From a virus (lineage: Duplodnaviria > Caudoviricetes), in IMG/VR virus record IMGVR_UViG_3300049182_000044, positions 192,001-256,000 of that record: 64,000 nt of DNA; one strand, given 5' to 3'. How positions within the stretch are numbered: position 1 is the first letter of the stretch; the number at the start of each line of letters is the position of its first letter. Below, piece by piece: positions 1-64,000 of the stretch. Made by a program: the position numbers and the translations under genes. The notes beneath the pieces are model-generated. The model did not search any database and was not told the DNA's origin. It saw nothing but the letters and a program-made list of their open reading frames with translations.

Positions 1-375
1 GTCATCGGAAATCAAATTGATCCCGTTGTCCAACACCCAGCGATAGAGCGGAATGAACAGACCTCGACCACGATACTCTGGACGCATGAACAGCGTCGGG
101 TGGTAGAACTTCGGCTTGATACCGGTGCGCATCGTCTTCGGATCGAGCAACATGAAACCAACGAACTTGTCGGTCTTGCTCTCCACTAGATAAACACGAT
201 ATTTGCTCTTCGTGTGCTGCACCAGGATGTGCAACTCAGAAGTGTACCCAACAGCTCGCCAAACGCCTGTGCCCTGCTTATAGGCTTTCTCACCCAAATC
301 GAGCAGTCCCAGAAAATCCTCGTCGAGATGGCTCATGTCTCGAATTTCTGCACTAAGGCTGATCTTTATTTTCAT
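1..375 (-). CDS. GNAT-like acetyltransferase (runs off the window edge), starts MKIKISLSAE
   Basis: Not in the ORF track; hand translation is open for 125 codons to base 1, contains acetyl-CoA motif MRPEYRGRGLF; SD GGAG upstream. Confidence 0.7.
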   Translation of the reverse strand, partial: MKIKISLSAEIRDMSHLDEDFLGLLDLGEKAYKQGTGVWRAVGYTSELHILVQHTKSKYRVYLVESKTDKFVGFMLLDPKTMRTGIKPKFYHPTLFMRPEYRGRGLFIPLYRWVLDNGINLISDD

Positions 376-386
376 CACAAACTCCA

Positions 387-420
387 ATAGGGGACGTCCC
401 ATTTCTGAGGCGTCCCCTAT
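387..420 (-). terminator. Hairpin between genes, abutting the SD of the next gene
   Basis: ATAGGGGACG (387-396) / CGTCCCCTAT (411-420) perfect 10-bp inverted repeat; no long U-tract. Confidence 0.5.
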
Positions 421-425
421 CTAAA

Positions 426-2105
426 TTATCGGCGATCCTGCTTCTTCAGCAGCTTCGGAGAGCGCAGTCCAAGCTTGTCGATAAAGAACTCATTGATCAC
501 TTCGGGGTCGATGTACGAACCAATCGAAGTGCTCGGCTGAGGCTTATCACCAGAGCGATGGTGCAGACGATTTGCAATGTCAATCACCTGCTCTTTGAAC
601 CACTTCTCAACTTCAGTCTGCTTCGGCTGGTGAGACTTCTTGAAGGGCGACTTGGCGATAAACTCTTGAGCCATCTTCGTACCTTCAACCGCACGAAGGC
701 TATGGACACGCATCGGAGTGCCTACGTTGCTCTTGAAGTATGTACGAGCTGCACCGTCACCGATTGGCTTACCTTCAATCGAGAATACCAGATCGTCCTC
801 TCCCTTACCGTCGATCAGCTTCTGAACGATCTTCTGCACCTTCTTAGCTACTGTGCTGTTGATCTTGTACTGAGCGGACTGCGGTGTCAGTTTCTTACCG
901 GTGTAATCGAACTGAATATAGCCAGACTTGACGGCCATGTGGCTCACGCGAATCGTAGACATGCCGTATGTCGGCTCGCCCTTGGTCGAATTGCCTTTAC
1001 CGCCGATACGGGACGAAGTAGCCCACAGAAGCTCGAACATTGCAGCTAGAGCTTGAGTACGGAACTTCTTCGAGTCCAGATCCTTCACCCACTTGGCGCG
1101 ATACGTGTCTTCCTTCTCGATGAAGTCTTTAACGTCGCTGAAACGAGCTTTCTTCTTGCCTTTCAGGAACTCAACCGTGCGATACGTCACACGATGGTCA
1201 GTACCCTTCGCAGCATAAGTGTTGTCAGAATCCGGATCGTACTTTGGGTTCATCGCCACTGTGCCATACGGCTGCTTCTCCAGCTCACGACCTTCAGCGG
1301 TGAAGTAAGTTTGTTCGGCGGTGACTTGAATACCTGGGAAGCCTTTGACGAGGTTGTGCGGGATGCCCTTCTTGTCCAGATGCTTCTTAACTTCTTCAAG
1401 ATCGACCATCTTCTTACCGGATGCCCGAACGAAGTTGGTGATTTCACGATCACGAATCGCCTTCAGCTTCTTGTTGAGCGGGGCTATCTGCTCCATCAGC
1501 TTTTTCTTCTTTGGATCAGCAGCCAGTTCAGCACGTTCATCGTTGTTCTGATAGAAGCAGGTATCACGACCCGTGAGCTGCTTCATCACCTTGCGGATTT
1601 CAGTGGTGAGCTTGCTCAGATCGCCAGTGACTTCCTTGCCCTTCTTGTCAACCACAGGCTTTGCGTGGTCTTCGTCGAGCGTGAACGCAGCATGCAGCTT
1701 CGTGCTTTCGAGCATACTCACAGCCTTGTGAATACGCTTCCACGAAGTCGGCTTCGCGTCACGAAGGTTTGCGCCAATGTCTTTAATCAGGTTGTAGTAC
1801 TCAAAGCTGATCTTGTTATCCTGATTGATCTTTGGCATCGCGTCTTTCATTGCATAGCCCAATTCATCAGCGTGGTCTTCGCTCAGATCACCTTTGACCA
1901 CGAACGAGTTCATAGCTTTGGTGAACTCTTTACCAAAGCCGAACTTCTTGGCGAATGCGGATGCTTCCGATGCCCAGCCTTTAACATCGGCTTTGAACGA
2001 ATCCGTCTTCTCACCGTTGAGGTCAAGCAGCATAACGAGCATGACCGAGGCGAATGCTTCTGCCTCAGGATGCTTTGCTGCTGCGAGTGCAATATTAAGT
2101 TTCAT
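426..2105 (-). CDS. Type IB topoisomerase-like protein with long N-terminal extension
   Basis: Catalytic pentad pattern in C-terminal half: SSRIG (R), YTGKK (K), HSLRA (R), RLHH (H), GSYIDP (Y). Confidence 0.75.
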   Translation of the reverse strand: MKLNIALAAAKHPEAEAFASVMLVMLLDLNGEKTDSFKADVKGWASEASAFAKKFGFGKEFTKAMNSFVVKGDLSEDHADELGYAMKDAMPKINQDNKISFEYYNLIKDIGANLRDAKPTSWKRIHKAVSMLESTKLHAAFTLDEDHAKPVVDKKGKEVTGDLSKLTTEIRKVMKQLTGRDTCFYQNNDERAELAADPKKKKLMEQIAPLNKKLKAIRDREITNFVRASGKKMVDLEEVKKHLDKKGIPHNLVKGFPGIQVTAEQTYFTAEGRELEKQPYGTVAMNPKYDPDSDNTYAAKGTDHRVTYRTVEFLKGKKKARFSDVKDFIEKEDTYRAKWVKDLDSKKFRTQALAAMFELLWATSSRIGGKGNSTKGEPTYGMSTIRVSHMAVKSGYIQFDYTGKKLTPQSAQYKINSTVAKKVQKIVQKLIDGKGEDDLVFSIEGKPIGDGAARTYFKSNVGTPMRVHSLRAVEGTKMAQEFIAKSPFKKSHQPKQTEVEKWFKEQVIDIANRLHHRSGDKPQPSTSIGSYIDPEVINEFFIDKLGLRSPKLLKKQDRR

Positions 2106-2120
2106 TTTCTTTCCTGCTTC

Positions 2121-2909
2121 TTATCCAGTGATGTTTTCAGAAGATACCTGAATCGCATTAGAAGGAACTTGTCCGATGTAGAAATAACCAGCGGAACGGG
2201 CGGAACCCTGCATAAGGTCATTCTGCGTGAAGAACACATCGCCGTTCATGACCAGCTTCGAGGTCTCGAATTGCACGAGCGTATGACTAAGCAGGTCTGT
2301 CTTCGAGATCATCTGGTGATTTGCTCGGAACAGATGCTTGTGCAGATCAGCACGAGCTTCTTCCACAGTGAGATGCAGACGGTATGGCTTGTCATGCTCA
2401 ACTGCCGGAAGCCCTTCATGCAACATCGACGGCACCCATTCGTTAGGGGCCTCGAAGTAGAAGAACTCCGGAAGGAACTGATAAACCACAAAGTTCTGGT
2501 ACAGCTCTTTCTCAGCTGGGATCGTGCGCACTGAACCTTCGTTGTGAGTGTTCGTGTTCTTGCCCATCGGAACTTGCGGAACGCCAGACTCGTAAAATCG
2601 ACGCTCACGATAATGCGGCTCCAAACGAGACGGGGTGAACAGTGGTCCTTCAGGGTTCAGGAATTTCATGTACTCCTTAGGAACCTGCGTCCACACAATG
2701 TAGTCACCCCAGCGCTCTGCAAAGAATGTCTGCATCTCCTGGGTATCAGGAATTTGAAGGAAACCAAGGTAGTCAGCGAACTTAGATGAAGCGTACGGTT
2801 CGGTCATGCCCTTGATTTTCTGTAAGTCGATGTAGGAGATCAGCTTCTGAGCAATCTCAGGAGATAGTCCGAAGAACCCTACAGCCCGATCTATAATCGC
2901 CTGTAACAT
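2121..2909 (-). CDS. Hypothetical protein, C-terminus weakly Tpt1/KptA-like (ART fold)
   Basis: 262 aa in-line ORF; C-terminal ...FFTQND...GYFYIGQVPSNAI pattern; fold call weak. Confidence 0.55.
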   Translation of the reverse strand: MLQAIIDRAVGFFGLSPEIAQKLISYIDLQKIKGMTEPYASSKFADYLGFLQIPDTQEMQTFFAERWGDYIVWTQVPKEYMKFLNPEGPLFTPSRLEPHYRERRFYESGVPQVPMGKNTNTHNEGSVRTIPAEKELYQNFVVYQFLPEFFYFEAPNEWVPSMLHEGLPAVEHDKPYRLHLTVEEARADLHKHLFRANHQMISKTDLLSHTLVQFETSKLVMNGDVFFTQNDLMQGSARSAGYFYIGQVPSNAIQVSSENITG

Positions 2910-2923
2910 GGTTCGCCTTTCGA

Positions 2924-3187
2924 TTAGAGGTGACTGAAATCTTTCTTGGATGCTTGTTCGGCAACGTTATCCGCGATTTCGCGCATCTTGGCTTTGAAGG
3001 CCTTGTCGTCACCTTTAACCAGCATTTCAGCAACTTCGTTGCCAGTGTCACCGGCCAGTTCTTTCATCAGCAAGGAGAAGAATGCTTGACGCGGGGTGTG
3101 GTGCTTCTTGCCTTTGGATTCGGAGACCTGAACATCGCCTTTGATAGCGATAGGGCTAGTGCTGGAAGCAGTAACGATGGTTTTCAT
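2924..3187 (-). CDS. Hypothetical protein
   Basis: 87 aa, SD AAGGAAG upstream. Confidence 0.6.
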   Translation of the reverse strand: MKTIVTASSTSPIAIKGDVQVSESKGKKHHTPRQAFFSLLMKELAGDTGNEVAEMLVKGDDKAFKAKMREIADNVAEQASKKDFSHL

Positions 3188-3337
3188 GGAAATTCTTCCT
3201 TAACTGGATAGATTAGAGACGTAAGATGACACGCAAGACCTAGTTTTGCGTTATGTGGATAAATTACGATTTTTGAGTTTCGGCGAGGATGTTACGTGCC
3301 GATTTGACGCGCATTTCTGCGGTGTAGAAAGGTAAGG

Positions 3338-3371
3338 AAAGGGCGATACCCACTGAGGAATACCGCCCTTT
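3338..3371 (-). terminator. Intrinsic terminator after ligase
   Basis: AAAGGGCG...CGCCCTTT stem followed by a T-rich run on the minus strand. Confidence 0.6.
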
Positions 3372-3374
3372 GGA

Positions 3375-5423
3375 TTACAGCTTTTCGATACGTTTAGCGA
3401 ACTCACCACGTTGCATGGTGGCCACGCCCATCTTCTTGGCTTTCTCAATCTTCGCAAAGCTCTTCTGCGGATCATTGAAGACCAAAAGTGATGTGTCCTT
3501 CTTGACGCCTTCACCCATGGTACCGCCCTGCTCTTCGACCTTGGCCGCCCACTCAGGATCACGGAAGCCGGTGAACACAATGGTCTGACCGGAAAACGCA
3601 TCACCCTTAGCTTTGGCCTTTTTCTTCTCTTCTGGCATCTTAGCTTCGATGCCCAGCTTGTCGTAGAATTCCTTGAAGGCGGGGAATCGTTCAGCAAACT
3701 GTTTCGACAAGACGTTGGAGAAGCCTTCGATACCCATAGCCATATCCGTCAACTGTTTCTGACTGTACTTGCCCGTCATAAGTTTCGGGAAAGCCTTGAC
3801 CAGCGGGACTAGGCGTTTCTCACCAAGACCTTGTCCGAACTTACCGCTAGCTTCCATGAGGGCCGGGAGCGTAGCGTTCTTCAAAGCCGCATCCATGTTG
3901 TCGCGCATCTTCGAGGCCGTCTTATCCTGAATCCCCTCGATTGCAAGGAACTTGGATTTCTTGGCCTTAGCGATCTTGAAGATGTTGTCCAGGCCAGCAT
4001 CATACAGCTTCTGAATCATGCCCTGCTTGACGCCATCAACACCGAGCTTCGTGAAGAAGTAGGTAATGCGTTTCACCTTGTTCAGGTCCGTCTTGACCGA
4101 TTGCTTGATCTCGACTTTGTTCTTACCGTAGGTGTATTCTACTTCGGGCATCTGCGGGGTCTTCGCTGCCTTCAGTACCTGAACGATGTGTGGGATAACG
4201 TCACCTGAACGGGTAATCAAGATCTTCGCACCGGGGCCAATTGGCATGACCGGCATTCCCTTAGTGCGATCCTTGTAGCGATAACCGTGTTCGATGAAGT
4301 ACGCATTGTGTCCGGTTGCGAACGTCACAGTCACACCCGCAAGACGCACAGGCTCAATCTCAACACGCGGCTTCAAAGTACCGTGGCGTGATTCTTCCCA
4401 CACCACTTGCTTGACCTTGACTTCTACGATGTCTTCAGCTGCCGTTTCCTTGTAGGCTACAGCGTGATCGGGATTCGAGCCTTCCGCGAGAGGAACCTTC
4501 TTATCCAGAACAACTACGAGGCCGTCAATTGCACGCTTCGTCTTCTTCTTGCGTACTTTCAGGATTTTGCTCAACTGCTCAGGAGTCAGATCCTTGTACA
4601 CCTTGTACGGCACTACGTTGAAGCCCAACTTCTTCAGCAGCTTCAACTGATCGCTGGGCTTGCCACGAGGTGTGAGGACTTCGTACACAACCACATGGAC
4701 GTCCTTGACTGCTGGGTGAACGTCTTTGCGATTGGCCATGCCGGCCACCATGTTGCGAGCGTTCTCGAAGCCTTCCTTCTTGCCCAGCTTCTCTGTTGAC
4801 CACTTTGCCTTGAAGGTAGCTTCAGGCATAATGATCTCGCCGCGAATGTCGATAGCGATCTTCAACGTCTGCGGAATGTCGAGATGCGGAACCAAGTGGG
4901 AAATATCCTGGCCCTTCATACCGTCACCGCGAGTAAATGCCTTGGCGACCTGTTTCGGCAAGTAGTTCAACTGAATCGAAACACCGTCTTCCTTGTTGGA
5001 GACAACGTAGGGTCCCTCGTGATCCATCAACCACTGAACTGCGGTAGCAGGCTTGATCTTATCGAGAGAGCCCATATAATGCTTGAGCTTGACCTTCGGT
5101 GCCTTGCCTTTGCCTGCCTGTACTGGGGCACCGATTTGCTTCAGCACCTTGGATTTCGGATTCAGGCGCTTCAGTTCCGCAGTGAGTTCGTCGAATGTTT
5201 CATCGTCGATCTTCATCCTCGTCTTAGGCATGTGGAACTCTGCGTCCAACAGCTTAAACAAAGCCGGATACTCTTTCGAGATATTGATGTTCAGGAACTT
5301 ACCTTTGTTGTAGTAAGAATCTGCAGCCTGAGTCATCAACTCTTCTAACTGTTTGATAGCCTTGCCTGACGAGGACAGGCTTATCATTATTTTAGCCACT
5401 GGCTTTTTCCTTCGTTCTAGCAC
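3375..5423 (-). CDS. ligA: NAD-dependent DNA ligase
   Basis: KxDG motif (SNKEDG), RGDG, RGE, ARN..AG, OB domain, HhH repeats, C-terminal BRCT (VFTGFR..GGT). Confidence 0.95.
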   Translation of the reverse strand: MLERRKKPVAKIMISLSSSGKAIKQLEELMTQAADSYYNKGKFLNINISKEYPALFKLLDAEFHMPKTRMKIDDETFDELTAELKRLNPKSKVLKQIGAPVQAGKGKAPKVKLKHYMGSLDKIKPATAVQWLMDHEGPYVVSNKEDGVSIQLNYLPKQVAKAFTRGDGMKGQDISHLVPHLDIPQTLKIAIDIRGEIIMPEATFKAKWSTEKLGKKEGFENARNMVAGMANRKDVHPAVKDVHVVVYEVLTPRGKPSDQLKLLKKLGFNVVPYKVYKDLTPEQLSKILKVRKKKTKRAIDGLVVVLDKKVPLAEGSNPDHAVAYKETAAEDIVEVKVKQVVWEESRHGTLKPRVEIEPVRLAGVTVTFATGHNAYFIEHGYRYKDRTKGMPVMPIGPGAKILITRSGDVIPHIVQVLKAAKTPQMPEVEYTYGKNKVEIKQSVKTDLNKVKRITYFFTKLGVDGVKQGMIQKLYDAGLDNIFKIAKAKKSKFLAIEGIQDKTASKMRDNMDAALKNATLPALMEASGKFGQGLGEKRLVPLVKAFPKLMTGKYSQKQLTDMAMGIEGFSNVLSKQFAERFPAFKEFYDKLGIEAKMPEEKKKAKAKGDAFSGQTIVFTGFRDPEWAAKVEEQGGTMGEGVKKDTSLLVFNDPQKSFAKIEKAKKMGVATMQRGEFAKRIEKL

Positions 5424-5461
5424 GATTATTCCTTTATAGGGACATTTGTACTTATTTACAG

Positions 5462-5947
5462 TTACGGGTCGAGTTCCTGAATGGCTTGTTCACCGAACGT
5501 CAGCACGATGGGCTTGCCGCCTAGTGCACCATTGAGGACCTCCAGAGCCGCATAAGCGTCTTCAGTACTAACATCTTTCTTAACCGTGATGTGCGGACGA
5601 TACTCTGGGAAGTCAACGGTGTAGCCCAATTCACGCCAGTCTGCATGAAGCTTCTGAAGACCTGGGCTATCCAGTAGGCACACAAGATACGGCTTGCCGT
5701 TGTGACCATCCCATTTAACGAACTCTGAGATACGGGCGACGTACACGTTCTTGCTCTTCGCCTCGCCAGTTGCTTTGTTCAAGTTCTTGGAGTAGAGGAC
5801 GGTGCAGTGCAGATCGTCGTAGTTCGGTTCGAGGAAGTCAACGAGCTTGAACAGCTCTACCAACTTGTCGTGCGACAGTCCAAGAGGATAGACTGCCGCG
5901 TAAGTGCCATTCTCGAATCCAGCAGATAGACTGATTTGAATTTTCAC
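5462..5947 (-). CDS. 2H phosphoesterase, Acb1/T4 57B-like (anti-CBASS candidate)
   Basis: Two HxT motifs: DLHCTVLYS and DFPEYRPHITV; 161 aa. Confidence 0.8.
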   Translation of the reverse strand: MKIQISLSAGFENGTYAAVYPLGLSHDKLVELFKLVDFLEPNYDDLHCTVLYSKNLNKATGEAKSKNVYVARISEFVKWDGHNGKPYLVCLLDSPGLQKLHADWRELGYTVDFPEYRPHITVKKDVSTEDAYAALEVLNGALGGKPIVLTFGEQAIQELDP

Positions 5948-6141
5948 GATTTTCCTTTCTTGACCACGGTCTTCGTTTTCTTCTTCGGATCGAAGCCGAG
6001 CATACGTCGAACATCCTTAGGTGTACGCTCCAGCTCTTCGTCATCAGGATCATCATCAGTGAACTTCGTCCAGTCCACTGGCTTGCCACCCACCTTACCA
6101 AAGTGAGCATTCGGCAAATGTTTCTTCAGGTTGCTTGGCAT
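5944..6141 (-). CDS. Small hypothetical protein
   Basis: 65 aa, overlaps next gene start; DDEELERTPKDVRRMLGFDP segment. Confidence 0.6.
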   Translation of the reverse strand: MPSNLKKHLPNAHFGKVGGKPVDWTKFTDDDPDDEELERTPKDVRRMLGFDPKKKTKTVVKKGKS

Positions 6142-6150
6142 GATAGACCT

Positions 6151-6618
6151 TTACGTGCGATGAATGCTGTGAATGACAGCGTTCAGCCATTTAGGCATCG
6201 ACTGATGCAGAGCATGAATTTTTGGGATGCTGTCGAGCACCGGCCGGAAGTAAGCCGTGTCCGTCTTTTCTTCCGTATAGGAGACGCCACCATTCGGGCC
6301 AATGACTTGTGCGTTCAGGAGCGGAGCCGGTGACAGTTCCTCGTACTTCATTTTCGCCACGTTACGGAAGCCAAACAGGAGTTCAACTGTCCAGTCTGCA
6401 TCGACTGTGTGACGATACACCCAGACCTTACCTTCTTTGGTTTCCTGAGGGTAGACCTGATCACCACGATTCGAGTCTTTAGCGATCTTGCGAAGAGTCT
6501 CACGCAACGTCATAATCATTTCTTGCTGCTCTTGCGTGGTACGCAGACGGGCACCGGCCTCAGCACCAGCAGAAGGTTTCGGTGGACGGGTAGCACTCAG
6601 GCTTACTTTGATCTTCAT
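6151..6618 (-). CDS. Hypothetical protein starting MKIKVSLSAT
   Basis: Start moved to 6618, which gives an ATGA overlap with the upstream stop. Confidence 0.7.
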   Translation of the reverse strand: MKIKVSLSATRPPKPSAGAEAGARLRTTQEQQEMIMTLRETLRKIAKDSNRGDQVYPQETKEGKVWVYRHTVDADWTVELLFGFRNVAKMKYEELSPAPLLNAQVIGPNGGVSYTEEKTDTAYFRPVLDSIPKIHALHQSMPKWLNAVIHSIHRT

Positions 6619-7577
6619 GGCATTCTCCACTCTGCAAATACAGCTGGACTGATGTAGCTTTGCAGAGCAATTGTTGGGGTGTTACCGAGCTTGGCAGCAA
6701 CCTTCTTGGCCACCGCGAGCACCATCTTGCGGTACTCTTTCTCGTTCGCCGGTTTCTTTTCGGACTTACGCACTTCGTCCAGTGCGGTGGCGGTACCCAA
6801 ATGAGTCCGGAAGTCCTTGGTCTTGAAATGCCCACCATCGAGTGTATGGGTATAATCAAGCAACTTCTTCTCGTTCAAATTCGGGAACAGCTTTCCGTCC
6901 GGGCCGGCTTCCTTGGCACGACGTTTCAGCATGTTGATCGCATCTTTGTCATCGACCTCGATATTGAGATCAACACCCTTCTTGCCAGTGAAGCGCAGGA
7001 AGACCTTGCCGTCCTCGATCACAACATGCTCGCCTTTCAGATTGGAAGCGCCGTATGCTTTCTTTTCAGCACCGGTGTCTGCGTCTGATCCTGGACGAAG
7101 GCCGGTCTTCATAATCAGCATCATGCAATCAGCACAGTCCTTCTTACGCGGAGTCTTAGAACGTCGTGCCTTCTCGTTCTGTTCGTGAATCGCATCGAAC
7201 TCTTCAGCGAGTGCTTGTACACGAAGGAACTTGGCTTCAGCCTGAGTCTTCATGAAGGCATCCGAATAGATCGGTTGCAGACGTCCTTTTGCATCACGCC
7301 CGGTAACGAGCAGGTCAGCATTCGGATCGGGATTGATACGCACATCACTCCAGCCGGGTGGAATGCCCAGCTTCTGGATGTGCTCAGGCAGCGGAGAACC
7401 ATCTGCCATCACGCGCTTCCCATCCACGACTTGCGTTTCATGTTCAGGACGAGCTGCGCGACGGCTCTTAGCGTACTTGGAGTTAGGATGTTCCGTAACG
7501 TACTTATCCTGCTCTTCTTTGGTCAACTCCTCAAACCAATTCTCGTTTTCTTTTGAAAGTGCGATTTGGATTTTCAT
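6615..7577 (-). CDS. Bacterial-type DNA topoisomerase IB
   Basis: IPPGW, GRDAKGRLQPIYS, TGLRPG, FTGKKG, KDFRT, KLGNT, QSYISP motifs. Confidence 0.92.
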   Translation of the reverse strand: MKIQIALSKENENWFEELTKEEQDKYVTEHPNSKYAKSRRAARPEHETQVVDGKRVMADGSPLPEHIQKLGIPPGWSDVRINPDPNADLLVTGRDAKGRLQPIYSDAFMKTQAEAKFLRVQALAEEFDAIHEQNEKARRSKTPRKKDCADCMMLIMKTGLRPGSDADTGAEKKAYGASNLKGEHVVIEDGKVFLRFTGKKGVDLNIEVDDKDAINMLKRRAKEAGPDGKLFPNLNEKKLLDYTHTLDGGHFKTKDFRTHLGTATALDEVRKSEKKPANEKEYRKMVLAVAKKVAAKLGNTPTIALQSYISPAVFAEWRMP

Positions 7578-8128
7578 AATTCGTATTCTTGTAAGCTCAA
7601 AACTCTAACGACCTCAATAGGGCTTTCAGAATAAGCGATAACTTCCTTCTGACCTAGGTAGGCATTAGCCATCTCGTCTAGTTTAGCAACCATACGATTA
7701 CCCGGCAATCGTTTTTTAACAAACGGAAGCACGCGCTTTACTACCCAGCTACCATTCACGACTTCATGCACACGGTCTTCGACCTTCATAACGTAGCAGC
7801 ATTCATAGCCATCAAGAGCACCTATCGAATCCGCTAAGTCTCTCCAGAATGCTTTTCCCGTACCGAACGTAAAACTCAAAACACGATTCGACTCAAGCGT
7901 CATCTTTTCAGGAAGAGGTGTATAGGAACCTATTACTCGGTACAGAGGCTTGTCAATCGGCACGTATGGAACGCTGTCAACTAGTGGCTTGAGGATTTTC
8001 TGCACTTCCACAGGATGTCTATAGCGCTCGTCTAGTCTGTATGACCCTTCAAAGAAGGAAGACAGCCAATCGCAAGCTCTATCTAAAGCGATATCTTGTG
8101 AGGAACTTAAACTGATTTTGATCTTCAT
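7574..8128 (-). CDS. Putative ADP-ribosyltransferase-fold protein (R-S-E type)
   Basis: LYR...SFT...QKEV motif order. Confidence 0.55.
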   Translation of the reverse strand: MKIKISLSSSQDIALDRACDWLSSFFEGSYRLDERYRHPVEVQKILKPLVDSVPYVPIDKPLYRVIGSYTPLPEKMTLESNRVLSFTFGTGKAFWRDLADSIGALDGYECCYVMKVEDRVHEVVNGSWVVKRVLPFVKKRLPGNRMVAKLDEMANAYLGQKEVIAYSESPIEVVRVLSLQEYEL

Positions 8129-9265
8129 TTAGAAACCCTGTTTTGCTATCAATTCTTCTTTGCCGAAACTTGTGTAGTAGTCGGTAGCCGACATCCACAC
8201 TTCCTTTTCCTGCGCTTGCGTTGTCTTGATCTTGAACGTGTCCACCAGCTTCGAGAAGTCCAAAACGAAATCAGCTGGTCGCAGTTCTTTCTTGAATACC
8301 GCAATCGCCTCACCGGACTCCAAGTCCTTCACCGCGTTCAACGCAATGTGTGGATCAAGAGAATACGGAAGTTGTTTGCCTTTGCGTCCATCGAAGCCAT
8401 TCACGCGACCTTTGAGGCGACCTGACCGATCAAACTTCTTCAAGTCCTCTTCGGTCATAATGACAGCGCGATAGATACTCTTAACCCTGGGTGGTGAGCG
8501 GAACTTGTCTGCCAGTTCGTGCTTGGTAATCCTCGTCATCGAGGCGGTAACGTCACCGAACATATCGAGATACGTCTGCACATCGGATTCAAAGTTCTCG
8601 TCGAAGTCGGGAACCAAGGTTGCTGCCACCGCGTCCATCGGCACCTTGTACTTTGCAAACAGCTTGTGCAAGTAATCGTCCTGAGCTTTCGTTAAGGTCT
8701 TACCTTTGCTCAACTGTTCGCCAATGTTCTTCACGAACTTGGTATCGTAGTCATTGAACTTTGTATGGTGCATCTTCCACAGGAAGCGTGTTCGTGGGTA
8801 CAACGTCTTCGGGTCTTTCGAGACGTATGCCTGCTCCTTCGTGTATGGAACGTGTTCTTTGACAGGCATCGCATACCGATACTTCGCTGCGTTCTCAAAC
8901 TCAGCTGGCTCGATGTGGATGGTCTTCAACGTGCGTCCTGTACCTGCAAGGCGTTGCTCGATTTCCGGCAGCTTGTGATACGGGCTAGTGACGAACACCA
9001 ACACGTTACCCAAACGCAGACGACGCAGTTTCTCCGGTTGCCAATCCCAGCCTACAAAAGACTGTTTCGACAAGTAAGCAATGTCTCCGCCGTTATCGCT
9101 ATCTCGTTCCTGATGCGGGACAAGGATGTACGAATCAGATGGGTAATCAATGCCCCAAGCGACGGGTACCTTGAATACGTGAATCAGACGCTCCTTCTCA
9201 GGTACCCAATAGAAGAAGTCCGGCTTATTCTGTGGCGCAGAAGCTAGCGCAACTTTGATTTTCAT
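8129..9265 (-). CDS. Multi-domain protein with C-terminal ART-like domain
   Basis: Start 9265 (MKIKVALASA, ATGA overlap); C-terminal IYR...YSLDPHIA...EKEV. Confidence 0.55.
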   Translation of the reverse strand: MKIKVALASAPQNKPDFFYWVPEKERLIHVFKVPVAWGIDYPSDSYILVPHQERDSDNGGDIAYLSKQSFVGWDWQPEKLRRLRLGNVLVFVTSPYHKLPEIEQRLAGTGRTLKTIHIEPAEFENAAKYRYAMPVKEHVPYTKEQAYVSKDPKTLYPRTRFLWKMHHTKFNDYDTKFVKNIGEQLSKGKTLTKAQDDYLHKLFAKYKVPMDAVAATLVPDFDENFESDVQTYLDMFGDVTASMTRITKHELADKFRSPPRVKSIYRAVIMTEEDLKKFDRSGRLKGRVNGFDGRKGKQLPYSLDPHIALNAVKDLESGEAIAVFKKELRPADFVLDFSKLVDTFKIKTTQAQEKEVWMSATDYYTSFGKEELIAKQGF

Positions 9266-9759
9266 GGTGTTCTCCAAAGAGGCCCTGGGATGAAATGTCC
9301 CGATTGAGCTATTACACCGTTGCTCAAATGACCTTCTAGTTCTTTGCCGATGTCTTGTACTTTGTAGGGTGGGAAGAACAGGTGAACCAACACCTCAACG
9401 TCACCACGTACTGCACGAATAGCCTTTACACGATTGAGCCCTTCGTAATCTCGGACCTTTGCATCGTCCCAGATCGGCTTCATTTCGTTGCTCTTCAGTT
9501 CAATGTCGATCCAAGGGCTCGCAATGGCGTCACCCTTTTCAATACTCTCACGATAGAACTCTTCAGTGAGCGTCTCCTTGTTATCGACAGGGAGAACCAG
9601 TTCGATGAAAGTATTGGCCTTCATCAGCACGGTCAGACCAACCGCAGCTTCCTTATTGCGTTGGGTCGTACCGTAGCCAGCTTCCTGATCGTAGCGAATG
9701 CCATACACGAAGGCTTCTTTCGACAACGAGGTAGAGAATAATGGAATTTTGATCTTCAT
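9262..9759 (-). CDS. ParB/Srx-like protein, paralogue 1
   Basis: GDAIASPW...YEGLNRVKAI; clear similarity to the neighbour. Confidence 0.6.
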   Translation of the reverse strand: MKIKIPLFSTSLSKEAFVYGIRYDQEAGYGTTQRNKEAAVGLTVLMKANTFIELVLPVDNKETLTEEFYRESIEKGDAIASPWIDIELKSNEMKPIWDDAKVRDYEGLNRVKAIRAVRGDVEVLVHLFFPPYKVQDIGKELEGHLSNGVIAQSGHFIPGPLWRTP

Positions 9760-9761
9760 GA

Positions 9762-10310
9762 TTATTGCCAGAGTGGACCACGAACGAAACGACCATGTTG
9801 CCCTTTGATGCCTTTACGCAGCCCTTCGATCATTCCTTCTGTGAGGTGTTTGTTATTGTCCAAATTACTGAAAGTGATGTGAACAAGCACGGGAACACCG
9901 CCGTGAATATCGGATATGGCTTTCATGCGATTGCGTCCTTCGTGCCCCGAAATGTAGGCGCCGTCCACAACCTTGTCACGGCCGTCTTCACCCAGTTCAA
10001 TGCGCAGCCATGGACTTGCGATTGCACCACCGTTTTGAATATGCTCTTTGATGTGCGTCAAATTAGTTGCCTCTGCGCTACCGATCAACAGAGGGTAGCA
10101 CAAATCAAGGAACGTACTCGGAGCCATCAACACCGAGAAACCCTTATGCCCCACTTCCTGATTGTGCGGTATGGCACCGAGACCTTTTACTTGATCGTAC
10201 TGGATACCGTGCAGCTCGTGGCGCAGAGCACGGTTCAGAACTTCAGCCATAGTTAGGAAACGGCCTTGACCGGGCTTCGTATCAGAGGAGAGGGCGATTT
10301 TGAGTTTCAT
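9762..10310 (-). CDS. ParB/Srx-like protein, paralogue 2
   Basis: GGAIASPW...GHEGRNRMKAI, matching the ParB-like dGhhR motif. Confidence 0.65.
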   Translation of the reverse strand: MKLKIALSSDTKPGQGRFLTMAEVLNRALRHELHGIQYDQVKGLGAIPHNQEVGHKGFSVLMAPSTFLDLCYPLLIGSAEATNLTHIKEHIQNGGAIASPWLRIELGEDGRDKVVDGAYISGHEGRNRMKAISDIHGGVPVLVHITFSNLDNNKHLTEGMIEGLRKGIKGQHGRFVRGPLWQ

Positions 10311-10356
10311 GATGTTCTAATGGGAATGGGTGACCCCGAAGAGCCACCCAAGTTTC

Positions 10357-10731
10357 TTAATTGCCGGACTGCGCATCCTTGGCGTCTGCCTTCATCATAA
10401 CGGCGTCTGCTTTGTGCTTGTCTTTGAATGCAGTCAGTGTACTGAGTGCATCATGCCACACGTTCGAACCTGCAGACCCCAACAGACCTACGATCAGGAT
10501 CGACTGGAGGAACGGCAAGTCCTTCAGGAAGATGATTGTGTCAGGAGGATTCAGTACAGCAGCGAGCGCTGAAGTGGCGAACGTGATGCCTTGCAGAACA
10601 GCGACACGTACTTTTTCGTTTTGCAGCTTGTTCAGATCAACAACTGCTTTGATGGACGCGGTAATGCGTTCAGCAACAGCTGCGATCAGACCGAGATACA
10701 CAACGATTTCAGTGATAGACGATTCAAACAT
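10357..10731 (-). CDS. Small membrane protein, holin-like
   Basis: 124 aa with 2-3 hydrophobic segments, GSAGSNVWHD, charged C-terminus. Confidence 0.5.
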   Translation of the reverse strand: MFESSITEIVVYLGLIAAVAERITASIKAVVDLNKLQNEKVRVAVLQGITFATSALAAVLNPPDTIIFLKDLPFLQSILIVGLLGSAGSNVWHDALSTLTAFKDKHKADAVMMKADAKDAQSGN

Positions 10732-10771
10732 AGTTACCTCTCAAGTTATGCTCAACTAGAGCAATTCGTTA

Positions 10772-11017
10772 CTACTTAGGACGGTATCCTTGCTCGTCTT
10801 CATCATCGTACCACGCGACGATCTCTCCATTTGCGGCGTTGCGAATGATGTTCAGAGGAGGATCTTTAACGTCGTTCTTCACATGGATGTGCAAACGTGT
10901 CTTCACATACTCAATAAAATCAAGAAGGTCTTCACCATGAGTATTGGGTGGATGACGATCCATGAAATCGTCAATGTCATCTTCACGTTTGCCGGAGAGT
11001 GCGATTCTGAGCTTCAT
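10772..11017 (-). CDS. Small acidic protein starting MKLRIALSG
   Basis: 81 aa in-line ORF. Confidence 0.65.
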   Translation of the reverse strand: MKLRIALSGKREDDIDDFMDRHPPNTHGEDLLDFIEYVKTRLHIHVKNDVKDPPLNIIRNAANGEIVAWYDDEDEQGYRPK

Positions 11018-11032
11018 AAAAATCTCTGCTGA

Positions 11033-12079
11033 TTAAATGTCCAACTTGACCTTACCTACGATCACGTTAGGATGGAATAGCGCCATCGAGTTGCCAGTCG
11101 GCCCTTCGACAACGTACATGCTGTCATAGCTAAGATCGACCAGATAGTCTCTCAGCCTTTCTACAAACTCAACTCGCGGCACTCCGGTATGCGGCCAAGT
11201 AAGAGCCGGATCATTGATCGTCGGCAGCTTCAAGTCCGGATTGCTTTCACGAATGACGTTGTAATCCTCTTTGCACTGAGGCTTGCGCAAATCGAAGATG
11301 TGGCGAGGGTTGACCGTAAGTTGATGGATAGGAATACCCATCTTCTTCGCCATCATCTTGGCTTTCGCAGTTTCAAGATCGTCAGTGACGACCAAGAAGT
11401 TGCTGCGACGCAATTCAGCAGCCGGGTCATAGCTGACGCAGTACACTGGAGTGCTGCTCATACTGCGATATGACTTCGGGATCGGCAAATCCAACCAGCT
11501 GAGGTCCTCGTCGATCTCCAGCTCATCAGGCGTAATCAACTTGCCGCCATGCAGGACATGTCCGGCTGGCACGGGGTCTTCATCCTCAATTGTCGGACGT
11601 ACCTGCACCTTGACCTTTGAGGGCTTGGTAGTCTTCTTCAGTTCCTTCTCTTTCTTCACCGCCAGCTTCTTCGATTCAACGTCAGGCTGTACCGGCTTAG
11701 AAGGCTTCGCAGGCTTTTTCGGTTTGGTCAGATCGACCTTGATCTTCGTCGGCTTAGTAGCTTTTACCGGATCACCTAGATCGGACTGCTTGATCTTGCC
11801 CTTGTATTCCTTCGACCGATCCATGATCTTATCTGAACGAGGAATGTCGACCTTGAAGATCACATTAGGCATCTTCAAAACCAAGTAACGATCTTGGGTA
11901 CGTGTAGCTTCTTTCACGCCATACAAGTCACCCTTGCTGAGCTTGACCGATCGTCCTCGTTCATCGACGAGCTTAACGCCTTTGTCACCCGTGTACTTGT
12001 GCCAGGTGTAATCCTTTACTTTGAAGTGCTTGCCCGTTGCAGCAAGCGCTACCCCTTCTACGAGTGTTCGAGTCAACAT
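11033..12079 (-). CDS. Hypothetical protein; Lys/Pro-rich linker, C-terminal degenerate ART-PolyVal-like domain
   Basis: 348 aa; VVTDDLETA...HIFDLR...YDSM...ALFHP pattern; domain call weak. Confidence 0.55.
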   Translation of the reverse strand: MLTRTLVEGVALAATGKHFKVKDYTWHKYTGDKGVKLVDERGRSVKLSKGDLYGVKEATRTQDRYLVLKMPNVIFKVDIPRSDKIMDRSKEYKGKIKQSDLGDPVKATKPTKIKVDLTKPKKPAKPSKPVQPDVESKKLAVKKEKELKKTTKPSKVKVQVRPTIEDEDPVPAGHVLHGGKLITPDELEIDEDLSWLDLPIPKSYRSMSSTPVYCVSYDPAAELRRSNFLVVTDDLETAKAKMMAKKMGIPIHQLTVNPRHIFDLRKPQCKEDYNVIRESNPDLKLPTINDPALTWPHTGVPRVEFVERLRDYLVDLSYDSMYVVEGPTGNSMALFHPNVIVGKVKLDI

Positions 12080-12088
12080 GGTTCTACC

Positions 12089-12721
12089 TTAATGGTGTAC
12101 GTGGACGTAGTGCATATGGTCGTTGCCGTCCGGATGCTTGTCGTCTTTCGTCAGCTTCTCACCGTTCAACATCTGCGTCTGCACTACTGCTCTGTTCTGT
12201 TTCACAAGTGCTTGTGCGTCCTCAGAAGTCATGTCAGCAATATGGGACATGTCCTTCACTTCATCCCAGAATGCCATGAACTCCTTGAATGGGAAGTTAT
12301 GCAGATGCGAGTAGGACGAGCCCAAACGTCTATGTGTTAAGTCCACGACGAGGCCGTGAATCTTCACAACACCGTGCGAAAGCTCTTTCACCACACAGCT
12401 CTCACCGTGCTTCTTCATGTCCTCAAGAATCTGAGGAGAAGGTGAAGTAAGACGTTTGCGGAAACCGTAGCCCACCATCAGTGCTGGGTAGAAATCCTGT
12501 GCTTTGAGGAACTTATACAAGGCACGAGTGAGCGAGGCATTAGATTCGCCAGCGACGCCGGAATTGGTCAGTGCTACCTTGGCGACCGGATTCTCGTCGA
12601 TGAAGTAACGCACTGCACCTGCAAGCGAAAACGCCCCGCATTCACAGGGCGTACCTCGTCGCAGATCTACACTACGTTTGCCTTTGAGGTCAATGATGAC
12701 CTTGCTATAGCTAGTGTACAT
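12089..12721 (-). CDS. Putative transglutaminase/papain-fold protein
   Basis: CGAFS...HGVVKIHGLVVDLT gives Cys-His-Asp order. Confidence 0.45.
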   Translation of the reverse strand: MYTSYSKVIIDLKGKRSVDLRRGTPCECGAFSLAGAVRYFIDENPVAKVALTNSGVAGESNASLTRALYKFLKAQDFYPALMVGYGFRKRLTSPSPQILEDMKKHGESCVVKELSHGVVKIHGLVVDLTHRRLGSSYSHLHNFPFKEFMAFWDEVKDMSHIADMTSEDAQALVKQNRAVVQTQMLNGEKLTKDDKHPDGNDHMHYVHVHH

Positions 12722-12735
12722 CTTGTTCTTCCTTA

Positions 12736-14607
12736 TTAAACGTGTACCGTCTTCGGCTTCTTGTTGAAATCGCCACGAACATGGGCGGCTTTCATTGCAC
12801 GGACGATGTTGAGGTTGATCTTCTCGTTAGCTGCCTTCTGATTGCGAACGTATTTGGGCTTGCCAGTCTTCGACGATGCCTTCACTTCACCGGCTTCACC
12901 GAACTTACGGCTCAACAGAGGAACCTTACCTCCACGCGCATGAACAGCCGAACGTGTCTTGCCAGAAGGAGCATCCGAAGCCAACGCAACGAGGGCGCTT
13001 GCTGTAGCTTCTTCGTCGCCCTCTTCCGCAGCGCGCGGGTTGATCGCCTCCAGCTTATCCAGGTAGTCCTTGATCTTCTTGCGTGTTTCAATGTCATCAT
13101 CCTGCTGGCGCAGCAAATCGTCGATGTTCAACCCACCTGCAGCTGCCATAACACGCAGCGGGACTGGGACACCCTTCTCGGTCATGCTGTTGAGCATTTC
13201 GAGATACGCCGAATCGCCCTCAGGCTTCAACTGTTTTGCCCAGTGAATCGTCGGGATCAGCAACTTCGAGCCGTCATTCAGCCTGAACATTGCGTCTTCC
13301 GGAGTCATCTCACTCATCAAGTTTTCGCGAATGGAGACCTTGCCCTTCGATGTAAGCGTGTAGCCATTCAGCATCGAAATAAGCGGGAACAGCTTATCGT
13401 AGAAGAGCTTGCGCGTCAGCATTTCACGATAGGCACGCATTTGTTCGATGAAGACCGTCAGCGATGTGTCTGCTGTGTTGTAGTTGGCATCGCCACTGAG
13501 GAAGCCTTCCGAAATTCCCAACGCACGAAGCTTGTGCGCGAGGACAGAATCCGCGAAATCGCCGTGCTTCCAAAACTCACCGCCTTGGCGAAGTTCCTCG
13601 ACCGACACGCCCAGACGAGTTGCAATGATCGCTCCCAGCGGGTCGCTATCGGCGTTCATGAACAGGTCTGTAATGAATTCCAAGTCCTGTACAGTCGGTG
13701 TCCACTCCTCGCCGTCGCCCAGAGAGATATGCATGATGCCCCGTTGACGGCGAGCCGATTCGATCAGCGTGCCACGGAACAAGTTCTTTTCGATCAAGTA
13801 GATAGGGAGAATACGGCGGAAGTACGACGTACCGGAATCCGTTGTCGAGAACGTCTTACGCGGGATGTACATCGTGGACAGCGGATCGAGTTCAAGCGTA
13901 CCTGAAGTAATCTTCTCGATCACGGTCTTGCCGATCTGTTCCCGAATACGCTTCATGCGAGGCGTATCGCGTTTGAGCAGTTCCTGCACTTGCTCATTGA
14001 ACTTGACAGTAATGAAAGGGTCTTGCGAATAGAAAGGAAGGTTCTCGAAGGTCAAGTTCTCGATAGCATGAGGCATGATATCCGTGAACAGCTTCTTCTC
14101 TTTGTTGTACAGCAAAGACGAGGTATGCGCACCGAGTACCAGATAATCAACACTGATTTCCGGCAACAGGGTACGCAATGACAGACGTTCGAGCGTCTCT
14201 GCGAAAGTGTTTGCAATCTTTGGATCGCTAATACCACCCAGGGTGAATTCACTGAACGGCAAGGATGAGATAAGATCAACGGCCGATCCAGCTACGGGAT
14301 CGTGGTAGTACATGTCTCGATACAGGCGATGAAAATACGCTTGTTCAATCTGAGGCGTGATGCCCGTCAGCATCGGATCGAGATCGATGCTGATCGGGTT
14401 GTTCGACATGCTGGTGTTCTGCATACCGTTGACAGGGCCGGAGCTCAAGCTCGTGAACGGCGCTGCACCGCCTTGCTCTTCACTCTTGGTCTTTCTCACT
14501 GCGCGTGAGTTTGTGCCTAGCGACGTGTTACGTGCTGGCTTGTCTGAAGTGCCTACAGCGGGCCTCAGACCAAAGGCCACATTAGCACTCTTCTTAACCG
14601 TAATCAT
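12736..14607 (-). CDS. Portal protein
   Basis: 623 aa, near terminase; YRDMYYHDPVAGSAVDLISSLPFS helix typical of the portal N-terminal region. Confidence 0.75.
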   Translation of the reverse strand: MITVKKSANVAFGLRPAVGTSDKPARNTSLGTNSRAVRKTKSEEQGGAAPFTSLSSGPVNGMQNTSMSNNPISIDLDPMLTGITPQIEQAYFHRLYRDMYYHDPVAGSAVDLISSLPFSEFTLGGISDPKIANTFAETLERLSLRTLLPEISVDYLVLGAHTSSLLYNKEKKLFTDIMPHAIENLTFENLPFYSQDPFITVKFNEQVQELLKRDTPRMKRIREQIGKTVIEKITSGTLELDPLSTMYIPRKTFSTTDSGTSYFRRILPIYLIEKNLFRGTLIESARRQRGIMHISLGDGEEWTPTVQDLEFITDLFMNADSDPLGAIIATRLGVSVEELRQGGEFWKHGDFADSVLAHKLRALGISEGFLSGDANYNTADTSLTVFIEQMRAYREMLTRKLFYDKLFPLISMLNGYTLTSKGKVSIRENLMSEMTPEDAMFRLNDGSKLLIPTIHWAKQLKPEGDSAYLEMLNSMTEKGVPVPLRVMAAAGGLNIDDLLRQQDDDIETRKKIKDYLDKLEAINPRAAEEGDEEATASALVALASDAPSGKTRSAVHARGGKVPLLSRKFGEAGEVKASSKTGKPKYVRNQKAANEKINLNIVRAMKAAHVRGDFNKKPKTVHV

Positions 14608-14627
14608 TTCTATCCCTTTGCTTTGTC

Positions 14628-15206
14628 CTACTTAGTCAGTTTTTCGACAACTGCGTCCTTGGCTTTTTCGATGCTCACTCTGCGATGCAGTTCTTTCAGA
14701 CCGCACTCAGGACACAGGCAATCAAATACGAACCTGTAATTCGGATCGTTGTCCATCTTTCTCGCACGATTGTCCTTCTGCGTTTGCTGGTCAGTGCCGA
14801 GGACACCCCAACGCTCTACCTCCAGAAGTCCTGCACGACTCGGATGTGGGTCCCAGACTGGCTCGCCCATGTGCCCGACAATTGCATGGTGCGTGTGTAG
14901 ACGACCGGCCTTACGGTGCTCTTCTGTCCGCACTGTTGGGCCTGCAAGCAGGTGGAAAGGATTGGTTGGGCGCACACCGCCGAACTGATATCCATGAATC
15001 TCGAAGTAGCACAAGCCGTGGTGCTTCGACAAATACCCGTTCAGCACATTCATGTAGGAACCCCAGCCTCCGAAGAACTTGTGATTATCAAGAACTTCGA
15101 TCTCGTGCTGGGGTGGAAGCTTCTCTGGATCGATTTCCAGAATACAGGCAATCACGGTCTGCCAACAATTGCCCGGAGAGAGATTTGATTGCGTGTATTC
15201 TTTCAT
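14628..15206 (-). CDS. Putative papain-like (C39-like) peptidase
   Basis: GNCWQTVIACIL...HHAIVG...VWDPHP. Confidence 0.5.
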   Translation of the reverse strand: MKEYTQSNLSPGNCWQTVIACILEIDPEKLPPQHEIEVLDNHKFFGGWGSYMNVLNGYLSKHHGLCYFEIHGYQFGGVRPTNPFHLLAGPTVRTEEHRKAGRLHTHHAIVGHMGEPVWDPHPSRAGLLEVERWGVLGTDQQTQKDNRARKMDNDPNYRFVFDCLCPECGLKELHRRVSIEKAKDAVVEKLTK

Positions 15207-15213
15207 GGTCGTC

Positions 15214-15669
15214 TTAATAGTGAAGTTTAGCTTCGAGTTGTGCTTTCGCCTTCGTGTATTTCACAATCTCGTCTTGATAGTGTTTCTTCTTCGCAGCGCG
15301 TTGATCCTTGTTCAAGGACTTGTTGCCGGCCAGGCTTCTCAGGAGCTTGCGATTGCCGCTAAGGATTCGCTTAACGGTACGCAGCTTCTTCTTCAGGATC
15401 GACAGTTTGTCTGCATCGAGCTTCTTTGCAAGAGCTACTTTCTCCGCTACCGGCTTTGCCTTAGATTTCGGGTCGGCCGATTTCCCGAGCTTGAACGCCT
15501 TTCCGAACTTAGAATTCGGGTGCCGTTTCAAGTAAGCGGCCTTCTGCGTCTTGGTTAGCAGCTCCCACCAATGGACGCTCTTTGCAGAGCTCTTCTTGGT
15601 GGGATTCAGCAGCTTCTTTTTCTTAGCAGCCACTTCCTTGCTAGCCTTTTTCGATTTATCGCTGGCCAT
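15214..15669 (-). CDS. Lys-rich basic protein
   Basis: 151 aa; WWELLTKTQKAAYLKRHPNSKF motif. Confidence 0.7.
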   Translation of the reverse strand: MASDKSKKASKEVAAKKKKLLNPTKKSSAKSVHWWELLTKTQKAAYLKRHPNSKFGKAFKLGKSADPKSKAKPVAEKVALAKKLDADKLSILKKKLRTVKRILSGNRKLLRSLAGNKSLNKDQRAAKKKHYQDEIVKYTKAKAQLEAKLHY

Positions 15670-15681
15670 GATCGGCCTCCG

Positions 15682-15915
15682 TTAGACGCAGGGTGTGCAC
15701 TGGTCATCCGGCAGCGGAACAGAAACGCGATCTGCCTGACAGTAGAACACGGTGTCGTTGTTAGCGATAACCGCACGGGTCATCGTGGTCTTGCACTTCG
15801 GACAGACACCGACTTCTTCGTTATACAGTGAAGCGGTTGCTGTATGCCTCGCCTCTACGTCCGCTGTGGAAGACAGGGCCTCCAGCGGATTGAAGATTTT
15901 ACGTGGTTGGTTCAT
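15682..15915 (-). CDS. Small Zn-ribbon protein
   Basis: CPKC...FYC..D; SD GAGG upstream. Confidence 0.65.
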   Translation of the reverse strand: MNQPRKIFNPLEALSSTADVEARHTATASLYNEEVGVCPKCKTTMTRAVIANNDTVFYCQADRVSVPLPDDQCTPCV

Positions 15916-15969
15916 GATTTCCTCGAAAGTGAGTACTATGTTGATTCCTCAAAATTACGATTTCTTGCG

Positions 15970-18183
15970 TTAGCGAGCTTTCTTAATGACACCCATCGCC
16001 TGCGGGGAAACCGATTCTGCTGTAAGCTGGCCACCGCCTCTGGCGCTGCCACCGCCCGAAGCACCGCGATAAACCGCACCTTGAGAGATATCTACGCGGC
16101 TCTTAACCGCGCTATCAGCCTGATTAAACAGGTCTTCGTACTCGGGATTCAGCAGCATGGTGACCGCAAGCATTGCCGCCCGCATCAGATCGTCAGTAAG
16201 CTGGTCGCCTTTGATGACCTGAGAACCCGTGTCTTGAACTGTCAGGCATTGCAGGATGAAATGCTCTACCGGCCTGCCCTTGAAAATCTCAGGATACTTG
16301 GATTGGTCATATTCAAGAATCTGCTGCATTTCCCATTCCGGTTGTGGGAAACTCAACTGATTGTCGAGAACATAGGATTTGAAATTCTGCATGTCCGCGT
16401 ATTTCAGCGAATACTGCTTCGTCTCAATATCACAATCCTCTTCTGCATCGGACAGAATCTTCAAGGAGTTCCAACGGTCAGCTGCCATGAGTTTGACGTT
16501 CCGGTCGTCAATGATCGGGACAATGATCTCGTCGTAGATCTTCCTGTAGTTTAGAGGGATACCGGGAAGGGGCATTACCTCAGCCAACAGGGCGATATGC
16601 GGGAACTTGTGATCCTTGAGATATGCAACACAGCACGCAAAGCTGTTATTCGAGTAGCCTGCGTCTATGCAAAGAACACTGGGCTTGCCCGAAGGCTTCA
16701 TCTTGTCGATTTTGGCGAATCGAGTGGTCGTTCCGTCCTTGGCCTTCTTTTGAGCGTGGCTGATCTTGATCGGATTCTTCTTCTCGCCGATACACTCTTC
16801 AACTGCTGCCTGACTGCTGATAAACGGATTGCTGGTGAGAGGAGGTTGTGCTCCATAGTCACGCATCGCCGCGACAGGGTCTTTGCGGAACTCCTCTTCT
16901 AGCGCCTGACGCGAAACCGTGGGGTTCATTTCCCACGTAGGCTTCACCACACCATAGATCTTTTTGGAACCCTGGGAGGTACGAACCAACTCCATGATCT
17001 TATCGCGCACCGAAGACGGAGACGAAATGTTCAGGAAGTAACCAGTCGGCACCATGTCAAAGCCGCGTTCAATCAACTTGTCTGCAGAGGCACGGACGGT
17101 AAGGAGAGAACGCTCCAACGCGATATAGACCTCGTTCGCGTTCATCTTCACGTTTTTCAGCGCCGCAACGTCATTCGGGAACCAGCCCAATTCGTCGATT
17201 GAGGCAAAGAAGCGTGTACGACCACGAAGTGTACGTTTATCCGGACCTGCGGGATAGACCAGCAAGCGACGGTGACGATACATGACGAAGGTGTCTTTCA
17301 GCTTGACCAGCTCTTCGCCGAAACGCTCACCAGTCTCAATAAGCATTTGATGATACGTGGAGAACCACGGGCTGTCAGTCAAGTGACCGTAGTACGGCTC
17401 CCACAGAGTATCCTTAGCCTGCGCATAGGTAAGAGCAGCGAACGTACCGTGAAGCACGTTCGCATTCATTAACCCGTACACTTCGTTTGGCTTTTGCAGC
17501 TTGATCTGAAGGTGGGTCAGGTACGAAGCCATCATACCCAGCCATGCGGACTTACCTGAACGTTGGCCGGCGGAGATAGCTCCTTCGTAATAGAAGTTCT
17601 GCTTGCCCTTCTTGACGTAGTGCGCACGGCCTTTCTTGCAATGCGGGCACACGCCTTTGTCGTACAGAGCAACCTTGCGCTCGAAGGTATTGAGAGAGTC
17701 ATCAACCTTATGGGTGTGATCGAACCACTCCATGTCAGTACAGTTCGGGCAATACTCTGCCAGAATACGTGTACCGAGAATTGCCTGCTCGATGTACGGC
17801 TTCTGTTTCAGGAACTTGTCCGAAACGCAGAAGGTGTAGAAATTCGGTGCTTGTAGGAAGTCACGATCATTGATCTTAATGTCAGACGACACCGGAGTGT
17901 CGGACGCGAGAACATCATCAATGACCTTAGAGATATCGAAGCCCGCGTTATCTTCCGGCATCAAAATAGGAGGACCGTCCAGTTCGTCTTGAACCTGACG
18001 GTAGTTGCCGATGTCAATTTCTGCGAAGTTGAACAGGCGTTCGATTGCGTCTACCTTCGATTGCTTGGTTTCGCTGAAACGAGGGCAAACGTAAATAACC
18101 GACTTGAGATTATCCTTACACTCGAAATACTTAGAGCAGCCTAAGCAGTTCTTGGTTGGTGGTGAGCCTGATAGCGTTAGCAT
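15970..18183 (-). CDS. terL: Terminase large subunit
   Basis: Walker A SAGQRSGKS, Walker B SIDELG, ISSP, nuclease IDAG...D, C-terminal DD; close to portal. Confidence 0.88.
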   Translation of the reverse strand: MLTLSGSPPTKNCLGCSKYFECKDNLKSVIYVCPRFSETKQSKVDAIERLFNFAEIDIGNYRQVQDELDGPPILMPEDNAGFDISKVIDDVLASDTPVSSDIKINDRDFLQAPNFYTFCVSDKFLKQKPYIEQAILGTRILAEYCPNCTDMEWFDHTHKVDDSLNTFERKVALYDKGVCPHCKKGRAHYVKKGKQNFYYEGAISAGQRSGKSAWLGMMASYLTHLQIKLQKPNEVYGLMNANVLHGTFAALTYAQAKDTLWEPYYGHLTDSPWFSTYHQMLIETGERFGEELVKLKDTFVMYRHRRLLVYPAGPDKRTLRGRTRFFASIDELGWFPNDVAALKNVKMNANEVYIALERSLLTVRASADKLIERGFDMVPTGYFLNISSPSSVRDKIMELVRTSQGSKKIYGVVKPTWEMNPTVSRQALEEEFRKDPVAAMRDYGAQPPLTSNPFISSQAAVEECIGEKKNPIKISHAQKKAKDGTTTRFAKIDKMKPSGKPSVLCIDAGYSNNSFACCVAYLKDHKFPHIALLAEVMPLPGIPLNYRKIYDEIIVPIIDDRNVKLMAADRWNSLKILSDAEEDCDIETKQYSLKYADMQNFKSYVLDNQLSFPQPEWEMQQILEYDQSKYPEIFKGRPVEHFILQCLTVQDTGSQVIKGDQLTDDLMRAAMLAVTMLLNPEYEDLFNQADSAVKSRVDISQGAVYRGASGGGSARGGGQLTAESVSPQAMGVIKKAR

Positions 18184-18194
18184 AGTGGTTCATT

Positions 18195-19289
18195 CTAGAA
18201 TCCTCCTGCCATCGGCTTGGCTGAATCAGTACGTGTACGCTTTGTCGCTCGAGCGCCGTCAGTAGTCATACCGATTCGCTTGTCTTTGGCGTTGTGTGTA
18301 CGCACCGCTCCCTGCTTAGCCTGATGTTCGGAGTGTTTGACCAACACGCCTTCCAGCTCGCGCAATTGCGAACTAATGGCATCCGATTTGTTTGTCTTTT
18401 GCATAGTCTCTAATGAGGCTTTGGAGAGTTCGTCGATGAAGCGTTGCATGTAGCGTTTCTTCAAGGAGCGAGGGAGTGACAAGCGTTTGAGGTAGAAGAA
18501 CACAACATCGAGTCGTGCCAGTTCTTTTACTACCTCTAGTACACCGCGGTCAATGTCTACGTCAATCTTCAAACCATCTGCGAGGACGGTTTTGACGTAA
18601 TTAGAAGCTGCGTCGTAAGACAGCAGCGAAGGTGCTGAATTGGTCAACAAGAGCTGACTCAAATCCTTTGTGCGGCGTTCTGTCTTACGCGCCACACTCT
18701 TCAATAGTGATTCGGGAATACTCACCACGTTTTGCAGGGCGAGGCCCTCAGCCTCACGCGGCATCATACTCGCGTAATTGATTTCCAACTGAGGCATAAC
18801 ACCAGGCGTTCGTTTCGGCACCGGCTTAGGAGGCTTGATCGGCTCTACGGTCAGCTTGGCCTTCTTCTTTTTCTTCTTAGGTTTGTCAGCCTTCTTCGGT
18901 ACACCAACCTTTGCAATGTCTTCTTCAGTGGTTTTTATTTTGACCTTGTCCTTCGTACCCTTTTTCTTTTTCTTCTGTGCATCAGGCAAAGGTGCGGGCG
19001 GAGCCGCAGGTGCGGCCCCAATGATTACTGGCTCGACGGTCTTGGCTTTCGTCTTAGGCTTCTCAGCTTGTTCTGCCAATTTCTTCTTCGACGGTTTGTA
19101 GATGTCTGATAGCACTTGCTCAGGCTCGCGCTTCTTTTTCTTTTTCTTCTTTTTGGGAGTATCAACGATCCCGAAGATGCCCTCGGGAATTTCAGTATTG
19201 ACTCCGAACTTTTCAGGCTTCTTATGTTTGCTAATCACCTTAGTTCCCACTTTCTTCGTCTTCAATGAAATGACGTACTCGACGGCCAT
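18195..19289 (-). CDS. Lys/Pro-rich protein, candidate terminase small subunit
   Basis: Directly upstream of terL; function inferred from position only. Confidence 0.4.
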   Translation of the reverse strand: MAVEYVISLKTKKVGTKVISKHKKPEKFGVNTEIPEGIFGIVDTPKKKKKKKKREPEQVLSDIYKPSKKKLAEQAEKPKTKAKTVEPVIIGAAPAAPPAPLPDAQKKKKKGTKDKVKIKTTEEDIAKVGVPKKADKPKKKKKKAKLTVEPIKPPKPVPKRTPGVMPQLEINYASMMPREAEGLALQNVVSIPESLLKSVARKTERRTKDLSQLLLTNSAPSLLSYDAASNYVKTVLADGLKIDVDIDRGVLEVVKELARLDVVFFYLKRLSLPRSLKKRYMQRFIDELSKASLETMQKTNKSDAISSQLRELEGVLVKHSEHQAKQGAVRTHNAKDKRIGMTTDGARATKRTRTDSAKPMAGGF

Positions 19290-19731
19290 CCCTCTTTGAG
19301 AAGCCGCTGCGCCAGGCCATACGGACGACTAAATTCTTTTTAGTCTTGCCTGCCATCTTCCGATTCTTCGAGCTGATTACGCTTTTCAGGTATCCGGTTT
19401 TCGGGCAGAGGATAAGTACACCGACGCCTGACCCTTTCAGATCTACTTTCAAGCGGTCCTTCAGCTTTTCGTAGACAGGCTCGGAAAATACGAAATACAT
19501 CTTGTTGGAGTATTCGAGATAGTGCCGCCATTTGGTATCGGTAGCGTAATCCTGAACACTCGATTTGATCTCGAACAAAAGTATGTGACAGCGCAGATTC
19601 AGGCAGATCACGTCTCCACGCAGCTTACCCCAGGAATTGAGGCCCAGCTCAGTGAAGCAGGAATAGCCCTTCTTCAATGCATAGGAACATGCCGCGGCCT
19701 TTAGAACATCCGCAACCTGACGCCGTTTCAT
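19240..19731 (-). CDS. MmcB-family PD-(D/E)xK nuclease
   Basis: RGDVICL...FEIKSSVQDY..DTKW..YLEYSNKMYF; start moved to MKRRQ. Confidence 0.8.
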   Translation of the reverse strand: MKRRQVADVLKAAACSYALKKGYSCFTELGLNSWGKLRGDVICLNLRCHILLFEIKSSVQDYATDTKWRHYLEYSNKMYFVFSEPVYEKLKDRLKVDLKGSGVGVLILCPKTGYLKSVISSKNRKMAGKTKKNLVVRMAWRSGFSKRDGRRVRHFIEDEESGN

Positions 19732-19810
19732 CTTATTCTCTCGTTCTGACAATGATGCTACTAAATTGTCATTTTCAACGAGAAAATGAAAAGTGAGCCC
19801 CAAAGGGCAA

Positions 19811-19840
19811 AAGGCCAATACCCGTGAAGATATTGGCCTT
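19811..19840 (-). terminator. Intrinsic terminator-like hairpin
   Basis: AAGGCCAATA / TATTGGCCTT perfect 10-bp stem, followed by a second small hairpin and T-runs. Confidence 0.6.
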
Positions 19841-19854
19841 GTCTATTTACAGTA

Positions 19855-20211
19855 TCAGCGTGCGTGTGGATCAAATGATTTGTGGGTTTCGACGTATGTA
19901 CGAACCTTGACCGGCATCATACCCAGGCGTACTGCCAGAGCCGTCACTACAGCATCGTAGAAGGTCGCCATCTGCGGGTAACGATTTTCTGGATTGTACC
20001 AACAGCTCTTGTCGCTGTCAAAATCAACGCCCACCCAGTTGTACCCAAACTGCACAACCGACAACTTGTGCGTGAAGCTCGTGTCCCGAGCGTTGTAGGC
20101 AATCAGCAACTGCATAGCCTCTTCATGCTGACGATTCTCTATCGGACCCGGCGTACGGCCTAGGTCACTGTAGATACGCAGAATGTCAGTTGTGGTTAGT
20201 GTTGTCATCAT
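19855..20211 (-). CDS. Hypothetical protein
   Basis: ATGA overlap at 20211. Confidence 0.6.
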   Translation of the reverse strand: MMTTLTTTDILRIYSDLGRTPGPIENRQHEEAMQLLIAYNARDTSFTHKLSVVQFGYNWVGVDFDSDKSCWYNPENRYPQMATFYDAVVTALAVRLGMMPVKVRTYVETHKSFDPHAR

Positions 20212-20408
20212 GTGCTTTCCTTTAAACCAACCCAAAAGAAACGCATCATCTTGCCTTGATTCGCAGGTCCCACCTCAACTTTTTTATCATGCTTGTGCCG
20301 CACAACTATCGACTGCGGATACGTCTTCATCGTAGCCGGGTCTTGTACGGAACCCTCACTAATGAGCTGTATCTCAACTTGCTCACCCGCCTTTAAGAAG
20401 ATAATCAT
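20208..20408 (-). CDS. Hypothetical protein
   Basis: 66 aa, overlaps at both ends. Confidence 0.55.
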   Translation of the reverse strand: MIIFLKAGEQVEIQLISEGSVQDPATMKTYPQSIVVRHKHDKKVEVGPANQGKMMRFFWVGLKEST

Positions 20409-20605
20409 ATCTTGCCTTGTAAAAAGTCACCCATCAAACGGCGAAATACCTTGACTGGATCTCGCATCGTGTGCTGCATACAGACGTCATGCGGCTCATC
20501 CTTGAACATATAGCAGTGAAGCTTCTGCTCTTCAGGCTTGGAAGCTTCAATTGCGCGCTGTGTTTTGTGATGATCGCACTCGGGACAGTTATTTGGATTT
20601 GGCAC
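20405..20605 (-). CDS. Small Cys/His protein
   Basis: CPEC...HC...C. Confidence 0.5.
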   Translation of the reverse strand: MPNPNNCPECDHHKTQRAIEASKPEEQKLHCYMFKDEPHDVCMQHTMRDPVKVFRRLMGDFLQGKI

Positions 20606-21020
20606 GCTTTACCTTGTCTTTCTCAAGCGCAGCTTGCAGCTTGGTGACTTGCTTCTCAAGAGCTGCGATGCGCTTGTTCGCCTTCACTAATTCCGAGTCA
20701 GCCTTTTTAGCGAAGAGTAGGGTATTCATACCCGTTGCTGTTGCAAGGCCATGGGCACCAGCACTCATTTCAACAAGCTTGCCCATGAAGTCGCAAATGT
20801 GCTTACTGGTCTCTGAGCTACGAAGGAGCGATTCATAGTAAGCGCGTTCAGCGTCCGGGATATCTTTTTTGCTCAAATGCTTTTTGCAAGTGCCCATGTC
20901 CTCAGAGGTACGAAGGCGCAAAACCTGAAGGTGCTTCAGCAGCAGCATACGAAGCTGTTGACCTTCCTGCCTCGGGTCTGCCATAACACCTTTCTTGCTT
21001 GCGGGTTTCGGGGTAGCCAT
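20589..21020 (-). CDS. Hypothetical coiled-coil protein
   Basis: 143 aa, SD AAAGGA. Confidence 0.65.
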   Translation of the reverse strand: MATPKPASKKGVMADPRQEGQQLRMLLLKHLQVLRLRTSEDMGTCKKHLSKKDIPDAERAYYESLLRSSETSKHICDFMGKLVEMSAGAHGLATATGMNTLLFAKKADSELVKANKRIAALEKQVTKLQAALEKDKVKRAKSK

Positions 21021-21031
21021 GATAGATCCTT

Positions 21032-21358
21032 TCAGTTATTGATTGAATGTTCTGGTTGACCATAGGTTTCCCCAATGGCTATCAGCTCTACAACCTCTTG
21101 GTCGAGTTCCAAAACGTACTGGTCGTCCATGTGAAATTTGTCCTCGCCTGGATGTCCTGCCCGTACTTTGTCCTTACCTATGCGATACACGATCAGCAAA
21201 ACGTGGTCGATGTAGGTTTCCGGATCGAGTTCTTCAACGAACTTGGCTATCACCAGTGTTCCGGGAACAACGTCTTTCGCTTTAAGCTTCTTCCCGTGCT
21301 CGTACATCTTGTCGAGGGCTCCAAACAGGATTTCACGCTCTTTCAGGTTTGCAATCAT
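21032..21358 (-). CDS. Hypothetical protein
   Basis: 108 aa, ATGA overlap. Confidence 0.65.
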   Translation of the reverse strand: MIANLKEREILFGALDKMYEHGKKLKAKDVVPGTLVIAKFVEELDPETYIDHVLLIVYRIGKDKVRAGHPGEDKFHMDDQYVLELDQEVVELIAIGETYGQPEHSINN

Positions 21359-22266
21359 TTACGTCCCCACTTTGCTTTCATGTAAGTCGCAACGCCTCGC
21401 TCCGCAGCTACCAACCATTTCGGGTTGATGGACTTGAGCCTGTACGGTTCTAGCTGCAACGCATGGCCTTCGTAAACCTTTTCCTCAATTGGAAAGCTGT
21501 CGATGATGATCTTCACACAGCTAGCTAGTGCTTGGTCGCCGTACTTTACTTCTTCAACAAGATCAGTCGGTATCGATGCTGACGGCCTAGGCTTGCCTGA
21601 TACCGCCTCCATCATTTCGTCACTGAGGTACGAAAGTTTATAGCGTTGATACCAGTCATGCGGCATTTGGGCTGAACGACGAGTGCCTCCATACGCTAGG
21701 GAGTGCAGTGTAGACAAACCTGTCATACGGCCACCGCTGCTGATCGGTGCCTCGCCGGCTCTAATCATGTCGAACGCACTTGACCAAGTATTGGCCTTAT
21801 ACCACTCAGCAGGTAGAGCCTTGAGCGTCTTACCGCAGAACTGCGCACATGCCTTGCGAATCGAAAGCGTGTAGTTACGGAGATTGAAGATACGACTGAG
21901 TGGGCGATCACGTTCCTCGATATTAGAGTTGAAGCCAGACACGCGGCCAGTAACAGTACCATGTATGTTCAAGTCCTTGCTCGAAGTGCGCCCCGTCTCA
22001 ACACTAGAGAAACCGAACAGACTCCGGGGCCACTCACGCATCAGTTCAGGACTTTCAAGGTTGACCATGTTCTTCGGCAACACATAGTCTGCAAACGCCA
22101 TGAGACTCTCGTAGCTCGGCTCGAAGTCAGTGCTCTCGCAATTCATCCAGGAAATTACGGAGTCAGGTTTTAGATTCATCTTGATGAACATTGCCTGCGT
22201 CAAGAAGGACATGGTCTTCGGGTGACCGCTCGGCATGGGCTTGCCGTCTATATAAAGCCAGGACAT
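21355..22266 (-). CDS. Hypothetical protein
   Basis: Start 22266 via TAATG overlap, SD GGAGG. Confidence 0.65.
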   Translation of the reverse strand: MSWLYIDGKPMPSGHPKTMSFLTQAMFIKMNLKPDSVISWMNCESTDFEPSYESLMAFADYVLPKNMVNLESPELMREWPRSLFGFSSVETGRTSSKDLNIHGTVTGRVSGFNSNIEERDRPLSRIFNLRNYTLSIRKACAQFCGKTLKALPAEWYKANTWSSAFDMIRAGEAPISSGGRMTGLSTLHSLAYGGTRRSAQMPHDWYQRYKLSYLSDEMMEAVSGKPRPSASIPTDLVEEVKYGDQALASCVKIIIDSFPIEEKVYEGHALQLEPYRLKSINPKWLVAAERGVATYMKAKWGRK

Positions 22267-22697
22267 TACATGCCTCCTTTCGGTTGCGGTCCACGAATGC
22301 ACTTTGTAGCCATGTTAGGCCAGATGACTGTCGCTTGCTCGCACATGAGTGCTTTCAGCTTTTCATCGTCCTTGAAAGGAGTGCCAGTCAAGAACATGGC
22401 TACGTGTTCGAGGATGATCGCGTCAGTGCAGGTATCGCCTACGCCATTGATAGCGATTTCGATTTGAACGACAGGGAACAACTGGAGGAACTGCTGGAGA
22501 AAAATTGTGTGTACGTCGAGGCCGATTGTCTCTTGAAGCATCTGACGCAATGCGTAGATGTCGTTGGTGTGTGCTTTAGCCTGACGATTTTCGAGATAAA
22601 ATTTGGCGCGGACTTGCTGGCGTATCATGAGGTCTGAGAGACCTTCCTCGGTGCGTCCGTCGCGGAACAGTTCTTCAACTGTGCAGATGGGAGTCAT
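22266..22697 (-). CDS. Hypothetical protein
   Basis: 143 aa, SD AAGGAAGG. Confidence 0.65.
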   Translation of the reverse strand: MTPICTVEELFRDGRTEEGLSDLMIRQQVRAKFYLENRQAKAHTNDIYALRQMLQETIGLDVHTIFLQQFLQLFPVVQIEIAINGVGDTCTDAIILEHVAMFLTGTPFKDDEKLKALMCEQATVIWPNMATKCIRGPQPKGGM

Positions 22698-22761
22698 TCT
22701 AGTTCCTTCCTTTGATTAGCCGTAGCTAATAGTTTGCATTTCACTGAAATGATTTGTGGAA

Positions 22762-22782
22762 TGGGGAGCGCGAGGCTCCCCA
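22762..22782 (-). terminator. GC-rich hairpin after helicase
   Basis: TGGGGAGC / GCTCCCCA stem directly after the dnaB stop. Confidence 0.5.
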
Positions 22783-22788
22783 CCCAAG

Positions 22789-24213
22789 TTAGCTTACATC
22801 ATACTCGACGGTCTCTTCCTTCAACGGGTCAACGTCATCGTCGCCTATCTTGGTCGTACCGCCTGAGCTACCTCCGCCTACTGAGGTATCATGTAGATCG
22901 GCAACCTCGGGGGTTGGATCGTCCATGTTCAACACTGTCATGATCTCGAAATGCTCCTTGAGATCGAAGCCGAACAACTCTTGGTCACGTGCCTTCAACT
23001 GCTTGATCGGTAGTACCTTCAAGTCGCGCTGCTCTTGCTTCGAGTAGTTCCAGATCCACGCATTGTCAGCGTGCTCCAGGATACCCTTTGAATAACGAAT
23101 GCGATCGTCTTCGCTGTCCAACTGCGCCAACAGAATCACCAGGCACTTATTTTCAGCTGAAAACACCTTGCACTCGCGTGTCACCGCCGACAACACCTTC
23201 CACTGATCTGCACCATCAACACCTTCGAGCAGGCCAATGTAGTCGATTGCCAGCACTTTGAACTTGTACGGCTTCATCAACAGCAGAAGCTGCTGAATAC
23301 TGAGGCCGCGTGTCGGACACATGAGCGAGTACCGACAATCGTTCTTGACACCGAACTTGTGAAACTTCTTCCACGCCTCGTGCGCCTTTTCCTTCTCCGC
23401 CGGCTTGAGACGCTTCTTGTTGAACTTCCAAAACGCTATGCCTGTCAGATTAGACAGCAAGCGGCGAGTCTCCTTCTTCGCATTCATTTCAAGAGAGACT
23501 GTAGCCACTGACACCTTGTTCAGCTTATACAGGTTCTTCATGAGGTTCATACGAGTAACTGACTTACCGCCAGATGTAGTCGCCGCGAGAAGCATAACGC
23601 CTTCGTTAGGCAAACCACCGTTGCGTTCATCGAACTCTTTGAAACCCGACTTCAACAGCAGATCGTCTTCCGGGCTCAAGGCCTGGTCGATCAAGTCAAC
23701 GGCGTTTCCATCCGCACCGACTGACAAGATTAGGTCTGCCATCGACTCGCGTGACCTGGTCTGTGTCAACCTATCAGTCGTGTCGTCCAACAAGGTGTCA
23801 ATGTCTACTTCCGGCTCTTTGAGCGTGTCGATGACATTTTTTGCCATGTAGTACAGGGCACGAGTCTTGCGATAGTTGTCCAGCGATTCGAGCAACTGAG
23901 CTGCTTGGTCCTGCGTCTTGAGCGGCTTCTTCTTGTACTCCCTGAGGATGTCACGAAATTCCTCGTTGAGTGCTGGGTCTTCGACTAGGTCGTCATACGA
24001 CAAAATCTTTGACCGTTTGCGCGACACTGTAATGAGTCGCTTGAATGCAGCTTTTGCAGGTTCATAATGAAAGAACGATTCATCAACAGACGCCATCAGG
24101 TATGAGCTGATCTGCGTCTTACCGTTCACTTCCAGCTTCGTCTTCTCACCGCCGTTTGCCACAGCCATGGACTTAATGGCTTTGAGCTCTAAGCTCTGGC
24201 TATACAGCTTCAT
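22789..24213 (-). CDS. dnaB: Replicative DnaB-like (SF4) helicase
   Basis: Walker A AATTSGGKS, SLEM, IDYIGLL, LAQL, HAD, QLKAR. Confidence 0.9.
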   Translation of the reverse strand: MKLYSQSLELKAIKSMAVANGGEKTKLEVNGKTQISSYLMASVDESFFHYEPAKAAFKRLITVSRKRSKILSYDDLVEDPALNEEFRDILREYKKKPLKTQDQAAQLLESLDNYRKTRALYYMAKNVIDTLKEPEVDIDTLLDDTTDRLTQTRSRESMADLILSVGADGNAVDLIDQALSPEDDLLLKSGFKEFDERNGGLPNEGVMLLAATTSGGKSVTRMNLMKNLYKLNKVSVATVSLEMNAKKETRRLLSNLTGIAFWKFNKKRLKPAEKEKAHEAWKKFHKFGVKNDCRYSLMCPTRGLSIQQLLLLMKPYKFKVLAIDYIGLLEGVDGADQWKVLSAVTRECKVFSAENKCLVILLAQLDSEDDRIRYSKGILEHADNAWIWNYSKQEQRDLKVLPIKQLKARDQELFGFDLKEHFEIMTVLNMDDPTPEVADLHDTSVGGGSSGGTTKIGDDDVDPLKEETVEYDVS

Positions 24214-24221
24214 GATTCACC

Positions 24222-24677
24222 TCACGCGAGTTTCGATTGAGGTGCACTCGTCGAGGGTTGTTTCGGGGTGAACACCGGCGGCTGGAAGTGAGCGAACTCA
24301 GGATACTCCTGCATAGCCCTTTCGAGCCACTTGGTGAACTCCGGTGAGTCTTCAGTCTTCGCACGTAGGTGTACTGTGCCTGCATTGCGTTTGGCCTGCT
24401 GCGCTCGGTTGCCGTTGACTGGCGTCTTACCAGACAATGCCCAACGGCTTACGCTGTTGAACAAAGTCTTGGATGTGAGCGAGGCGACTGCACCATCGAC
24501 TACCTGCCCATCGAGCATGTACTCGGTCTGCAGGAGCCATTTCAGCTGATTCAGCGTTATGCTGTTGTTACGCTCGATCGTCTTGTAGACAATGAACATA
24601 ACGGTTACGTCAAACGCCCTTTCTGTAGGATGGAGAAGATTGAAGCTAAACTTCTCTTTCGCTTGCAAGGTGTCCAT
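24222..24677 (-). CDS. Hypothetical protein
   Basis: 151 aa in-line ORF. Confidence 0.65.
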   Translation of the reverse strand: MDTLQAKEKFSFNLLHPTERAFDVTVMFIVYKTIERNNSITLNQLKWLLQTEYMLDGQVVDGAVASLTSKTLFNSVSRWALSGKTPVNGNRAQQAKRNAGTVHLRAKTEDSPEFTKWLERAMQEYPEFAHFQPPVFTPKQPSTSAPQSKLA

Positions 24678-24698
24678 GATTCAAATCCATTTCATTTT

Positions 24699-25892
24699 CT
24701 ATTTGTCGATGCTGGACGGCACTCGCTTAATATGCAAACGCGATTTGCCGGCCTTGATCGAGGGCAATGCTAGGTCCCTACGCAGCTTAAGGATGAAGGC
24801 GTTAACCTTGTCCTCGGCTACGTTCAGGAACTGACTAAGCAGTTTATTGAACTCCGTGGTGGTCAGTTTGAGCTGCACATCAACATTGTCCTCGCTCCGT
24901 GTAGCGATCTTCCTAGCCTGCAACCAAGTTGTGAACTCGGAGTCCTCGTGCCCCATTAAGAGTTTCAGGAAGCGATACTTCTTCGAGGTTTGTTGCAACC
25001 GGCTGAGAATCTCCGACACCGAAAATTCGAGCTCGAACTTCTCCAGATTGTTGGACGTGTCACCATGAACTTCATCGTAGGATGCATCCGACCCATCGAC
25101 AGGCAAAGCCATCTGATTTTCGGATACCATCAACAGTGAGAATACTCGATTTTGCTCCTTGTCTGTTCCTACGCTCACCAGCCTGCCCTTCTTCAATGAA
25201 GTCTCAGCCTTGATAATGTTCATTGCATGATTGTGTGCTACACGCTTCAGGTAGTTGATAACGTGAAGTTCCGTCTTCGTGATCGGCACCATCATGTAGT
25301 ACGCCTGCACAACCTTCGACAGCAGTTCGTTTTCCAAATCCCGCAGCTCAACGTTCGAGCTCTTTGCGATGAAGCGAAGTTTCTTGTAGGCCAAGAACTT
25401 GATCTTCTTATACACATCGGGATAGATTTCGTTGAAAAACAAATTGAGGCCTGATTCGGTCAACAAGTACGTCTGACTCTTGTGAACCGCCTTGGCCTCT
25501 GCCTTCATGCGCTTGCGAAACAGTGGATGTTGATTCCAAACCTGCAGCATGCGCTTTGCATCTATTACTTTGATTTTGAGTTCTGCACACAACTCCTTAA
25601 CCATTTCGAGCGTGACCGACCTGTAGCGTGCGATGCGAAACAGGAACAGCTTAAGGCTCAACGAGAGGTACCTTGACTCGTGCAGCTTGAGCCGGAACTG
25701 CTTGGCACTCATACCAGTGCCTTTACAGAAAACCTTGATCTCGTCTTGATACCGGAATGCTTTCATACCCTTCGTTAGGTACGAAATGCTTACTGCGTAG
25801 ATAGTGTGAAAGTCATTACTATCGAGCTCTACCCCGAAACAGCGGCAGATAGTATGGGCTAGTGAGCTAGCCTCTGAAGGTGTGGCGTTCAA
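24699..25892 (-). CDS. Divergent RNA polymerase sigma-like factor
   Basis: DLENELL...YLKRVAHNHAMNIIK resembles sigma region 2; TTG start with SD AAGGAG. Confidence 0.5.
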   Translation of the reverse strand: MNATPSEASSLAHTICRCFGVELDSNDFHTIYAVSISYLTKGMKAFRYQDEIKVFCKGTGMSAKQFRLKLHESRYLSLSLKLFLFRIARYRSVTLEMVKELCAELKIKVIDAKRMLQVWNQHPLFRKRMKAEAKAVHKSQTYLLTESGLNLFFNEIYPDVYKKIKFLAYKKLRFIAKSSNVELRDLENELLSKVVQAYYMMVPITKTELHVINYLKRVAHNHAMNIIKAETSLKKGRLVSVGTDKEQNRVFSLLMVSENQMALPVDGSDASYDEVHGDTSNNLEKFELEFSVSEILSRLQQTSKKYRFLKLLMGHEDSEFTTWLQARKIATRSEDNVDVQLKLTTTEFNKLLSQFLNVAEDKVNAFILKLRRDLALPSIKAGKSRLHIKRVPSSIDK

Positions 25893-25958
25893 GATTGCTC
25901 CTTAGTGCTATACAATATATTATTGGTCTTTATGACGTATTGGTCTAGCTGCTAAGGT

Positions 25959-26690
25959 TTACTCCCAATTGATCCGAACCTCGTCGTTCGTCGCTTCCTT
26001 CTTCTCCTTCTTACCGCGAAGATGTCCACGACCCATACGAGCTACGAGACTGACTAGGTCATCCTTAGCTGCCTTGTTCTTCAACGCCTTCTTGTCAATA
26101 ATACCTTCCTCGACCGCTTGATCGAGAGGTATAACACCAGCTGCCCTACGCTTCAAACGTGCTTCCTCTTCCTTGATCGCCGGATCGACATAGCGATTGT
26201 TCGCAGCCATTTCGATACGCAGCTTGTTGAATCGCTCGACCGTGTACACGGTCTCGCTGTCCTTGTCGTTGATCGCGCTGATCGCTGTCGCGCCCGACTC
26301 GCCAACCACACGAATCGTATCCTTCGTAACGTCCAGAATGCGACCGACTACGAAATTACTGAAGTAGTTCGAGTTCGACGAACCCCGGAAACGAACATAC
26401 ACCTTCTGGAAGAACTGATAACCTTGCTTGCGCGTGTGCTTCTCACGCAAGAGCAATGCACCCAAGATTTGCAGGTCGTTCGGACTCATCTGCCCCATCA
26501 TCTCGGCAACCTTTGCGAGGCTACCGAGCGCGTCTTCACGAATGAGCGTGAACACATCAGGAACATGACTGCCGCATGCCTTCGATACTGGGAGACGACC
26601 CAGGTCCGAACACCTTGTCTCAAGAATCTTAACCCTGTGAAGTCCCTCGCACGAACCACAATTGAGACTCTTCTTTGGCTTTTCTGACAT
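25959..26690 (-). CDS. Hypothetical protein with N-terminal Cys cluster
   Basis: CGSC...C...C; 243 aa. Confidence 0.65.
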   Translation of the reverse strand: MSEKPKKSLNCGSCEGLHRVKILETRCSDLGRLPVSKACGSHVPDVFTLIREDALGSLAKVAEMMGQMSPNDLQILGALLLREKHTRKQGYQFFQKVYVRFRGSSNSNYFSNFVVGRILDVTKDTIRVVGESGATAISAINDKDSETVYTVERFNKLRIEMAANNRYVDPAIKEEEARLKRRAAGVIPLDQAVEEGIIDKKALKNKAAKDDLVSLVARMGRGHLRGKKEKKEATNDEVRINWE

Positions 26691-27132
26691 TTGTTATTCC
26701 TTTACTGTGCAAAGTATAAGCGATGCAGTAATCGAACGTCTTCTCCATTGAGGAGAGCCCGAGGTCGCACTGAAGCATTTTTATATCCTCGAACGTGGAC
26801 GTCTTTACTGAGGTTGTTATCGGATGGTTCCTTTCAAAACCAGCCGGAAGTGGCGTCATTAACGCCTTGACTAGAATCTCTAGCCAATGTTGGGCGCGTT
26901 GCTCATCCTCGGCGCGTTTCCAAAAGCGCTTCGGTTCACGAACCTTATTGCGACGTATCTGAGACACGAGGAACACCGCGTGGGCGTGCAACGAGTTGTG
27001 ACACGTAGGGCACAATATGATCTGCAGCGAGTTGTCTCCACCTCGAGAGCGAGGCACAGTGTGATGACTGTGCATGATCGCCTCATTCTGCGTACATATC
27101 CTGCAAGGTTCGTTTGATTGGACGGCACCCAT
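26629..27132 (-). CDS. HNH endonuclease
   Basis: CRIC...HSHHTVPRSRGG...N...LCPTCHNSLH. Confidence 0.85.
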   Translation of the reverse strand: MGAVQSNEPCRICTQNEAIMHSHHTVPRSRGGDNSLQIILCPTCHNSLHAHAVFLVSQIRRNKVREPKRFWKRAEDEQRAQHWLEILVKALMTPLPAGFERNHPITTSVKTSTFEDIKMLQCDLGLSSMEKTFDYCIAYTLHSKGITNVRKAKEESQLWFVRGTSQG

Positions 27133-27141
27133 GATTACACC

Positions 27142-29178
27142 TTACTTGTCCGGACGTTTGGGGTTAGCAATACGCTTCGATTTCCATCCGTGCGGGTAGA
27201 ACTTTTCCCGATACTCCGCGTTGTGCGGATACTCCAAGAACTCGTCAACCTGAGCCATGTCGTAGCGTGCAACCTTATCACCGATCTTTACCAGACGGCC
27301 TTTCGGGTCCTGCATGTCTTCGAGTGGGCGGCGACTGATGTGAGTCCAGCCTGTACGCTTCTCAGTCTTACCCGATACATGGTACGCATCGTCCCAGGGG
27401 AACGACCACTGACGAACCTTCGCCTTACCACCGGATGCTTTCAGCAGCGCTGCGAGCTTGCCTTTCGGCATGATCCAGAAGCAGATGATGTCTTGCAGGT
27501 TGCGAGGATTCGGCATGTGAATCTTCGTCACCAGCTCGTACTGCGTTGCACCGCGTTCGTTGATGATCGACAGCACGGTCTGTGCGTAGTCTTCCGGCTT
27601 CATCACCGGAGCTTTCTTCACAGCCTTGCGGCCCTGCTCTAGGTTTTGCTCTTCCTTATCTAGCTTCTCCTGAAGTGCCTTGCGCTTCTCTTCGAGTTTG
27701 CGTACAACGGCTGTGTTCGCGTCTTCCTCTTTGCGCAATTCCTCAATCTTCTTCAGGCGCACTTCGTTCTTGGCCAACAGCGTGCGATCAGCTGCGTCCA
27801 TACGGGCTTCGCGAAGCTTGTTCAGTTGCCTGTTCAGCTTGATGTAGCGTGCTTCAGCTTCTTCCAGTGTCTTCAGAATCTGAGGATCAATGCCTGTGCG
27901 CTTATCGACCGGCAATGCCTTCTGAGCATCTTCAGCGCGCTTGAATGCATTACGCGCTGCCAACAGGAAGCCCTGTTCGTGCGATTCTTTCTCGGTCTTG
28001 TCGGCCTTGAAAATCTCACGCGAAAGCTCGCGCTCTTTGTCGGTACGACCTTTAACCAACTTCGCATTCAGTGAGCGATTCGCCTCGTCGATCTTCTTCT
28101 GAATTTCAACGATCTTCGGCAGCTTACTCTTCTTCTGCTTTTTGCGCTCTACTTTCAACTCTTCGTCGATTGCAGTAAGTTGCTCCTGCAGCTCGCCGAT
28201 AATACCGCGCTTGTTCTTTGAAAACCCGCGCACGAACTTCTGACGGCCTTTGACCTGCGCTTCAATCGAAGCGTTGATAGCCGAACGCGATACAAGCATG
28301 ATGATCTGTTGCTCGAAGATCACATATCGCTCCATGCCTGCATACGGCATCGGAACTTCCGTGAACGGTACGTGTGCCTTTTGAAGAGCATACGGGTTCG
28401 ATGCGTTGCTCGTCTCGAAGATTGGGGCGACCGGCAAACGAATCAGTTCGTAGGGCGCTTTCAAGCTCTGAGGCAGCAAGCTACGCATTGCCCGCATACG
28501 TGCAAACCTGCGTTTGACGTCCTTCTCTTCTTGCGACAGGCGAACAATACGCTCGTTATCGCGTCGAGCTTCGCGCTCGTCCTCGTCCTCCGGCTTATCG
28601 TCCTCTTCGTCCTCGGAGTCTTCACCAGGAACAACTGCAGCTTCGACCTGGCGAATCGTGTTCGCGGCTTCCGCCAGCTTTTCCTTCCACTCCGCGTTGG
28701 CCGCGATTGCAGCTTTAGCGCGTGACTGAACGTCGGTCAGAGTCGCATCTGCTTCGACAGGCGCAGGTGCGGATACGTCGGACTCACCGGCCGAACGCGA
28801 GATGATTTTTTCAGATTCTGAGCTTAAGGATTCTACGAACTTCGGAACGAACTTCGTTTGAAGATTCGAGCAAACAGAGCGAAACTCCTTGACGGAGAGT
28901 TCCTTGGATGCCAAACCTTCGAGTAGTCCAGAGAAAGTGTTGTCGATGGAGACAAGCGCCTTCTTGGTTTGTGTGAGGCTGCGTCTCTTTTTAGACTCGG
29001 AGATGCTCTCGAGTGTTTTGCCAATTTCGCCTTTGGTGGAGGCCAAGGTGGATTGTAACACCTTGCTCTTATTGGATTTCTGGCACAGCTCAACCGTTGA
29101 TAGGATGAGTGCTTGCACATTGTCCAATTGTGCGAGTACCCTACGTTTCATGTAAAACCCCTTAAGGAACTTACCCAA
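27142..29178 (-). CDS. Large coiled-coil hypothetical protein
   Basis: 678 aa; start may be MKRRVL. Confidence 0.7.
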   Translation of the reverse strand: MGKFLKGFYMKRRVLAQLDNVQALILSTVELCQKSNKSKVLQSTLASTKGEIGKTLESISESKKRRSLTQTKKALVSIDNTFSGLLEGLASKELSVKEFRSVCSNLQTKFVPKFVESLSSESEKIISRSAGESDVSAPAPVEADATLTDVQSRAKAAIAANAEWKEKLAEAANTIRQVEAAVVPGEDSEDEEDDKPEDEDEREARRDNERIVRLSQEEKDVKRRFARMRAMRSLLPQSLKAPYELIRLPVAPIFETSNASNPYALQKAHVPFTEVPMPYAGMERYVIFEQQIIMLVSRSAINASIEAQVKGRQKFVRGFSKNKRGIIGELQEQLTAIDEELKVERKKQKKSKLPKIVEIQKKIDEANRSLNAKLVKGRTDKERELSREIFKADKTEKESHEQGFLLAARNAFKRAEDAQKALPVDKRTGIDPQILKTLEEAEARYIKLNRQLNKLREARMDAADRTLLAKNEVRLKKIEELRKEEDANTAVVRKLEEKRKALQEKLDKEEQNLEQGRKAVKKAPVMKPEDYAQTVLSIINERGATQYELVTKIHMPNPRNLQDIICFWIMPKGKLAALLKASGGKAKVRQWSFPWDDAYHVSGKTEKRTGWTHISRRPLEDMQDPKGRLVKIGDKVARYDMAQVDEFLEYPHNAEYREKFYPHGWKSKRIANPKRPDK

Positions 29179-29517
29179 GTTGTAGTGACAGGACAGCTTC
29201 TATCCTGTAGGATGCGTGATCTATAACTGAAACGATCACAGATGTAAATTATCATCTTCAACATGAAAATGACAACCTAAATTTTCGCCTCAGCTTTTGC
29301 CTGGCGTTTATTCTTTGTCGTGCTGGCGCATGATTCCTCCCATGGACTGCGCCTTGTTCATACCACATATTTACAGTTTTCACTTCATTGATAAATACCG
29401 CGAATACGGTCTTGCGGCTTGGATTGACGGCTTGCTGCAATTCGATTTCCTTGTGTGCGTTGCCCACAAACGTAGTATATCACACATCAAAATCGTTGTC
29501 AACCCCATGCATTTTTG

Positions 29518-29931
29518 TCATGTCTGCGATGATGCAGACTCGACCAACTTTTGCACCTTTGCGTACAGTGCTGGCGACACACTTAACACCTTCGGCTCAC
29601 CTTTGATCTTGTCTGTCTCAAACCCGAAGCGTTTGCTCCACTTCTTCTGAATACGCTCGTGATATTGATTACTCATCCAGCGTTTCTTCTTGTGCAGGCG
29701 TTTCGGTGTCAGCGGCTCCAACTCGACGGCAGGCATAAACCTGATGATGCGCTTGTACCCATGCGCGAACACGGGATGAACGCCTTCACTGTGAGGCCCG
29801 CATAGAGCTCGTGCGTTTGCACCAGCTATGTCTGGCTTGGTTGGAGCTTTGATGTAGTGCTTGAAGATGTGGGGTTCGGGCGGTGCGAGGATGCGAACAC
29901 TCTCACCCGGCTTCGGTTGGTAGAACTTCAT
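29518..29931 (-). CDS. Hypothetical phage protein
   Basis: YHERIQKKWSKRFG motif; SD GAGG. Confidence 0.65.
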   Translation of the reverse strand: MKFYQPKPGESVRILAPPEPHIFKHYIKAPTKPDIAGANARALCGPHSEGVHPVFAHGYKRIIRFMPAVELEPLTPKRLHKKKRWMSNQYHERIQKKWSKRFGFETDKIKGEPKVLSVSPALYAKVQKLVESASSQT

Positions 29932-29934
29932 GGC

Positions 29935-30207
29935 TTATCTCCTCTTAACGAGTACGCCAAGTGTGTAGCCATCCCAGCTGTAGTGGTATGGGCCATACTC
30001 CGGGATGAGATCCGGAGCCCAAATCTCTACCTCGTCGAAGCCCTTCTTTGACTCAGGGTACTCCAACATTGCGAGTGCCGCTACAGCTGCGAGGCCGTAT
30101 TCCCCAGTGCGCACTGCAACCTGCTGCTCCGGGCCGCCATTGATTTTTACATGGAAGGTGTTGAGTTGTACTTCAGATGTTGGATTCTTCTTTGGCTTAG
30201 TAGCCAT
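29935..30207 (-). CDS. Hypothetical protein
   Basis: 90 aa, SD AGGAG. Confidence 0.65.
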   Translation of the reverse strand: MATKPKKNPTSEVQLNTFHVKINGGPEQQVAVRTGEYGLAAVAALAMLEYPESKKGFDEVEIWAPDLIPEYGPYHYSWDGYTLGVLVKRR

Positions 30208-30238
30208 GATATTCTCCTAGTGAGAAAGGTTGAAGGCT

Positions 30239-30252
30239 GGGGCCGAAGCCCC
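30239..30252 (-). terminator. UUCG hairpin after topo II subunit A
   Basis: GGGGC-TTCG-GCCCC on the minus strand. Confidence 0.55.
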
Positions 30253-30267
30253 AAACCTTAGTGTTGC

Positions 30268-31896
30268 TTATTCGTCGCTGGCCTTCTTGTCCTTCTTGGA
30301 CTTCTTGCTCTTCGACTTTTCCTTGGCTGTCGCAATTGCCTTGGCCTTCTTCGCCGCAGCTGCTGCCAACTGCTCTTCGATGCTGTCAATATGCTCCAGC
30401 ACGTACTTCGCAGGATTCTTCTTGCGGCCTTCGTAGGTCTTGTACTCTTTCTCCAAGTCCTTGATCTTCGCAACAAGTGCCTTGTCTTCCAGCGCGCGCA
30501 ATTGGCGAACTTTCAAATCAAGGATTTGGTTTGCCTGATCGACCGTGATCTTCAAACCTTTTGCAATGTACTTTGCGAGTTCATCTTCCGAGCATTCTTT
30601 CTTCAATGCCTTGAGGATGAAGTCCCGCATCTTCACTGCGAGGCGCATCAGCTCGAGCTTCGCGATCTCTTCCTTGCGCTTCTTGATCCAGTACGTACAC
30701 GCATCTTGTTCGAGCTTGATGCGATAGTCGATCCAGTGCTGAATCAATGCCGGCACCGTTGTCGGACGCAGCTTCGCGCCTTCAGTGCCATCGGGGTTCA
30801 GGAAGCGATCAGTGACCTGCACACTGAAACGCCACGACGCTGAGAACGCCTCGTTGACCTTCTTGAGCGCTGTTTTGAGCGCATCGCCTTTGCACGACTT
30901 GGCGAACTGCACGACATACGCAACCTGATGTTTGTCATGCTTGTCCGAATCGTCACGCGTCTTGACCACGCCTGCAACGCCTTCAACCTTGGCGAGTACC
31001 TTCTCGATATCGCTGATCGGTGCGAACTCGTCGAAACGAATCTCGTTCCTCACATCAACATCGGTGTGCGTCGAGCGGAATGTAACAGCGCCGCGTCCGG
31101 TCTTGTAGAAGCGCTTGAACTCTTCCTTGTCGTACACAGCCTTGCCGCCGTACTTGGTAGTGAACTCCAAGTCCATGCACATCTTAGCCGTGCAAGCGCC
31201 TTCCTTGATTGCCTTGCGCACGACTGCGAGCGTAGACTTCAGACCGAAGGACGGGGTTCGAGTATTCACACCAGGCGTGATACCGAAGTTGCCGTTCAGG
31301 ATTGTGTTCGGCAACAGGGCTGGCAGAATCAGCGGCTCCATCTTCGACCCGTCGTAGTTCGGGACGTAGTCGATTGTCGGCAAGTAGAACGGATCGAAGA
31401 ACACGAGGTCCGAATACAGACTGAGGCGCATGTTCGTGTAACGATACGCCGCTGCGCCGTCGTTCATCGTACCCCAGTTGCCCTCGCCGTCAACGAGGTT
31501 CATCGGGGACTTGGCTGCCGTGATGATCGCTCCGTAACAGGCCATGTCACCGTGCGGGTGGTAGTTAGCGAGCGTGTCGCCTACAACCTTCGCCGACTTG
31601 TCTGCCTTGACGTTGTGCCGCAAACCCGCTTTGTGAGCCGACCACAATGCACGACGCGCAACCGGCTTCAATCCGTCAATCGACCCGAAGATCGCTCGGT
31701 CTTCGATGACCGCGATACCGTACTTGTAGTACTCCTCGTTGGCTTTGTCCTCGAGGTGCACATCAGTAACAGTCTTGGCCATCGCTACGATTGAACGCAT
31801 GTCGCTGGCGAAATCAATCGGGGCGCCTTTGCCCTTCTTGACTTTCTTGGCCTTCTTCTCAGGCTTGTCGGCCTTCGCCTTTACCTTCTTGACCAT
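30268..31896 (-). CDS. gyrA: Type IIA topoisomerase subunit A (GyrA/ParC-like), lacking the beta-pinwheel CTD
   Basis: DGLKPVARR, KSAKVVGD, YHPHGD, GNWG, AAAYRYT active-site Tyr; only 542 aa. Confidence 0.9.
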   Translation of the reverse strand: MVKKVKAKADKPEKKAKKVKKGKGAPIDFASDMRSIVAMAKTVTDVHLEDKANEEYYKYGIAVIEDRAIFGSIDGLKPVARRALWSAHKAGLRHNVKADKSAKVVGDTLANYHPHGDMACYGAIITAAKSPMNLVDGEGNWGTMNDGAAAYRYTNMRLSLYSDLVFFDPFYLPTIDYVPNYDGSKMEPLILPALLPNTILNGNFGITPGVNTRTPSFGLKSTLAVVRKAIKEGACTAKMCMDLEFTTKYGGKAVYDKEEFKRFYKTGRGAVTFRSTHTDVDVRNEIRFDEFAPISDIEKVLAKVEGVAGVVKTRDDSDKHDKHQVAYVVQFAKSCKGDALKTALKKVNEAFSASWRFSVQVTDRFLNPDGTEGAKLRPTTVPALIQHWIDYRIKLEQDACTYWIKKRKEEIAKLELMRLAVKMRDFILKALKKECSEDELAKYIAKGLKITVDQANQILDLKVRQLRALEDKALVAKIKDLEKEYKTYEGRKKNPAKYVLEHIDSIEEQLAAAAAKKAKAIATAKEKSKSKKSKKDKKASDE

Positions 31897-34097
31897 CAGT
31901 TACCCCTTTTCTTTTTGCCGGCGTCTTTCTTCGCCTTGCCTTTCACGACAACCTTGGACTCATTGTCCTTGGATGCCTTCTTGACCTTCTTTTCCTTGGC
32001 AGGCTTCTCAGCCTTCGCCTGGGTCTTCTTGGTCTTCTTCGCCTTGGGCGCATCGCTAACGTCTACTTCCTCGTCAACGATCTTTTTCTTCTTGCCCTTA
32101 GCAGGCTTCTCAGCCTTCACCTTCTTTTCAGGCTTGTCGGCCTTGGCCTTCTTACCCTTCTTCTTACCCTTGCCGTCTTCCTCGTCATCCTCGCCGTCAC
32201 CGTTAGCGACAACGCCCAGGAGTTGTTGACGATAGGTTGACTTCTTGCCCATCAACATCTGGAACTGCAGGATGCCGTTCTTGTCACGCGGCGGGAGGAT
32301 GCGATACATGCGACGATTGTCCACATCGAATGCAATCGGCTGCATGTCTTCAGCATTGAGTTCACCCCAGCCTTTGATGTGGCGCACATCAATCTTCTCC
32401 GTGCCTGCCTGCCTGTAGACTTCCTGAACAGTCGCACCGAAGTAGACCTCGCCGTTCTTCTTGCCCATGTACTCAGGCGCCTCAAGCATGTAGATACGAC
32501 CCTGCTTGTAGAGGTCTGGCAAATACTTCCAGAAGAGCGTCATCAACAGCGTGTTGATGTGGCACCCGTCAACGTCCGGGTCGGCGAGGAAAATGATCTT
32601 GCCGAACTGGATGTGGTCAATCGGATTCTTCTTGCTCAGGTCGAGACCGATGCCTGCGAAGATGCCTGCGATTTCCTTGTTCGCATTCACCTTGTCCTTG
32701 GTCGTCTCCATGACATTCAACGGCTTGCCCTTAAGGCTGAACGTTGCCTGGAACTCCTTGTGACGCGCAACCTTCGCAGTACCGCCTGCCGAATCGCCCT
32801 CAACGAGGTACAGCTCGCGTTCGGACACAGGAGTCTTGCTGTTGGAAACGTCTGCCAGCTTCGCCGACAAACCTTTCATCGCGCCTTTGACCTTCTTAAT
32901 CAGCTTCTTGTCTTTCAGGAAGTCAGCTGTCTTCTTGCGAAGCTCTGCTGCCCGTTCGACGATCTGCTTCGCCAGCGATTTGTTCTCCTTGAAGAACTCT
33001 TCGAGCGCGGCCAAACACTCTTTGTAGCACTCGCCCTTGACGCGATTATCGACCAGCTTTTCCTTGGTCTGCGAATCGAACATCGGCGCATTGATCTTGT
33101 AGTTCAGCACACCGACCAGACCTTCTTTCAAGTCGGTAGGCGTGTATTGGTTCTTGCCCTTGTACGGCTTCAGCGCATCGACCAACGCCTTATACATATC
33201 GTCAGCGTGAACGCCTTCCTCGACGTTGCGAATAGTGTTCGTGAAGAACTCCATCGCAGAACCTTCAACGTCAGCGAAGTGAATCGCAAGCTCAAGTGTC
33301 TCACTATTATGAAACACGAACTTCTTGCTCATTGGCGTGGCCTTCAACTTCGCAAGACGCTTTTCGAGGTACTCACGAATGCCGACCTTACTGTACCACT
33401 CCTGTTCCTTCTTGCCGTCAAGCAGTTGGATGCGCAACCCGACGTTCATGTAGGACGTCATCTCGCACCAGTTTCTCAGCTGCTCGATGTTGACCTTCTC
33501 TTTACCGAAATACGTTTCATCAGGAACGAAACGCAGGATCGTACCGAGCTTCGGTCGCTTACCGTTCGGCATCTTCGGAGGCTTGTCAACCTTCTTGACC
33601 TTGACCTTCTCAACGCCTTTGGCGAATTTCGTGTAGTGCCAACCGCCCGCATCCTTGCGATACGTCCAAACCTCGAACTCCTTCGAGAACGCATTGGTCG
33701 CCTTGATACCGACGCCATGAGTACCGATTGCACTCTTGTATGCATCGCCTGTCATCTTGCCCGACGATTGAAGGTTTGTCAGTACGTGTGTCAACGTACT
33801 GATCTTCATCTTCGGATGCATCTTGACTGGAATACCTACACCTTCATCCTGAACCCAGTAGGAACCGTCACCCGGCACCATGATGTTGACCAGTGTGTTA
33901 CGGCCTGCACGAGCTTCATCGACGCCGTTGTCACTAGGTTCGCGCACGATGGTGTTGATACCTGCCTGCCCCAGCTCACCGATATACAACGAAGGCTTCG
34001 CCTGGATCTTTTCAATGTCCCGCGTAAAGCCCGAGATGTCACTCTCGCTATACTTGCCAGTCTTTGCGACTGGCTTGTCTTTGTCTTTCTTTGCCAT
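31896..34097 (-). CDS. gyrB: Type IIA topoisomerase subunit B (GyrB/ParE-like) with Lys-rich tail
   Basis: EPSDNGVDE, G.GIP, GTHGVGI, VEGDSAGG, KGKPLN, DPDVDG, IKGWGE. Confidence 0.92.
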   Translation of the reverse strand: MAKKDKDKPVAKTGKYSESDISGFTRDIEKIQAKPSLYIGELGQAGINTIVREPSDNGVDEARAGRNTLVNIMVPGDGSYWVQDEGVGIPVKMHPKMKISTLTHVLTNLQSSGKMTGDAYKSAIGTHGVGIKATNAFSKEFEVWTYRKDAGGWHYTKFAKGVEKVKVKKVDKPPKMPNGKRPKLGTILRFVPDETYFGKEKVNIEQLRNWCEMTSYMNVGLRIQLLDGKKEQEWYSKVGIREYLEKRLAKLKATPMSKKFVFHNSETLELAIHFADVEGSAMEFFTNTIRNVEEGVHADDMYKALVDALKPYKGKNQYTPTDLKEGLVGVLNYKINAPMFDSQTKEKLVDNRVKGECYKECLAALEEFFKENKSLAKQIVERAAELRKKTADFLKDKKLIKKVKGAMKGLSAKLADVSNSKTPVSERELYLVEGDSAGGTAKVARHKEFQATFSLKGKPLNVMETTKDKVNANKEIAGIFAGIGLDLSKKNPIDHIQFGKIIFLADPDVDGCHINTLLMTLFWKYLPDLYKQGRIYMLEAPEYMGKKNGEVYFGATVQEVYRQAGTEKIDVRHIKGWGELNAEDMQPIAFDVDNRRMYRILPPRDKNGILQFQMLMGKKSTYRQQLLGVVANGDGEDDEEDGKGKKKGKKAKADKPEKKVKAEKPAKGKKKKIVDEEVDVSDAPKAKKTKKTQAKAEKPAKEKKVKKASKDNESKVVVKGKAKKDAGKKKRGN

Positions 34098-34210
34098 GTT
34101 TGACCTTGATGTGGAAACCTGCCTATTCGTAATGACGTTCACTACTGCCACCCACCCTTTACAGTTTGAGTGTCATGACCGACATTACGAATTTCGAGTC
34201 CCAAACACGC

Positions 34211-34247
34211 AAAAAGGGCGTACAATGTATTTCAATTGTACGCCCTT
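34211..34247 (-). terminator. Intrinsic terminator
   Basis: 13-bp stem AAGGGCGTACAAT / ATTGTACGCCCTT plus T-run on the minus strand. Confidence 0.75.
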
Positions 34248-34264
34248 CTCCGATATGAACCTGG

Positions 34265-34780
34265 TTAGACGGCCGCAACGGACGACTTACCGAGCTTCTT
34301 CTTGTCCTTCTTCTTCAGGCCAAGCGCCTTGGTAGCCGCCTTCTTCAGCGCCTTCTTGGACGAACCTTCGTCTTCGTCGTCGCCGTCTTCGTCGTCTTCG
34401 TCTTCATCGCGATCCTTCGCCTTCTTGCTAGCCTTCTCGGACTTCTTGTCCTTCTTGCTCAGCTTTTCAACGACGCCTTTGCGATCCGACTTGGCCTTTT
34501 CCTTGTTGGCCTTCTTGTCAGCCTTCTTGTCCTTCTTGGACTTCTTCTCGCCTTTGGCTTTCTTGCCTTCAGCTTTGTCCTTCTTGGACTTCTTCTCGCC
34601 CTTTTCCTTCTTGGACGATTTGCCTTCGGCCTTGCCATCTTCCTTCGATGCGGCCTTCGACGCAGCCTGAACATCGGCCAGTTGCTTTTCAGCGGCGCCG
34701 GTGATCGACTTCAGTTGCTTGATGAACTTCTCCAGACCTTTGGCCGATTTGGTGAGGCCTTTCACTGCTACTTTACTCAT
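34265..34780 (-). CDS. Histone H1-like Lys/Ala-rich protein with an acidic patch
   Basis: Composition; SD GGGA upstream. Confidence 0.65.
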   Translation of the reverse strand: MSKVAVKGLTKSAKGLEKFIKQLKSITGAAEKQLADVQAASKAASKEDGKAEGKSSKKEKGEKKSKKDKAEGKKAKGEKKSKKDKKADKKANKEKAKSDRKGVVEKLSKKDKKSEKASKKAKDRDEDEDDEDGDDEDEGSSKKALKKAATKALGLKKKDKKKLGKSSVAAV

Positions 34781-34827
34781 GGCGAGTCCCTATTTTATTG
34801 AGGTTGATACTAAAATTGTTGTTGAGA

Positions 34828-34849
34828 GAGGCTACAAACCTGTAGCCTC
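34828..34849 (-). terminator. Hairpin
   Basis: GAGGCTACA / TGTAGCCTC 9-bp stem. Confidence 0.5.
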
Positions 34850-34891
34850 CCTTGCCTACCAGGTGATACGATCAGGAATCAGTGCAACGAA

Positions 34892-35971
34892 TTACTCGTC
34901 GTCTTCTTCTTCCCACTCTTCATCGCCGTCTTCGTCGTCGTCGCCGTCTTCGTCGTCGGAATCTTCACCTTCTTCGTCGTCGTCGCCGTCTTCGTCGTCG
35001 TCACCTTCTTCATCGCCGTCGTCGCCGTCTTCGTCGTCGTCACCTTCTTCATCGCCGTCGTCGCCGTCTTCATCTTCGTCGTCGCCGTCTTCATCTTCGG
35101 ACTCTTCGTCGTCGCCGTCTTCGTCTTCGTCGTCGCCGTCTTCATCTTCGGACTCTTCGTCGTTGCCGTCTTCATCTTCGGACTCTTCGTCGTCGCCGTC
35201 TTCGTCTTCGTCGTCTTCGTCCTCGTCTTCCGACTCGTCTTCAGCTTCAGCAGCGGCTGCCTTCTTGCCCTTCTTGCCCTTGCCTTCGGTCATGACTTCA
35301 CCTTCTTGCGCGGTAGTCTGAACGTCGATGTTGGCCGAGTTTGCAGGATTCAGGATGATGGTTTCGCCATCCAGGGTTACGATCTGCAGCAGGCCGCCGT
35401 CGAGCGCTTCAACCTGACCCTTGTACTGTGCCAGGGTTGTCAGCTTGTTGACAGTGATCTTGGCTTGCTCGCCGACCGCGCCGATAACGCTGACTACATC
35501 GCGCATTGCGTAGGTTGTGAACACGCCCTTGCCGCCACGACCGGCCTTGGTATGGACAACCAGGGTGTCGGTGTCGATGCTGTGCAGGATGCCGCTGACT
35601 TCAACGATGGACTTGCCAATGACTGTGACATTGGACATGAGCTGATCCGGCGATGCATTGGATGCTTCAGCCTTGTCCTTCTTGCTGCCACGTGCCTTGG
35701 TCTGCTTCGGAGCCTTTTCAGCCTTCGCTGCCTTGCCGCCGCGCTTGCCCTTGGTTTCCTTCTCAGCCTTAGCTTTCGCGCCACGCTTGCCCTTAGCTTC
35801 CTTCGCCGGCTTTTCAGCCTTCGCCTTGCGCCCACGCTTGGATTCTTTTTCAGCAGCTGCAGCCTTGCCCTTGCCCTTCTTCACTTCCTTCTCTGCTGCC
35901 TTGCCCTTGGCTTTCTTGTCAGCCTTCTTGTTTGCTGCTTTGCCTGCCTTCTTGGTCGATTGACGTGCCAT
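34892..35971 (-). CDS. Tripartite protein: Lys/Ala-rich N-terminus, beta-rich core, about 115-aa Asp/Glu tail
   Basis: Composition; SD AAGGAG. Confidence 0.75.
   Translation of the reverse strand: MARQSTKKAGKAANKKADKKAKGKAAEKEVKKGKGKAAAAEKESKRGRKAKAEKPAKEAKGKRGAKAKAEKETKGKRGGKAAKAEKAPKQTKARGSKKDKAEASNASPDQLMSNVTVIGKSIVEVSGILHSIDTDTLVVHTKAGRGGKGVFTTYAMRDVVSVIGAVGEQAKITVNKLTTLAQYKGQVEALDGGLLQIVTLDGETIILNPANSANIDVQTTAQEGEVMTEGKGKKGKKAAAAEAEDESEDEDEDDEDEDGDDEESEDEDGNDEESEDEDGDDEDEDGDDEESEDEDGDDEDEDGDDGDEEGDDDEDGDDGDEEGDDDEDGDDDEEGEDSDDEDGDDDEDGDEEWEEEDDE
34895..35240. repeat. Coding low-complexity tandem repeats (EDGDD/EESED units)
   Basis: Repeated TCGTCGCCGTCTTC(A/G)TC units encoding the acidic tail. 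Confidence 0.85.
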
Positions 35972-36166
35972 TTGAAACTCCTTAGTTTAATGGGTGCTAC
36001 AAAAATGAATGATTGGTACTACGATTGATTGAAACGGTTTCGAGTTGTTAGTTCTAGTTCGGCTTCAATTTGTCCTCCACGGTTACAAACCCGACGAGTG
36101 CTGTTATCGCATCGTGTGCCCTACTTTTACAGTTTCTGCGAATAACAGTTTCTGCGTCGGCCCTAT

Positions 36167-37315
36167 TTACTCAGCCGCACCGGCGCCTGCATCGTCGCCG
36201 TCTTCAGCTTCATCTTCTTCGCCCAGCAAACGCACGAACAGGAGGTCACCGTTCGGAACCAGCAGGTCGCGATCAACGCTGGTCTTCGATTGCGGCAGCC
36301 AGTCCGAAATGTCCAGGCCGTGCAGTTCGTTGCGAGTGTACAGGACGAAACCTTCTTCTTCGATCAGCTGGCCGATCAGATCACGGGTTGCAGCATCAGC
36401 GACCGATGCAGCGTCCATCACAACAGCGAGCAGCATGTTGGTCGAACCTTCTTCGCCGCGCTTTTCGGTAACGAGCTTCAGAATGTTTTCAACCTGGCCG
36501 ATGTACTTGACCGGCTCTTCTGCATCGTACAGCATGCCCGGGGCGACCGTGAAGTTCAGCACTGCGTTATGGCTGCCGATTGCTTCCGGCGCGCTGTCCG
36601 GCCCAGCGGACGGCGAATGCAACCACGAACGTACCGAAATGATGTCCTTGAGCAGGAGCGGAATTTCTTGCTCGGACTCTTCGTCGATCAGCGTGGTGAC
36701 AACCGTGTTCTCGTCCGGAAGCGCATTCGCTACGGAAGCGCGAAGCGTGTCCAGGCTGTTGCGGAACGTAGCGAGCACTTCGCTGCTCTTGCCCAGGTAC
36801 ATCAAACGGCTGTTGTTGATCGAATCAGTAATATCCAGCGCCGCATTCAGCACGCTGCGAACGATGCCTTCGGCTGCAGGATTGGTTTCGGTCTTCTTAC
36901 CGGCCTTGCGGAACGGGCTGTATAGGTTGAGCTCTTGGCCGTCCAGGTTGACACGCGACAGCTGTGCCTTCAGGCCGTGCATACGGCTGTCAGTCAGGTT
37001 GAGCGTGAACATGATGTTGGCGTTCAACGAGTGCATCGAAGCGTGCGGCGTGTTCACAACTGCTGCCGGCTTTTCGACAACCTGGACAGTCAGTTCAGTC
37101 TGCGGCGGCTGCGTGACTTCCGGCTTGTCAGTTGCAGCGGATGCTTGTTGCATCAGTTCTGCCTGGCCTTCCGGTACGATGCCCGACGAGTTGTCGAGAA
37201 CAGCAGTAGTAGTTTGCGATTCGGCGGCAGCTTGTTGCTGAGCATTACCGTTCGTCTTGCCGGAAATAGCGCCCGGGGCGACGGTGTGGGTTTTCGGGTG
37301 ATTTACCTGGTTCAT
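36167..37315 (-). CDS. Acidic hypothetical protein
   Basis: Start moved to MNQVNH with SD AAGGAG. Confidence 0.7.
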   Translation of the reverse strand: MNQVNHPKTHTVAPGAISGKTNGNAQQQAAAESQTTTAVLDNSSGIVPEGQAELMQQASAATDKPEVTQPPQTELTVQVVEKPAAVVNTPHASMHSLNANIMFTLNLTDSRMHGLKAQLSRVNLDGQELNLYSPFRKAGKKTETNPAAEGIVRSVLNAALDITDSINNSRLMYLGKSSEVLATFRNSLDTLRASVANALPDENTVVTTLIDEESEQEIPLLLKDIISVRSWLHSPSAGPDSAPEAIGSHNAVLNFTVAPGMLYDAEEPVKYIGQVENILKLVTEKRGEEGSTNMLLAVVMDAASVADAATRDLIGQLIEEEGFVLYTRNELHGLDISDWLPQSKTSVDRDLLVPNGDLLFVRLLGEEDEAEDGDDAGAGAAE

Positions 37316-37423
37316 TTGCTTCTCCTTAGTTATACGGTTGTGAAACACGTAATTACGATTAACAGCTGTTTGTTTTTCGTACCCGCATTCTTTACAGTTT
37401 CTGAAGAATGCGGATTTCGTCAA

Positions 37424-39007
37424 CTACGCCTTATGTGCTGCAATGGCGGATTTAACGAGGATCTTCAATTCCTGTTCGTTCATGACCCTGCGGAAGGATC
37501 TGCGAAACTTCATATCGACATCTACGAACTCTTCATTGTGCCCGGATACCAGCAAATGCGAATTTTCGTGAATCGCCAGGTCGAGTAAGTCGCCGACCAA
37601 AAACGATTTATCGAAGCTTTGCGGGTTACACAGCACGAGAATATCCGAGCCGTCGCTGCTTTGTTTTACATTTAATCCCTCCGTCTCCTTTGCAAACACA
37701 AAACCTGTGACAATGCGCTTACCGTGTCGGTAGAACGCTCCCTTTTCAAAATCAATGTCAGCAACTGACTGGCCTGGACCGAACTTGTCCAGCACCACGC
37801 CGTTGTCGAACACCCACTGACAGCCGCACTGCTTACCGAACTCGCTAAACAGTGTTCCGTACACCGCTACCTTCCATGCGAAAGCCAGCGACTGAACCCA
37901 ACCCTTGCGCAATGTGCTGAGAACCTGTGCGACGCTAACCGTGCCGTCTTCGCGATCCTTACCGCCACGCCCAACGGTGTTCTGAATACGAAGGTTGAAA
38001 TTTTTCGGAAATGCGTCGTTCACCATGTAACGCAATTCCTCCTCCAGCGTTTCGTACTTGCCGCCTGCGATACCCAGGCCTTGCTCACCGTTACTTGCAG
38101 TTTCACGCTTTTCACTATCCAGAACTAAGGGTGCTGTGAAATTCAGCGTGATGTCTACGGTCGTGCCGCGCTTGAACGTGTGCCGATCATCAACCATCTT
38201 CTGAATCAGCTGGTTCAAATGATTGGCGTACATGCCGCGCAATGCATCCCGATTCGATGTGAGGATCTCGCGGGTATCACCTTCGAGTTCCAGCACGCCG
38301 ACAAAACCCGTCGAACCTGTTCCGTACACGCGCTGCACGAACATCGGCAACCCGCGTACTGACACGATCACGTTTGACGTACCGCCCTGAGTCTCCTTGA
38401 ATGAAAACATGCCCAGCGATGTAGGCACCGCGTACTCGAAGTCCTCGAACTGCGCTTTCAACTCCACGCCGTTCACCGTAATCATGCATGAACGCTGCAG
38501 CGCCATGAACGATGCGAAGCGATGCAACCTTGAGATCCATTCTTCGACCGTCCAGCCCTCGAGATCGAGTTCGACGACTGACGTTGTTCCTTCCTTCCAC
38601 TGCTTGCAATGAGTGATAGTGTAATCACCGCCATTGCCCTCGACCAACTGGTCTTGTGTGCGAATGCGATACGAACGGTGCGCGAAATACAGCAGCACCT
38701 TTGCGTAACCAAACCCGCCGATACCGCCTTCGGGTTTGTATGAACCGCCCATGCTCAAGAGCTTGTTCACCAAAACGTCTTCCGTCATGCCTGCGCCATT
38801 GTCGCTGCACTCGATGTAAATCGTGCCGCGATTTTCGATCAGGCCGATCTCGAAGTCGATACGACTGGCCTTCGCGTCGTAGCTGTTTTGGATCAGCTCT
38901 CGAAACAATGCCCAACGCCAGTCGCTGTACTCAAGCTTCGACTTGGCGAAGTATTCGTTGGGTAATGCAACCTTACCAGCGCGTGTGATTTCGTTAATTG
39001 CGTTCAT
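37424..39007 (-). CDS. GHKL (HSP90/MutL-like) ATPase with C-terminal HExxH
   Basis: RELIQNSYDA, DNGAGM, GGIGGFG; AIHENSHLL; start MNAINE with SD GGAGG. Confidence 0.75.
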   Translation of the reverse strand: MNAINEITRAGKVALPNEYFAKSKLEYSDWRWALFRELIQNSYDAKASRIDFEIGLIENRGTIYIECSDNGAGMTEDVLVNKLLSMGGSYKPEGGIGGFGYAKVLLYFAHRSYRIRTQDQLVEGNGGDYTITHCKQWKEGTTSVVELDLEGWTVEEWISRLHRFASFMALQRSCMITVNGVELKAQFEDFEYAVPTSLGMFSFKETQGGTSNVIVSVRGLPMFVQRVYGTGSTGFVGVLELEGDTREILTSNRDALRGMYANHLNQLIQKMVDDRHTFKRGTTVDITLNFTAPLVLDSEKRETASNGEQGLGIAGGKYETLEEELRYMVNDAFPKNFNLRIQNTVGRGGKDREDGTVSVAQVLSTLRKGWVQSLAFAWKVAVYGTLFSEFGKQCGCQWVFDNGVVLDKFGPGQSVADIDFEKGAFYRHGKRIVTGFVFAKETEGLNVKQSSDGSDILVLCNPQSFDKSFLVGDLLDLAIHENSHLLVSGHNEEFVDVDMKFRRSFRRVMNEQELKILVKSAIAAHKA

Positions 39008-39021
39008 GTCTGCCTCCCCGA

Positions 39022-39162
39022 TTAAGTGCGACGAAGAACGTAAGCCACAGTAACGCAATAGCGTTTCTTCCCATGCTTGCGAACCCAGTGACGGCACAGG
39101 TCCGCCGAACCTTGCTTCATGACCTTGCCGTAGAACGTATCGAGTGCGACGAATGTTTTCAT
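39022..39162 (-). CDS. Small basic protein (46 aa), not in ORF track
   Basis: SD GAGG; MKTFVALDTFYGKVMKQGSADLCRHWVRKHGKKRYCVTVAYVLRRT. Confidence 0.5.
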   Translation of the reverse strand: MKTFVALDTFYGKVMKQGSADLCRHWVRKHGKKRYCVTVAYVLRRT

Positions 39163-39213
39163 AATGACCTCAACTGTTGGGTGAATTTCCTACAGGCGAA
39201 TTTCAAACTACAA

Positions 39214-39231
39214 GCGGAGCCGAAGCTCCGC
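39214..39231 (-). terminator. UUCG hairpin in early leader
   Basis: GCGGAGC-TTCG-GCTCCGC. Confidence 0.5.
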
Positions 39232-39325
39232 CCAAATGGACAACATACATAGGTATTCATTGAAATTCCCTACCTTTGAACCTAATGGTTCTGCGAATCA
39301 TGCAGTGCAGATCCCCTACGTCTAC

Positions 39326-39354
39326 ATTATAACATGAAAAATCGGAAACGTCAA
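39326..39354 (-). promoter_or_regulatory. sigma70 promoter
   Basis: TTGACG-17 bp-TATAAT. Confidence 0.85.
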
Positions 39355-39472
39355 CGAATACGGGGTCACGTGACCTGCAACCCCGTATGGCGCTTCAATG
39401 ACAGGTTTGAAGTTTTATCACTTCATTATACCGATTCCCTTTATGGTACCTGCCACCCTAATGCATTAGTAC

Positions 39473-40048
39473 TTAATGGTGATGCCGCACTTTTGCAGAA
39501 GGCTGTTTCAACGTCAAGCTGTGCTTCGACACCTTGCAGGAGCGACGATGCTCCGTTAAGGTCTCTAGTGCCGATGACGCAGGTTTTCTGCTTCGGCTAC
39601 GAGAAGTAACAGACATTTCGTTCTGTTCCTTCAAGGGCTTTTCGCCCGGGATCGAAGTGGTCATCTCACTCGCCATTTCAAAGTCTCCCCAGGTTTCATC
39701 CGCCTCGTTCAGGATTTCCATCCCTTCGCAATCGAAGACGAAGCCTTCCTCGACCTTCTTGGCAACCGCCTTCGACAGCCTTTGCAGGACGTCGGAGATG
39801 TTATTGCAAACAGTCTCGGAGTTCTTCACGTTCAACGGCGTTGAGCGAGAATGAGTGAATGTCACTCGAGTGAGTAGGTACTGCTTAGTCTTGATGACGT
39901 ATTCAGCATGAATGATGCATTTTGCTGAAGTGGTTTCGGAAATGGCACGTTTAAGAAATGCCACTCCCAGGCTGATGCGGGTATTTGCGTACATGAGGAA
40001 CTCCAGGTTCAGATGTGCGCGACCCATCCCGAGGCTCCGGTCGCGCAT
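39473..40048 (-). CDS. Hypothetical protein (start uncertain)
   Basis: 191 aa; weak SD; central AVAKKVEEGF segment is WGR-like. Confidence 0.45.
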   Translation of the reverse strand: MRDRSLGMGRAHLNLEFLMYANTRISLGVAFLKRAISETTSAKCIIHAEYVIKTKQYLLTRVTFTHSRSTPLNVKNSETVCNNISDVLQRLSKAVAKKVEEGFVFDCEGMEILNEADETWGDFEMASEMTTSIPGEKPLKEQNEMSVTSRSRSRKPASSALETLTEHRRSCKVSKHSLTLKQPSAKVRHHH

Positions 40049-40094
40049 GGACTTTTACGATGATTAACATTTTGTATTTTCTTCCTTAGTATAG

Positions 40095-40380
40095 ATACTA
40101 TCGGCTACCGCCACATCGGGGCATCGACCGCTCGGTCGCCATACCCGTGGGCTCTAGCAGTAACGGATTGTACCAACGGCTGGTTCACATCCCGTAATGA
40201 GCAATAGAGGGGATGCCGATCCTTAGTCAGTGAACGCCAGTCTTCTTCGTTATAGTCTCCAAGAGAAACGAATAGCGTTAGCTCTTTTCATCAATGACTT
40301 ACTTCCAGTTCAGTAAACCGCCGCCTCGTACTGAACCTTCGTGCTGCAATCTTTAGATCGTCTTATTCGATATGGCCTCC
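40095..40380 (-). ncRNA. Candidate structured non-coding RNA
   Basis: About 300 nt with no credible ORF and four or more stems; upstream AACCGTAAA motif; no family recognised. Confidence 0.4.
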
Positions 40381-40405
40381 CTTTCTTTACGGTTAATGGG
40401 TTGAC

Positions 40406-40939
40406 TTACTTCTTCTTGCGTTTGGCCGGCTTCACCTCCTTAGGTTTGGCCGGTTTGATACGAGCGGCGTAGCGGAACTTACCGCGCACCATGAGCTTCA
40501 AGCTAAAGCTATCGAGGAACTCAGGAGTAAGCCCTGTCTCGCTGTACACGCGAGTAATCCTGAAGCCTGCCGCCACGCCCTTCTCGAAGGCGTTCAGCGT
40601 CAGCTTGCTCTTGTACCGATACTCGCCGTCCTTAGTCTTGTACTCAACGTCATACAAGGGCGCTTCGAGCTTGAAATACGGAGGTACGAGCCAGCGTGTG
40701 CCTAAAGCCTTCGCTTCAGGATGTTGAACGAAGCGCATTGCCTTGAACGACTCAGGCGGCGTTTCGTTCGTACCGACTTCAACGATGAAGTTCAACTGCG
40801 CCTTCACCAAGGTGCGAATGTTTTCGATTGAGTATTCAATACTCGCAATACCATCCTCCCTTGCTGGGCAGTATTGCTGCTCTTCGAGTTTCAGTACCCG
40901 ATCAATCTTGAGCAGGTTGTCAGTGATGTACAAGATCAT
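40406..40939 (-). CDS. Hypothetical protein, paralogue of 55767-56288
   Basis: MILYITDNLLK N-terminus shared. Confidence 0.7.
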   Translation of the reverse strand: MILYITDNLLKIDRVLKLEEQQYCPAREDGIASIEYSIENIRTLVKAQLNFIVEVGTNETPPESFKAMRFVQHPEAKALGTRWLVPPYFKLEAPLYDVEYKTKDGEYRYKSKLTLNAFEKGVAAGFRITRVYSETGLTPEFLDSFSLKLMVRGKFRYAARIKPAKPKEVKPAKRKKK

Positions 40940-40951
40940 GTTATTACTTTT

Positions 40952-41371
40952 CTAGTCAGTCGATTTGATCCTGCACACGCGAGGACCAGTCTTGCGGAAT
41001 GAAACAAACTTGCGCTGCTCAGACCGAACCATTAAGCGGTCGAGCTCCTTAAACGGGAACGTTACGTGCCTGAGGAAGGTCTCCTTCCCAAGCGCCTGCA
41101 TCAGGCCACGCATGTCCTTTACCTTGCGCACCAGGCAACGCGGGCTGAAATCAACCTCAAGACCATCACCGATGTACGCAACCTCTGAAGAATCCTCGTA
41201 GTAGTCGTTGGCGTGAACTTCCAACGAGGCCTTGAGGTCTTCAAATTCTTCCTTTAATGCACTGAGACGCTCAATCTCAGGCAGAAGCTCTTTCATTCTT
41301 TCGACTGCCTTCTCGACCACAACCTCGGGTCGTTTGGCGCGTTGCATTCGCTCTACCCATGACTTCTTCAT
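40952..41371 (-). CDS. Hypothetical protein
   Basis: 139 aa, SD GGGG. Confidence 0.65.
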   Translation of the reverse strand: MKKSWVERMQRAKRPEVVVEKAVERMKELLPEIERLSALKEEFEDLKASLEVHANDYYEDSSEVAYIGDGLEVDFSPRCLVRKVKDMRGLMQALGKETFLRHVTFPFKELDRLMVRSEQRKFVSFRKTGPRVCRIKSTD

Positions 41372-41392
41372 GATCGTCCCCTTGCGAATGAG

Positions 41393-41989
41393 TTAGGTTT
41401 TTGGTGCTGCAATGTCAGCGAGGACAATCGAGCGCGCCCCGTCCTTCAACCAGAAGCCGCGCCCCTCTTCAATCGGCTTCACGTAGTAGGCGAACTCAAA
41501 GTCCTGCGAGACGTCCTCGACATTGTGCAATTCAGGAATCGCATGGCGAAACGAACGCACAAATTCATTTCGCCACTGGTTCAGCGCAACCCGATGATCG
41601 CGTGTCACCATCGGTTGATGGTTGGCATCGACCGTCCACTGGCGCATCCAGCTATCAACGTGATCGCGGAACGCTGCGGTCTGACTAGGACGATCAAGGC
41701 GCACGATCTTCAACAAGCGAACGAACTGCAGACTGTTCGGATCGACGATCTGTATCCCTGCAGCTTCGGCAAAGTAATCGAGCGCGAAGTTGCGGTTGAC
41801 GAAGTACGAAGCCATCAAATCTCGAATCGTGGTTGCGAGGTCCGCAGCCGTATCGTCAGGTATACCGACTGCATCTGTCTTCAGTTCGCTGAAGTGAATC
41901 TTCGGGATTGCCTTCAAGTTTATCCCACGATTGAAGAAGGACAAATAACGCTGTGAGCCATCGAGCATGTTCAGGACGATGTGTTTCAT
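41393..41989 (-). CDS. Hypothetical protein
   Basis: 198 aa in-line ORF. Confidence 0.65.
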   Translation of the reverse strand: MKHIVLNMLDGSQRYLSFFNRGINLKAIPKIHFSELKTDAVGIPDDTAADLATTIRDLMASYFVNRNFALDYFAEAAGIQIVDPNSLQFVRLLKIVRLDRPSQTAAFRDHVDSWMRQWTVDANHQPMVTRDHRVALNQWRNEFVRSFRHAIPELHNVEDVSQDFEFAYYVKPIEEGRGFWLKDGARSIVLADIAAPKT

Positions 41990-42025
41990 GATTGTGCTTT
42001 CTTTTTCAAGGTTGTAGAGGTCTTG

Positions 42026-42346
42026 CTAGAAGTTGATGTAGTACGCCGACCGACGATTGAACGCATCGTACTCCAGCGTCAACTTGTTATACCTGTTACC
42101 GAAGCGGTTCTTGTCGAACACAGCGTCGATACGATCTGGAGTGATCTTGAATTCTGTCACCACTCCTTCAGCTGCCCAAATCGGCAGCTTCTCAGACAAC
42201 TTCTCATACAGTAGGTGAAACGATCCTACTGCAACACTGCACTCATACGCACCGCGCCCATTGTGCTGCGTAACACCGCGCACGTTCAGGTGCCGGCGAA
42301 TGAAGGGCACCAGCGGCGCCCTGTTTGCGATGGCTTGAACTGTCAT
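42026..42346 (-). CDS. Hypothetical protein
   Basis: 106 aa, SD AAGGAG. Confidence 0.65.
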   Translation of the reverse strand: MTVQAIANRAPLVPFIRRHLNVRGVTQHNGRGAYECSVAVGSFHLLYEKLSEKLPIWAAEGVVTEFKITPDRIDAVFDKNRFGNRYNKLTLEYDAFNRRSAYYINF

Positions 42347-42355
42347 GCGAACTCC

Positions 42356-42652
42356 TTAGTCGCACTTGTTGCAATGATTGAGTGGCGACACTCCGTGTGG
42401 ACAGCGCTGATCGCGTGTCTTGATTTCATCGACACGACGCAGCAAGTACTGGTGGTGCTGCCAGTGCGAGTACATCTGGCGCATCGCTGTAATGAGAGCG
42501 AGGAGAAACACCACGAACAGGAAGCCGTAAACCTTGTCGCCGGCCTGCCACTTCGCGTATGCAAGCGACCCCGTGATCGCGGTGAACGCGGAGGTCATAG
42601 TCACAGCGAAGCACGTAACCAAGAGGTCGAGGTCTTTGCGATTTGCTTTCAT
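42356..42652 (-). CDS. Small two-TM membrane protein
   Basis: Start MKANRK with SD AAGGAG; two hydrophobic segments. Confidence 0.6.
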   Translation of the reverse strand: MKANRKDLDLLVTCFAVTMTSAFTAITGSLAYAKWQAGDKVYGFLFVVFLLALITAMRQMYSHWQHHQYLLRRVDEIKTRDQRCPHGVSPLNHCNKCD

Positions 42653-42662
42653 GGTCATCTCC

Positions 42663-43322
42663 TTAGTAGCCATGATGAACGCGCATCCGGCGAATGACAG
42701 TTGCGCGATGATTCGGGTTGTACACATCGAGTGCCGGGTCGTCTGCCGCTGCGTCCTCGTCCTCGAGCTTGCGACGCTCAACACCGCGCTGCACACCTTC
42801 GGCGTACTTCGCATGATGCTCTGTACTGGCCTCGAAAATGTTATCGAGCTTGCCTGCGTAGCCCGCTTCAAAGCCGTCAACCTCAGCCTGCTGCAAGCTG
42901 TACGCCTTGGCTTCTTCTGCGTCCTGCTTCTGACGCTCTGCCCATTCCGCAGCGTAGTACTGCTCACGCGGGAAGCCTTTCGGTGTGCACCACCAGCCTT
43001 CAGTCGGGCCGTCCTGTTCCAGCCACTGCTCAACATCAACGAAGTCCGTGATCGGACGATTTTCGTCAACGTCGTACTCGAACACCGGAATCCATTCATG
43101 CGTGGTGTACAAGTAACGCCAGAACGTGTCCTTGAAACCCGGCACCGACAGCAGCTGATCGGCTGTCAGGTGCGACGTTTGAATCACCGTGCGCTTACCC
43201 TGGTACACGATTCCCAGGTGTGCCGAATCGTCGAGGTCGAGCACCTTTTCAACCTCATGCAGCGTGTACACATGACCGCGCTGGGGATAAACCTTTTGAA
43301 TCTGAACTTGAATAGCAGACAT
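42663..43322 (-). CDS. Hypothetical protein
   Basis: Start MSAIQV with SD AAGGAG. Confidence 0.65.
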   Translation of the reverse strand: MSAIQVQIQKVYPQRGHVYTLHEVEKVLDLDDSAHLGIVYQGKRTVIQTSHLTADQLLSVPGFKDTFWRYLYTTHEWIPVFEYDVDENRPITDFVDVEQWLEQDGPTEGWWCTPKGFPREQYYAAEWAERQKQDAEEAKAYSLQQAEVDGFEAGYAGKLDNIFEASTEHHAKYAEGVQRGVERRKLEDEDAAADDPALDVYNPNHRATVIRRMRVHHGY

Positions 43323-43377
43323 GCTGTTCTCCTTAACTGGTTGGTAAATTTCAAACAATGGGGCTTGCGCCCCGATT

Positions 43378-43824
43378 TCAGATGTGCGGCCGCTTCTTCT
43401 TGTCGAACTTGGCCTTCTTCACTTCTTCCTTGTCAACCTTCGGCTTCTTCTTGCCTTTGGCCTTCTTTTCCTTCTTGACCTTCTTCGGCGTGCCATCGTC
43501 GTCCGATGCTTTCGCCTTCTTCTTGTTCTTCTTCGGCTTGTCGCCGTCATCGCCCGAACCTTCGAGTTCATCAAGCGGCGTGATCTCGAAGTCTTCCTCC
43601 TCGCCTGGCTTCGGGATCAAGCCAGCCTCGCGGCCGAACTTGCGCAGCTTCTTGAAGAAGGCATAAAAATCTTCCGACGCGAGCGTGAAGCCCGATTTCG
43701 TCGGTAGCAGCTCGTCGTCATCACCGGTCTTGAACTCCCGAAGATTGACCAAGTCCTTGCCTTTGAACTCCTCGCGCTTACCTACGATTGCGGTGGACTT
43801 GTTTTTAGTGTGCTTGAATTGCAT
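43378..43824 (-). CDS. PC4/Sub1-like ssDNA-binding protein with Lys-rich tail
   Basis: EEFKGKDLVNLREF...LPTKSGFTL matches the PC4 core pattern F.G...vdiRe.....P.K.GisL. Confidence 0.75.
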   Translation of the reverse strand: MQFKHTKNKSTAIVGKREEFKGKDLVNLREFKTGDDDELLPTKSGFTLASEDFYAFFKKLRKFGREAGLIPKPGEEEDFEITPLDELEGSGDDGDKPKKNKKKAKASDDDGTPKKVKKEKKAKGKKKPKVDKEEVKKAKFDKKKRPHI

Positions 43825-43932
43825 GTAGTACCCCTTATCGTGAACCTGCGATTGATCGAATCGCCACGTTTTGTCCGATTGCGCAAACCTGATGGTTCTG
43901 TGAATCGCGCAGTGCAGATCCCCTACGTCTAC

Positions 43933-43961
43933 ATTATAACATAGATTCTGCGTTTTGTCAA
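43933..43961 (-). promoter_or_regulatory. sigma70 promoter
   Basis: TTGACA-17 bp-TATAAT perfect consensus. Confidence 0.9.
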
Positions 43962-44017
43962 TAAATCAACCCCTGACGGTCTAGGCTGCCAAAACCGTCA
44001 GGTTTGCAGAATCCGCG

Positions 44018-44317
44018 TCATACGTGGAAAGGCTCCGTATTGCGAATACGGTCGTACTCGAATCCGATCAACTTCGGCTGCGTAACGAGTGAGCATTTGA
44101 TCTCTGCGTCAGCGTACAGGTCTTCCGGCAGCTTGAAGGGTATATCCTTTTGGCGCCGATGGTGGCCGATGAAATTGTCGAGGCAGTCTTCGAGTCGGGC
44201 CTTCGTCGCCTTGATCGCATCAACGTCAGTCGATGCTAACGATAGTGTATGACACTTGATGTTGCGACGAGGTATGTTGATCGAGACTTCAAATAGATGC
44301 AAATGCATAGCAGACAT
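44018..44317 (-). CDS. Hypothetical protein
   Basis: 99 aa, SD AAAGGA. Confidence 0.6.
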   Translation of the reverse strand: MSAMHLHLFEVSINIPRRNIKCHTLSLASTDVDAIKATKARLEDCLDNFIGHHRRQKDIPFKLPEDLYADAEIKCSLVTQPKLIGFEYDRIRNTEPFHV

Positions 44318-44329
44318 GGCAGTTCCTTT

Positions 44330-44569
44330 CTATTTTATACTGCGGCCTACGTGCTTGCGCTTCTTCGCCTTTGCTGCACGGCGTTCGTCACGCGACATAA
44401 AATCGGCTGGGCCTAACGGCTCAGTCTTCGGTTTCGGTTTAACCTCCACTCGCTCTACGTTCTGTCCTGCGATTGCGAGTGCTGCCATTTGCAGCATCAA
44501 GCTTTTAGACAAGGACGAGCGCATAGATCCAGCGCCGATAACGATGGTCTTTTTCTTTTCGTCAGTCAT
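44330..44569 (-). CDS. Hypothetical protein
   Basis: 79 aa. Confidence 0.55.
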   Translation of the reverse strand: MTDEKKKTIVIGAGSMRSSLSKSLMLQMAALAIAGQNVERVEVKPKPKTEPLGPADFMSRDERRAAKAKKRKHVGRSIK

Positions 44570-44853
44570 GTTGGGAGTACGGGTTGTTTGAAGGTGCGGG
44601 TGATCTGCGTTGGGGTTTCGCCTTGTACGTCGATGCGGAGATCAGTCATGCGGCAGACGCGGAGAACACAGCACGGGCCGACATTGACCCAGAGTACACC
44701 ACGTTCATCGGTAATGATTTCAACCGTGTGACCCGGTGCCGTAATGTCGGTGTGGCAGTCCATCAATTGTTCGTCAGATGGACGTAGTAGATGATTTTGT
44801 GGCATGTGATGTCCTTTCGGAATCAAGAATGTAGGCTGCGGCCTAAAATGCAA
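44566..44853 (-). CDS. Hypothetical protein (start may be MPQNH)
   Basis: LWVNVGPCCVLR segment; SD AAAGGA before the internal ATG. Confidence 0.55.
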   Translation of the reverse strand: MHFRPQPTFLIPKGHHMPQNHLLRPSDEQLMDCHTDITAPGHTVEIITDERGVLWVNVGPCCVLRVCRMTDLRIDVQGETPTQITRTFKQPVLPT

Positions 44854-44918
44854 TGCACAGTTCGTATGTCTTACAGTTTTACGTCCTGTGCATGTTCTTT
44901 ACAATTTTGCAGAAACCG

Positions 44919-45209
44919 TCAGATTGTGGGTTTCTTCGAGATCAAAGGGTTGGGAGAATCACCGCGTTCCCTCAGCTTTCGTATTCGGGTGTTCTGTTGA
45001 ATCAGCATCTTACGCATATTGGCAACAGCCTCGTTGAAGGCTTTTTCAGCGTTATCGACGCGCTTACCAACACCGCTCTCTTCCAGCCAACCCCACGTCT
45101 TAGCTGAGACAATCAGGTCTTCGAGAACGGCTTCTTGCTTTTTCGAGAGCTTATCAATTGAGCGACGCACCTTGACCTTCGTTTCAGTGCGCGTGATCTT
45201 TGTAGTCAT
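44919..45209 (-). CDS. Hypothetical protein
   Basis: 96 aa, ATGA overlap. Confidence 0.6.
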   Translation of the reverse strand: MTTKITRTETKVKVRRSIDKLSKKQEAVLEDLIVSAKTWGWLEESGVGKRVDNAEKAFNEAVANMRKMLIQQNTRIRKLRERGDSPNPLISKKPTI

Positions 45210-45565
45210 TTCTTTTCTTTCTCTCTGAGTGTGTTTGCAGCTTCGGTGATGAAAGTCTGGAACGCAAGCGATGGTCGCACGTTATGCTCTTTAACGTAAT
45301 GTGCGAATCCACATGGCCACATCCACTTCATGCTGAACATGCGGATCGAAAACTCCGCACTACCGTTCTTCTTTTCGCATACGCGACACGTAGACCAACC
45401 GCGATAGAGATTTCTCCGAGCGCGGCTCTCAACTTTGGTGAGAGCCTTGAGAAATTCCTTCTTGCCAGTCCAGGCACGCTCAAGCGATATAGGCTTCGGC
45501 AATCCCTTTTCATAGCCGCCGTGCCAAAAGCCCTCGCGTAGTACAAGTTCTTTTTGCGCGATCAT
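45206..45565 (-). CDS. Hypothetical phage protein (CxxC...HY..EH)
   Basis: YRGWSTCRVC...WPCGFAHYVKEH. Confidence 0.65.
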   Translation of the reverse strand: MIAQKELVLREGFWHGGYEKGLPKPISLERAWTGKKEFLKALTKVESRARRNLYRGWSTCRVCEKKNGSAEFSIRMFSMKWMWPCGFAHYVKEHNVRPSLAFQTFITEAANTLREKEKK

Positions 45566-46131
45566 CAGAACCTCCTCATTCGTGCGCGAAAGGCTTTCAT
45601 CGGCGTGTGATAGTCAACAGCACGACGATCCTGTTTAGGCGTTGCAGTTCCTTCTCCATCTGCTTGCGACTGCGTGTCGCCCGCCGTTTGAACTCCGTCG
45701 TTACTTGCGCGTCGTTCCCCTCGGCTGCCTGCCAACCCCATACCTGTTGAGCTTCCTCGAACTCGTCGAGCAGGCTTTGCTGTTTCCTCGTCAGGTGTCC
45801 ATGTTTGTTCCCAGCCATGTTGGAGCTCCTGTGCGTACAAAAGAATCCCCAATTCAGTTGGCTCCCAGACGTTCTCGAATACGAACTTGTTCTTCTCATA
45901 GGTTGATTGAACATGCACACGCTTCTTATTCAACCACCCCTTCTTGACCATGCGGCTCAGGATGCCGCCGACCACCATGTCCTTTTTCGAGTCGGACTTG
46001 ATTCGCATACTCTGCCGTCCCCAATACGAGCCGTTGATAACGCGGTACGGGTATTCATGAAGCCTATCGAAGACCATAAGTATGTCCATGATCTTCTTTT
46101 CAGCAGGCGTCATCACAAAATGCTTGGCCAT
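45565..46131 (-). CDS. Hypothetical protein
   Basis: 188 aa, SD AAGGGAGG. Confidence 0.65.
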   Translation of the reverse strand: MAKHFVMTPAEKKIMDILMVFDRLHEYPYRVINGSYWGRQSMRIKSDSKKDMVVGGILSRMVKKGWLNKKRVHVQSTYEKNKFVFENVWEPTELGILLYAQELQHGWEQTWTPDEETAKPARRVRGSSTGMGLAGSRGERRASNDGVQTAGDTQSQADGEGTATPKQDRRAVDYHTPMKAFRARMRRF

Positions 46132-46141
46132 ATGGCCTCCC

Positions 46142-46957
46142 TTAGTATTCGTCAGACATCATTATGCCTTCTGCCTGTTTCAATTCAGCATACATTTCCA
46201 GCAAACGCAATGCGTTTGCCGGCGCATAACCCTTGTCGTCGTTATTGAAAAACACATAGACGCTATGAGACTTCGTCCACTGGTACAGGTGCTCTAGGTC
46301 TTCGTGCAGTTGATCGTCACTATACAGCCCAGTGTACATTCGATGAGGCCCATGGCGTCGTACATACAGGATGTCACTTGTCACTACGAGTGGTGTCTTG
46401 AACATAGACCAGTCAGCACTCACCAAGGTGGCCTCGTAGCGTTCGAGCAAGCGAAACGTGTCCATCTGAAACCAGCTAGGATGGCGCACTTCAAGTGCCA
46501 CGCGAACGCCATACGCACGAGCCATGGTCAAGACCTTGCGTAATGCAACGAGGTCTTGTTGCATACGGGCCGGCAGCTGCACCAGCACCGGGCCTCGATT
46601 GTGTTCAGGCAACATTAAGAAGCCCTCGAAGAAGTAATCGAGTAGGTCAACACCTTGTGCTGTGCCTCCTTCACGAATCAATTGCTCGGTCTTGCGTCGC
46701 CCGTTACCACGCAACCTCAAACGGCGATTGTGTGTGACAGAGCGTGGAGCTTTCAGTACCAAGGGAAAGTCCTTCGGTAGCTTCTTAGCCCACGATGCAA
46801 CGGTCTCGGGTCGAGGTATGTTGTAGAACGAGGAGTTGATTTCGATTGTGTTCACGCGCTCGACGATGTAGGACAAGCGGTCCTTCACGCCGGGCGGGTA
46901 AAACACGCCGTTGTCCCAGTGCCGATACTGGTAACCACTTGTGCCTACGTATAACAT
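46142..46957 (-). CDS. DUF72 (YecE-like) TIM-barrel protein
   Basis: YVGTSGY...W...FYP, TIEINSSFY, LKAPRSVTH, GPVLVQLP, ALEVRHPSW, YVRRHG, VYVFFNND. Confidence 0.9.
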   Translation of the reverse strand: MLYVGTSGYQYRHWDNGVFYPPGVKDRLSYIVERVNTIEINSSFYNIPRPETVASWAKKLPKDFPLVLKAPRSVTHNRRLRLRGNGRRKTEQLIREGGTAQGVDLLDYFFEGFLMLPEHNRGPVLVQLPARMQQDLVALRKVLTMARAYGVRVALEVRHPSWFQMDTFRLLERYEATLVSADWSMFKTPLVVTSDILYVRRHGPHRMYTGLYSDDQLHEDLEHLYQWTKSHSVYVFFNNDDKGYAPANALRLLEMYAELKQAEGIMMSDEY

Positions 46958-46965
46958 AAGGGCCT

Positions 46966-47385
46966 TTACTCTTCGTCCTCGTTAGGATCCGACTTCATTT
47001 CTTCCATCGTGATCTTCGCGAGCTCTTCAGCGGTAGCTTTGCAATCGAGAGCTTCTTGATTCGTCTTGTAGAAGATGAACCACCCACCTGCATAGTTCGG
47101 CGGGAGCAGGTACCCAAGCTCGAGTACAAAGCTGTAGCCTTGTGCAACGTGTGCCGGGACATTCTCAAAGCCGGCGTAGGGAATCGGCTTCCCTTCAATG
47201 AATGCCTTGTATATGTTGAACAGGTCGCCAGTGACCTTGAACGCCGGTTCAGAGCGCGGCCCGACTTGCAGTAGATCAGACAAACCCATCGGGCCGAACG
47301 GCTCACTTAAAACGTAATGCTCCTCGCCCATAAGCTTGATGACAAGCTCGGTGTCAGAGGCTTTGAGTAACTTATCGGGTAACAT
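46966..47385 (-). CDS. Hypothetical protein
   Basis: 139 aa, SD GGAAGG. Confidence 0.6.
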   Translation of the reverse strand: MLPDKLLKASDTELVIKLMGEEHYVLSEPFGPMGLSDLLQVGPRSEPAFKVTGDLFNIYKAFIEGKPIPYAGFENVPAHVAQGYSFVLELGYLLPPNYAGGWFIFYKTNQEALDCKATAEELAKITMEEMKSDPNEDEE

Positions 47386-47388
47386 GAT

Positions 47389-47724
47389 TCATCCTTCCTT
47401 TTTCGGTTCAAATTCCCAGTCAAGCCTGTCACGAAAGCCGCGCCCGAATATAACGAGCTGCATGGTTCGCATGAATGTTTCCTCGTCGTCGATTTTGTAC
47501 CGATCAACGGCTCTGCAAATCTTGTGACGAGTAATGTGGGTCATCGCAACCTGCACATCGCCTTGATCTGTAGCGAGCAGCAGTCGATGCGGTGAGATTT
47601 CTTTCACATCGAAGCGTCTGCCTCGTTTGCAGGCATCGGATCGAAACAGGTAGGGCGGTTGCTCTACGAATGGTTTTTCAGGAGTGAGCCGCCGTGGCAG
47701 ACCTTCGAGGAGTGCTTTGCTCAT
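47389..47724 (-). CDS. Hypothetical protein
   Basis: 111 aa, ATGA overlap. Confidence 0.6.
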   Translation of the reverse strand: MSKALLEGLPRRLTPEKPFVEQPPYLFRSDACKRGRRFDVKEISPHRLLLATDQGDVQVAMTHITRHKICRAVDRYKIDDEETFMRTMQLVIFGRGFRDRLDWEFEPKKEG

Positions 47725-48053
47725 GCGTCACCCCATGTGCCTTGAGTGCGCTCTGCCGGTGACGGATCGTTCTCGTAATCCTTGTGTCGATCACGAATAG
47801 CCAACTTCATGTGGTGCCACCCACCTAGTACGAGGACCGCATACGGGTATGCAAAGGGCTTCCACCAATCGTCCGGTGCCCAATAGTAGTACCAAAACCA
47901 TTCACGGTCATAGTGACCGCGATTGACCAGCCAGCCTATAGTACCATAGACGGCTCGCATCAGGAGCAGGAGCGCCACGATCAAACAAATGCTGACAAAA
48001 ATGTGCCAGAGGCTGAACTCTTGCTGCAGCAGAAAAAAGAGAGTAGTTGTCAT
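47721..48053 (-). CDS. Membrane protein
   Basis: Hydrophobic, Trp/Tyr-rich. Confidence 0.6.
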   Translation of the reverse strand: MTTTLFFLLQQEFSLWHIFVSICLIVALLLLMRAVYGTIGWLVNRGHYDREWFWYYYWAPDDWWKPFAYPYAVLVLGGWHHMKLAIRDRHKDYENDPSPAERTQGTWGDA

Positions 48054-49039
48054 GCGTTATCCTTTTCTATTACGACATAGTCCTTTGAGACGATGCCCTT
48101 AGCTTTGTTACCGCGACCGTGGTCATTCCACCAAAAGATACCCGTCGCCCGCGTTTTGAAATGACCGATCACAGTTCCCCAACGACGTTCAGAAGAAGTA
48201 TTGGTGAACATATCACGTATTGCTCCGAAGTTCACCTTCTTCCGGTCTACCCGCTTGGCACCTTCACTGACGAAGATATCAAGTGTGTAGTAGTCAAAGA
48301 ATGGTATGCGCTTGTTCCTCTTCCGCTTCTTGTTCAACTTCTCAGGAGCTTCTGATGCTTGCACGACTTTCAGGTTGCGCGTGTTGAGCAACAAGCAGGC
48401 GCGAATCGCAGTACACAATTCCTCGGCTACGTCATTGGTCAACGCCGCATGCTGATCCTTCGGAGGCATGTGACCCATTGTATCGGCGATCATTTCGGTC
48501 AAGAACGGATACGTATGAAAGTAGGCCTTGAGCGTTTGATTGTCGATCAGCATACCGTGATCGGTAGAGCCTGCTATCTCCTCGTCGATGTATGCGGCAC
48601 CCATGCTCGGTATCCACATCTTCTTTTCGTCGGCGTAGTAGAAGCTCAGCACCAGTACGCCTTGAGCATTCTGCGGCAAGAAACCTTGCTTCCGGTAGCG
48701 TAAGACGGGTCCTGAATTGACACGAGCATCGTACACCAAAGCGATGCGTCGCGTGCTAGCGGCGGTAGGTACATAAACATCTGCACCGCCTTCGTCCCGT
48801 GCGTGGGGACAGCTGTACTCGAATGCGCAAACCTTGTAAGGCAGCCTGAGGAACTTCAACGCAGGTAGCGTTGCCTTTACGTTCAAAGCATTCGGTGGAG
48901 GCAGTAGGAACTTCTTGGCGGCCATCAAGTCGTAGCAAACAGCTTGCAACTCGAAGAAGTCTTTTGGCATCTTCAACTTTGTCTTCATTAACAGAAGGAG
49001 TTTGTCCATCTGCTCCAGACAGTCAGTAACGTAGTTCAT
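48050..49039 (-). CDS. Hypothetical phage protein
   Basis: 329 aa; C-terminal GHFK...GIFWW.DH.RG motif. Confidence 0.7.
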   Translation of the reverse strand: MNYVTDCLEQMDKLLLLMKTKLKMPKDFFELQAVCYDLMAAKKFLLPPPNALNVKATLPALKFLRLPYKVCAFEYSCPHARDEGGADVYVPTAASTRRIALVYDARVNSGPVLRYRKQGFLPQNAQGVLVLSFYYADEKKMWIPSMGAAYIDEEIAGSTDHGMLIDNQTLKAYFHTYPFLTEMIADTMGHMPPKDQHAALTNDVAEELCTAIRACLLLNTRNLKVVQASEAPEKLNKKRKRNKRIPFFDYYTLDIFVSEGAKRVDRKKVNFGAIRDMFTNTSSERRWGTVIGHFKTRATGIFWWNDHGRGNKAKGIVSKDYVVIEKDNA

Positions 49040-49076
49040 AGTAGTTCTTTTTCAAATGGGATTGGTGAAGGCCTTA

Positions 49077-49373
49077 CTAATGGCTTGCTCGTGCCTCTTT
49101 TAAGGTGTCCTCCAGTTTCTGAAGGTACGGCTCAATTTCAGATCGGAAAGAAGCAGGAGTGAGTGGTCTCTCAATACGCAAAGGCTCTCCAACGACCTCC
49201 TTGTTTTTCAAGATGCGCTCACTCCCGTCATCGTCGATGAACACCACTCGATGTGCCAGAGCTACGTCTTGCATCGTGCATGAAAGATCGTAGTAATGAA
49301 CCTGTCCTGCAGGTTTCATCCGAGCTGCCGAACGTAGGTTGTGGCGACGAATAATCAGTTCGAGGTATTTCAT
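49077..49373 (-). CDS. Hypothetical protein
   Basis: 98 aa, ATGA overlap. Confidence 0.6.
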   Translation of the reverse strand: MKYLELIIRRHNLRSAARMKPAGQVHYYDLSCTMQDVALAHRVVFIDDDGSERILKNKEVVGEPLRIERPLTPASFRSEIEPYLQKLEDTLKEARASH

Positions 49374-50083
49374 GGAATCTCCTGCGCATGCTGCATACGA
49401 TACCTAGGGTTCTCCCACAAGGATAACTTCTCGTTCCAAGTAGGGTTCTTCAACACCCCGGTGCTTTGCGTTTCCTTGAACATCCACTGCACTGACTCCT
49501 CATAGTCTTTGCCCAAGATGGCATAGTTCTGAAGGTTGATGACCGGGTCCATGCCGCGCATAATTAACTCGGCCGTGGCATCGAGCGAAATAAACAGCGC
49601 GCGACGAATTGCGTACAAGGGTATGCGACCGCGATAAGCGCATGTGCCCATTGCTTCGAGGCTGCGCTCAGCGCTCACCTTGTGCATGTCCTTGCGGTGA
49701 TCCTGCAGGAACATGCTGATTGCTTTGTCGCCTGTGACGCCTCCTTCAACCAACTGACCTGCCGCCTGGCGCAGCCACAGGATCAATACGTCTTCGTCAG
49801 CACAGAACTTGTCCTGCTCAAGAAGCTCTGTATTGATTTCGTAGATGACCGTCTTGTAGACGTCGTTTTCGTGCAGCGCCTGTTCTGCGAAGAACAACGG
49901 GTAAGCACTCGTCAAGTAGATGTGATCGGGGCTCGATTCACCAAATGCATGAGCTGGCCCGACGTTTGGGTTGCGCACACAGGTTGCGGCGATGCGCGAC
50001 AAGCAGCGAGGAAGCAGTCCGTTCTCTGCAATTGAATCGTGCCGCGCAGCCGTAGTGCCGTGATAAAGGAACTTTGGAATCAT
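49370..50083 (-). CDS. ART-fold protein of the H-type (HGT...GL...YLT) class
   Basis: FLYHGT...I.ENGL.P...HIYLT...IYEI... Confidence 0.6.
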   Translation of the reverse strand: MIPKFLYHGTTAARHDSIAENGLLPRCLSRIAATCVRNPNVGPAHAFGESSPDHIYLTSAYPLFFAEQALHENDVYKTVIYEINTELLEQDKFCADEDVLILWLRQAAGQLVEGGVTGDKAISMFLQDHRKDMHKVSAERSLEAMGTCAYRGRIPLYAIRRALFISLDATAELIMRGMDPVINLQNYAILGKDYEESVQWMFKETQSTGVLKNPTWNEKLSLWENPRYRMQHAQEIP

Positions 50084-50099
50084 TACTTCTCCTTCGACA

Positions 50100-50462
50100 T
50101 TAGCTTATTGTGTAGCATTTATTGTTGAGAAGCTCGATCACCCGAGACTTAGGAAGAACTGCTACGCCTTGACCTTTCACAATACCGTCTCGCAAGTGTT
50201 GAATGTAGTTGCCGTATCGAGGTTCAGGTGAACGCTGCGCATCAAGGAGTTGGTGATACTCAGAGCTTCTTGAAGAGACGTCTGTAATAAGGACGTGCTG
50301 CTCCGGCCCGTAAGTTCCTTTCTCGTACACCCACACATTGCAGATAATAGTTTTGTTAGTTACTGGATCAACAACCTTGAACAGTGGATGCGTACTTTCG
50401 ATCTGCGTGTTCGGTGCCAAACCTTCTAGCAGCTCCGGTGTCAATTGCTTAAAGTCTGTCAT
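50100..50462 (-). CDS. Hypothetical protein
   Basis: Start 50462 via ATGA overlap. Confidence 0.6.
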   Translation of the reverse strand: MTDFKQLTPELLEGLAPNTQIESTHPLFKVVDPVTNKTIICNVWVYEKGTYGPEQHVLITDVSSRSSEYHQLLDAQRSPEPRYGNYIQHLRDGIVKGQGVAVLPKSRVIELLNNKCYTIS

Positions 50463-50845
50463 TCGACTCCCCATTCAATGCGAACGTGATTGTCGAAACA
50501 GCCGAGCAGCTTGTATGTGAGTGCAAAGAACTCTATCACTTCACGAATGCACTCAAGCTGCACCCGACCATAGTCTTGATTGACCCGAGTGCCTGCATCG
50601 ACAAATTGCTCTACCAGTTTTCCAATGCGATACAAGTCGTTGAATCGAATTGAAGGTTGCAGAGGTTTCGGACAAGCCGCTTCGAGATACACATAGCGTG
50701 CCGCGTTAGGGTTGATCTTAATTTTGGTGAAATTCAAAAAGCACTCAGCATCAATCTGCTTCACTAGCACGAGATGCTCTCCGCAGTATAGGTCTGGTGG
50801 CAGCGTGGTTTGATTTACGGCTAAGAGCTTCAACGTTGTTTTCAT
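50459..50845 (-). CDS. Hypothetical protein
   Basis: 128 aa. Confidence 0.55.
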   Translation of the reverse strand: MKTTLKLLAVNQTTLPPDLYCGEHLVLVKQIDAECFLNFTKIKINPNAARYVYLEAACPKPLQPSIRFNDLYRIGKLVEQFVDAGTRVNQDYGRVQLECIREVIEFFALTYKLLGCFDNHVRIEWGVE

Positions 50846-51029
50846 GCTTGTCCTTCGTAGGTTGTTTGAATCGAGGCGGAAGACCCGCAGCGAGAAGTGC
50901 TTCGAGGCAGCGCCTGTTGAAGTCTCGCTTCGGAATCTTCCTGCTAATAAGTGGAACGATCACATCGAGCTGCTTTTGATTGAGGAGCGCCTCGGTGTCA
51001 TTCGGCCCTTTCAGATATACGTGCAACAT
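50751..51029 (-). CDS. Hypothetical protein (overlaps next gene)
   Basis: Internal start MLHVYL with SD AAGG; 95-nt overlap lowers confidence. Confidence 0.35.
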   Translation of the reverse strand: MLHVYLKGPNDTEALLNQKQLDVIVPLISRKIPKRDFNRRCLEALLAAGLPPRFKQPTKDKHENNVEALSRKSNHAATRPILRRASRASEAD

Positions 51030-51036
51030 GACTGCC

Positions 51037-51486
51037 TTATGTCGGAGGGTACTCGGAGAACAAGCAACTGTTAATCTTGAACAGCAGCTCATCCACGGGT
51101 ATCGTATGACCGGAACGCTTCTCAAGCTCGTCACGCAACCGAAGAAGCGAACTGACGATTGTTGGATGAGGTTGTAGCGGTTGCTCAATACGAGGTATTG
51201 TCTCTGCATTGAACGGGTCGTATCCCTCACCGGCTGCGGTCATGTCGAATGCTAGGTCGAACATGCCACGATGGGTGAAGAAGACGTAGTTTTTCGGTCC
51301 ACGGTTTGCACCTGTCCATTGTGCAGGTGTCGCAGTAGTGACCTGCACGCCTTCATTTGCGAAGTCTTGGTCTGCGACACCTGCGCGGTCAATGAACACC
51401 GCCTCGTGCTCTTTGCACATCTTGATGACGAGGGCCTTGTTTGCGGGGCTCCACCCCGTGTTTGAAGCTACTCTAATACGCATCAT
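51037..51486 (-). CDS. Hypothetical protein
   Basis: 149 aa, SD GGAGG, ATGA overlap. Confidence 0.65.
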   Translation of the reverse strand: MMRIRVASNTGWSPANKALVIKMCKEHEAVFIDRAGVADQDFANEGVQVTTATPAQWTGANRGPKNYVFFTHRGMFDLAFDMTAAGEGYDPFNAETIPRIEQPLQPHPTIVSSLLRLRDELEKRSGHTIPVDELLFKINSCLFSEYPPT

Positions 51487-51707
51487 CCCTCCTCGACCAT
51501 ATCAATGATGACTTCGCAACCTGCAGCGGTCAGAATGTTGCGAAGAATGTTTGCGGTAATGTCACCGGACGCCTTGTTGCGCACCACACCGTTACAGCCT
51601 TCAAACACCTCGAGGCTGTTCGTCTCGAACTTCTCATGCCCTGCTGGGTAGTTCGAGACGGTTACGCTATGTTCGTCGGTGGTTAGATAGATTCTTGGTT
51701 TTTCCAT
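51483..51707 (-). CDS. Hypothetical protein
   Basis: 74 aa. Confidence 0.6.
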   Translation of the reverse strand: MEKPRIYLTTDEHSVTVSNYPAGHEKFETNSLEVFEGCNGVVRNKASGDITANILRNILTAAGCEVIIDMVEEG

Positions 51708-51710
51708 TTC

Positions 51711-52031
51711 TCACTTTCCTTTTACAGGAGTAACGTTGCCTTCAACGGGTGTCTCACCGATGACTGCACCGGGTACGCGCAGCTTGCATGGGACTGGCTT
51801 GCCTGTGTTCGGGTCGAGCCGTTCCTTGCCCCAGCTGCCGTTGCCGTTTGCGAAGTATTCATGCAGCGTTCCTCGCCAGCAGAACTCGTACACATAAACG
51901 GCCGCGCCAGTTGGCGACAAGTCAACGGCGCCCACTAAGCGCGGCTGTGAATCGTACTTTTGAGGGGCCGGAATCTCTTCACGACAACCGGCAAGCAGCA
52001 ACGCTGCGGGAATAATGAATAACTGTTTCAT
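51711..52031 (-). CDS. Lipoprotein
   Basis: Signal peptide with lipobox LAGC (MKQLFIIPAALLLAGC). Confidence 0.7.
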   Translation of the reverse strand: MKQLFIIPAALLLAGCREEIPAPQKYDSQPRLVGAVDLSPTGAAVYVYEFCWRGTLHEYFANGNGSWGKERLDPNTGKPVPCKLRVPGAVIGETPVEGNVTPVKGK

Positions 52032-52486
52032 TAGGCGGCCTTCTGTTTGTCACCGTCATAAACCTTGAATGCGGGAACCTTGTGTGGACGTTCCTGCGCT
52101 GGCGGCTGCTTCACTGCCTTGCCCTCGACAAAATAGTGAGGATGAATCAAGCGCGGCTGCACATCCTTTTCATACGAAGCGGGAGGTGCTGTGTACAAAC
52201 CCAGCATCTTCGGCTTCATGTGAACGAGGCCGAGCGTCTCAGTTGCGTAGTCAACAGCTTCTTGAAACGACTTGAATCGGAGGATCGGATACATCAACGT
52301 GTGGTCGTCGTCCGAAATCGGTTCTCCGTCTTGCGAATGCACTGTATGCCATCCGTTGCCTGCGTCAACCTCAAGCTCGAAAAACGGCGACACGAACACG
52401 ACACGGAACTTCAAGTTGCACTGATACCGAGCATTGTCCTTACGGCGACGGATGAGTGCAAGAATAAGGTGCGCGATCTTTTTCAT
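52031..52486 (-). CDS. Hypothetical protein, possible N-terminal anchor
   Basis: 151 aa, SD GGGAG. Confidence 0.6.
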   Translation of the reverse strand: MKKIAHLILALIRRRKDNARYQCNLKFRVVFVSPFFELEVDAGNGWHTVHSQDGEPISDDDHTLMYPILRFKSFQEAVDYATETLGLVHMKPKMLGLYTAPPASYEKDVQPRLIHPHYFVEGKAVKQPPAQERPHKVPAFKVYDGDKQKAA

Positions 52487-52543
52487 TTGTTACTCCCTCA
52501 AAGTGAATGGTTGGTACTGGTTGGTGAATTTACTGCAGGTGAA

Positions 52544-53251
52544 TCATTTTGGCGTTTTAGGTTTGGCGGTGATTACATTAACCTCCATTACCTTCTGCCC
52601 GTTGTGAGTGAGTGACGTTTTATGCTCGCCGTCATCCGCCCAGACGATGTGCGGGATGGCCATGCGTGTCGCAGCCTTGATACCGTCGCCTTCGAGTTTC
52701 TTTCCAGTCTCTTCCTCGATGCTGGCGATCATTGCGGTGCGCCCAAGACGGACTGCACGAATGCTTTCCTTCAACTGATCGAGACAATCATCAAGGCGAT
52801 CATCTGGAATGTCGAGCAAGTCCGTCATGTAGCGGAGGACGTAGCGGTTCGGAGCGTCGTCAAATGCTGACCGTCCTGTTGCAACCTGCGCCACACCTCG
52901 ATCTTCCAAGCTAGCAGGAGGAGCATTCGGTACGGCGAGCACCTGCGCCAGGCGATCTTCCCCATCTTCCCCATCTTCCTCTTCCTCCTCGATGCCCAAT
53001 TCATCCAGTTCGCTCTGCAAACCGGGGTTGTAATGCTCGAAGGTTGCTGAGAGTTGCGAGATCTTCACTTCGCCGTCCACAGCATCACTTTCGTAGGTGA
53101 TATGGTCAGAGTATACGCCGGTGACACGCACGTATTCAGGAGCAGAGCCTTCGCCCATGCTATTCTCGAACTCCTCTTCGGCGTCTTCAGTGAAGCTGAG
53201 GAGAGTCCCTTGGGTGACCGGCCTGCCTTTAAGCATTGTGCTTTTATTCAT
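52544..53251 (-). CDS. Acidic hypothetical protein
   Basis: 235 aa, SD AAGGGG. Confidence 0.65.
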   Translation of the reverse strand: MNKSTMLKGRPVTQGTLLSFTEDAEEEFENSMGEGSAPEYVRVTGVYSDHITYESDAVDGEVKISQLSATFEHYNPGLQSELDELGIEEEEEDGEDGEDRLAQVLAVPNAPPASLEDRGVAQVATGRSAFDDAPNRYVLRYMTDLLDIPDDRLDDCLDQLKESIRAVRLGRTAMIASIEEETGKKLEGDGIKAATRMAIPHIVWADDGEHKTSLTHNGQKVMEVNVITAKPKTPK

Positions 53252-53261
53252 TTTAAACCCC

Positions 53262-53675
53262 TTATGGTCTGCGGCTCTTGGAGCCGATTGTTTTAACGTC
53301 GATGCCTTCTGTAACGTACTGGGCGGGACCCTTGTTATACATCGGCATCAATGATTCACTCTTTGCCTTGGTCTGTGCTGCGACCTCTGGCGATTCCTCG
53401 GCTAAGCTGCGTGGATCCATTGCCGAACGCTTCAATGCAACTGCACCTTTCACAGTGTCCTTCTTCGACTTGGCTTTACGTGCCTCCTTAACACGTTTCG
53501 CCACAACCTCGTCGATGATGACCTTCGTCTTCTTTGCCTTCTTCGGCGCCGAAGCCTGCACAGTTGATTTCAATGTTGCGTTCGACCACTTGTCCTTCAG
53601 CTTGTTCCAGCTTTGCTGTTGCTCTTCGTACTGGCGCTTCTGTTCAGCCGATTTGAACTTCTTCGGCTTCTTCAT
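53262..53675 (-). CDS. Basic hypothetical phage protein
   Basis: C-terminal PMYNKGPAQY; SD AAGGAG. Confidence 0.7.
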   Translation of the reverse strand: MKKPKKFKSAEQKRQYEEQQQSWNKLKDKWSNATLKSTVQASAPKKAKKTKVIIDEVVAKRVKEARKAKSKKDTVKGAVALKRSAMDPRSLAEESPEVAAQTKAKSESLMPMYNKGPAQYVTEGIDVKTIGSKSRRP

Positions 53676-53685
53676 GGCGCACTCC

Positions 53686-54105
53686 TTAAAGTATTTCTTT
53701 GCCTTCGAGGCGATTGTTGAACTCTTCCCAGGTCAATTTGACTAGGGGCCTAGACAGATCGTTGAGAGGGCAATCGAGGATCATCTGAGTAATCGAGGAT
53801 ACAGCTTCGGCATAACTCAGGTTGCCGGAATCGCCACCACTGATCGCAAACGCAGCCGTGTTACCCATGCCACCGTCTGATACATCGTCACCTTCCTCAA
53901 AGGTCATCACGTTTGCCGTAATGAGGTATTGTACCAACTTGGTGAACGTTGACTGCATAAATGCATCTGCGTCTTTGATATTTACACCAGGTATGTACAT
54001 GAGGATGTAGTTGTACTGGCACTTCGTGGTCTTGAGTGCAAAGCCTAAGTGAAACTCCTCAACGTCAAGCTCTTGAGTGTTATGTCGATCTTCATCGCGT
54101 ATCAT
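53686..54105 (-). CDS. Hypothetical protein
   Basis: 139 aa, SD AAAGGA. Confidence 0.6.
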   Translation of the reverse strand: MIRDEDRHNTQELDVEEFHLGFALKTTKCQYNYILMYIPGVNIKDADAFMQSTFTKLVQYLITANVMTFEEGDDVSDGGMGNTAAFAISGGDSGNLSYAEAVSSITQMILDCPLNDLSRPLVKLTWEEFNNRLEGKEIL

Positions 54106-54136
54106 CGGGTTCCTTTCTTGATCTTAGTCCAGGCTT

Positions 54137-54667
54137 TCAGGCTTTCAGGATTTCCTTGCACTCCCTTGCCTGACAGCCCTGCCATCGAGAAGCCCACAAC
54201 AGCATCAAATCCAACTGGTGCTTCACACCGTCGAGGCCGTAATGAAGCGCTGCCTTAGCCATTGCATTAGCATAGACGTAAGCGCTTGTGTTCATTTCAG
54301 GTGTTACGTTCACCATTGCGAGGCGCAAGGCGTGAATGACTTCGGGTTTGACCTGCATGAGCTTGAGCCACTCGCGCAATGTCTCGCTCATTACAACGCC
54401 GCCTTCCGGCGGGTTGAGTACAACCTTTATGTATTTGGAATGGCCGCTGTAGTTGCCGACTGCTTCGTCAGTCATGAGTTCATTGCAGACGTATTTATAC
54501 GTCTCGCAGTTATGCTCAATCGTGTCTGGCCAAAGTCTTGAGTAGGCCAGCATATCGGCGTATGCGTAGAGTGTGTCGCCTACAACGTGACGTACTATCA
54601 CTTGGTTGCGGCGCATGTAATCGGAGGAATGGATGGTGGGAGCACGATCTTTCGTGGAGTAGGACAT
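54137..54667 (-). CDS. Hypothetical phage protein
   Basis: Start MSYSTK with SD AAGGAAG; C-terminal W.G..AR..K. Confidence 0.6.
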   Translation of the reverse strand: MSYSTKDRAPTIHSSDYMRRNQVIVRHVVGDTLYAYADMLAYSRLWPDTIEHNCETYKYVCNELMTDEAVGNYSGHSKYIKVVLNPPEGGVVMSETLREWLKLMQVKPEVIHALRLAMVNVTPEMNTSAYVYANAMAKAALHYGLDGVKHQLDLMLLWASRWQGCQARECKEILKA

Positions 54668-54704
54668 TGCAGCTTCCTTCAAGTGTAAGTTGGTAGAGGT
54701 CTTA

Positions 54705-55202
54705 CTAGCCTTGGCTTTCATCAGCGGCGGCTTCAGGCAAATACAGCTGGTTTGATCGTAGCGTATCGACAATCGACTCTACGAGTCCGACGCCGACGCC
54801 AGGTAGTTCAAGTAAACCCTTTTCAGTCATACGAAGCAGTTGTGCAATGTGCGTGATACCGTGCTTCTCAAGCGCAGTAAGCGCACGTTGCCGGAATCCG
54901 TAATCAATCAGCGGCTTGTTCAAGCGACGTGCTAGGTGCATTGGGTTCTGCACTCGGGTTTTCACAACCTGAGCATCCGGAACTCCTTCGCCAGAAGCCT
55001 GAGGCGTTTCAGCTTTCTTTTCAACCCAACCGCCGACTGGCATGTTCACGCGCAGACCATGCTGGACTTTCTCCTCGTTCACGATCTTGTCAACGTCTTC
55101 CATCGAGTGCCCGCTAATCAGGAGAGCACGTACCGAAGCGCGAAGCATTTCCTGCAATGCGTAGTTCATGTTGGATTTTTCAAACAGTTCCTTGTTGTTC
55201 AT
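54705..55202 (-). CDS. Protein with RNA polymerase alpha-CTD-like (HhH) domain
   Basis: FRQRALTALEKHGITHIAQLLRMTEKGLLELPGVG...IVDTL aligns by eye with the RpoA CTD pattern. Confidence 0.7.
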   Translation of the reverse strand: MNNKELFEKSNMNYALQEMLRASVRALLISGHSMEDVDKIVNEEKVQHGLRVNMPVGGWVEKKAETPQASGEGVPDAQVVKTRVQNPMHLARRLNKPLIDYGFRQRALTALEKHGITHIAQLLRMTEKGLLELPGVGVGLVESIVDTLRSNQLYLPEAAADESQG

Positions 55203-55215
55203 GTTCTTCTCCTAG

Positions 55216-55737
55216 TTACGCTGCTTGTTGGTGAAATCGTAGGGCACGCTCGCGTTGAACGCGCAACACTTCAGGATTGTTTTCACGAACCCAGTAGTCC
55301 AACTGCTCGATGTTGGGCACACCTTCGATGCGACGCGGGTGCTCCTCGTCTTTGACATATGCCCAGCCTGAAACCTTAGGCCACGGCTCCTGTCCACGTT
55401 CGATATTTACATTCTCTGCAACGTAGACGTTGACGCGGCCTGGCGTTAGGAACGAAACGCCTTTCTCGTCCGGATGTGGACGTGCTGTGGTGCTGCACAT
55501 GCTGCCACTCATTTCAAAGCCCGAGTGCTTCACCAAACGATCATCAGACCGAATAAGCCTCACGAAAAACAGACGAGGCATACCCGTGTCAGCGTGCGGT
55601 TGGTAGCCGGTAATCATTACCTCGACTTCGCTACCAACCGCAGGGTTTCGCTCACGCTTCGGAAACAGTGCTATGACAGCACCGATCTTGGCGATCACTT
55701 GCCCAGGTTCACGACCTTGTAACACGGTCACTTTCAT
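55216..55737 (-). CDS. Hypothetical protein
   Basis: 173 aa, SD GGAGG. Confidence 0.65.
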   Translation of the reverse strand: MKVTVLQGREPGQVIAKIGAVIALFPKRERNPAVGSEVEVMITGYQPHADTGMPRLFFVRLIRSDDRLVKHSGFEMSGSMCSTTARPHPDEKGVSFLTPGRVNVYVAENVNIERGQEPWPKVSGWAYVKDEEHPRRIEGVPNIEQLDYWVRENNPEVLRVQRERALRFHQQAA

Positions 55738-55766
55738 TTATACCTCCTTGTGGTTGTTGTTCAATG

Positions 55767-56288
55767 TTACTGATGCACCTTGCGTGTTGATTTCTTGCCG
55801 TTGCTCGCCTTCTGCATACGAGCATAACAGAAATCACCTTCCTCAACTACTTCAAGTCCGAATCGCCGGAGGAAGGATTTCTTGAATCGCTTGCTTTGTT
55901 CGGGTGCGATGCGACGTACACGAACGCCGGACTCGATTGCGTGCTTGAGTGCCTTTTCGGTCACGCCACTCTTGAATGCAACCTTGTCTTCCTTCTTGTA
56001 CTGAATCGAGTATGTTTCAGGTGCTTCGGCACGCGAAGGAACATATTCAGGTACGAACATGCGAGTGCCTTCTGCGTACAGCTTGAAGTTCAAGTGCTTC
56101 GTCGGAATCTTCTCGCCCTTTTCGAGATCGAGGACGAAACGAATGCGGTTCTGGTACAGCTTCTTGATGTTGGACTTCGAGCACTTGATCGACGCCGGTG
56201 TTTCGTGATCCCCTGCTGAGAACTCGTTCTCAGCAAGCGGCAGGACTTGGTTGACTTTCAGCAGATTGTCGGTGATAAACAGAATCAT
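55767..56288 (-). CDS. Hypothetical protein, paralogue of 40406-40939
   Basis: MILFITDNLLK N-terminus shared; SD AGGAG. Confidence 0.7.
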   Translation of the reverse strand: MILFITDNLLKVNQVLPLAENEFSAGDHETPASIKCSKSNIKKLYQNRIRFVLDLEKGEKIPTKHLNFKLYAEGTRMFVPEYVPSRAEAPETYSIQYKKEDKVAFKSGVTEKALKHAIESGVRVRRIAPEQSKRFKKSFLRRFGLEVVEEGDFCYARMQKASNGKKSTRKVHQ

Positions 56289-56316
56289 GATCTTCTCCTA
56301 ATGTAGTTGATGAACA

Positions 56317-56823
56317 TTACTTCTTACTGGTCACACGAATAAACTCCGAGTGCGATCGCACTACGGTTGCTGCAATTTGAATTGCATACGATGGCGTTTC
56401 GTTGTGCCCACCACCTATCATACGCTGTCGATACTCGAACAGCATCGAACCATTTGTGACTTGCATCAAATGGCATCCCTTCTTTGGGAGCATCTTCACC
56501 AAGTACGCCAGAACCTTAGTGCCGTATGGGAACAACTCTTTGAAACCCTCGTCGAAGTAAAAATACAACGGCACTGAATCCTTATCGACGATGAACTTTC
56601 CATCTATTGCGTCACCGCTCTCCTCGTCAAACTTTGCTGCACGAAACACCTTGTTCTCAGGTGTGTTTAAGTACGTGTACAGTGCGTTGAAGAATAAGTT
56701 GAGCGAATCCGCTTCACTCAACGCGCCGACCGCTTCACGATTGGCCTTAGTACGCTTCATAAGGCCGATGCGGTGTTTAAGTTCATTGCTCTTGCTGACT
56801 TTTGCTTTTTCTGTCTTTTTCAT
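56317..56823 (-). CDS. Hypothetical protein
   Basis: Start MKKTEK with SD GGGGAG. Confidence 0.6.
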   Translation of the reverse strand: MKKTEKAKVSKSNELKHRIGLMKRTKANREAVGALSEADSLNLFFNALYTYLNTPENKVFRAAKFDEESGDAIDGKFIVDKDSVPLYFYFDEGFKELFPYGTKVLAYLVKMLPKKGCHLMQVTNGSMLFEYRQRMIGGGHNETPSYAIQIAATVVRSHSEFIRVTSKK

Positions 56824-56824
56824 T

Positions 56825-57034
56825 TTAGCTCCCCTGAATTTCGTCGAACAGCTTAAGTGCGGCTTTGTCTTCGTAAAATACCTTGCCGCATTCACACTTG
56901 ATTTGAGCAGTTGCACCTAGCAGCTTCCTAGCTGGCTTCACTGTGTGCGTCCACATTCGATGTGAATCTAGCCCGTTTAATATCGCGTGTGTCGCATGAG
57001 CTAGGTTTGCCCAGATGACTTTAATCAGTTTCAT
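56825..57034 (-). CDS. Small hypothetical protein
   Basis: Start MKLIKV with SD GGAGG; CECG. Confidence 0.55.
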   Translation of the reverse strand: MKLIKVIWANLAHATHAILNGLDSHRMWTHTVKPARKLLGATAQIKCECGKVFYEDKAALKLFDEIQGS

Positions 57035-57045
57035 AGGACCTCCTA

Positions 57046-57321
57046 TCACGCGGGTGCCAAGCATTCGATCCTCGGGCGTGAGACCTTTATATATTCCTGA
57101 GGTCGCGCGACTGCCCCAGGATAGCCGCACACCGAAGTCCATTCAACGGCCAATTTGACAGGGTTGCAGAACCGGCCGTTCTTCTGCAATTGGATTGATG
57201 GGATCGATAGCAGCTTCACGCCGTCCTCAATCACAACTCGAATGCGAGGGTCACCTTCAACCTCGCGTCGTTTTACTCGCCAGCCTGTCTTCCGGTCGAA
57301 GCTGCATATCAAAATTCCCAT
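57046..57321 (-). CDS. Hypothetical protein
   Basis: 91 aa, SD GAGG. Confidence 0.5.
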   Translation of the reverse strand: MGILICSFDRKTGWRVKRREVEGDPRIRVVIEDGVKLLSIPSIQLQKNGRFCNPVKLAVEWTSVCGYPGAVARPQEYIKVSRPRIECLAPA

Positions 57322-57337
57322 AACCGTTCCTCAAATG

Positions 57338-57568
57338 TTAGTTGTTAGCAACAGGAGATGTAAGGACGAACGGTGCCTTATCCCTGCCTATTTTGTTACC
57401 AGATTCGTCGTAACAGAATCCATCGCGACAGTTTTCAAGAATCAACGTGCCTGTCTGTACAACCTCTCCCTTGACAGGCTCGTTGGCGCGAATGTACCAG
57501 CTCGTGATCGCCGATGCTACGAAAGCGCTCACGAACGTCAGCAGTGCGATACGTTTCAGGCGACTCAT
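57338..57568 (-). CDS. Small exported/membrane protein
   Basis: N-terminal hydrophobic helix. Confidence 0.6.
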   Translation of the reverse strand: MSRLKRIALLTFVSAFVASAITSWYIRANEPVKGEVVQTGTLILENCRDGFCYDESGNKIGRDKAPFVLTSPVANN

Positions 57569-57864
57569 ACCTTCAACTGCTCTTCAGCCCAAATCTGGCA
57601 GTCGTTCCAGGTGTACTCAAGCAAGTAGTACACGATTTCACCCATCGTGGGTTCCCCCGCCGCCTTCGCTACCTCGTCGCAGGACTCGCGGAGTGTCTTG
57701 CGGTAGAACTGAGCATAGTCAACCATGTCTGCGTAGGAGTTGTCAGGGTCGGCCTTGCGTTCAGCTTCAGACTTAGCTGAAGCTTCGGCTGAGGCGGCTT
57801 TATCGTAGGATTCTTCACGAACACGCATGGCGTCGAGAAGCATTTGAGCAAATTTCTTATTCAC
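57565..57864 (-). CDS. Hypothetical protein
   Basis: 99 aa, SD AAGGAG. Confidence 0.65.
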   Translation of the reverse strand: MNKKFAQMLLDAMRVREESYDKAASAEASAKSEAERKADPDNSYADMVDYAQFYRKTLRESCDEVAKAAGEPTMGEIVYYLLEYTWNDCQIWAEEQLKV

Positions 57865-57899
57865 ATTTTCTCCTTGTTAGTGAAGTCTATAACCATGCC

Positions 57900-58307
57900 T
57901 TATTTAACCACACGCGGCCTGAAACCTTCCAAGCACCTTGGAAAGATTTCGAGCAATTTTTCGTTGGCTTGGCGCAGTACGAAGCCTCGCATTTCAGCAC
58001 GCAAACGATCATACAGCTTATTGCGATCAAAATCGTTCATGTGTGCATCGAATTGATAGTGCTTTGGAAAATTATCGACGGTCATATCAACCAGCACTAG
58101 ATGCTCAGAGCTTTGTGTCGCCTGGTATAAAACTACAACTACGTTTTCGCCGCTCTTATCGGTGACGGTCAAACCCAACTGACTTCGTCCTTGTAAGATG
58201 GGTTCCGCCTTCAGCGCCAAAAGCTCAGGGTTTAACTTCAAAAACAAATCTGATGCTTCATTCGGCTCTTCGATGACGATAAGTTGATTCTCGATGCTGT
58301 GTGGCAT
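57900..58307 (-). CDS. Hypothetical protein
   Basis: 135 aa, SD AAGGAG. Confidence 0.65.
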   Translation of the reverse strand: MPHSIENQLIVIEEPNEASDLFLKLNPELLALKAEPILQGRSQLGLTVTDKSGENVVVVLYQATQSSEHLVLVDMTVDNFPKHYQFDAHMNDFDRNKLYDRLRAEMRGFVLRQANEKLLEIFPRCLEGFRPRVVK

Positions 58308-58356
58308 TTCGTTACTCCTTCAAGGTTGAACGGGGCAGGTGCCCCGCTCTTTTGCG

Positions 58357-58806
58357 CTACAAACCTTTGCGCAGGGTTGTCATCAGTTCAATGAAGTCTT
58401 CCCGATGCTCAAGGGCAAACTTAAGCAGCTCTCGGGCGTTGCGTATACCCATGAGCTTGTTCAACGACCTCAGGTGGTCATTGATGAACGAGCGAACCCG
58501 CATCGACGAGCCAAACAGCGTCATGAGGTTGCGCAGCATTTCACAGACCGTGGTCTGCCGATCCAGGTTGAGCTGGACGGCAATCGAGTCTTGCGTATAG
58601 CCACTGATGAACAGCCTGACAACCTGATAGGCTGTCTCAGTTATGGTTATAGGCTCTGTGCTGAATGCGTGATCGAGATTGCGGTTCAGATCTTGCAATA
58701 CAAACCCGTATGCCGCACCTACCTCGTGAGCGTCCACGCGATCAGCTGAGTACCGAAGTGCCGTTGACAGGATGTGCCTGTAACAGTCCTCAGTTAAAAT
58801 TTTCAC
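58357..58806 (-). CDS. HTH DNA-binding protein
   Basis: VVRLFISGYTQDSIAVQLNLDRQT HTH pattern; GTG start with SD GGAGG. Confidence 0.55.
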   Translation of the reverse strand: MKILTEDCYRHILSTALRYSADRVDAHEVGAAYGFVLQDLNRNLDHAFSTEPITITETAYQVVRLFISGYTQDSIAVQLNLDRQTTVCEMLRNLMTLFGSSMRVRSFINDHLRSLNKLMGIRNARELLKFALEHREDFIELMTTLRKGL

Positions 58807-58922
58807 GATACCTCCCCAAGCTGGTGAGCCATGCTGTACCTTTCAAATGATGATTGATGAATTTCCTACTTGCGCAACCTGACGGTTTTGCGAATCGTGT
58901 GGGGCAGGTCCCCCACGCCTCG

Positions 58923-58951
58923 ATTATAACACACATTCCCTGATTTGTCAA
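58923..58951 (-). promoter_or_regulatory. sigma70 promoter
   Basis: TTGACA-17 bp-TATAAT perfect consensus. Confidence 0.9.
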
Positions 58952-59037
58952 ATCGACGGGCCAGGAACGGGCATACGTCAGAACCGTCAGGTTTGCGGAA
59001 TCCATGCGACAAAGGGAGCCACGATGGGCTCCAGATG

Positions 59038-59511
59038 TTATTGCTTGTGTGCGAGGCGCTCGATAATGATCTTAGCTGCCTCGTAGAACGAATCAGTGTT
59101 ACTCTCACGGTCGGACTCCCCGGTCGGGCCTGTCACAGTTACTACGTGTGGGTATGGATACATCTCGTGCTTATAGGCAAACGTGAACTCCCAGCCATCC
59201 GGCAGTCGATCACGCAGGAGGTCTGTTGCATCAGCAATGCGCGTCGCGGCAGACATGGTGTTGACCTCTACCAGCTTGACGCCTGTGATCTTAGCGATGA
59301 AGGCTGTCTTATGCTCTTCGGAGAGATTGGCCTGAGCTTCACGCACGTTCTTGATGAACGCATCGGCAACCTCTTGAGCGGTGTGCTCTTCATACGTGCC
59401 ACCTGTTGCGCGATCATGTGCAATACGCACTTGCTGCAAGTCGCGCATGTTGTGTCCTACGATATAGGCTTCTCGCGCAATATCGCTGGTGATGATAAGA
59501 ATCTTTTTCAT
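59038..59511 (-). CDS. Hypothetical protein
   Basis: 157 aa. Confidence 0.65.
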   Translation of the reverse strand: MKKILIITSDIAREAYIVGHNMRDLQQVRIAHDRATGGTYEEHTAQEVADAFIKNVREAQANLSEEHKTAFIAKITGVKLVEVNTMSAATRIADATDLLRDRLPDGWEFTFAYKHEMYPYPHVVTVTGPTGESDRESNTDSFYEAAKIIIERLAHKQ

Positions 59512-59571
59512 AATCGTTTTTCTAATCGTTGTGAGACAACGGGAAGCCGCATAGGACTTCCCGTGTGTTAC

Positions 59572-59925
59572 TTACTGCTTGATATATTCAAGGTGGTTCT
59601 GCTCGTTGCGTCCGAGCTTCGCTACCTGGAGATGGTCTTCGAGATTGTTGCGGTCATGGATATCGGACACGAAGCGGCCAAGTGCAATTCGGTCGCCACG
59701 TTCGATAGTGTTCCATGAGTCTTGTGTGAACAAATCCTTGACTTCAAACACGATTCCGCGAGGAACCATACGCATTTGGTCAAACACCTGTTTCCCCATG
59801 GCTGTGATCCCACCCTCTTCAAGAGGGACTGGTGTGTAGTCATCGAGGCGCCGCTCTTGCTCTGGAGCCACTACAACCACTGATACAGACACGTTGATTT
59901 GCACACCTTGTTGCGCTAAACTCAT
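59572..59925 (-). CDS. DUF1413-like protein
   Basis: FEVKDLF...WN.I.RGDR..LGR.V pattern; SD AAAGGA. Confidence 0.6.
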   Translation of the reverse strand: MSLAQQGVQINVSVSVVVVAPEQERRLDDYTPVPLEEGGITAMGKQVFDQMRMVPRGIVFEVKDLFTQDSWNTIERGDRIALGRFVSDIHDRNNLEDHLQVAKLGRNEQNHLEYIKQ

Positions 59926-59946
59926 AGAGTTTCCTTTCACTGCACC

Positions 59947-60051
59947 TTAATGACGGGTGCGAAGTAGGTTGTACACGTAAGCGTGTAAGGCTTGCCGTGG
60001 TGTGATGTCCATACGGAACACTACGACCTTGGCTTGCATGGTAACGGTCAT
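59947..60051 (-). CDS. Small protein (34 aa), not in ORF track
   Basis: SD AAAGGAG, ATGA overlap; MTVTMQAKVVVFRMDITPRQALHAYVYNLLRTRH. Confidence 0.5.
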   Translation of the reverse strand: MTVTMQAKVVVFRMDITPRQALHAYVYNLLRTRH

Positions 60052-60515
60052 AACGCACTCTCCTTTCCTATTGAGCCGTTGAATACGTACTCGAGCTTAC
60101 GGGGTCGGTACGTCCCCTTTTCGACCCGGGTCAGGTCGAAACCGAAATGATTGACGAATGGACGGCTGAACTCGTCTAACATCTCTTGACTAACGCTGCA
60201 CACAGGCTTGTCACAATCGAGCTTGCGTAACATGCGTTCTGTTAAATGGATACCGATGCCTCGGGATCGGTAGACCGGATCGACGCGAATTGCCCTCAGC
60301 TTTGTTTCCTCTTCAGTGCGCTTACCCAACGCGACACCGACGATGCGATCATGCTCCTTGGCGAGTAAAAGCGTGTCATGACCTGTAAGGATGCCTGGGA
60401 GTACCTTGTTAGTCAACCAAAACTCAAAGCCTGGGTAGTAAGTGCCTAAACTCCGAAGTGTCTGAAAGGCAAGCACAGCCTCGGTTAAGGTTGTGCCCTG
60501 TTGATATGCGATCAT
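60048..60515 (-). CDS. GNAT acetyltransferase
   Basis: KLRAIRVDPVYRSRGIG...F..FGF. Confidence 0.85.
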   Translation of the reverse strand: MIAYQQGTTLTEAVLAFQTLRSLGTYYPGFEFWLTNKVLPGILTGHDTLLLAKEHDRIVGVALGKRTEEETKLRAIRVDPVYRSRGIGIHLTERMLRKLDCDKPVCSVSQEMLDEFSRPFVNHFGFDLTRVEKGTYRPRKLEYVFNGSIGKESAL

Positions 60516-61084
60516 TATCCCTCGACCTCAGCCGGAACTTCCGGCGCGACGTACACCGCAGCGTCACTGAACTCCGTGCAGTCGCTAATACTTACACGCA
60601 GGTCGTAGAACGGATGCGGATCATCAACGGTGTCCACTTGATGCGACAACCAGATATCTCCCAGGCGGGATGCGCCCGTCACACGATAGCGCCAGTTCTT
60701 ATAGGTGCAGAACAGACGCTTGTCTTTGAAAAAGGGCTTGAAGAGCTCCTTAAGGCCGGCACTGAGCGTAAAGTACAGGAACATGAAGCGCGCGTACGCC
60801 TGAGAGCGCGGTCCGTAGTCGATGAAGAAGTTGACGTGCTTTTCTTCCTTGTTCTGCTTCGCGTACATGCGATCTGCAACGCTGGCCATCTTCCCATACA
60901 TGGCTTCAAATGAATCGAGCACCTTGCCCCTCTCCGCCTGCGCGATCTTGAGAGTGTCGGTTGTGAGTCGATGTTCGACGATGGAACAAGCGCATTCAAG
61001 CAGATTGACGAGCGCGTTCGTGTCGAGCAATTCGAGATTGACGTATTTTTCAGTTTCAAGATGGCTGTTGTTGGCGCTGTTCAT
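60515..61084 (-). CDS. Hypothetical protein
   Basis: 189 aa, SD GAGG. Confidence 0.65.
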   Translation of the reverse strand: MNSANNSHLETEKYVNLELLDTNALVNLLECACSIVEHRLTTDTLKIAQAERGKVLDSFEAMYGKMASVADRMYAKQNKEEKHVNFFIDYGPRSQAYARFMFLYFTLSAGLKELFKPFFKDKRLFCTYKNWRYRVTGASRLGDIWLSHQVDTVDDPHPFYDLRVSISDCTEFSDAAVYVAPEVPAEVEG

Positions 61085-61475
61085 GTTTTACCTCGTCGAT
61101 TTGTTCATGCAGGGTTTGAAAATCGGTCTTGAACTTACGCAGCAGATCGTGCTGCAAGTTGAAGTGCAAGAGGCTGCCGGCAGAATTGATTGCGTCCTTC
61201 CAATCGTTGCCTACGTCACCACATTCGGCGAGCATGGCTCCTGTGAAGCCGCAACGGACAACTGCATCCCAAGAGCCTCGTCCGTTCTTCACAGCCCGAA
61301 GTTTGAAGATAGCACCGATGCCGTTTTCGTCAGGAAAGTTAGATGCAGTTCTCGGGCGATTCGGGCCGTGATAAGCCTTGTCAAAAAGGTCAGCCACTTC
61401 TTGATTGGGGAATACCAAAACCTGTTTGACTGCTGGGTCGCCTTCCCAGTCATGAGCTTGCGTGAATACGAGCAT
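61056..61475 (-). CDS. Hypothetical protein
   Basis: Start MLVFTQ with SD AGGAGG. Confidence 0.6.
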   Translation of the reverse strand: MLVFTQAHDWEGDPAVKQVLVFPNQEVADLFDKAYHGPNRPRTASNFPDENGIGAIFKLRAVKNGRGSWDAVVRCGFTGAMLAECGDVGNDWKDAINSAGSLLHFNLQHDLLRKFKTDFQTLHEQIDEVKHEQRQQQPS

Positions 61476-61476
61476 G

Positions 61477-61701
61477 TTACCTCCTTGAGAGTTCGCGTTT
61501 GCGGCGGGCAGCTTCCGCATGTTGAGCTTCGGGTGCAGCGAGATCAATCTCGGTGATACCCAGTTCCTTTTGGTATGCGATCAAGAAGTCACCGAAGGCT
61601 TCCACCAGCGTTCGACCGCGTCCTACTTTAGGACTGCCTGGTGCACCTTTCGGCTCGACTTGAAACTGCCCTTTCGTAGGGCTTGTAACGAGTAGTTCCA
61701 T
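61477..61701 (-). CDS. Hypothetical protein
   Basis: 74 aa. Confidence 0.6.
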   Translation of the reverse strand: MELLVTSPTKGQFQVEPKGAPGSPKVGRGRTLVEAFGDFLIAYQKELGITEIDLAAPEAQHAEAARRKRELSRR

Positions 61702-61705
61702 AATG

Positions 61706-62185
61706 TCACACGATTGATGGGTTGTTGGTGAACACTCGAACCAGCTTCTTCATCGTTGCATCGAGTGAATTTTCGTTTCGCTCGCTTGGGAGTACCTCGT
61801 CAAGGGCTTCAGCGATCTCTCCCCAGGTGAGATGCACAAGCTCGGGAGCTCGAAACGATGTGCCGTTTCGTATGCGCTTTAATCGAATACCTAGGTCGCG
61901 GTAGTCAGGTTTCGCAGACACGATCTCCAGAAGCTGCTCGATTACGGCTTCGGGCTTTCGAGGTTGCGTTACACCGCGATGCTCTGCTGTCAACGTATCG
62001 AAAATTTCCCGTGCTCGATCCCGACTGCAAGTCAACTGCTGATTCAAGTAAGAGTGATACTCGGTGAACAGCTCGTCGCTTTCAATGTCTCGTTCTATCT
62101 CAGCACGGCGAAGTTCATGCACCAACATGAGGCTTCCAAGTGCTATCAGGTGGGTTGCGCGTTCACGCTCACGAATTGGTGACAT
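61706..62185 (-). CDS. Hypothetical protein
   Basis: 159 aa, SD AAGGAG. Confidence 0.6.
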   Translation of the reverse strand: MSPIRERERATHLIALGSLMLVHELRRAEIERDIESDELFTEYHSYLNQQLTCSRDRAREIFDTLTAEHRGVTQPRKPEAVIEQLLEIVSAKPDYRDLGIRLKRIRNGTSFRAPELVHLTWGEIAEALDEVLPSERNENSLDATMKKLVRVFTNNPSIV

Positions 62186-62645
62186 TTGTCTTCTCCTTAG
62201 CTACTTCTTCACGAATTTGTTGAAGGGACTTGAAGCCATACTTTTGATGATGTTGCAGCATCCGTTCAGTGCGTTCCTCTCGCTTCAACTTACTGAACAC
62301 GGCCTCGCCCGCATCGATCTCTTCCCAGGTAGCCTGATCGTACACAGGCTGCTTCTTCCAGTCAAGAGCACCGAACCATCCGATTCGTACTGCAGCCCGC
62401 ATTGCAGGGTTGATGTTGTTTTCATCGCACCAGGACTCGAAGATCTGATCTGGGTTCGGTGCCCACATTACGCAATTCAGTGCAGGGAAATAATAGAGCT
62501 GCATGGTCTTGCGAGCGGCGTACTCGTTCTCAATGAACTCTTTACCGCGCAAACCCCTACGCACTCCATCTTCCCGAGACTTGTTTAGTACGTCAAAGAA
62601 GTGGCGTGTCTCTTCTTCAGTGGCTTTACGATGCGTGAGTGGCAT
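62169..62645 (-). CDS. Hypothetical protein
   Basis: 158 aa, SD GAAGG. Confidence 0.6.
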   Translation of the reverse strand: MPLTHRKATEEETRHFFDVLNKSREDGVRRGLRGKEFIENEYAARKTMQLYYFPALNCVMWAPNPDQIFESWCDENNINPAMRAAVRIGWFGALDWKKQPVYDQATWEEIDAGEAVFSKLKREERTERMLQHHQKYGFKSLQQIREEVAKEKTNVTNS

Positions 62646-63087
62646 TACCTTCTCCCAAGTTGAGACCTCCGTTATTCAAGATATCCGCAGTCATTCGCTT
62701 ACGGTCATCGTCGTAGGCATCACGTACCTGCTGCCAAGGCATGATAGGGAAGTTAATGAACTTGTGATATGCTTCACCATCGAGTGGTGTGCCGTTGGGC
62801 ACGTAGGTATCACGATTGCGGTACCACGTACAGTCACTAAGGTTGACGATCATCTTGGCTTTGAAGAACAAAGCGACGGGAAGATCGTCACGTTTGGCGA
62901 TCGTCTGAAATGCAGCACCGCTACTGAACTCGAATGCCCAGTTGACATCCGTCTGCATACGCTCTTCGTACTTGCGTTTGCGATACTCACGCAGCTCATG
63001 ATCGAACAGCATTTTAGCTGACCAGCCGACGATCAGGCCGATCAAGACTAAGCCAGCTATTCCCCACATAGACATTTGGATCATCAT
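62626..63087 (-). CDS. Membrane-anchored hypothetical protein
   Basis: N-terminal TM helix; SD GGAG. Confidence 0.6.
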   Translation of the reverse strand: MMIQMSMWGIAGLVLIGLIVGWSAKMLFDHELREYRKRKYEERMQTDVNWAFEFSSGAAFQTIAKRDDLPVALFFKAKMIVNLSDCTWYRNRDTYVPNGTPLDGEAYHKFINFPIMPWQQVRDAYDDDRKRMTADILNNGGLNLGEGNATHAS

Positions 63088-63089
63088 TT

Positions 63090-63503
63090 TTATTCTCCAG
63101 GTAGTAGTAAAGCGATTTCACGATTGACTTTGCGGGCGTAGCGCACAGTAGACCAAGTGCCGCTACGCAGCTGTTCTTCTCTCTCGTAAGGTGTCGCTAC
63201 GAGGGTTGAGCAGACCTTAACTATGTCCTTGTTGCGATCAAGATACTCCTTCTCAGGTAGTATCGCGTCATAGTCACAGTGCGCTCGTTTGTTTGGGTTC
63301 TTCGGAGGATGAATCACGATGCGGCAATCAGGACACACCTTACGCACTATCTTATGCGCGTCTGCGTCTGCCCCAATACAGTCACCATGATGGAATTCAT
63401 CCGGCTCGTACATCTTCACAAAGGCTCTGAAGGCGGTGCGCTGGTATAGCGTCATGCCCTGCTGAGTACCTGTGAAGCCGAGTATCTTGATTAGATTCAA
63501 CAC
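63090..63503 (-). CDS. SLOG-superfamily protein
   Basis: GFTGTQ, HHGDCIGAD, RNKDIV, SGTWSTVRYA. Confidence 0.7.
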   Translation of the reverse strand: MLNLIKILGFTGTQQGMTLYQRTAFRAFVKMYEPDEFHHGDCIGADADAHKIVRKVCPDCRIVIHPPKNPNKRAHCDYDAILPEKEYLDRNKDIVKVCSTLVATPYEREEQLRSGTWSTVRYARKVNREIALLLPGE

Positions 63504-63512
63504 GGCAACCCC

Positions 63513-63989
63513 TTAGGTATCTTCCTCGGCGCATTCGTACACAATGCTGCGAAGTGCCTCGAAGTGCTGATGTGATGCGTATTGCTCGAGGTACTCGTCA
63601 AGCAATTTACGTACTTCATCTGCATCGAGTATTTCCTTAGGAAGGGTTTCGCGGAAACGTCTGTAGATTTCACCGGCCCGAACCTGAAGGCGTGTACTAT
63701 ACTCTTGCTCAGCATCTTTGCGCGCCTTAGCTTTCGCATTTAAGGAGCCAAGGAAGTCAATGATGAAGCGAGCGTCTTCGCCAGTCCATTTTACGCTATC
63801 GCCTGTATGTGAACGAATGCCCTGCACATTAGCGTAAATGAATTTCAGCTCTTTACCGCTAGCTATGATCTCGTAGTTCAGCTGAGACTGGCTCTGTTCT
63901 ACAGGAAACGGGTTCCCAACTTCCCAGGTAAATAAAGCAGCGGCTTCAGGATCGAGAGCGCGTTTGTGGATTGAAGTAAATGTCAACAT
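63513..63989 (-). CDS. Hypothetical protein
   Basis: 158 aa. Confidence 0.6.
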   Translation of the reverse strand: MLTFTSIHKRALDPEAAALFTWEVGNPFPVEQSQSQLNYEIIASGKELKFIYANVQGIRSHTGDSVKWTGEDARFIIDFLGSLNAKAKARKDAEQEYSTRLQVRAGEIYRRFRETLPKEILDADEVRKLLDEYLEQYASHQHFEALRSIVYECAEEDT

Positions 63990-64000
63990 GATTGGCCCTT

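Follow-up and report, generated by a model that had tools for sequence, protein, structure and literature searches.

A common N-terminal peptide on unrelated enzymes

In a PaBG-like jumbo phage from soil (genome, 281.6 kb), a cluster of accessory-enzyme genes lies between the portal and head-maturation protease genes, and its otherwise unrelated products begin with the same eight-residue peptide, M-K-(I/L)-x-(I/V)-(S/A)-L-(S/A). We tentatively interpret this tag as a capsid address resembling the T4 CTS, and the tagged set as equivalent to the 'polyvalent proteins' but unfused. If the tag is an address or docking peptide, the assembling head is its most likely destination. Positions refer to the window, the 64-kb stretch of this genome that was analyzed, unless stated otherwise (Table 1).

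An earlier note on this DNA had described the genes as tagged, and the shared N-terminus is real. It heads nine ORFs between 426 and 10310, 12 from genome position 191384 to window position 11017, and 15–17 genome-wide, as compared to 0.005 expected by chance per 378 ORF starts. Strict matches numbered 11, versus 0 in 20 shuffles. Serines of the tag are encoded from both the AGY and TCN codon families and the DNA upstream of the start codons is not conserved; therefore, selection acts on the peptide. Hydrophobic and polar residues alternate in the tag, which appears in structure models as an unstructured segment in front of the catalytic domain.

The tag is also present on orthologues and further proteins in the relatives L007, L010 and L027, and is retained on orthologues at 50–79% identity. 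Cultured relatives that bear it include Dickeya phage AD1, Erwinia phages Y3 and pEa_SNUABM_2, and Yersinia phage fHe-Yen9-02. The L010 orthologues of the 81-aa ORF (79% identity) and of the 320-aa TopIB (76% identity) are tagged, as are the L007 orthologue of the Acb1-like enzyme and all three homologues (P0002-P0004) of the second ParB/Srx-like paralogue. Other relatives carry dialects of the tag: MKLEAxxRL on three consecutive ORFs in L026 and MKVLN on three ORFs in L004. Judged from these sequences, the dialects are lineage-specific, with one dialect across all tagged genes of a lineage. MK-rich, A-rich second codons favor translation, and the shared start could be a by-product of translation-initiation optimization or of gene-cassette history in an ordinary intracellular island of DNA-metabolism and counter-defence genes having no common mechanism. 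The interleaving of structural and DNA-metabolism genes throughout this phage group and the co-orientation of nearly the whole window agree with such an island. However, it is highly improbable given that residues 5–8 are conserved with varied codons, that tagged N-termini far exceed chance, and that orthologues keep the tag with a dialect for each lineage.

Glutamate occurs at residues 10–15 in 20/34 tagged N-termini as compared to 79/307 untagged ones (p = 2e-4), a count that includes orthologues and is partly favored by the tag's own Ser/Ala. (S/A/G)-x-E is likewise overrepresented immediately behind the tag (p about 2e-4). No fixed cleavage motif was found after the tag among the tagged proteins, and in some of them a folded domain begins right behind it. 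The two enrichments, together with the GNAT-like and protease genes at the end of the run, would fit a signal for processing, modification, folding or turnover, read by a single phage or host enzyme (protease, chaperone or N-terminal modifier such as the GNAT-like protein) and controlling amount or activity with no targeting. We consider such a signal unlikely: no one enzyme that might read the tag was seen to accompany it, relatives using other dialects (L004) have the same protease family as well, support for the GNAT is weak, and the makeup of the glutamate count also speaks against it.

Table 1. Features of the tagged block and its surroundings, in window coordinates.
Feature	Position	Strand	N-terminus or remark	Evidence
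GNAT-like ORF, tagged, 198 aa	1..375	-	MKIKISLSA; runs past window start to genome 191779
TopIB, tagged, 559 aa	426..2105	-	MKLNIALAA; long N-terminal extension	PF01028 2.5e-14; phrog_23460 4.9e-84
ORF, untagged, 262 aa	2121..2909	-
Small ORF, untagged, 87 aa	2924..3187	-	first gene after class-L motif
Class-L motif, full 12-mer	3261..3270	-	AATCGTAATTTA; ahead of TopIB-559 unit
Terminator-like hairpin, strong	3338..3371	-	14-bp stem; directly after ligase stop codon
NAD-dependent DNA ligase (LigA), tagged, 674 aa	3375..5399	-	MAKIMISLSS; GTG start	Pfam adenylation 4.5e-24, OB 1.5e-14, BRCT 4.9e-6
Class-M promoter-like motif	5453..5462	-	ACTGTAAATA; 38 nt before ligase ORF
Acb1-like 2H phosphoesterase, tagged	5462..5947	-	MKIQISLSA; GTG start	PF23474 1.3e-19, above cut-off
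Basic ORF, untagged, 65 aa	5944..6141	-
ORF, tagged, 155 aa	6151..6618	-	MKIKVSLSA
Bacterial-type TopIB, tagged, 320 aa	6615..7577	-	MKIQIALSK	PF01028 2.3e-25; PF21338 (Top1B_N_bact) 5e-9
ART-like protein, tagged, 184 aa	7574..8128	-	MKIKISLSS	moderate support
ORF, tagged, 378 aa	8129..9265	-	MKIKVALAS; C-terminal part possibly ART-like
ParB/Srx-like paralogue 1, tagged, 165 aa	9262..9759	-	MKIKIPLFS
ParB/Srx-like paralogue 2, tagged, 182 aa	9762..10310	-	MKLKIALSS
ORF, untagged, 124 aa	10357..10731	-		conserved in L007, L008, L010
Small ORF, tagged, 81 aa	10772..11017	-	MKLRIALSG; first tagged gene after portal
KMPT-N domain protein, untagged, 348 aa	11033..12079	-		PF20294 2.2e-8
ORF, untagged, 210 aa	12089..12721	-	directly after portal gene	conserved in L010 and L007
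Portal protein	12736..14607	-		phrog_16240 1.4e-217; 52.7% identity to PaBG portal
Class-L motif	15952..15961	-	before 77-aa ORF heading portal transcription unit	same place in L010
Terminase large subunit (TerL)	15970..18183	-		phrog_17415 4.1e-238

Enzymes encoded by the block

Four genes of the block encode domains above Pfam cut-offs, and here the assignments of the earlier note (two TopIB, an NAD ligase and an Acb1-like 2H enzyme) were borne out. Both TopIBs keep the tyrosine motif SYI(D/S)P, as GSYIDP in the 559-aa protein (TopIB-559) and LQSYISP in the 320-aa protein, and the former is a homologue of PaBG gp084 (30–34% identity). The ligase has KEDG at residue 144, and its start codon and RBS also count as evidence for it. 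The Acb1-like enzyme has HCT47 and HIT119 motifs.

Moderate support was obtained for a pair of ParB/Srx-like paralogues and for a single ART-like protein. The ParB-like proteins are 37% identical and share a conserved GHEGRNR; their best fold matches, all to ParB/Srx, are weak (VIA-align Z up to 5.4). Paralogue 2 reaches an Atlas feature score of 0.94 to ParB_N clusters; its model has a pLDDT of 64, with residues 1–23, including the tag, below 50. Of the two proposed ART-like proteins, the 184-aa one has the better support. In its family (37 homologues), in which tag-type N-termini are widespread, S85 and E162 are invariant, T87 and Q160 near-invariant (S-x-T, Q-x-E), and LYR is conserved. The model (pLDDT 95.5), whose N-terminus begins as coil, gave weak fold matches to Mod/Alt-type and toxin ARTs. 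The 378-aa protein yielded weak ART leads (Atlas, TM 0.33–0.36), and no similarity between the two was found beyond the tag.

The GNAT placed in the block by the earlier note lies outside 426–10310 and is weakly supported, with a PHROG acetyltransferase match at 5.8e-4 and a below-cut-off Pfam match (Acetyltransf_7, E = 0.13). No Pfam or PHROG match was found for the 262-aa ORF, even at E = 10, and Pfam and PHROG searches gave no family match for the 155-aa ORF. A tagged 429-aa protein matches, over its N-terminal ~80 residues, the N-termini of two SprT-like proteins of relatives.

Gene order and neighboring genes

The genes run in the order TerL, portal, two ORFs, the tagged block, HNH, head-maturation protease (phrog_18299, 1.5e-87), sheath, a scaffold-like gene and MCP, and one tagged ORF lies directly 3' of the MCP gene. 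The block was thus correctly placed directly downstream of portal and terminase, but the statement that it lies apart from the replication genes was wrong: the genes immediately upstream of TerL, in the same orientation, encode an MmcB-like nuclease, DnaB, a topoisomerase-like protein and topo II. All genes from 426 to 10310 are indeed co-oriented, on the (-) strand, which says little because nearly all of the window is on that strand.

In L010 and L007 the KMPT-N gene also adjoins the portal gene. In L027, a run with eight tag-like ORFs reaches the scaffold-like gene. In L004, the genes after the portal gene encode the protease, Acb1, a ParB-like protein, ligase and TopIB, and L005 retains protease, Acb1 and ligase genes there. 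In the cultured, tag-bearing Erwinia phage Y3, ~60 genes without annotated structural function come after the portal gene. The portal gene is often trailed by non-structural genes in this phage group, and position is therefore weak evidence for a capsid tag.

In Y3 and Dickeya phage AD1, also cultured and tag-bearing, the tagged genes are outside the head module and adjoin clamp-loader, SbcC-type exonuclease, sigma-factor, SSB and RecA genes. Tagged ORFs at 41149, 46611, 46986 and 65016 of the present genome are near giant helicase, DNA polymerase and beta-clamp genes. This context suggests a second possibility, that the tag directs enzymes to a site on phage DNA within the cell (a replication/repair factory, the sliding clamp or another hub) and that the block is a tool-belt for genome replication and repair that is not injected. 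Most identifiable tagged domains are DNA-acting (two TopIBs, LigA, two ParB/Srx-like proteins and the SprT-related N-terminus), and short terminal clamp-binding peptides are well known on cellular ligases, repair nucleases and SPRTN. However, the Acb1 and ART-like proteins have no obvious place in a replisome, the DNA polymerase of this phage is untagged, and by inspection the tag lacks the hydrophobic/aromatic end of the bacterial clamp-binding consensus QL(S/D)LF. In addition, the tag was not found in PaBG, though the clamp is present, and the main cluster lies between portal and head-protease genes. Recruitment to such a site is, on balance, rather improbable.

Promoter-like motifs and expression timing

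Two classes of promoter-like motif were found. Class L, (A/T)ATCGTAATTT, precedes the portal and TopIB-559 units, is kept in L010 and L007, and also lies upstream of sheath, baseplate-wedge and virion structural protein genes. Most of the block is downstream of a class-L motif and would be expressed late. Class M precedes the ligase ORF, as well as the DNA polymerase and MmcB-like nuclease genes, and a class-M-like motif lies ahead of the ligase unit in L007. With its own promoter-like motif and its own terminator, the ligase gene shows that the block is not one late operon, and the motif shared with the DNA polymerase gene, a point in favor of an intracellular site of action, suggests that the ligase may be expressed together with replication genes. 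The late expression of the block proposed in the earlier note would therefore apply to most of the genes but probably not to the ligase. Overall, its observations were partly confirmed, and from its interpretation a common destination is favored together with mostly late timing.

A proposed capsid address tag and comparison with known systems

Under the capsid-tag reading, the same short N-terminal peptide, given to each enzyme of the accessory cluster, would load ready-made enzymes into the assembling virus head and might be cleaved there. Once ejected, Acb1 would serve to destroy CBASS signals and the ART-like protein(s) to modify host targets. The incoming genome would be the substrate of the ligase, TopIBs and ParB-like proteins, with resealing of nicks and relaxation of the DNA as conceivable roles. 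Counted for this reading were the tag on unrelated enzymes, the head-module position, the class-L motif, the glutamate enrichment, the T4 CTS, polyvalent proteins and the PaBG virion helicase-like protein. Counted against it were the AD1/Y3 gene context, the ligase motif and terminator, the weakness of portal adjacency as evidence, the lack of a fixed cleavage motif, the folded domains that begin right behind some tags, the lack of similarity to the T4 CTS past M-K, and the absence of PaBG TopIB from virion bands.

T4 internal proteins include diverse defence proteins with only a CTS in common (PMC3012670). As with the CTS of IPI, IPII and IPIII (MKTYQEFIAE), a peptide of ~10 residues begins otherwise unrelated proteins, including several counter-defence factors; a head-maturation protease gene is present, small prohead component genes adjoin those for portal and protease, and the tag is often followed by glutamate. 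However, sequence similarity ends after the first two residues (M-K), no fixed cleavage site lies behind the tag, and the cargo consists of full-size enzymes (ligase, 674 aa; TopIB, 559 aa) where T4 has small internal proteins. In T4, packaging, cleavage and ejection have been shown, whereas for the present system they are predicted.

Phages and conjugative elements encode polyvalent proteins (P1 DarB/DdrB, MuF/portal fusions), which are predicted to be packaged and contain ART, DdrB-like ParB, 2H and metallopeptidase domains, some fused to portal/MuF domains (Iyer et al. 2017, PMC5512222). The present set shares ART, ParB/Srx-type, 2H phosphoesterase, metallopeptidase-associated KMPT-N and GNAT domains, genes neighboring portal and head genes, and the proposed delivery of effectors along with DNA. 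Polyvalent proteins join many domains in one polypeptide, whereas here separate ORFs have a short common tag, and TopIB and NAD ligase are not among the typical polyvalent domains listed, as far as searched (PMC5512222).

The tagged set also resembles encapsulin cargo in having a short shared terminal peptide on diverse enzymes. In encapsulins, which are HK97-fold shells, this conserved peptide directs loading, is usually C-terminal and binds the shell protein directly, whereas the present tag is N-terminal.

Among the virion proteins of PaBG, a relative, is a giant helicase-like protein of 221 kDa (PMC7412058), whose homologue is encoded here 2 kb from two tagged genes. PaBG differs in having no tag, and its TopIB gp084 is absent from the virion list of 14 gel bands, obtained by an insensitive method from an untagged phage. 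Although no short common tag is known for vaccinia TopIB, the phiKZ virion RNAP and inner-body proteins, or the PaBG helicase-like protein, all are, as proposed for the tagged set, DNA-acting enzymes carried in particles for entry.

An N-terminal tag common to unrelated ORFs

Unrelated ORFs of this jumbo phage begin with the same short peptide, M-K-(I/L)-x-(I/V)-(S/A)-L-(S/A), referred to here as the tag. It heads 12 ORFs of a single run that extends from genome position 191384 to window position 11017 and takes in the block under study (window 426-10310). Three to five more tagged ORFs are found elsewhere in the genome (41149, 46611, 46986, possibly 65016, one directly after the gene for the major capsid protein, MCP), for a genome-wide count of 15-17 against 0.005 expected among 378 ORF starts. 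Strict matches number 11, compared to none in 20 shuffles. Chance, or a translation-related start sequence, is nearly excluded as the explanation. The codons of the tag differ between genes, with serine drawn from both the AGY and the TCN families, and the upstream DNA is unconserved, which indicates selection on the peptide; the same grounds led to the rejection of a nucleotide-level element, such as a motif in the RNA or DNA around the start codons. GTG is the start codon of two tagged genes, those for the ligase LigA and the anti-CBASS protein homologue Acb1. In both structure models (one ParB-like and one ART-like protein) the tag is predicted to be unstructured ahead of the fold. Separately, a 110-aa minus-strand ORF at window 59575-59904 (genome 251904 start) begins MQINVSVSVVV, possibly a tag in degenerate form or else a hydrophobic N-terminus.

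The tag is also present in relatives. All ParB-like homologues at 53-71% identity carry it, and in three metagenomic contigs of relatives (L007, L010, and L027) it heads the orthologues of Acb1, the ligase, the smaller type IB topoisomerase (TopIB-320), and an 81-aa ORF, plus others including SprT-like proteins. In contig L026 three consecutive ORFs begin with MKLEAxxRL, and in the more distant L004 MKVLN is found on three ORFs, the ligase included. Within a lineage all tagged genes have the same dialect, the pattern that co-evolution of the tag with its reader would produce. Four cultured phages, Dickeya AD1, Erwinia pEa_SNUABM_2, Erwinia Y3, and Yersinia fHe-Yen9-02, carry the form M-E/K-I-x-V/I-S-L-S. 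Their tagged proteins include gp202-204, gp227, and gp236 in AD1 (vB_DsoM_AD1) and Y3_193, 195, 205, 206, and 208 in Y3 (vB_EamM_Y3). Tag searches in PaBG, NCTB, Lu11, and phiRSL1 returned background only, and an enrichment analysis of k-mers at the N-termini of PaBG and phiRSL1 proteins revealed no tag. Among the relatives only PaBG, a Pseudomonas jumbo phage, has a virion proteome, but it is tag-less, so its proteome cannot test the tag. The paper on Dickeya AD1 and JA contains no proteomics, and no virion proteins are marked in the Y3 record. A different common N-terminus, MSLVLASPYKK, was seen on six consecutive Laminin_G_3 proteins (L007:2316-7734) and may anchor fibre or 'hair' proteins.

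Enzymes encoded by the block

The earlier note had listed a GNAT, two TopIB enzymes, an NAD ligase, an Acb1-like 2H enzyme, and two each of ART-like and ParB-like proteins. This gene set proved largely right, with four solid sequence-based assignments (TopIB-559, LigA, Acb1, and TopIB-320), but the GNAT lies outside the block and the second ART is weak. TopIB-559 matches PF01028 (2.5e-14) and, over its full length, phrog_23460. TopIB-320 is of the bacterial type, with PF01028 (2.3e-25) plus Top1B_N_bact. The PF01028 core scores 53.7 and 89.7 bits in the pair against a Pfam cut-off of 23.7, both keep the tyrosine motif SYI(D/S)P (as GSYIDP and QSYISP), and activity is predicted from sequence. 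LigA has Pfam adenylation (85.8 bits), OB (54.1 bits), and BRCT (27.1 bits) domains, KEDG at residue 144, and an HHH_5 match below the cut-off. Acb1 matches PF23474 at 1.3e-19 (70.8 bits; cut-off, 27) and contains two H-x-T motifs, HCT47 and HIT119; its anti-CBASS substrate is putative.

The ParB/Srx and ART assignments are of moderate strength only. Two adjacent ORFs are ParB/Srx-like paralogues with a conserved GHEGRNR, to be compared with the conserved Arg in the GxxR pocket of that superfamily. The ParB-like model, which is of moderate quality, matches best almost exclusively to ParB, Noc, KorB, Osa, and sulfiredoxin. The scores are weak: with VIA-align, Z is 5.4 for Osa and 4.3-5.0 for sulfiredoxin, and ParB/Srx proteins fill the top Foldseek ranks at E >=0.16. 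For the 184-aa ART-like protein a word-based homologue search recovered the query alone, and an exhaustive search was required to find 36 metagenomic relatives. Across the 36 sequences LYR is conserved, S85 and E162 are invariant, and T87 and Q160 are near-invariant, which follows the R-S-E order (Arg, Ser-x-Thr/Ser, Gln/Glu-x-Glu) of T4 Alt/Mod-type ADP-ribosyltransferases. The model (pLDDT 95.5) gave recurring ART matches (T4 Mod/Alt-type, pertussis-like, C2/iota-like, and SidE mART), none of them strong (VIA-align Z <=3.9, Foldseek E >0.05, TM 0.4-0.6), and an ESM Atlas search with it returned no named ART family among the top matches. The neighboring 378-aa ORF gave faint ART leads (TM 0.33-0.36); a 'tandem ART pair' was dropped because BLASTP found no similarity between the two beyond the tag. 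The GNAT-like ORF is weakly supported: with Pfam Acetyltransf_7 it reaches E = 0.13 and 13 bits, short of the cut-off of 27, and with a PHROG acetyltransferase 5.8e-4. It contains YRGRGLF, compared with R/Q-x-x-G-x-G/A of motif A. Neither Pfam (E up to 10) nor PHROGs yielded a match for 2121-2909, 2924-3187, 6151-6630, 8129-9277, the 184-aa ART-like ORF, or either ParB-like ORF.

A module W-x-E-L-T-x-x-Q-x-x-Y-x-x-x-HPNSK-(Y/F) is common to the TopIB-320 N-terminus (residues 14-35, window 7470-7540) and to an unrelated small basic ORF between the terminase large subunit (TerL) and portal genes (residues 33-55, window 15505-15570). It is also present in contigs L007 and L005.

Genome position of the block

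The record that contains the window (as bases 192001-256000) is linear, 281,566 bp long, and judged complete. A soil metagenome DNA run was the only one listed in a sequencing-run search, which returned no RNA run, and may be its source. No DNA-level match to phage records was found by megablast of window 1-12000. Its portal protein shares 52.7% identity with the PaBG portal and 44-46% with the portals of phage NCTB and of Dickeya, Erwinia, and Yersinia jumbo phages. These identities place the phage, as a separate lineage, in the PaBG/Lu11 'Lupandier' group described previously (PMC7412058).

Features of the phage genome in and around the block (W, window coordinates; G, genome coordinates)
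Feature	Coordinates	Strand	Remarks
Topo II subunits	W 31896-34151 and 30268-31896	minus	First in transcription order
Topoisomerase-like gene	W 25959-26690	minus	After topo II subunits in transcription order
DnaB	W 22789-24213	minus	Before MmcB-like nuclease
MmcB-like nuclease	W 19240-19818	minus	Last replication-type gene before TerL
TerL	W 15970-18183	minus	737 aa; three small ORFs next
Small basic ORF	W 15214-15669		HPNSK module
Portal	W 12736-14607	minus	Then 210-aa ORF, KMPT-N protein, block
KMPT-N protein	W 11033-12079	minus	Before block
81-aa ORF	W 10772-11017		Tagged, also in relatives
ParB/Srx-like paralogues	W 9762-10310 and 9262-9759		Moderate assignment
378-aa ORF	W 8129-9265		Faint ART leads
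ART-like ORF	W 7574-8128		184 aa; moderate assignment
TopIB-320	W 6615-7577		Solid assignment
Acb1	W 5462-5947		Solid assignment
LigA	W 3375-5399		Solid assignment
TopIB-559	W 426-2105		Solid assignment
GNAT-like ORF	W 1-375		Outside block
HNH-type endonuclease	G 190316-191365 (L011:14316-15365)	minus	phrog_681, phrog_559; between tagged run and protease gene
Staphylococcal-nuclease homologue, untagged	G 186980-187342 (L011:10980-11342)	minus	PF00565 4.5e-11; head/tail region
Second Acb1-like 2H gene, untagged	G 184798-185355 (L011:8798-9355)	minus	Pfam Acb1 9e-13; between second tail-sheath and scaffold-like genes
673-aa 'ATPase' (named via PaBG gp82)	G 182597-184618 (L011:6597-8618)	minus	Just before virion-structural and MCP genes
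1924-aa ORF	G 50058-55832 (L058)	plus	32% full-length identity to PaBG 221-kDa helicase

On its downstream side the block is followed by the HNH gene, probably a homing-endonuclease insertion, and then by the head-maturation protease gene (phrog_18299, 1.5e-87). Beyond the protease gene come genes for a second tail sheath, a nuclease, the second Acb1, a scaffold-like protein that is very acidic, a structural protein of the virion, and MCP. The block is thus part of the head module, with the portal gene on one side and the protease gene on the other. The 673-aa homologue of PaBG gp82 looks like a scaffolding protein in its long Asp/Glu-rich low-complexity stretches and its position. In contig L004 the portal gene is followed by protease, Acb1, ParB-like, ligase, and TopIB genes, and L005 keeps protease, Acb1, and ligase after the portal; these orders indicate that the linkage predates the present tag dialect. 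The TerL of L004 (6093-9680) is 1195 aa long with a central intein-looking insert, compared to 737 aa for TerL in the window.

The argument from position has its limits, however. PaBG has thymidylate kinase, an SprT-like protein, and a TopIB between its sheath and capsid genes, and in Y3 the portal is followed by about 60 genes without an annotated structural function. In AD1 and Y3, moreover, the tagged genes adjoin clamp-loader, exonuclease, sigma-factor, and SSB genes. The main rival explanation, that the tag is an address to a replication/repair hub on phage DNA, is considered rather unlikely. The phage DNA polymerase is untagged, and by inspection the tag, which ends in Ser or Ala, departs from the bacterial beta-clamp consensus QL(S/D)LF or QLxLxL, in which the last position is hydrophobic.

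Candidate promoters and transcription units

Two conserved upstream motifs were found. The class L motif, (A/T)ATCGTAATTT(A/T), is located upstream of tail-sheath, baseplate-wedge, virion-structural, and fibre-like genes, at a distance of 40-120 nt. Two further sites precede the small ORF at the head of the portal unit (site, window 15952-15961) and ORF 2924-3187, the head of the TopIB-559 unit (site, window 3261-3270). The class M motif, ACTGTAAATA, precedes the DNA polymerase, MmcB-like nuclease, and ligase genes (ligase site, window 5453-5462). A further site of these motifs is found at window 19844-19853, with many more in the genome, and both classes are retained in place in relatives L010 and L007. 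They are candidate late (class L) and middle (class M) promoters of this phage group, as predicted from the DNA. A 14-bp terminator hairpin lies 3' of the ligase gene. A scan for sigma-70 promoters gave fewer sites than in shuffles.

Judged by the genes that follow each motif, the structural genes and most of the block are probably transcribed together, the ligase appears to have a replication-type signal of its own as well, and the block would comprise at least three transcription units. The earlier note had described one co-oriented, late-expressed run set apart from the replication genes. Late expression agrees with class L motifs before the portal and TopIB-559 units, but the single run would give way to at least three units, with class M before the ligase. 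Since almost every gene of the window has the minus orientation, co-orientation of the block is uninformative. The separation from replication genes was not upheld: topo II, topoisomerase-like, DnaB, and MmcB-like genes are adjacent, upstream of TerL.

Possible function of the tag

Residues 10-15 include Glu in 20 of 34 tagged N-termini compared to 79 of 307 untagged (p = 2e-4), and (S/A/G)-x-E occurs just after the tag in 11 of 34 compared to 26 of 307; both counts include orthologues. This enrichment would suit a Glu-specific head protease. No fixed cleavage motif was found after the tag. PDB sequence and profile searches and Pfam gave no class for the head-maturation protease, so that a Glu-specific rule is not attachable to it. 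That the tag is a processing or turnover signal, to which the same Glu enrichment applies, is improbable.

PaBG virions contain a 221-kDa helicase-like protein (band 1), whose homologue in this phage has two tagged ORFs, 46611 and 46986, at 2-3 kb on its upstream side. This virion helicase, the Glu enrichment, the precedent of the T4 capsid-targeting sequence (CTS), and the repertoire of polyvalent proteins together make it a real possibility, if short of an even chance, that the tag is a capsid address. The tag would load the enzymes into the head by a route like that of the T4 CTS, would possibly be trimmed by a Glu-specific head protease, and the enzymes would be delivered along with phage DNA. 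The earlier note's reading of the block as an injected kit is accordingly a reasonable and testable hypothesis on circumstantial evidence. We more tentatively suggest that in this jumbo-phage clade a short address peptide at the N-terminus, co-evolving within each lineage, loads full-size enzymes, in a set that can change, into the capsid as separate genome-delivered cargo, in effect modular, 'unfused' polyvalent effectors. The cargo would be Acb1 (a ready-made anti-CBASS protein), the NAD ligase, the two TopIBs, and the ART-like and ParB-like proteins, and would represent the first delivery of a topoisomerase, a ligase, and Acb1 by a phage particle.

A capsid address would explain how counter-defence and genome-care enzymes could be used before any phage gene is expressed, and an Acb1 already at work in the first second of an infection would alter the understanding of CBASS evasion. 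It would also provide a simple sequence rule predicting virion cargo in uncultivated phages and, like the T4 CTS, a portable tag by which foreign proteins could be brought into large phage heads. Were the tag to address a replication/repair hub instead, it would still be an undescribed recruitment system common to many unrelated enzymes. Cultured tag carriers exist, and the question is therefore testable at the bench now.

Comparison with known systems

The nearest precedent is the T4 CTS. The internal proteins of T-even phages are diverse and defence-related, and their only common part is an N-terminal peptide of about 10 residues that directs them to the scaffolding core (PMC3012670). The tag resembles the CTS as a short N-terminal peptide common to unrelated proteins, but by inspection MKTYQEFIAE of T4 and MK(I/L)x(I/V)(S/A)L(S/A) are not similar in sequence. 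The T4 peptide is removed at a defined site by the prohead protease; here a protease gene and a Glu enrichment after the tag are found without a fixed site. Polyvalent proteins combine two to fifteen effector domains in a single chain, and the prediction is that they are packaged and enter the cell with the DNA; some are fused to portal or MuF domains (PMC5512222). The repertoire near the portal and head genes of this phage (ART, ParB/Srx, 2H, KMPT-N/metallopeptidase-linked, and GNAT) overlaps theirs; the difference is that here every domain has an ORF, a start, and a tag to itself.

Follow-up and report, generated by a model that had tools for sequence, protein, structure and literature searches.

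The gap between two genes of an uncultured jumbo phage that is described here in all likelihood encodes a genuine functional structured RNA on the sense strand. The RNA is kept in its position, its architecture and its key loops within a small clade of uncultured PaBG-like jumbo phages. A functional RNA of the phage had been proposed in a preliminary description made from the DNA letters, and this proposal is borne out, in the form of a conserved structured RNA, by covariation, strand-specific G-U pairs and a pseudoknot. The RNA is classed as a new family since no tested family matched it; conserved structured RNAs or leaders of phages as such are already known. With regard to its role, we give roughly even chances to a cis-acting structured leader or operator. 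Well-covarying structured RNAs without a family are rare, and earlier ones led to riboswitches, ribozymes and RNA cages. Within the limits of a small family that comes from metagenomes only, the RNA adds to the growing evidence for regulatory or effector RNAs encoded by jumbo phages.

The window, that is the whole stretch of 64,000 nucleotides that was analysed, covers bases 192001-256000 of a 281.6-kb IMG/VR virus record. The large terminase shows 47-49% identity to the terminases of Pseudomonas phage PaBG and phage NCTB, and the source is therefore an uncultured PaBG-like jumbo phage. Essentially all long ORFs of the window are carried by the minus strand, in a one-directional array of more than 60 kb. 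The gene-free gap (39995-40405, 411 nt) lies between the stop of a 177-aa ORF and the downstream gene. The upstream gene (40406..40939, minus strand) encodes a protein with a Lys-rich tail, which served as the anchor for finding relatives. It belongs to no known family, as no Pfam or PHROG match was obtained, and comparison of its model with the PDB gave no convincing fold match. The downstream gene (39473..39994, minus strand), for which homologues exist, encodes a 173-aa protein with an N-terminal WGR-like beta-sheet domain and a basic disordered tail. The ORF listed for it, 39473..40048, is over-extended; the true start is the ATG at 39994, which is preceded by GGAG, because the homologues begin with MFANSRISLG, MSINTRVSLG or MSLNTRISLG. 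The local annotation is thereby corrected at two points, the start of the downstream gene and a small ORF that had been missed.

The whole RNA occupies 40094-40384 on the minus strand, in the sense of the genes. Its core measures about 245 nt, and the length comes to about 290 nt with a conserved 5' leader. The leader (40360..40384, minus strand) reads AAAGGGAGG-N3-UAUCGAAUAAGAC and is kept in nearly all relatives, across which the plan is AAAGGAGG-N3-5-UAUYGA..AUAAGAC. The AAAGGAGG has the look of a strong Shine-Dalgarno sequence, and no conserved ORF follows it. No consistent pairing partner of the leader was found, nor any helix closing the 5' and 3' ends, and the leader motif does not recur elsewhere in the window or the genome. 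The leader is followed by the hairpin H1 (40307..40337, z = -2.6 in the window), whose stem co-varies and whose conserved loop CGAGGCGGCGGU forms a pseudoknot. Next comes the P2 domain (40225..40299), which consists of an outer helix P2, a helix P2b, an internal loop, a helix P3 and a variable insert. The internal loop is a nearly invariant 7x7 loop with the 5' strand ACGCUAU (40272-40278) and the 3' strand AGAAGAC (40240-40246), the latter being AAAAGAC in one relative, L004. A further hairpin, H3 (40188..40215), has a conserved loop of 16 nt in the window and is present in the subfamily of the window, L002 and L008 only. The pseudoknot partner of the H1 loop, ACCAGCCGUU (40175..40184), is placed immediately 5' of P5, a long G-U-rich helix (40094..40174) that encloses the variable hairpin H4 (40119-40146) and a conserved junction CCGA. 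All these features are on the minus strand. The element is single-copy, as the covariance model of the P2 domain matches once in the 281-kb genome.

Relatives of the locus were found in assembled sequence data. Among GenBank phages, blastn of 39000-42000 and tblastn of both flanking proteins gave no match, and thus no cultured relative with the locus; in IMG/VR and the JGI metagenomes, searches with single proteins and with family alignments found no homologues of the flanking genes. Protein searches of Logan/ENA assemblies gave homologues of the 177-aa protein at 49-61% identity, and homologues of the downstream protein likewise. A gap of 258-462 nt follows the 177-aa orthologue in all seven contigs for which DNA was at hand (L002-L006, L008 and L009). 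Two more contigs, known from gene tables only, have gaps of 314 and 416 nt, and in every one of these contigs the same downstream gene closes the gap. The sample for structural comparison was thus eight sequences, the window and seven relatives, of which about six are independent. Two of them, L005 and L009, are reduced and lack the motif of the internal loop. Conservation within the gap is uneven. Between the window and L002, identity reaches 85-88% at the H3 loop, the pseudoknot partner and the 5' strand of P5 and is low in stems and inserts; the flanking genes are about 60-73% identical at the nucleotide level. An exact-pattern scan of viral contigs had a sole match, L007, which lies inside an unrelated coding gene and was rejected as a chance match.

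Distant homologues (L010/L011 and L012, about 37% identity) have no such gap. In L010 and L011 the slot between the two conserved genes is filled by a 78-aa gene (L010 3015-3251; L011 1426-1662), which takes the place of the RNA. This gene shows no similarity to the RNA gap and no Pfam match, and by eye its product looks like a small helix-turn-helix protein. It may be that one regulatory device has been exchanged for another in this slot. L010 and L011 have the WGR-like gene without the RNA, and therefore the RNA is not obligatory for that gene.

The preliminary description had called for a covariation check, and its outcome is that the helices co-vary, with pairing kept while sequence changes. 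For the P2 domain, a covariance model was built from six sequences and the same sequences were then realigned; in this alignment, which leans towards the model, 94.9% of cells are paired as against 67.9% in shuffles (0/500 shuffles reach this value), and 13 of the 17 pairs have both sides changed. When the partners were slid by 1-3 columns as a control, pairing was only 29-52%. P2b and P3 were also obtained, with covariation, when RNAalifold was run independently on an ordinary MAFFT alignment. In the three closest sequences the P2 domain was mis-aligned by MAFFT, and for the second subfamily no consensus of the 3' domain resulted; these helices were therefore analysed by coordinate, and the helix boundaries outside the P2 domain were set by eye. 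For the window, L002 and L008, RNAalifold gave 22 pairs in which both partners differ between the sequences, some of them in H3, H4 and P5; H3 has three such pairs.

A permutation test was carried out in which the arms were taken by coordinate and duplex energies were calculated for every 5' arm against every 3' arm between sequences. The cognate arms outdo every other permutation for H1 (1/720), P2 (1/5040), P3 (1/120), P5 (1/5040) and H4 (1/120), and for the pseudoknot only 2/720 permutations score as well. The pseudoknot itself changes its letters in step. It pairs GGCGGCGGU with ACCAGCCGUU in the first subfamily, GGCG with CGCC in L006, and UCAGC, GCAGC or CAGC with GCUGA, GCUGC or GCUG in L003-L005. 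In L002, L003 and L004 the partner is the best pairing site of the H1 loop in the whole downstream sequence. The arms of H1 are GUUCAGUA/UACUGAAC in the window and CUGAACG/CGUUCAG in L002 and L008, that is, they are swapped. As the loop CGAGGCGGCGGU is unchanged while the arms are swapped, a simple DNA inversion is ruled out. In all eight sequences P5 and H4 together fold into a single closed hairpin (z = -2.4 to -4.0; -3.0 in the window). The anatomy is unusually clear, with an arm-swapped hairpin that keeps its loop, a co-varying pseudoknot, a 7x7 loop and a fixed gene context, and it makes the RNA directly testable with synthetic constructs, despite no cultured phage of the clade.

Four of the five stems proposed at the outset are real and can be recognised in this structure. 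The stem GTTCAGTA/TACTGAAC is H1, and is real in that its arms are swapped in L002 and L008 around a kept loop. CATCCC/GGGATG is H3, which becomes CACCUUU/AAGGGUG in L002 and L008, and GGGTAT..ATGCCC is H4 within the long imperfect P5, replaced by other hairpins in every relative. The stem that had been given as TTCGTT-TCTC divides into two parts: the outer TTCGTT/AACGAA is P3, is real and co-varies, while the inner TCTC/GAGA is specific to the window. GTTCAC/GTGAAC is not conserved, overlaps helix P2 and the pseudoknot partner, and is probably fortuitous.

The same data bear on whether the element acts as DNA. A hairpin-rich stretch without genes could be a replication origin, a packaging site or an array of protein-binding sites, and an origin had been named as the alternative in the preliminary description. 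Read as the sense strand the helices have 32 G-U pairs, and read as the antisense strand 4 (18 and 3 in P5); they alter their sequence yet keep their pairing. DNA sites conserve sequence. Neither iterons nor tandem repeats nor a turn in the cumulative GC skew were found, which speaks against an origin, and the G+C content of the element, about 51% (0.51), is equal to that of its surroundings. We therefore hold a DNA-level element to be highly improbable.

It is also to be considered whether the gap is a decayed or frameshifted small protein gene, or an ordinary spacer with chance hairpins. There is a stop-free frame of 60 codons (40287..40108), a distant relative has the 78-aa gene in the same slot, and shuffles of the whole gap fold at least as well as the gap itself (z = +0.56 for the minus and +0.99 for the plus strand). 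The 60-codon frame is without a start codon and without a homologue (tblastn gave no match), and 1-nt indels against the closest relatives, L002 and L008, break it, including its most conserved part. Such indels also occur within the blocks of the gap that are 85-88% identical. The longest ORFs inside 40095-40394 encode 27-28 aa, and thus the earlier statement that the stretch has no credible ORF stands. With no start, no homologue, 1-nt indels and no likeness to the 78-aa protein of the distant relative, the reading as a pseudogene or frameshifted gene was rejected, and the covariation and permutation results would be unexpected from a spacer or a pseudogene. The chance that the gap is either of these is accordingly very slim. 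The positive z values of the whole gap mean that thermodynamics alone is insufficient, and the support for the RNA comes from covariation and from folding at the level of domains.

A search for known RNA classes had been suggested, and it gave no family. None of the 4227 covariance models of Rfam 15, which include riboswitches, ribozymes, RNase P, 6S, pRNA, GOLLD, ROOL and HEARO, matched the window or the seven relatives at gathering thresholds. When the filters were relaxed for 39900-40500, E-values of 0.93-8.3 were the best obtained and the scores stayed far under the thresholds; no ribozyme family matched even at E <= 10. ARAGORN detected no tRNA or tmRNA in the 64-kb window. The lack of a match to tRNA, tmRNA, RNase P or a ribozyme, as first noticed by inspection, is in agreement with these searches.

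The RNA had been thought to possess its own phage promoter, and this part of the proposal found no support. The putative promoter AACCGTAAA is not conserved in the relatives L002 and L008, and the GGGAGG taken for the start of the transcript corresponds to the conserved Shine-Dalgarno-like AAAGGAGG, not a demonstrated transcription start. When the 11-mers of the gap were searched in the rest of the 281-kb genome, none recurred as a motif. A search of the genome for a single-subunit RNA polymerase (PF00940) gave no match, and the control genomes were silent in it as well. PaBG-type jumbo phages are reported to encode sigma factors that are used with the host polymerase, and not a polymerase of their own (PMC7412058). 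Simple scans, directed at promoters of the sigma-70 type and at intrinsic terminators, detected neither on the sense strand next to the RNA in the window, L002, L003 or L004, and the RNA may yet have a promoter of its own that is read by a phage-encoded sigma factor. L006 alone had a promoter-like match on the sense strand, which falls within the variable insert of the P2 domain. As no conserved promoter or terminator was found, the RNA probably lies within a polycistronic mRNA; both the co-transcription and the ends of the RNA given here are deduced from sequence.

Directly after P5 an A/U-rich stretch begins in which a small ORF starts. This ORF (39951..40070, minus strand) encodes 39 aa from an ATG at 40070. 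It has 35-56 codons in the relatives and is open in all eight sequences; gene calling gave it as a gene of 41 aa in L006. In every member the linker and the ORF start are rich in A/U. The ORF overlaps the start of the downstream gene by about 43 nt, always in the +1 frame. The distances from ATG to ATG are 76, 79, 79, 76, 70, 58, 70 and 70 nt, all of them 1 mod 3. Such length changes in multiples of three argue for translation of the small ORF. Inside it lies a hairpin, HP5 (40017..40046, minus strand), which corresponds to the inverted repeat I1 and is placed about 22 nt upstream of the ATG of the downstream gene. HP5 has an 8-bp co-varying stem, both sides being changed in 7 of 11 pairs, and its loop GGAGCCnnnGGAUG, which does not recur elsewhere in the window or genome, is conserved. 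The loop resembles a Shine-Dalgarno sequence with AUG; this AUG is not a conserved start, and a stop follows it in L003.

The 173-aa product of the downstream gene had no Pfam or PHROG match. In its AlphaFold2 model the block-mean pLDDT is 86-98 over residues 11-90. WGR domains account for all five of the best structural matches (Z = 8.9-9.9), with Z = 9.6-9.9 to those of PARP1, PARP3 and 2ra8, and the next, unrelated match has Z = 7.3. WGR domains are nucleic-acid binders, and a common fold is not proof of function. On the strength of the modelled fold, the protein probably binds nucleic acid.

The reading as a cis-acting leader is preferred because no recognisable promoter or terminator sets the RNA apart, because the RNA borders directly on the ribosome-binding region of the small overlapping ORF and because the next gene probably encodes a nucleic-acid-binding protein. 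In such a leader the 7x7 internal loop and the pseudoknot would provide a binding surface for a protein or a small ligand. Occupancy of the RNA would set the access to the adjoining A/U-rich ribosome-binding region. The access of ribosomes would in turn set the translation of the small ORF and then, via the start-codon overlap, that of the WGR-like protein. It could be possible that the WGR-like protein is itself the ligand, which would amount to autoregulation. No alternative 'off' structure that hides the ribosome-binding site of the small ORF was identified, and the same holds for an expression platform or any alternative pairing.

A leader of this kind has a well-known counterpart. The leader of T4 gene 32 is a pseudoknot translational operator that lies upstream of an A/U-rich unstructured ribosome-binding region. 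The present RNA resembles it in having a pseudoknot RNA before an A/U-rich ribosome-binding region and a gene for a probable nucleic-acid-binding protein in a polycistronic context. The succession of pseudoknot and A/U-rich region, as in an operator of the gene 32 type, is seen here, with the pseudoknot supported by covariation and the region after it A/U-rich in all members. On the other hand, the present RNA exceeds the T4 leader several times in size, its core contains several helices and a 7x7 internal loop, a short overlapping ORF intervenes before the main gene, and there is no sequence similarity. The downstream protein, which has a WGR-like fold and a basic tail, might bind its own leader and repress translation, as in the gene 32 type.

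Riboswitches offer a second comparison. Like them, the RNA is on the sense strand directly upstream of a translation start, its fold is closed by a pseudoknot, and co-varying helices surround internal-loop and junction nucleotides that are nearly invariant; a conserved, co-varying, aptamer-like fold in a sense 5' leader is what is generally expected of a riboswitch. In contrast to riboswitches, it matches no riboswitch model of Rfam, no expression platform is evident in it, and the downstream genes give no clue to a ligand.

An RNA that acts in trans is the chief alternative to the cis-acting leader. The core could be cut from the polycistronic transcript, or be made from an unrecognised promoter of a phage sigma factor, and as a stable non-coding RNA it would act alone or as a ribonucleoprotein with either of the neighbouring basic proteins, for example as a decoy, a sponge or an anti-defence RNA. 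The compact closed fold, the pseudoknot and the strongly conserved internal and hairpin loops are as in stable RNAs. The conserved 5' motif with its exposed AAAGGAGG has no ORF behind it, and both flanking proteins have basic tails, the downstream one together with a WGR-like fold. Other features speak against such a role, as no promoter or terminator brackets the RNA, no helix joins its 5' and 3' ends, it is single-copy, and it is always found directly before the same small ORF and gene. A trans-acting role is possible and in our view less likely than the leader.

Known phage RNAs show partial likeness. GOLLD and ROOL, large ornate RNAs of phages or prophages, are likewise phage-borne and pseudoknotted, and were found, as this RNA was, through a conserved ORF-free gap. 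They differ from it in size, 450-800 nt against about 250-290 nt, and the present RNA is single-copy, has no promoter or terminator of its own that could be found and matches neither in Rfam. With type III toxin-antitoxin systems (ToxI) the element shares an RNA immediately upstream of a gene for a protein of about 170 aa in a phage context. In contrast to ToxI systems, there are no tandem repeats and no terminator between RNA and gene. Tandem Repeats Finder detected no tandem direct repeats of the type III antitoxin kind (about 34-45 nt) in 39800-40600, and short two-copy direct repeats are the only direct repeats at the locus. Among the matches listed for the 173-aa protein there is no chain of the ToxN/AbiQ type, though absence from this list does not exclude the fold. 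The idea of an antitoxin mimic that had been put forward earlier thus finds no support in either the repeats or the downstream protein.

A bolder form of the trans-acting role was also considered. The RNA, once freed from the mRNA, might assemble with the WGR-like basic protein, and perhaps with the 177-aa protein too, into a novel type of ribonucleoprotein directed at nucleic acids of the host or the phage, for instance as an anti-defence decoy, with the 7x7 loop as the protein site; or the same core might be the aptamer of a new riboswitch class. We consider this proposal, in either version, unlikely.

The position of the RNA between cistrons, in a one-strand gene array of more than 60 kb, brings in an element that acts on the transcript itself. 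It could be a site of processing, by self-cleavage or by an RNase, or an antitermination element of the put type for read-through of the array. A conserved internal loop with a pseudoknot would be in keeping with this, and the long G-U-rich P5 is similar to substrates of RNase III. Sites for processing or antitermination are usually found repeatedly, whereas there is one copy of the RNA in 281 kb. It matches no ribozyme family even at the permissive limit, and there is no downstream terminator that would have to be overcome. An element of this type is therefore quite improbable.

Some minor observations were made at the locus and its flanking genes. An exact 11-nt direct repeat, in the sense strand GAAGUAAGUCA, occurs at 40295-40305 and 40402-40412, so that one copy is in the linker between H1 and P2 and the other runs across the stop of the upstream gene. 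It is absent in the relatives and was treated as fortuitous. The 5' arm of H1 (AGGUUCAG, 40331-40338) is perfectly complementary over 8 nt to 40005-40012, a site 318 nt apart and just upstream of the Shine-Dalgarno sequence of the downstream gene. This complementarity is found in the window only, is missing in L002 and L008, and was likewise treated as fortuitous. A paralogue of the 177-aa gene, of 173 aa and about 34% identity, is present at 55767..56288 on the minus strand; the next gene follows it after only 29 nt, and no RNA lies between them. Giant proteins, most of them of 1400-5200 aa and the longest of 5153 aa, carry 4-13 repeats of a segment of about 30-50 residues to which the 177-aa family profile is likewise matched. 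Judging from this match, part of the 177-aa phage protein may be a widespread repeat module.
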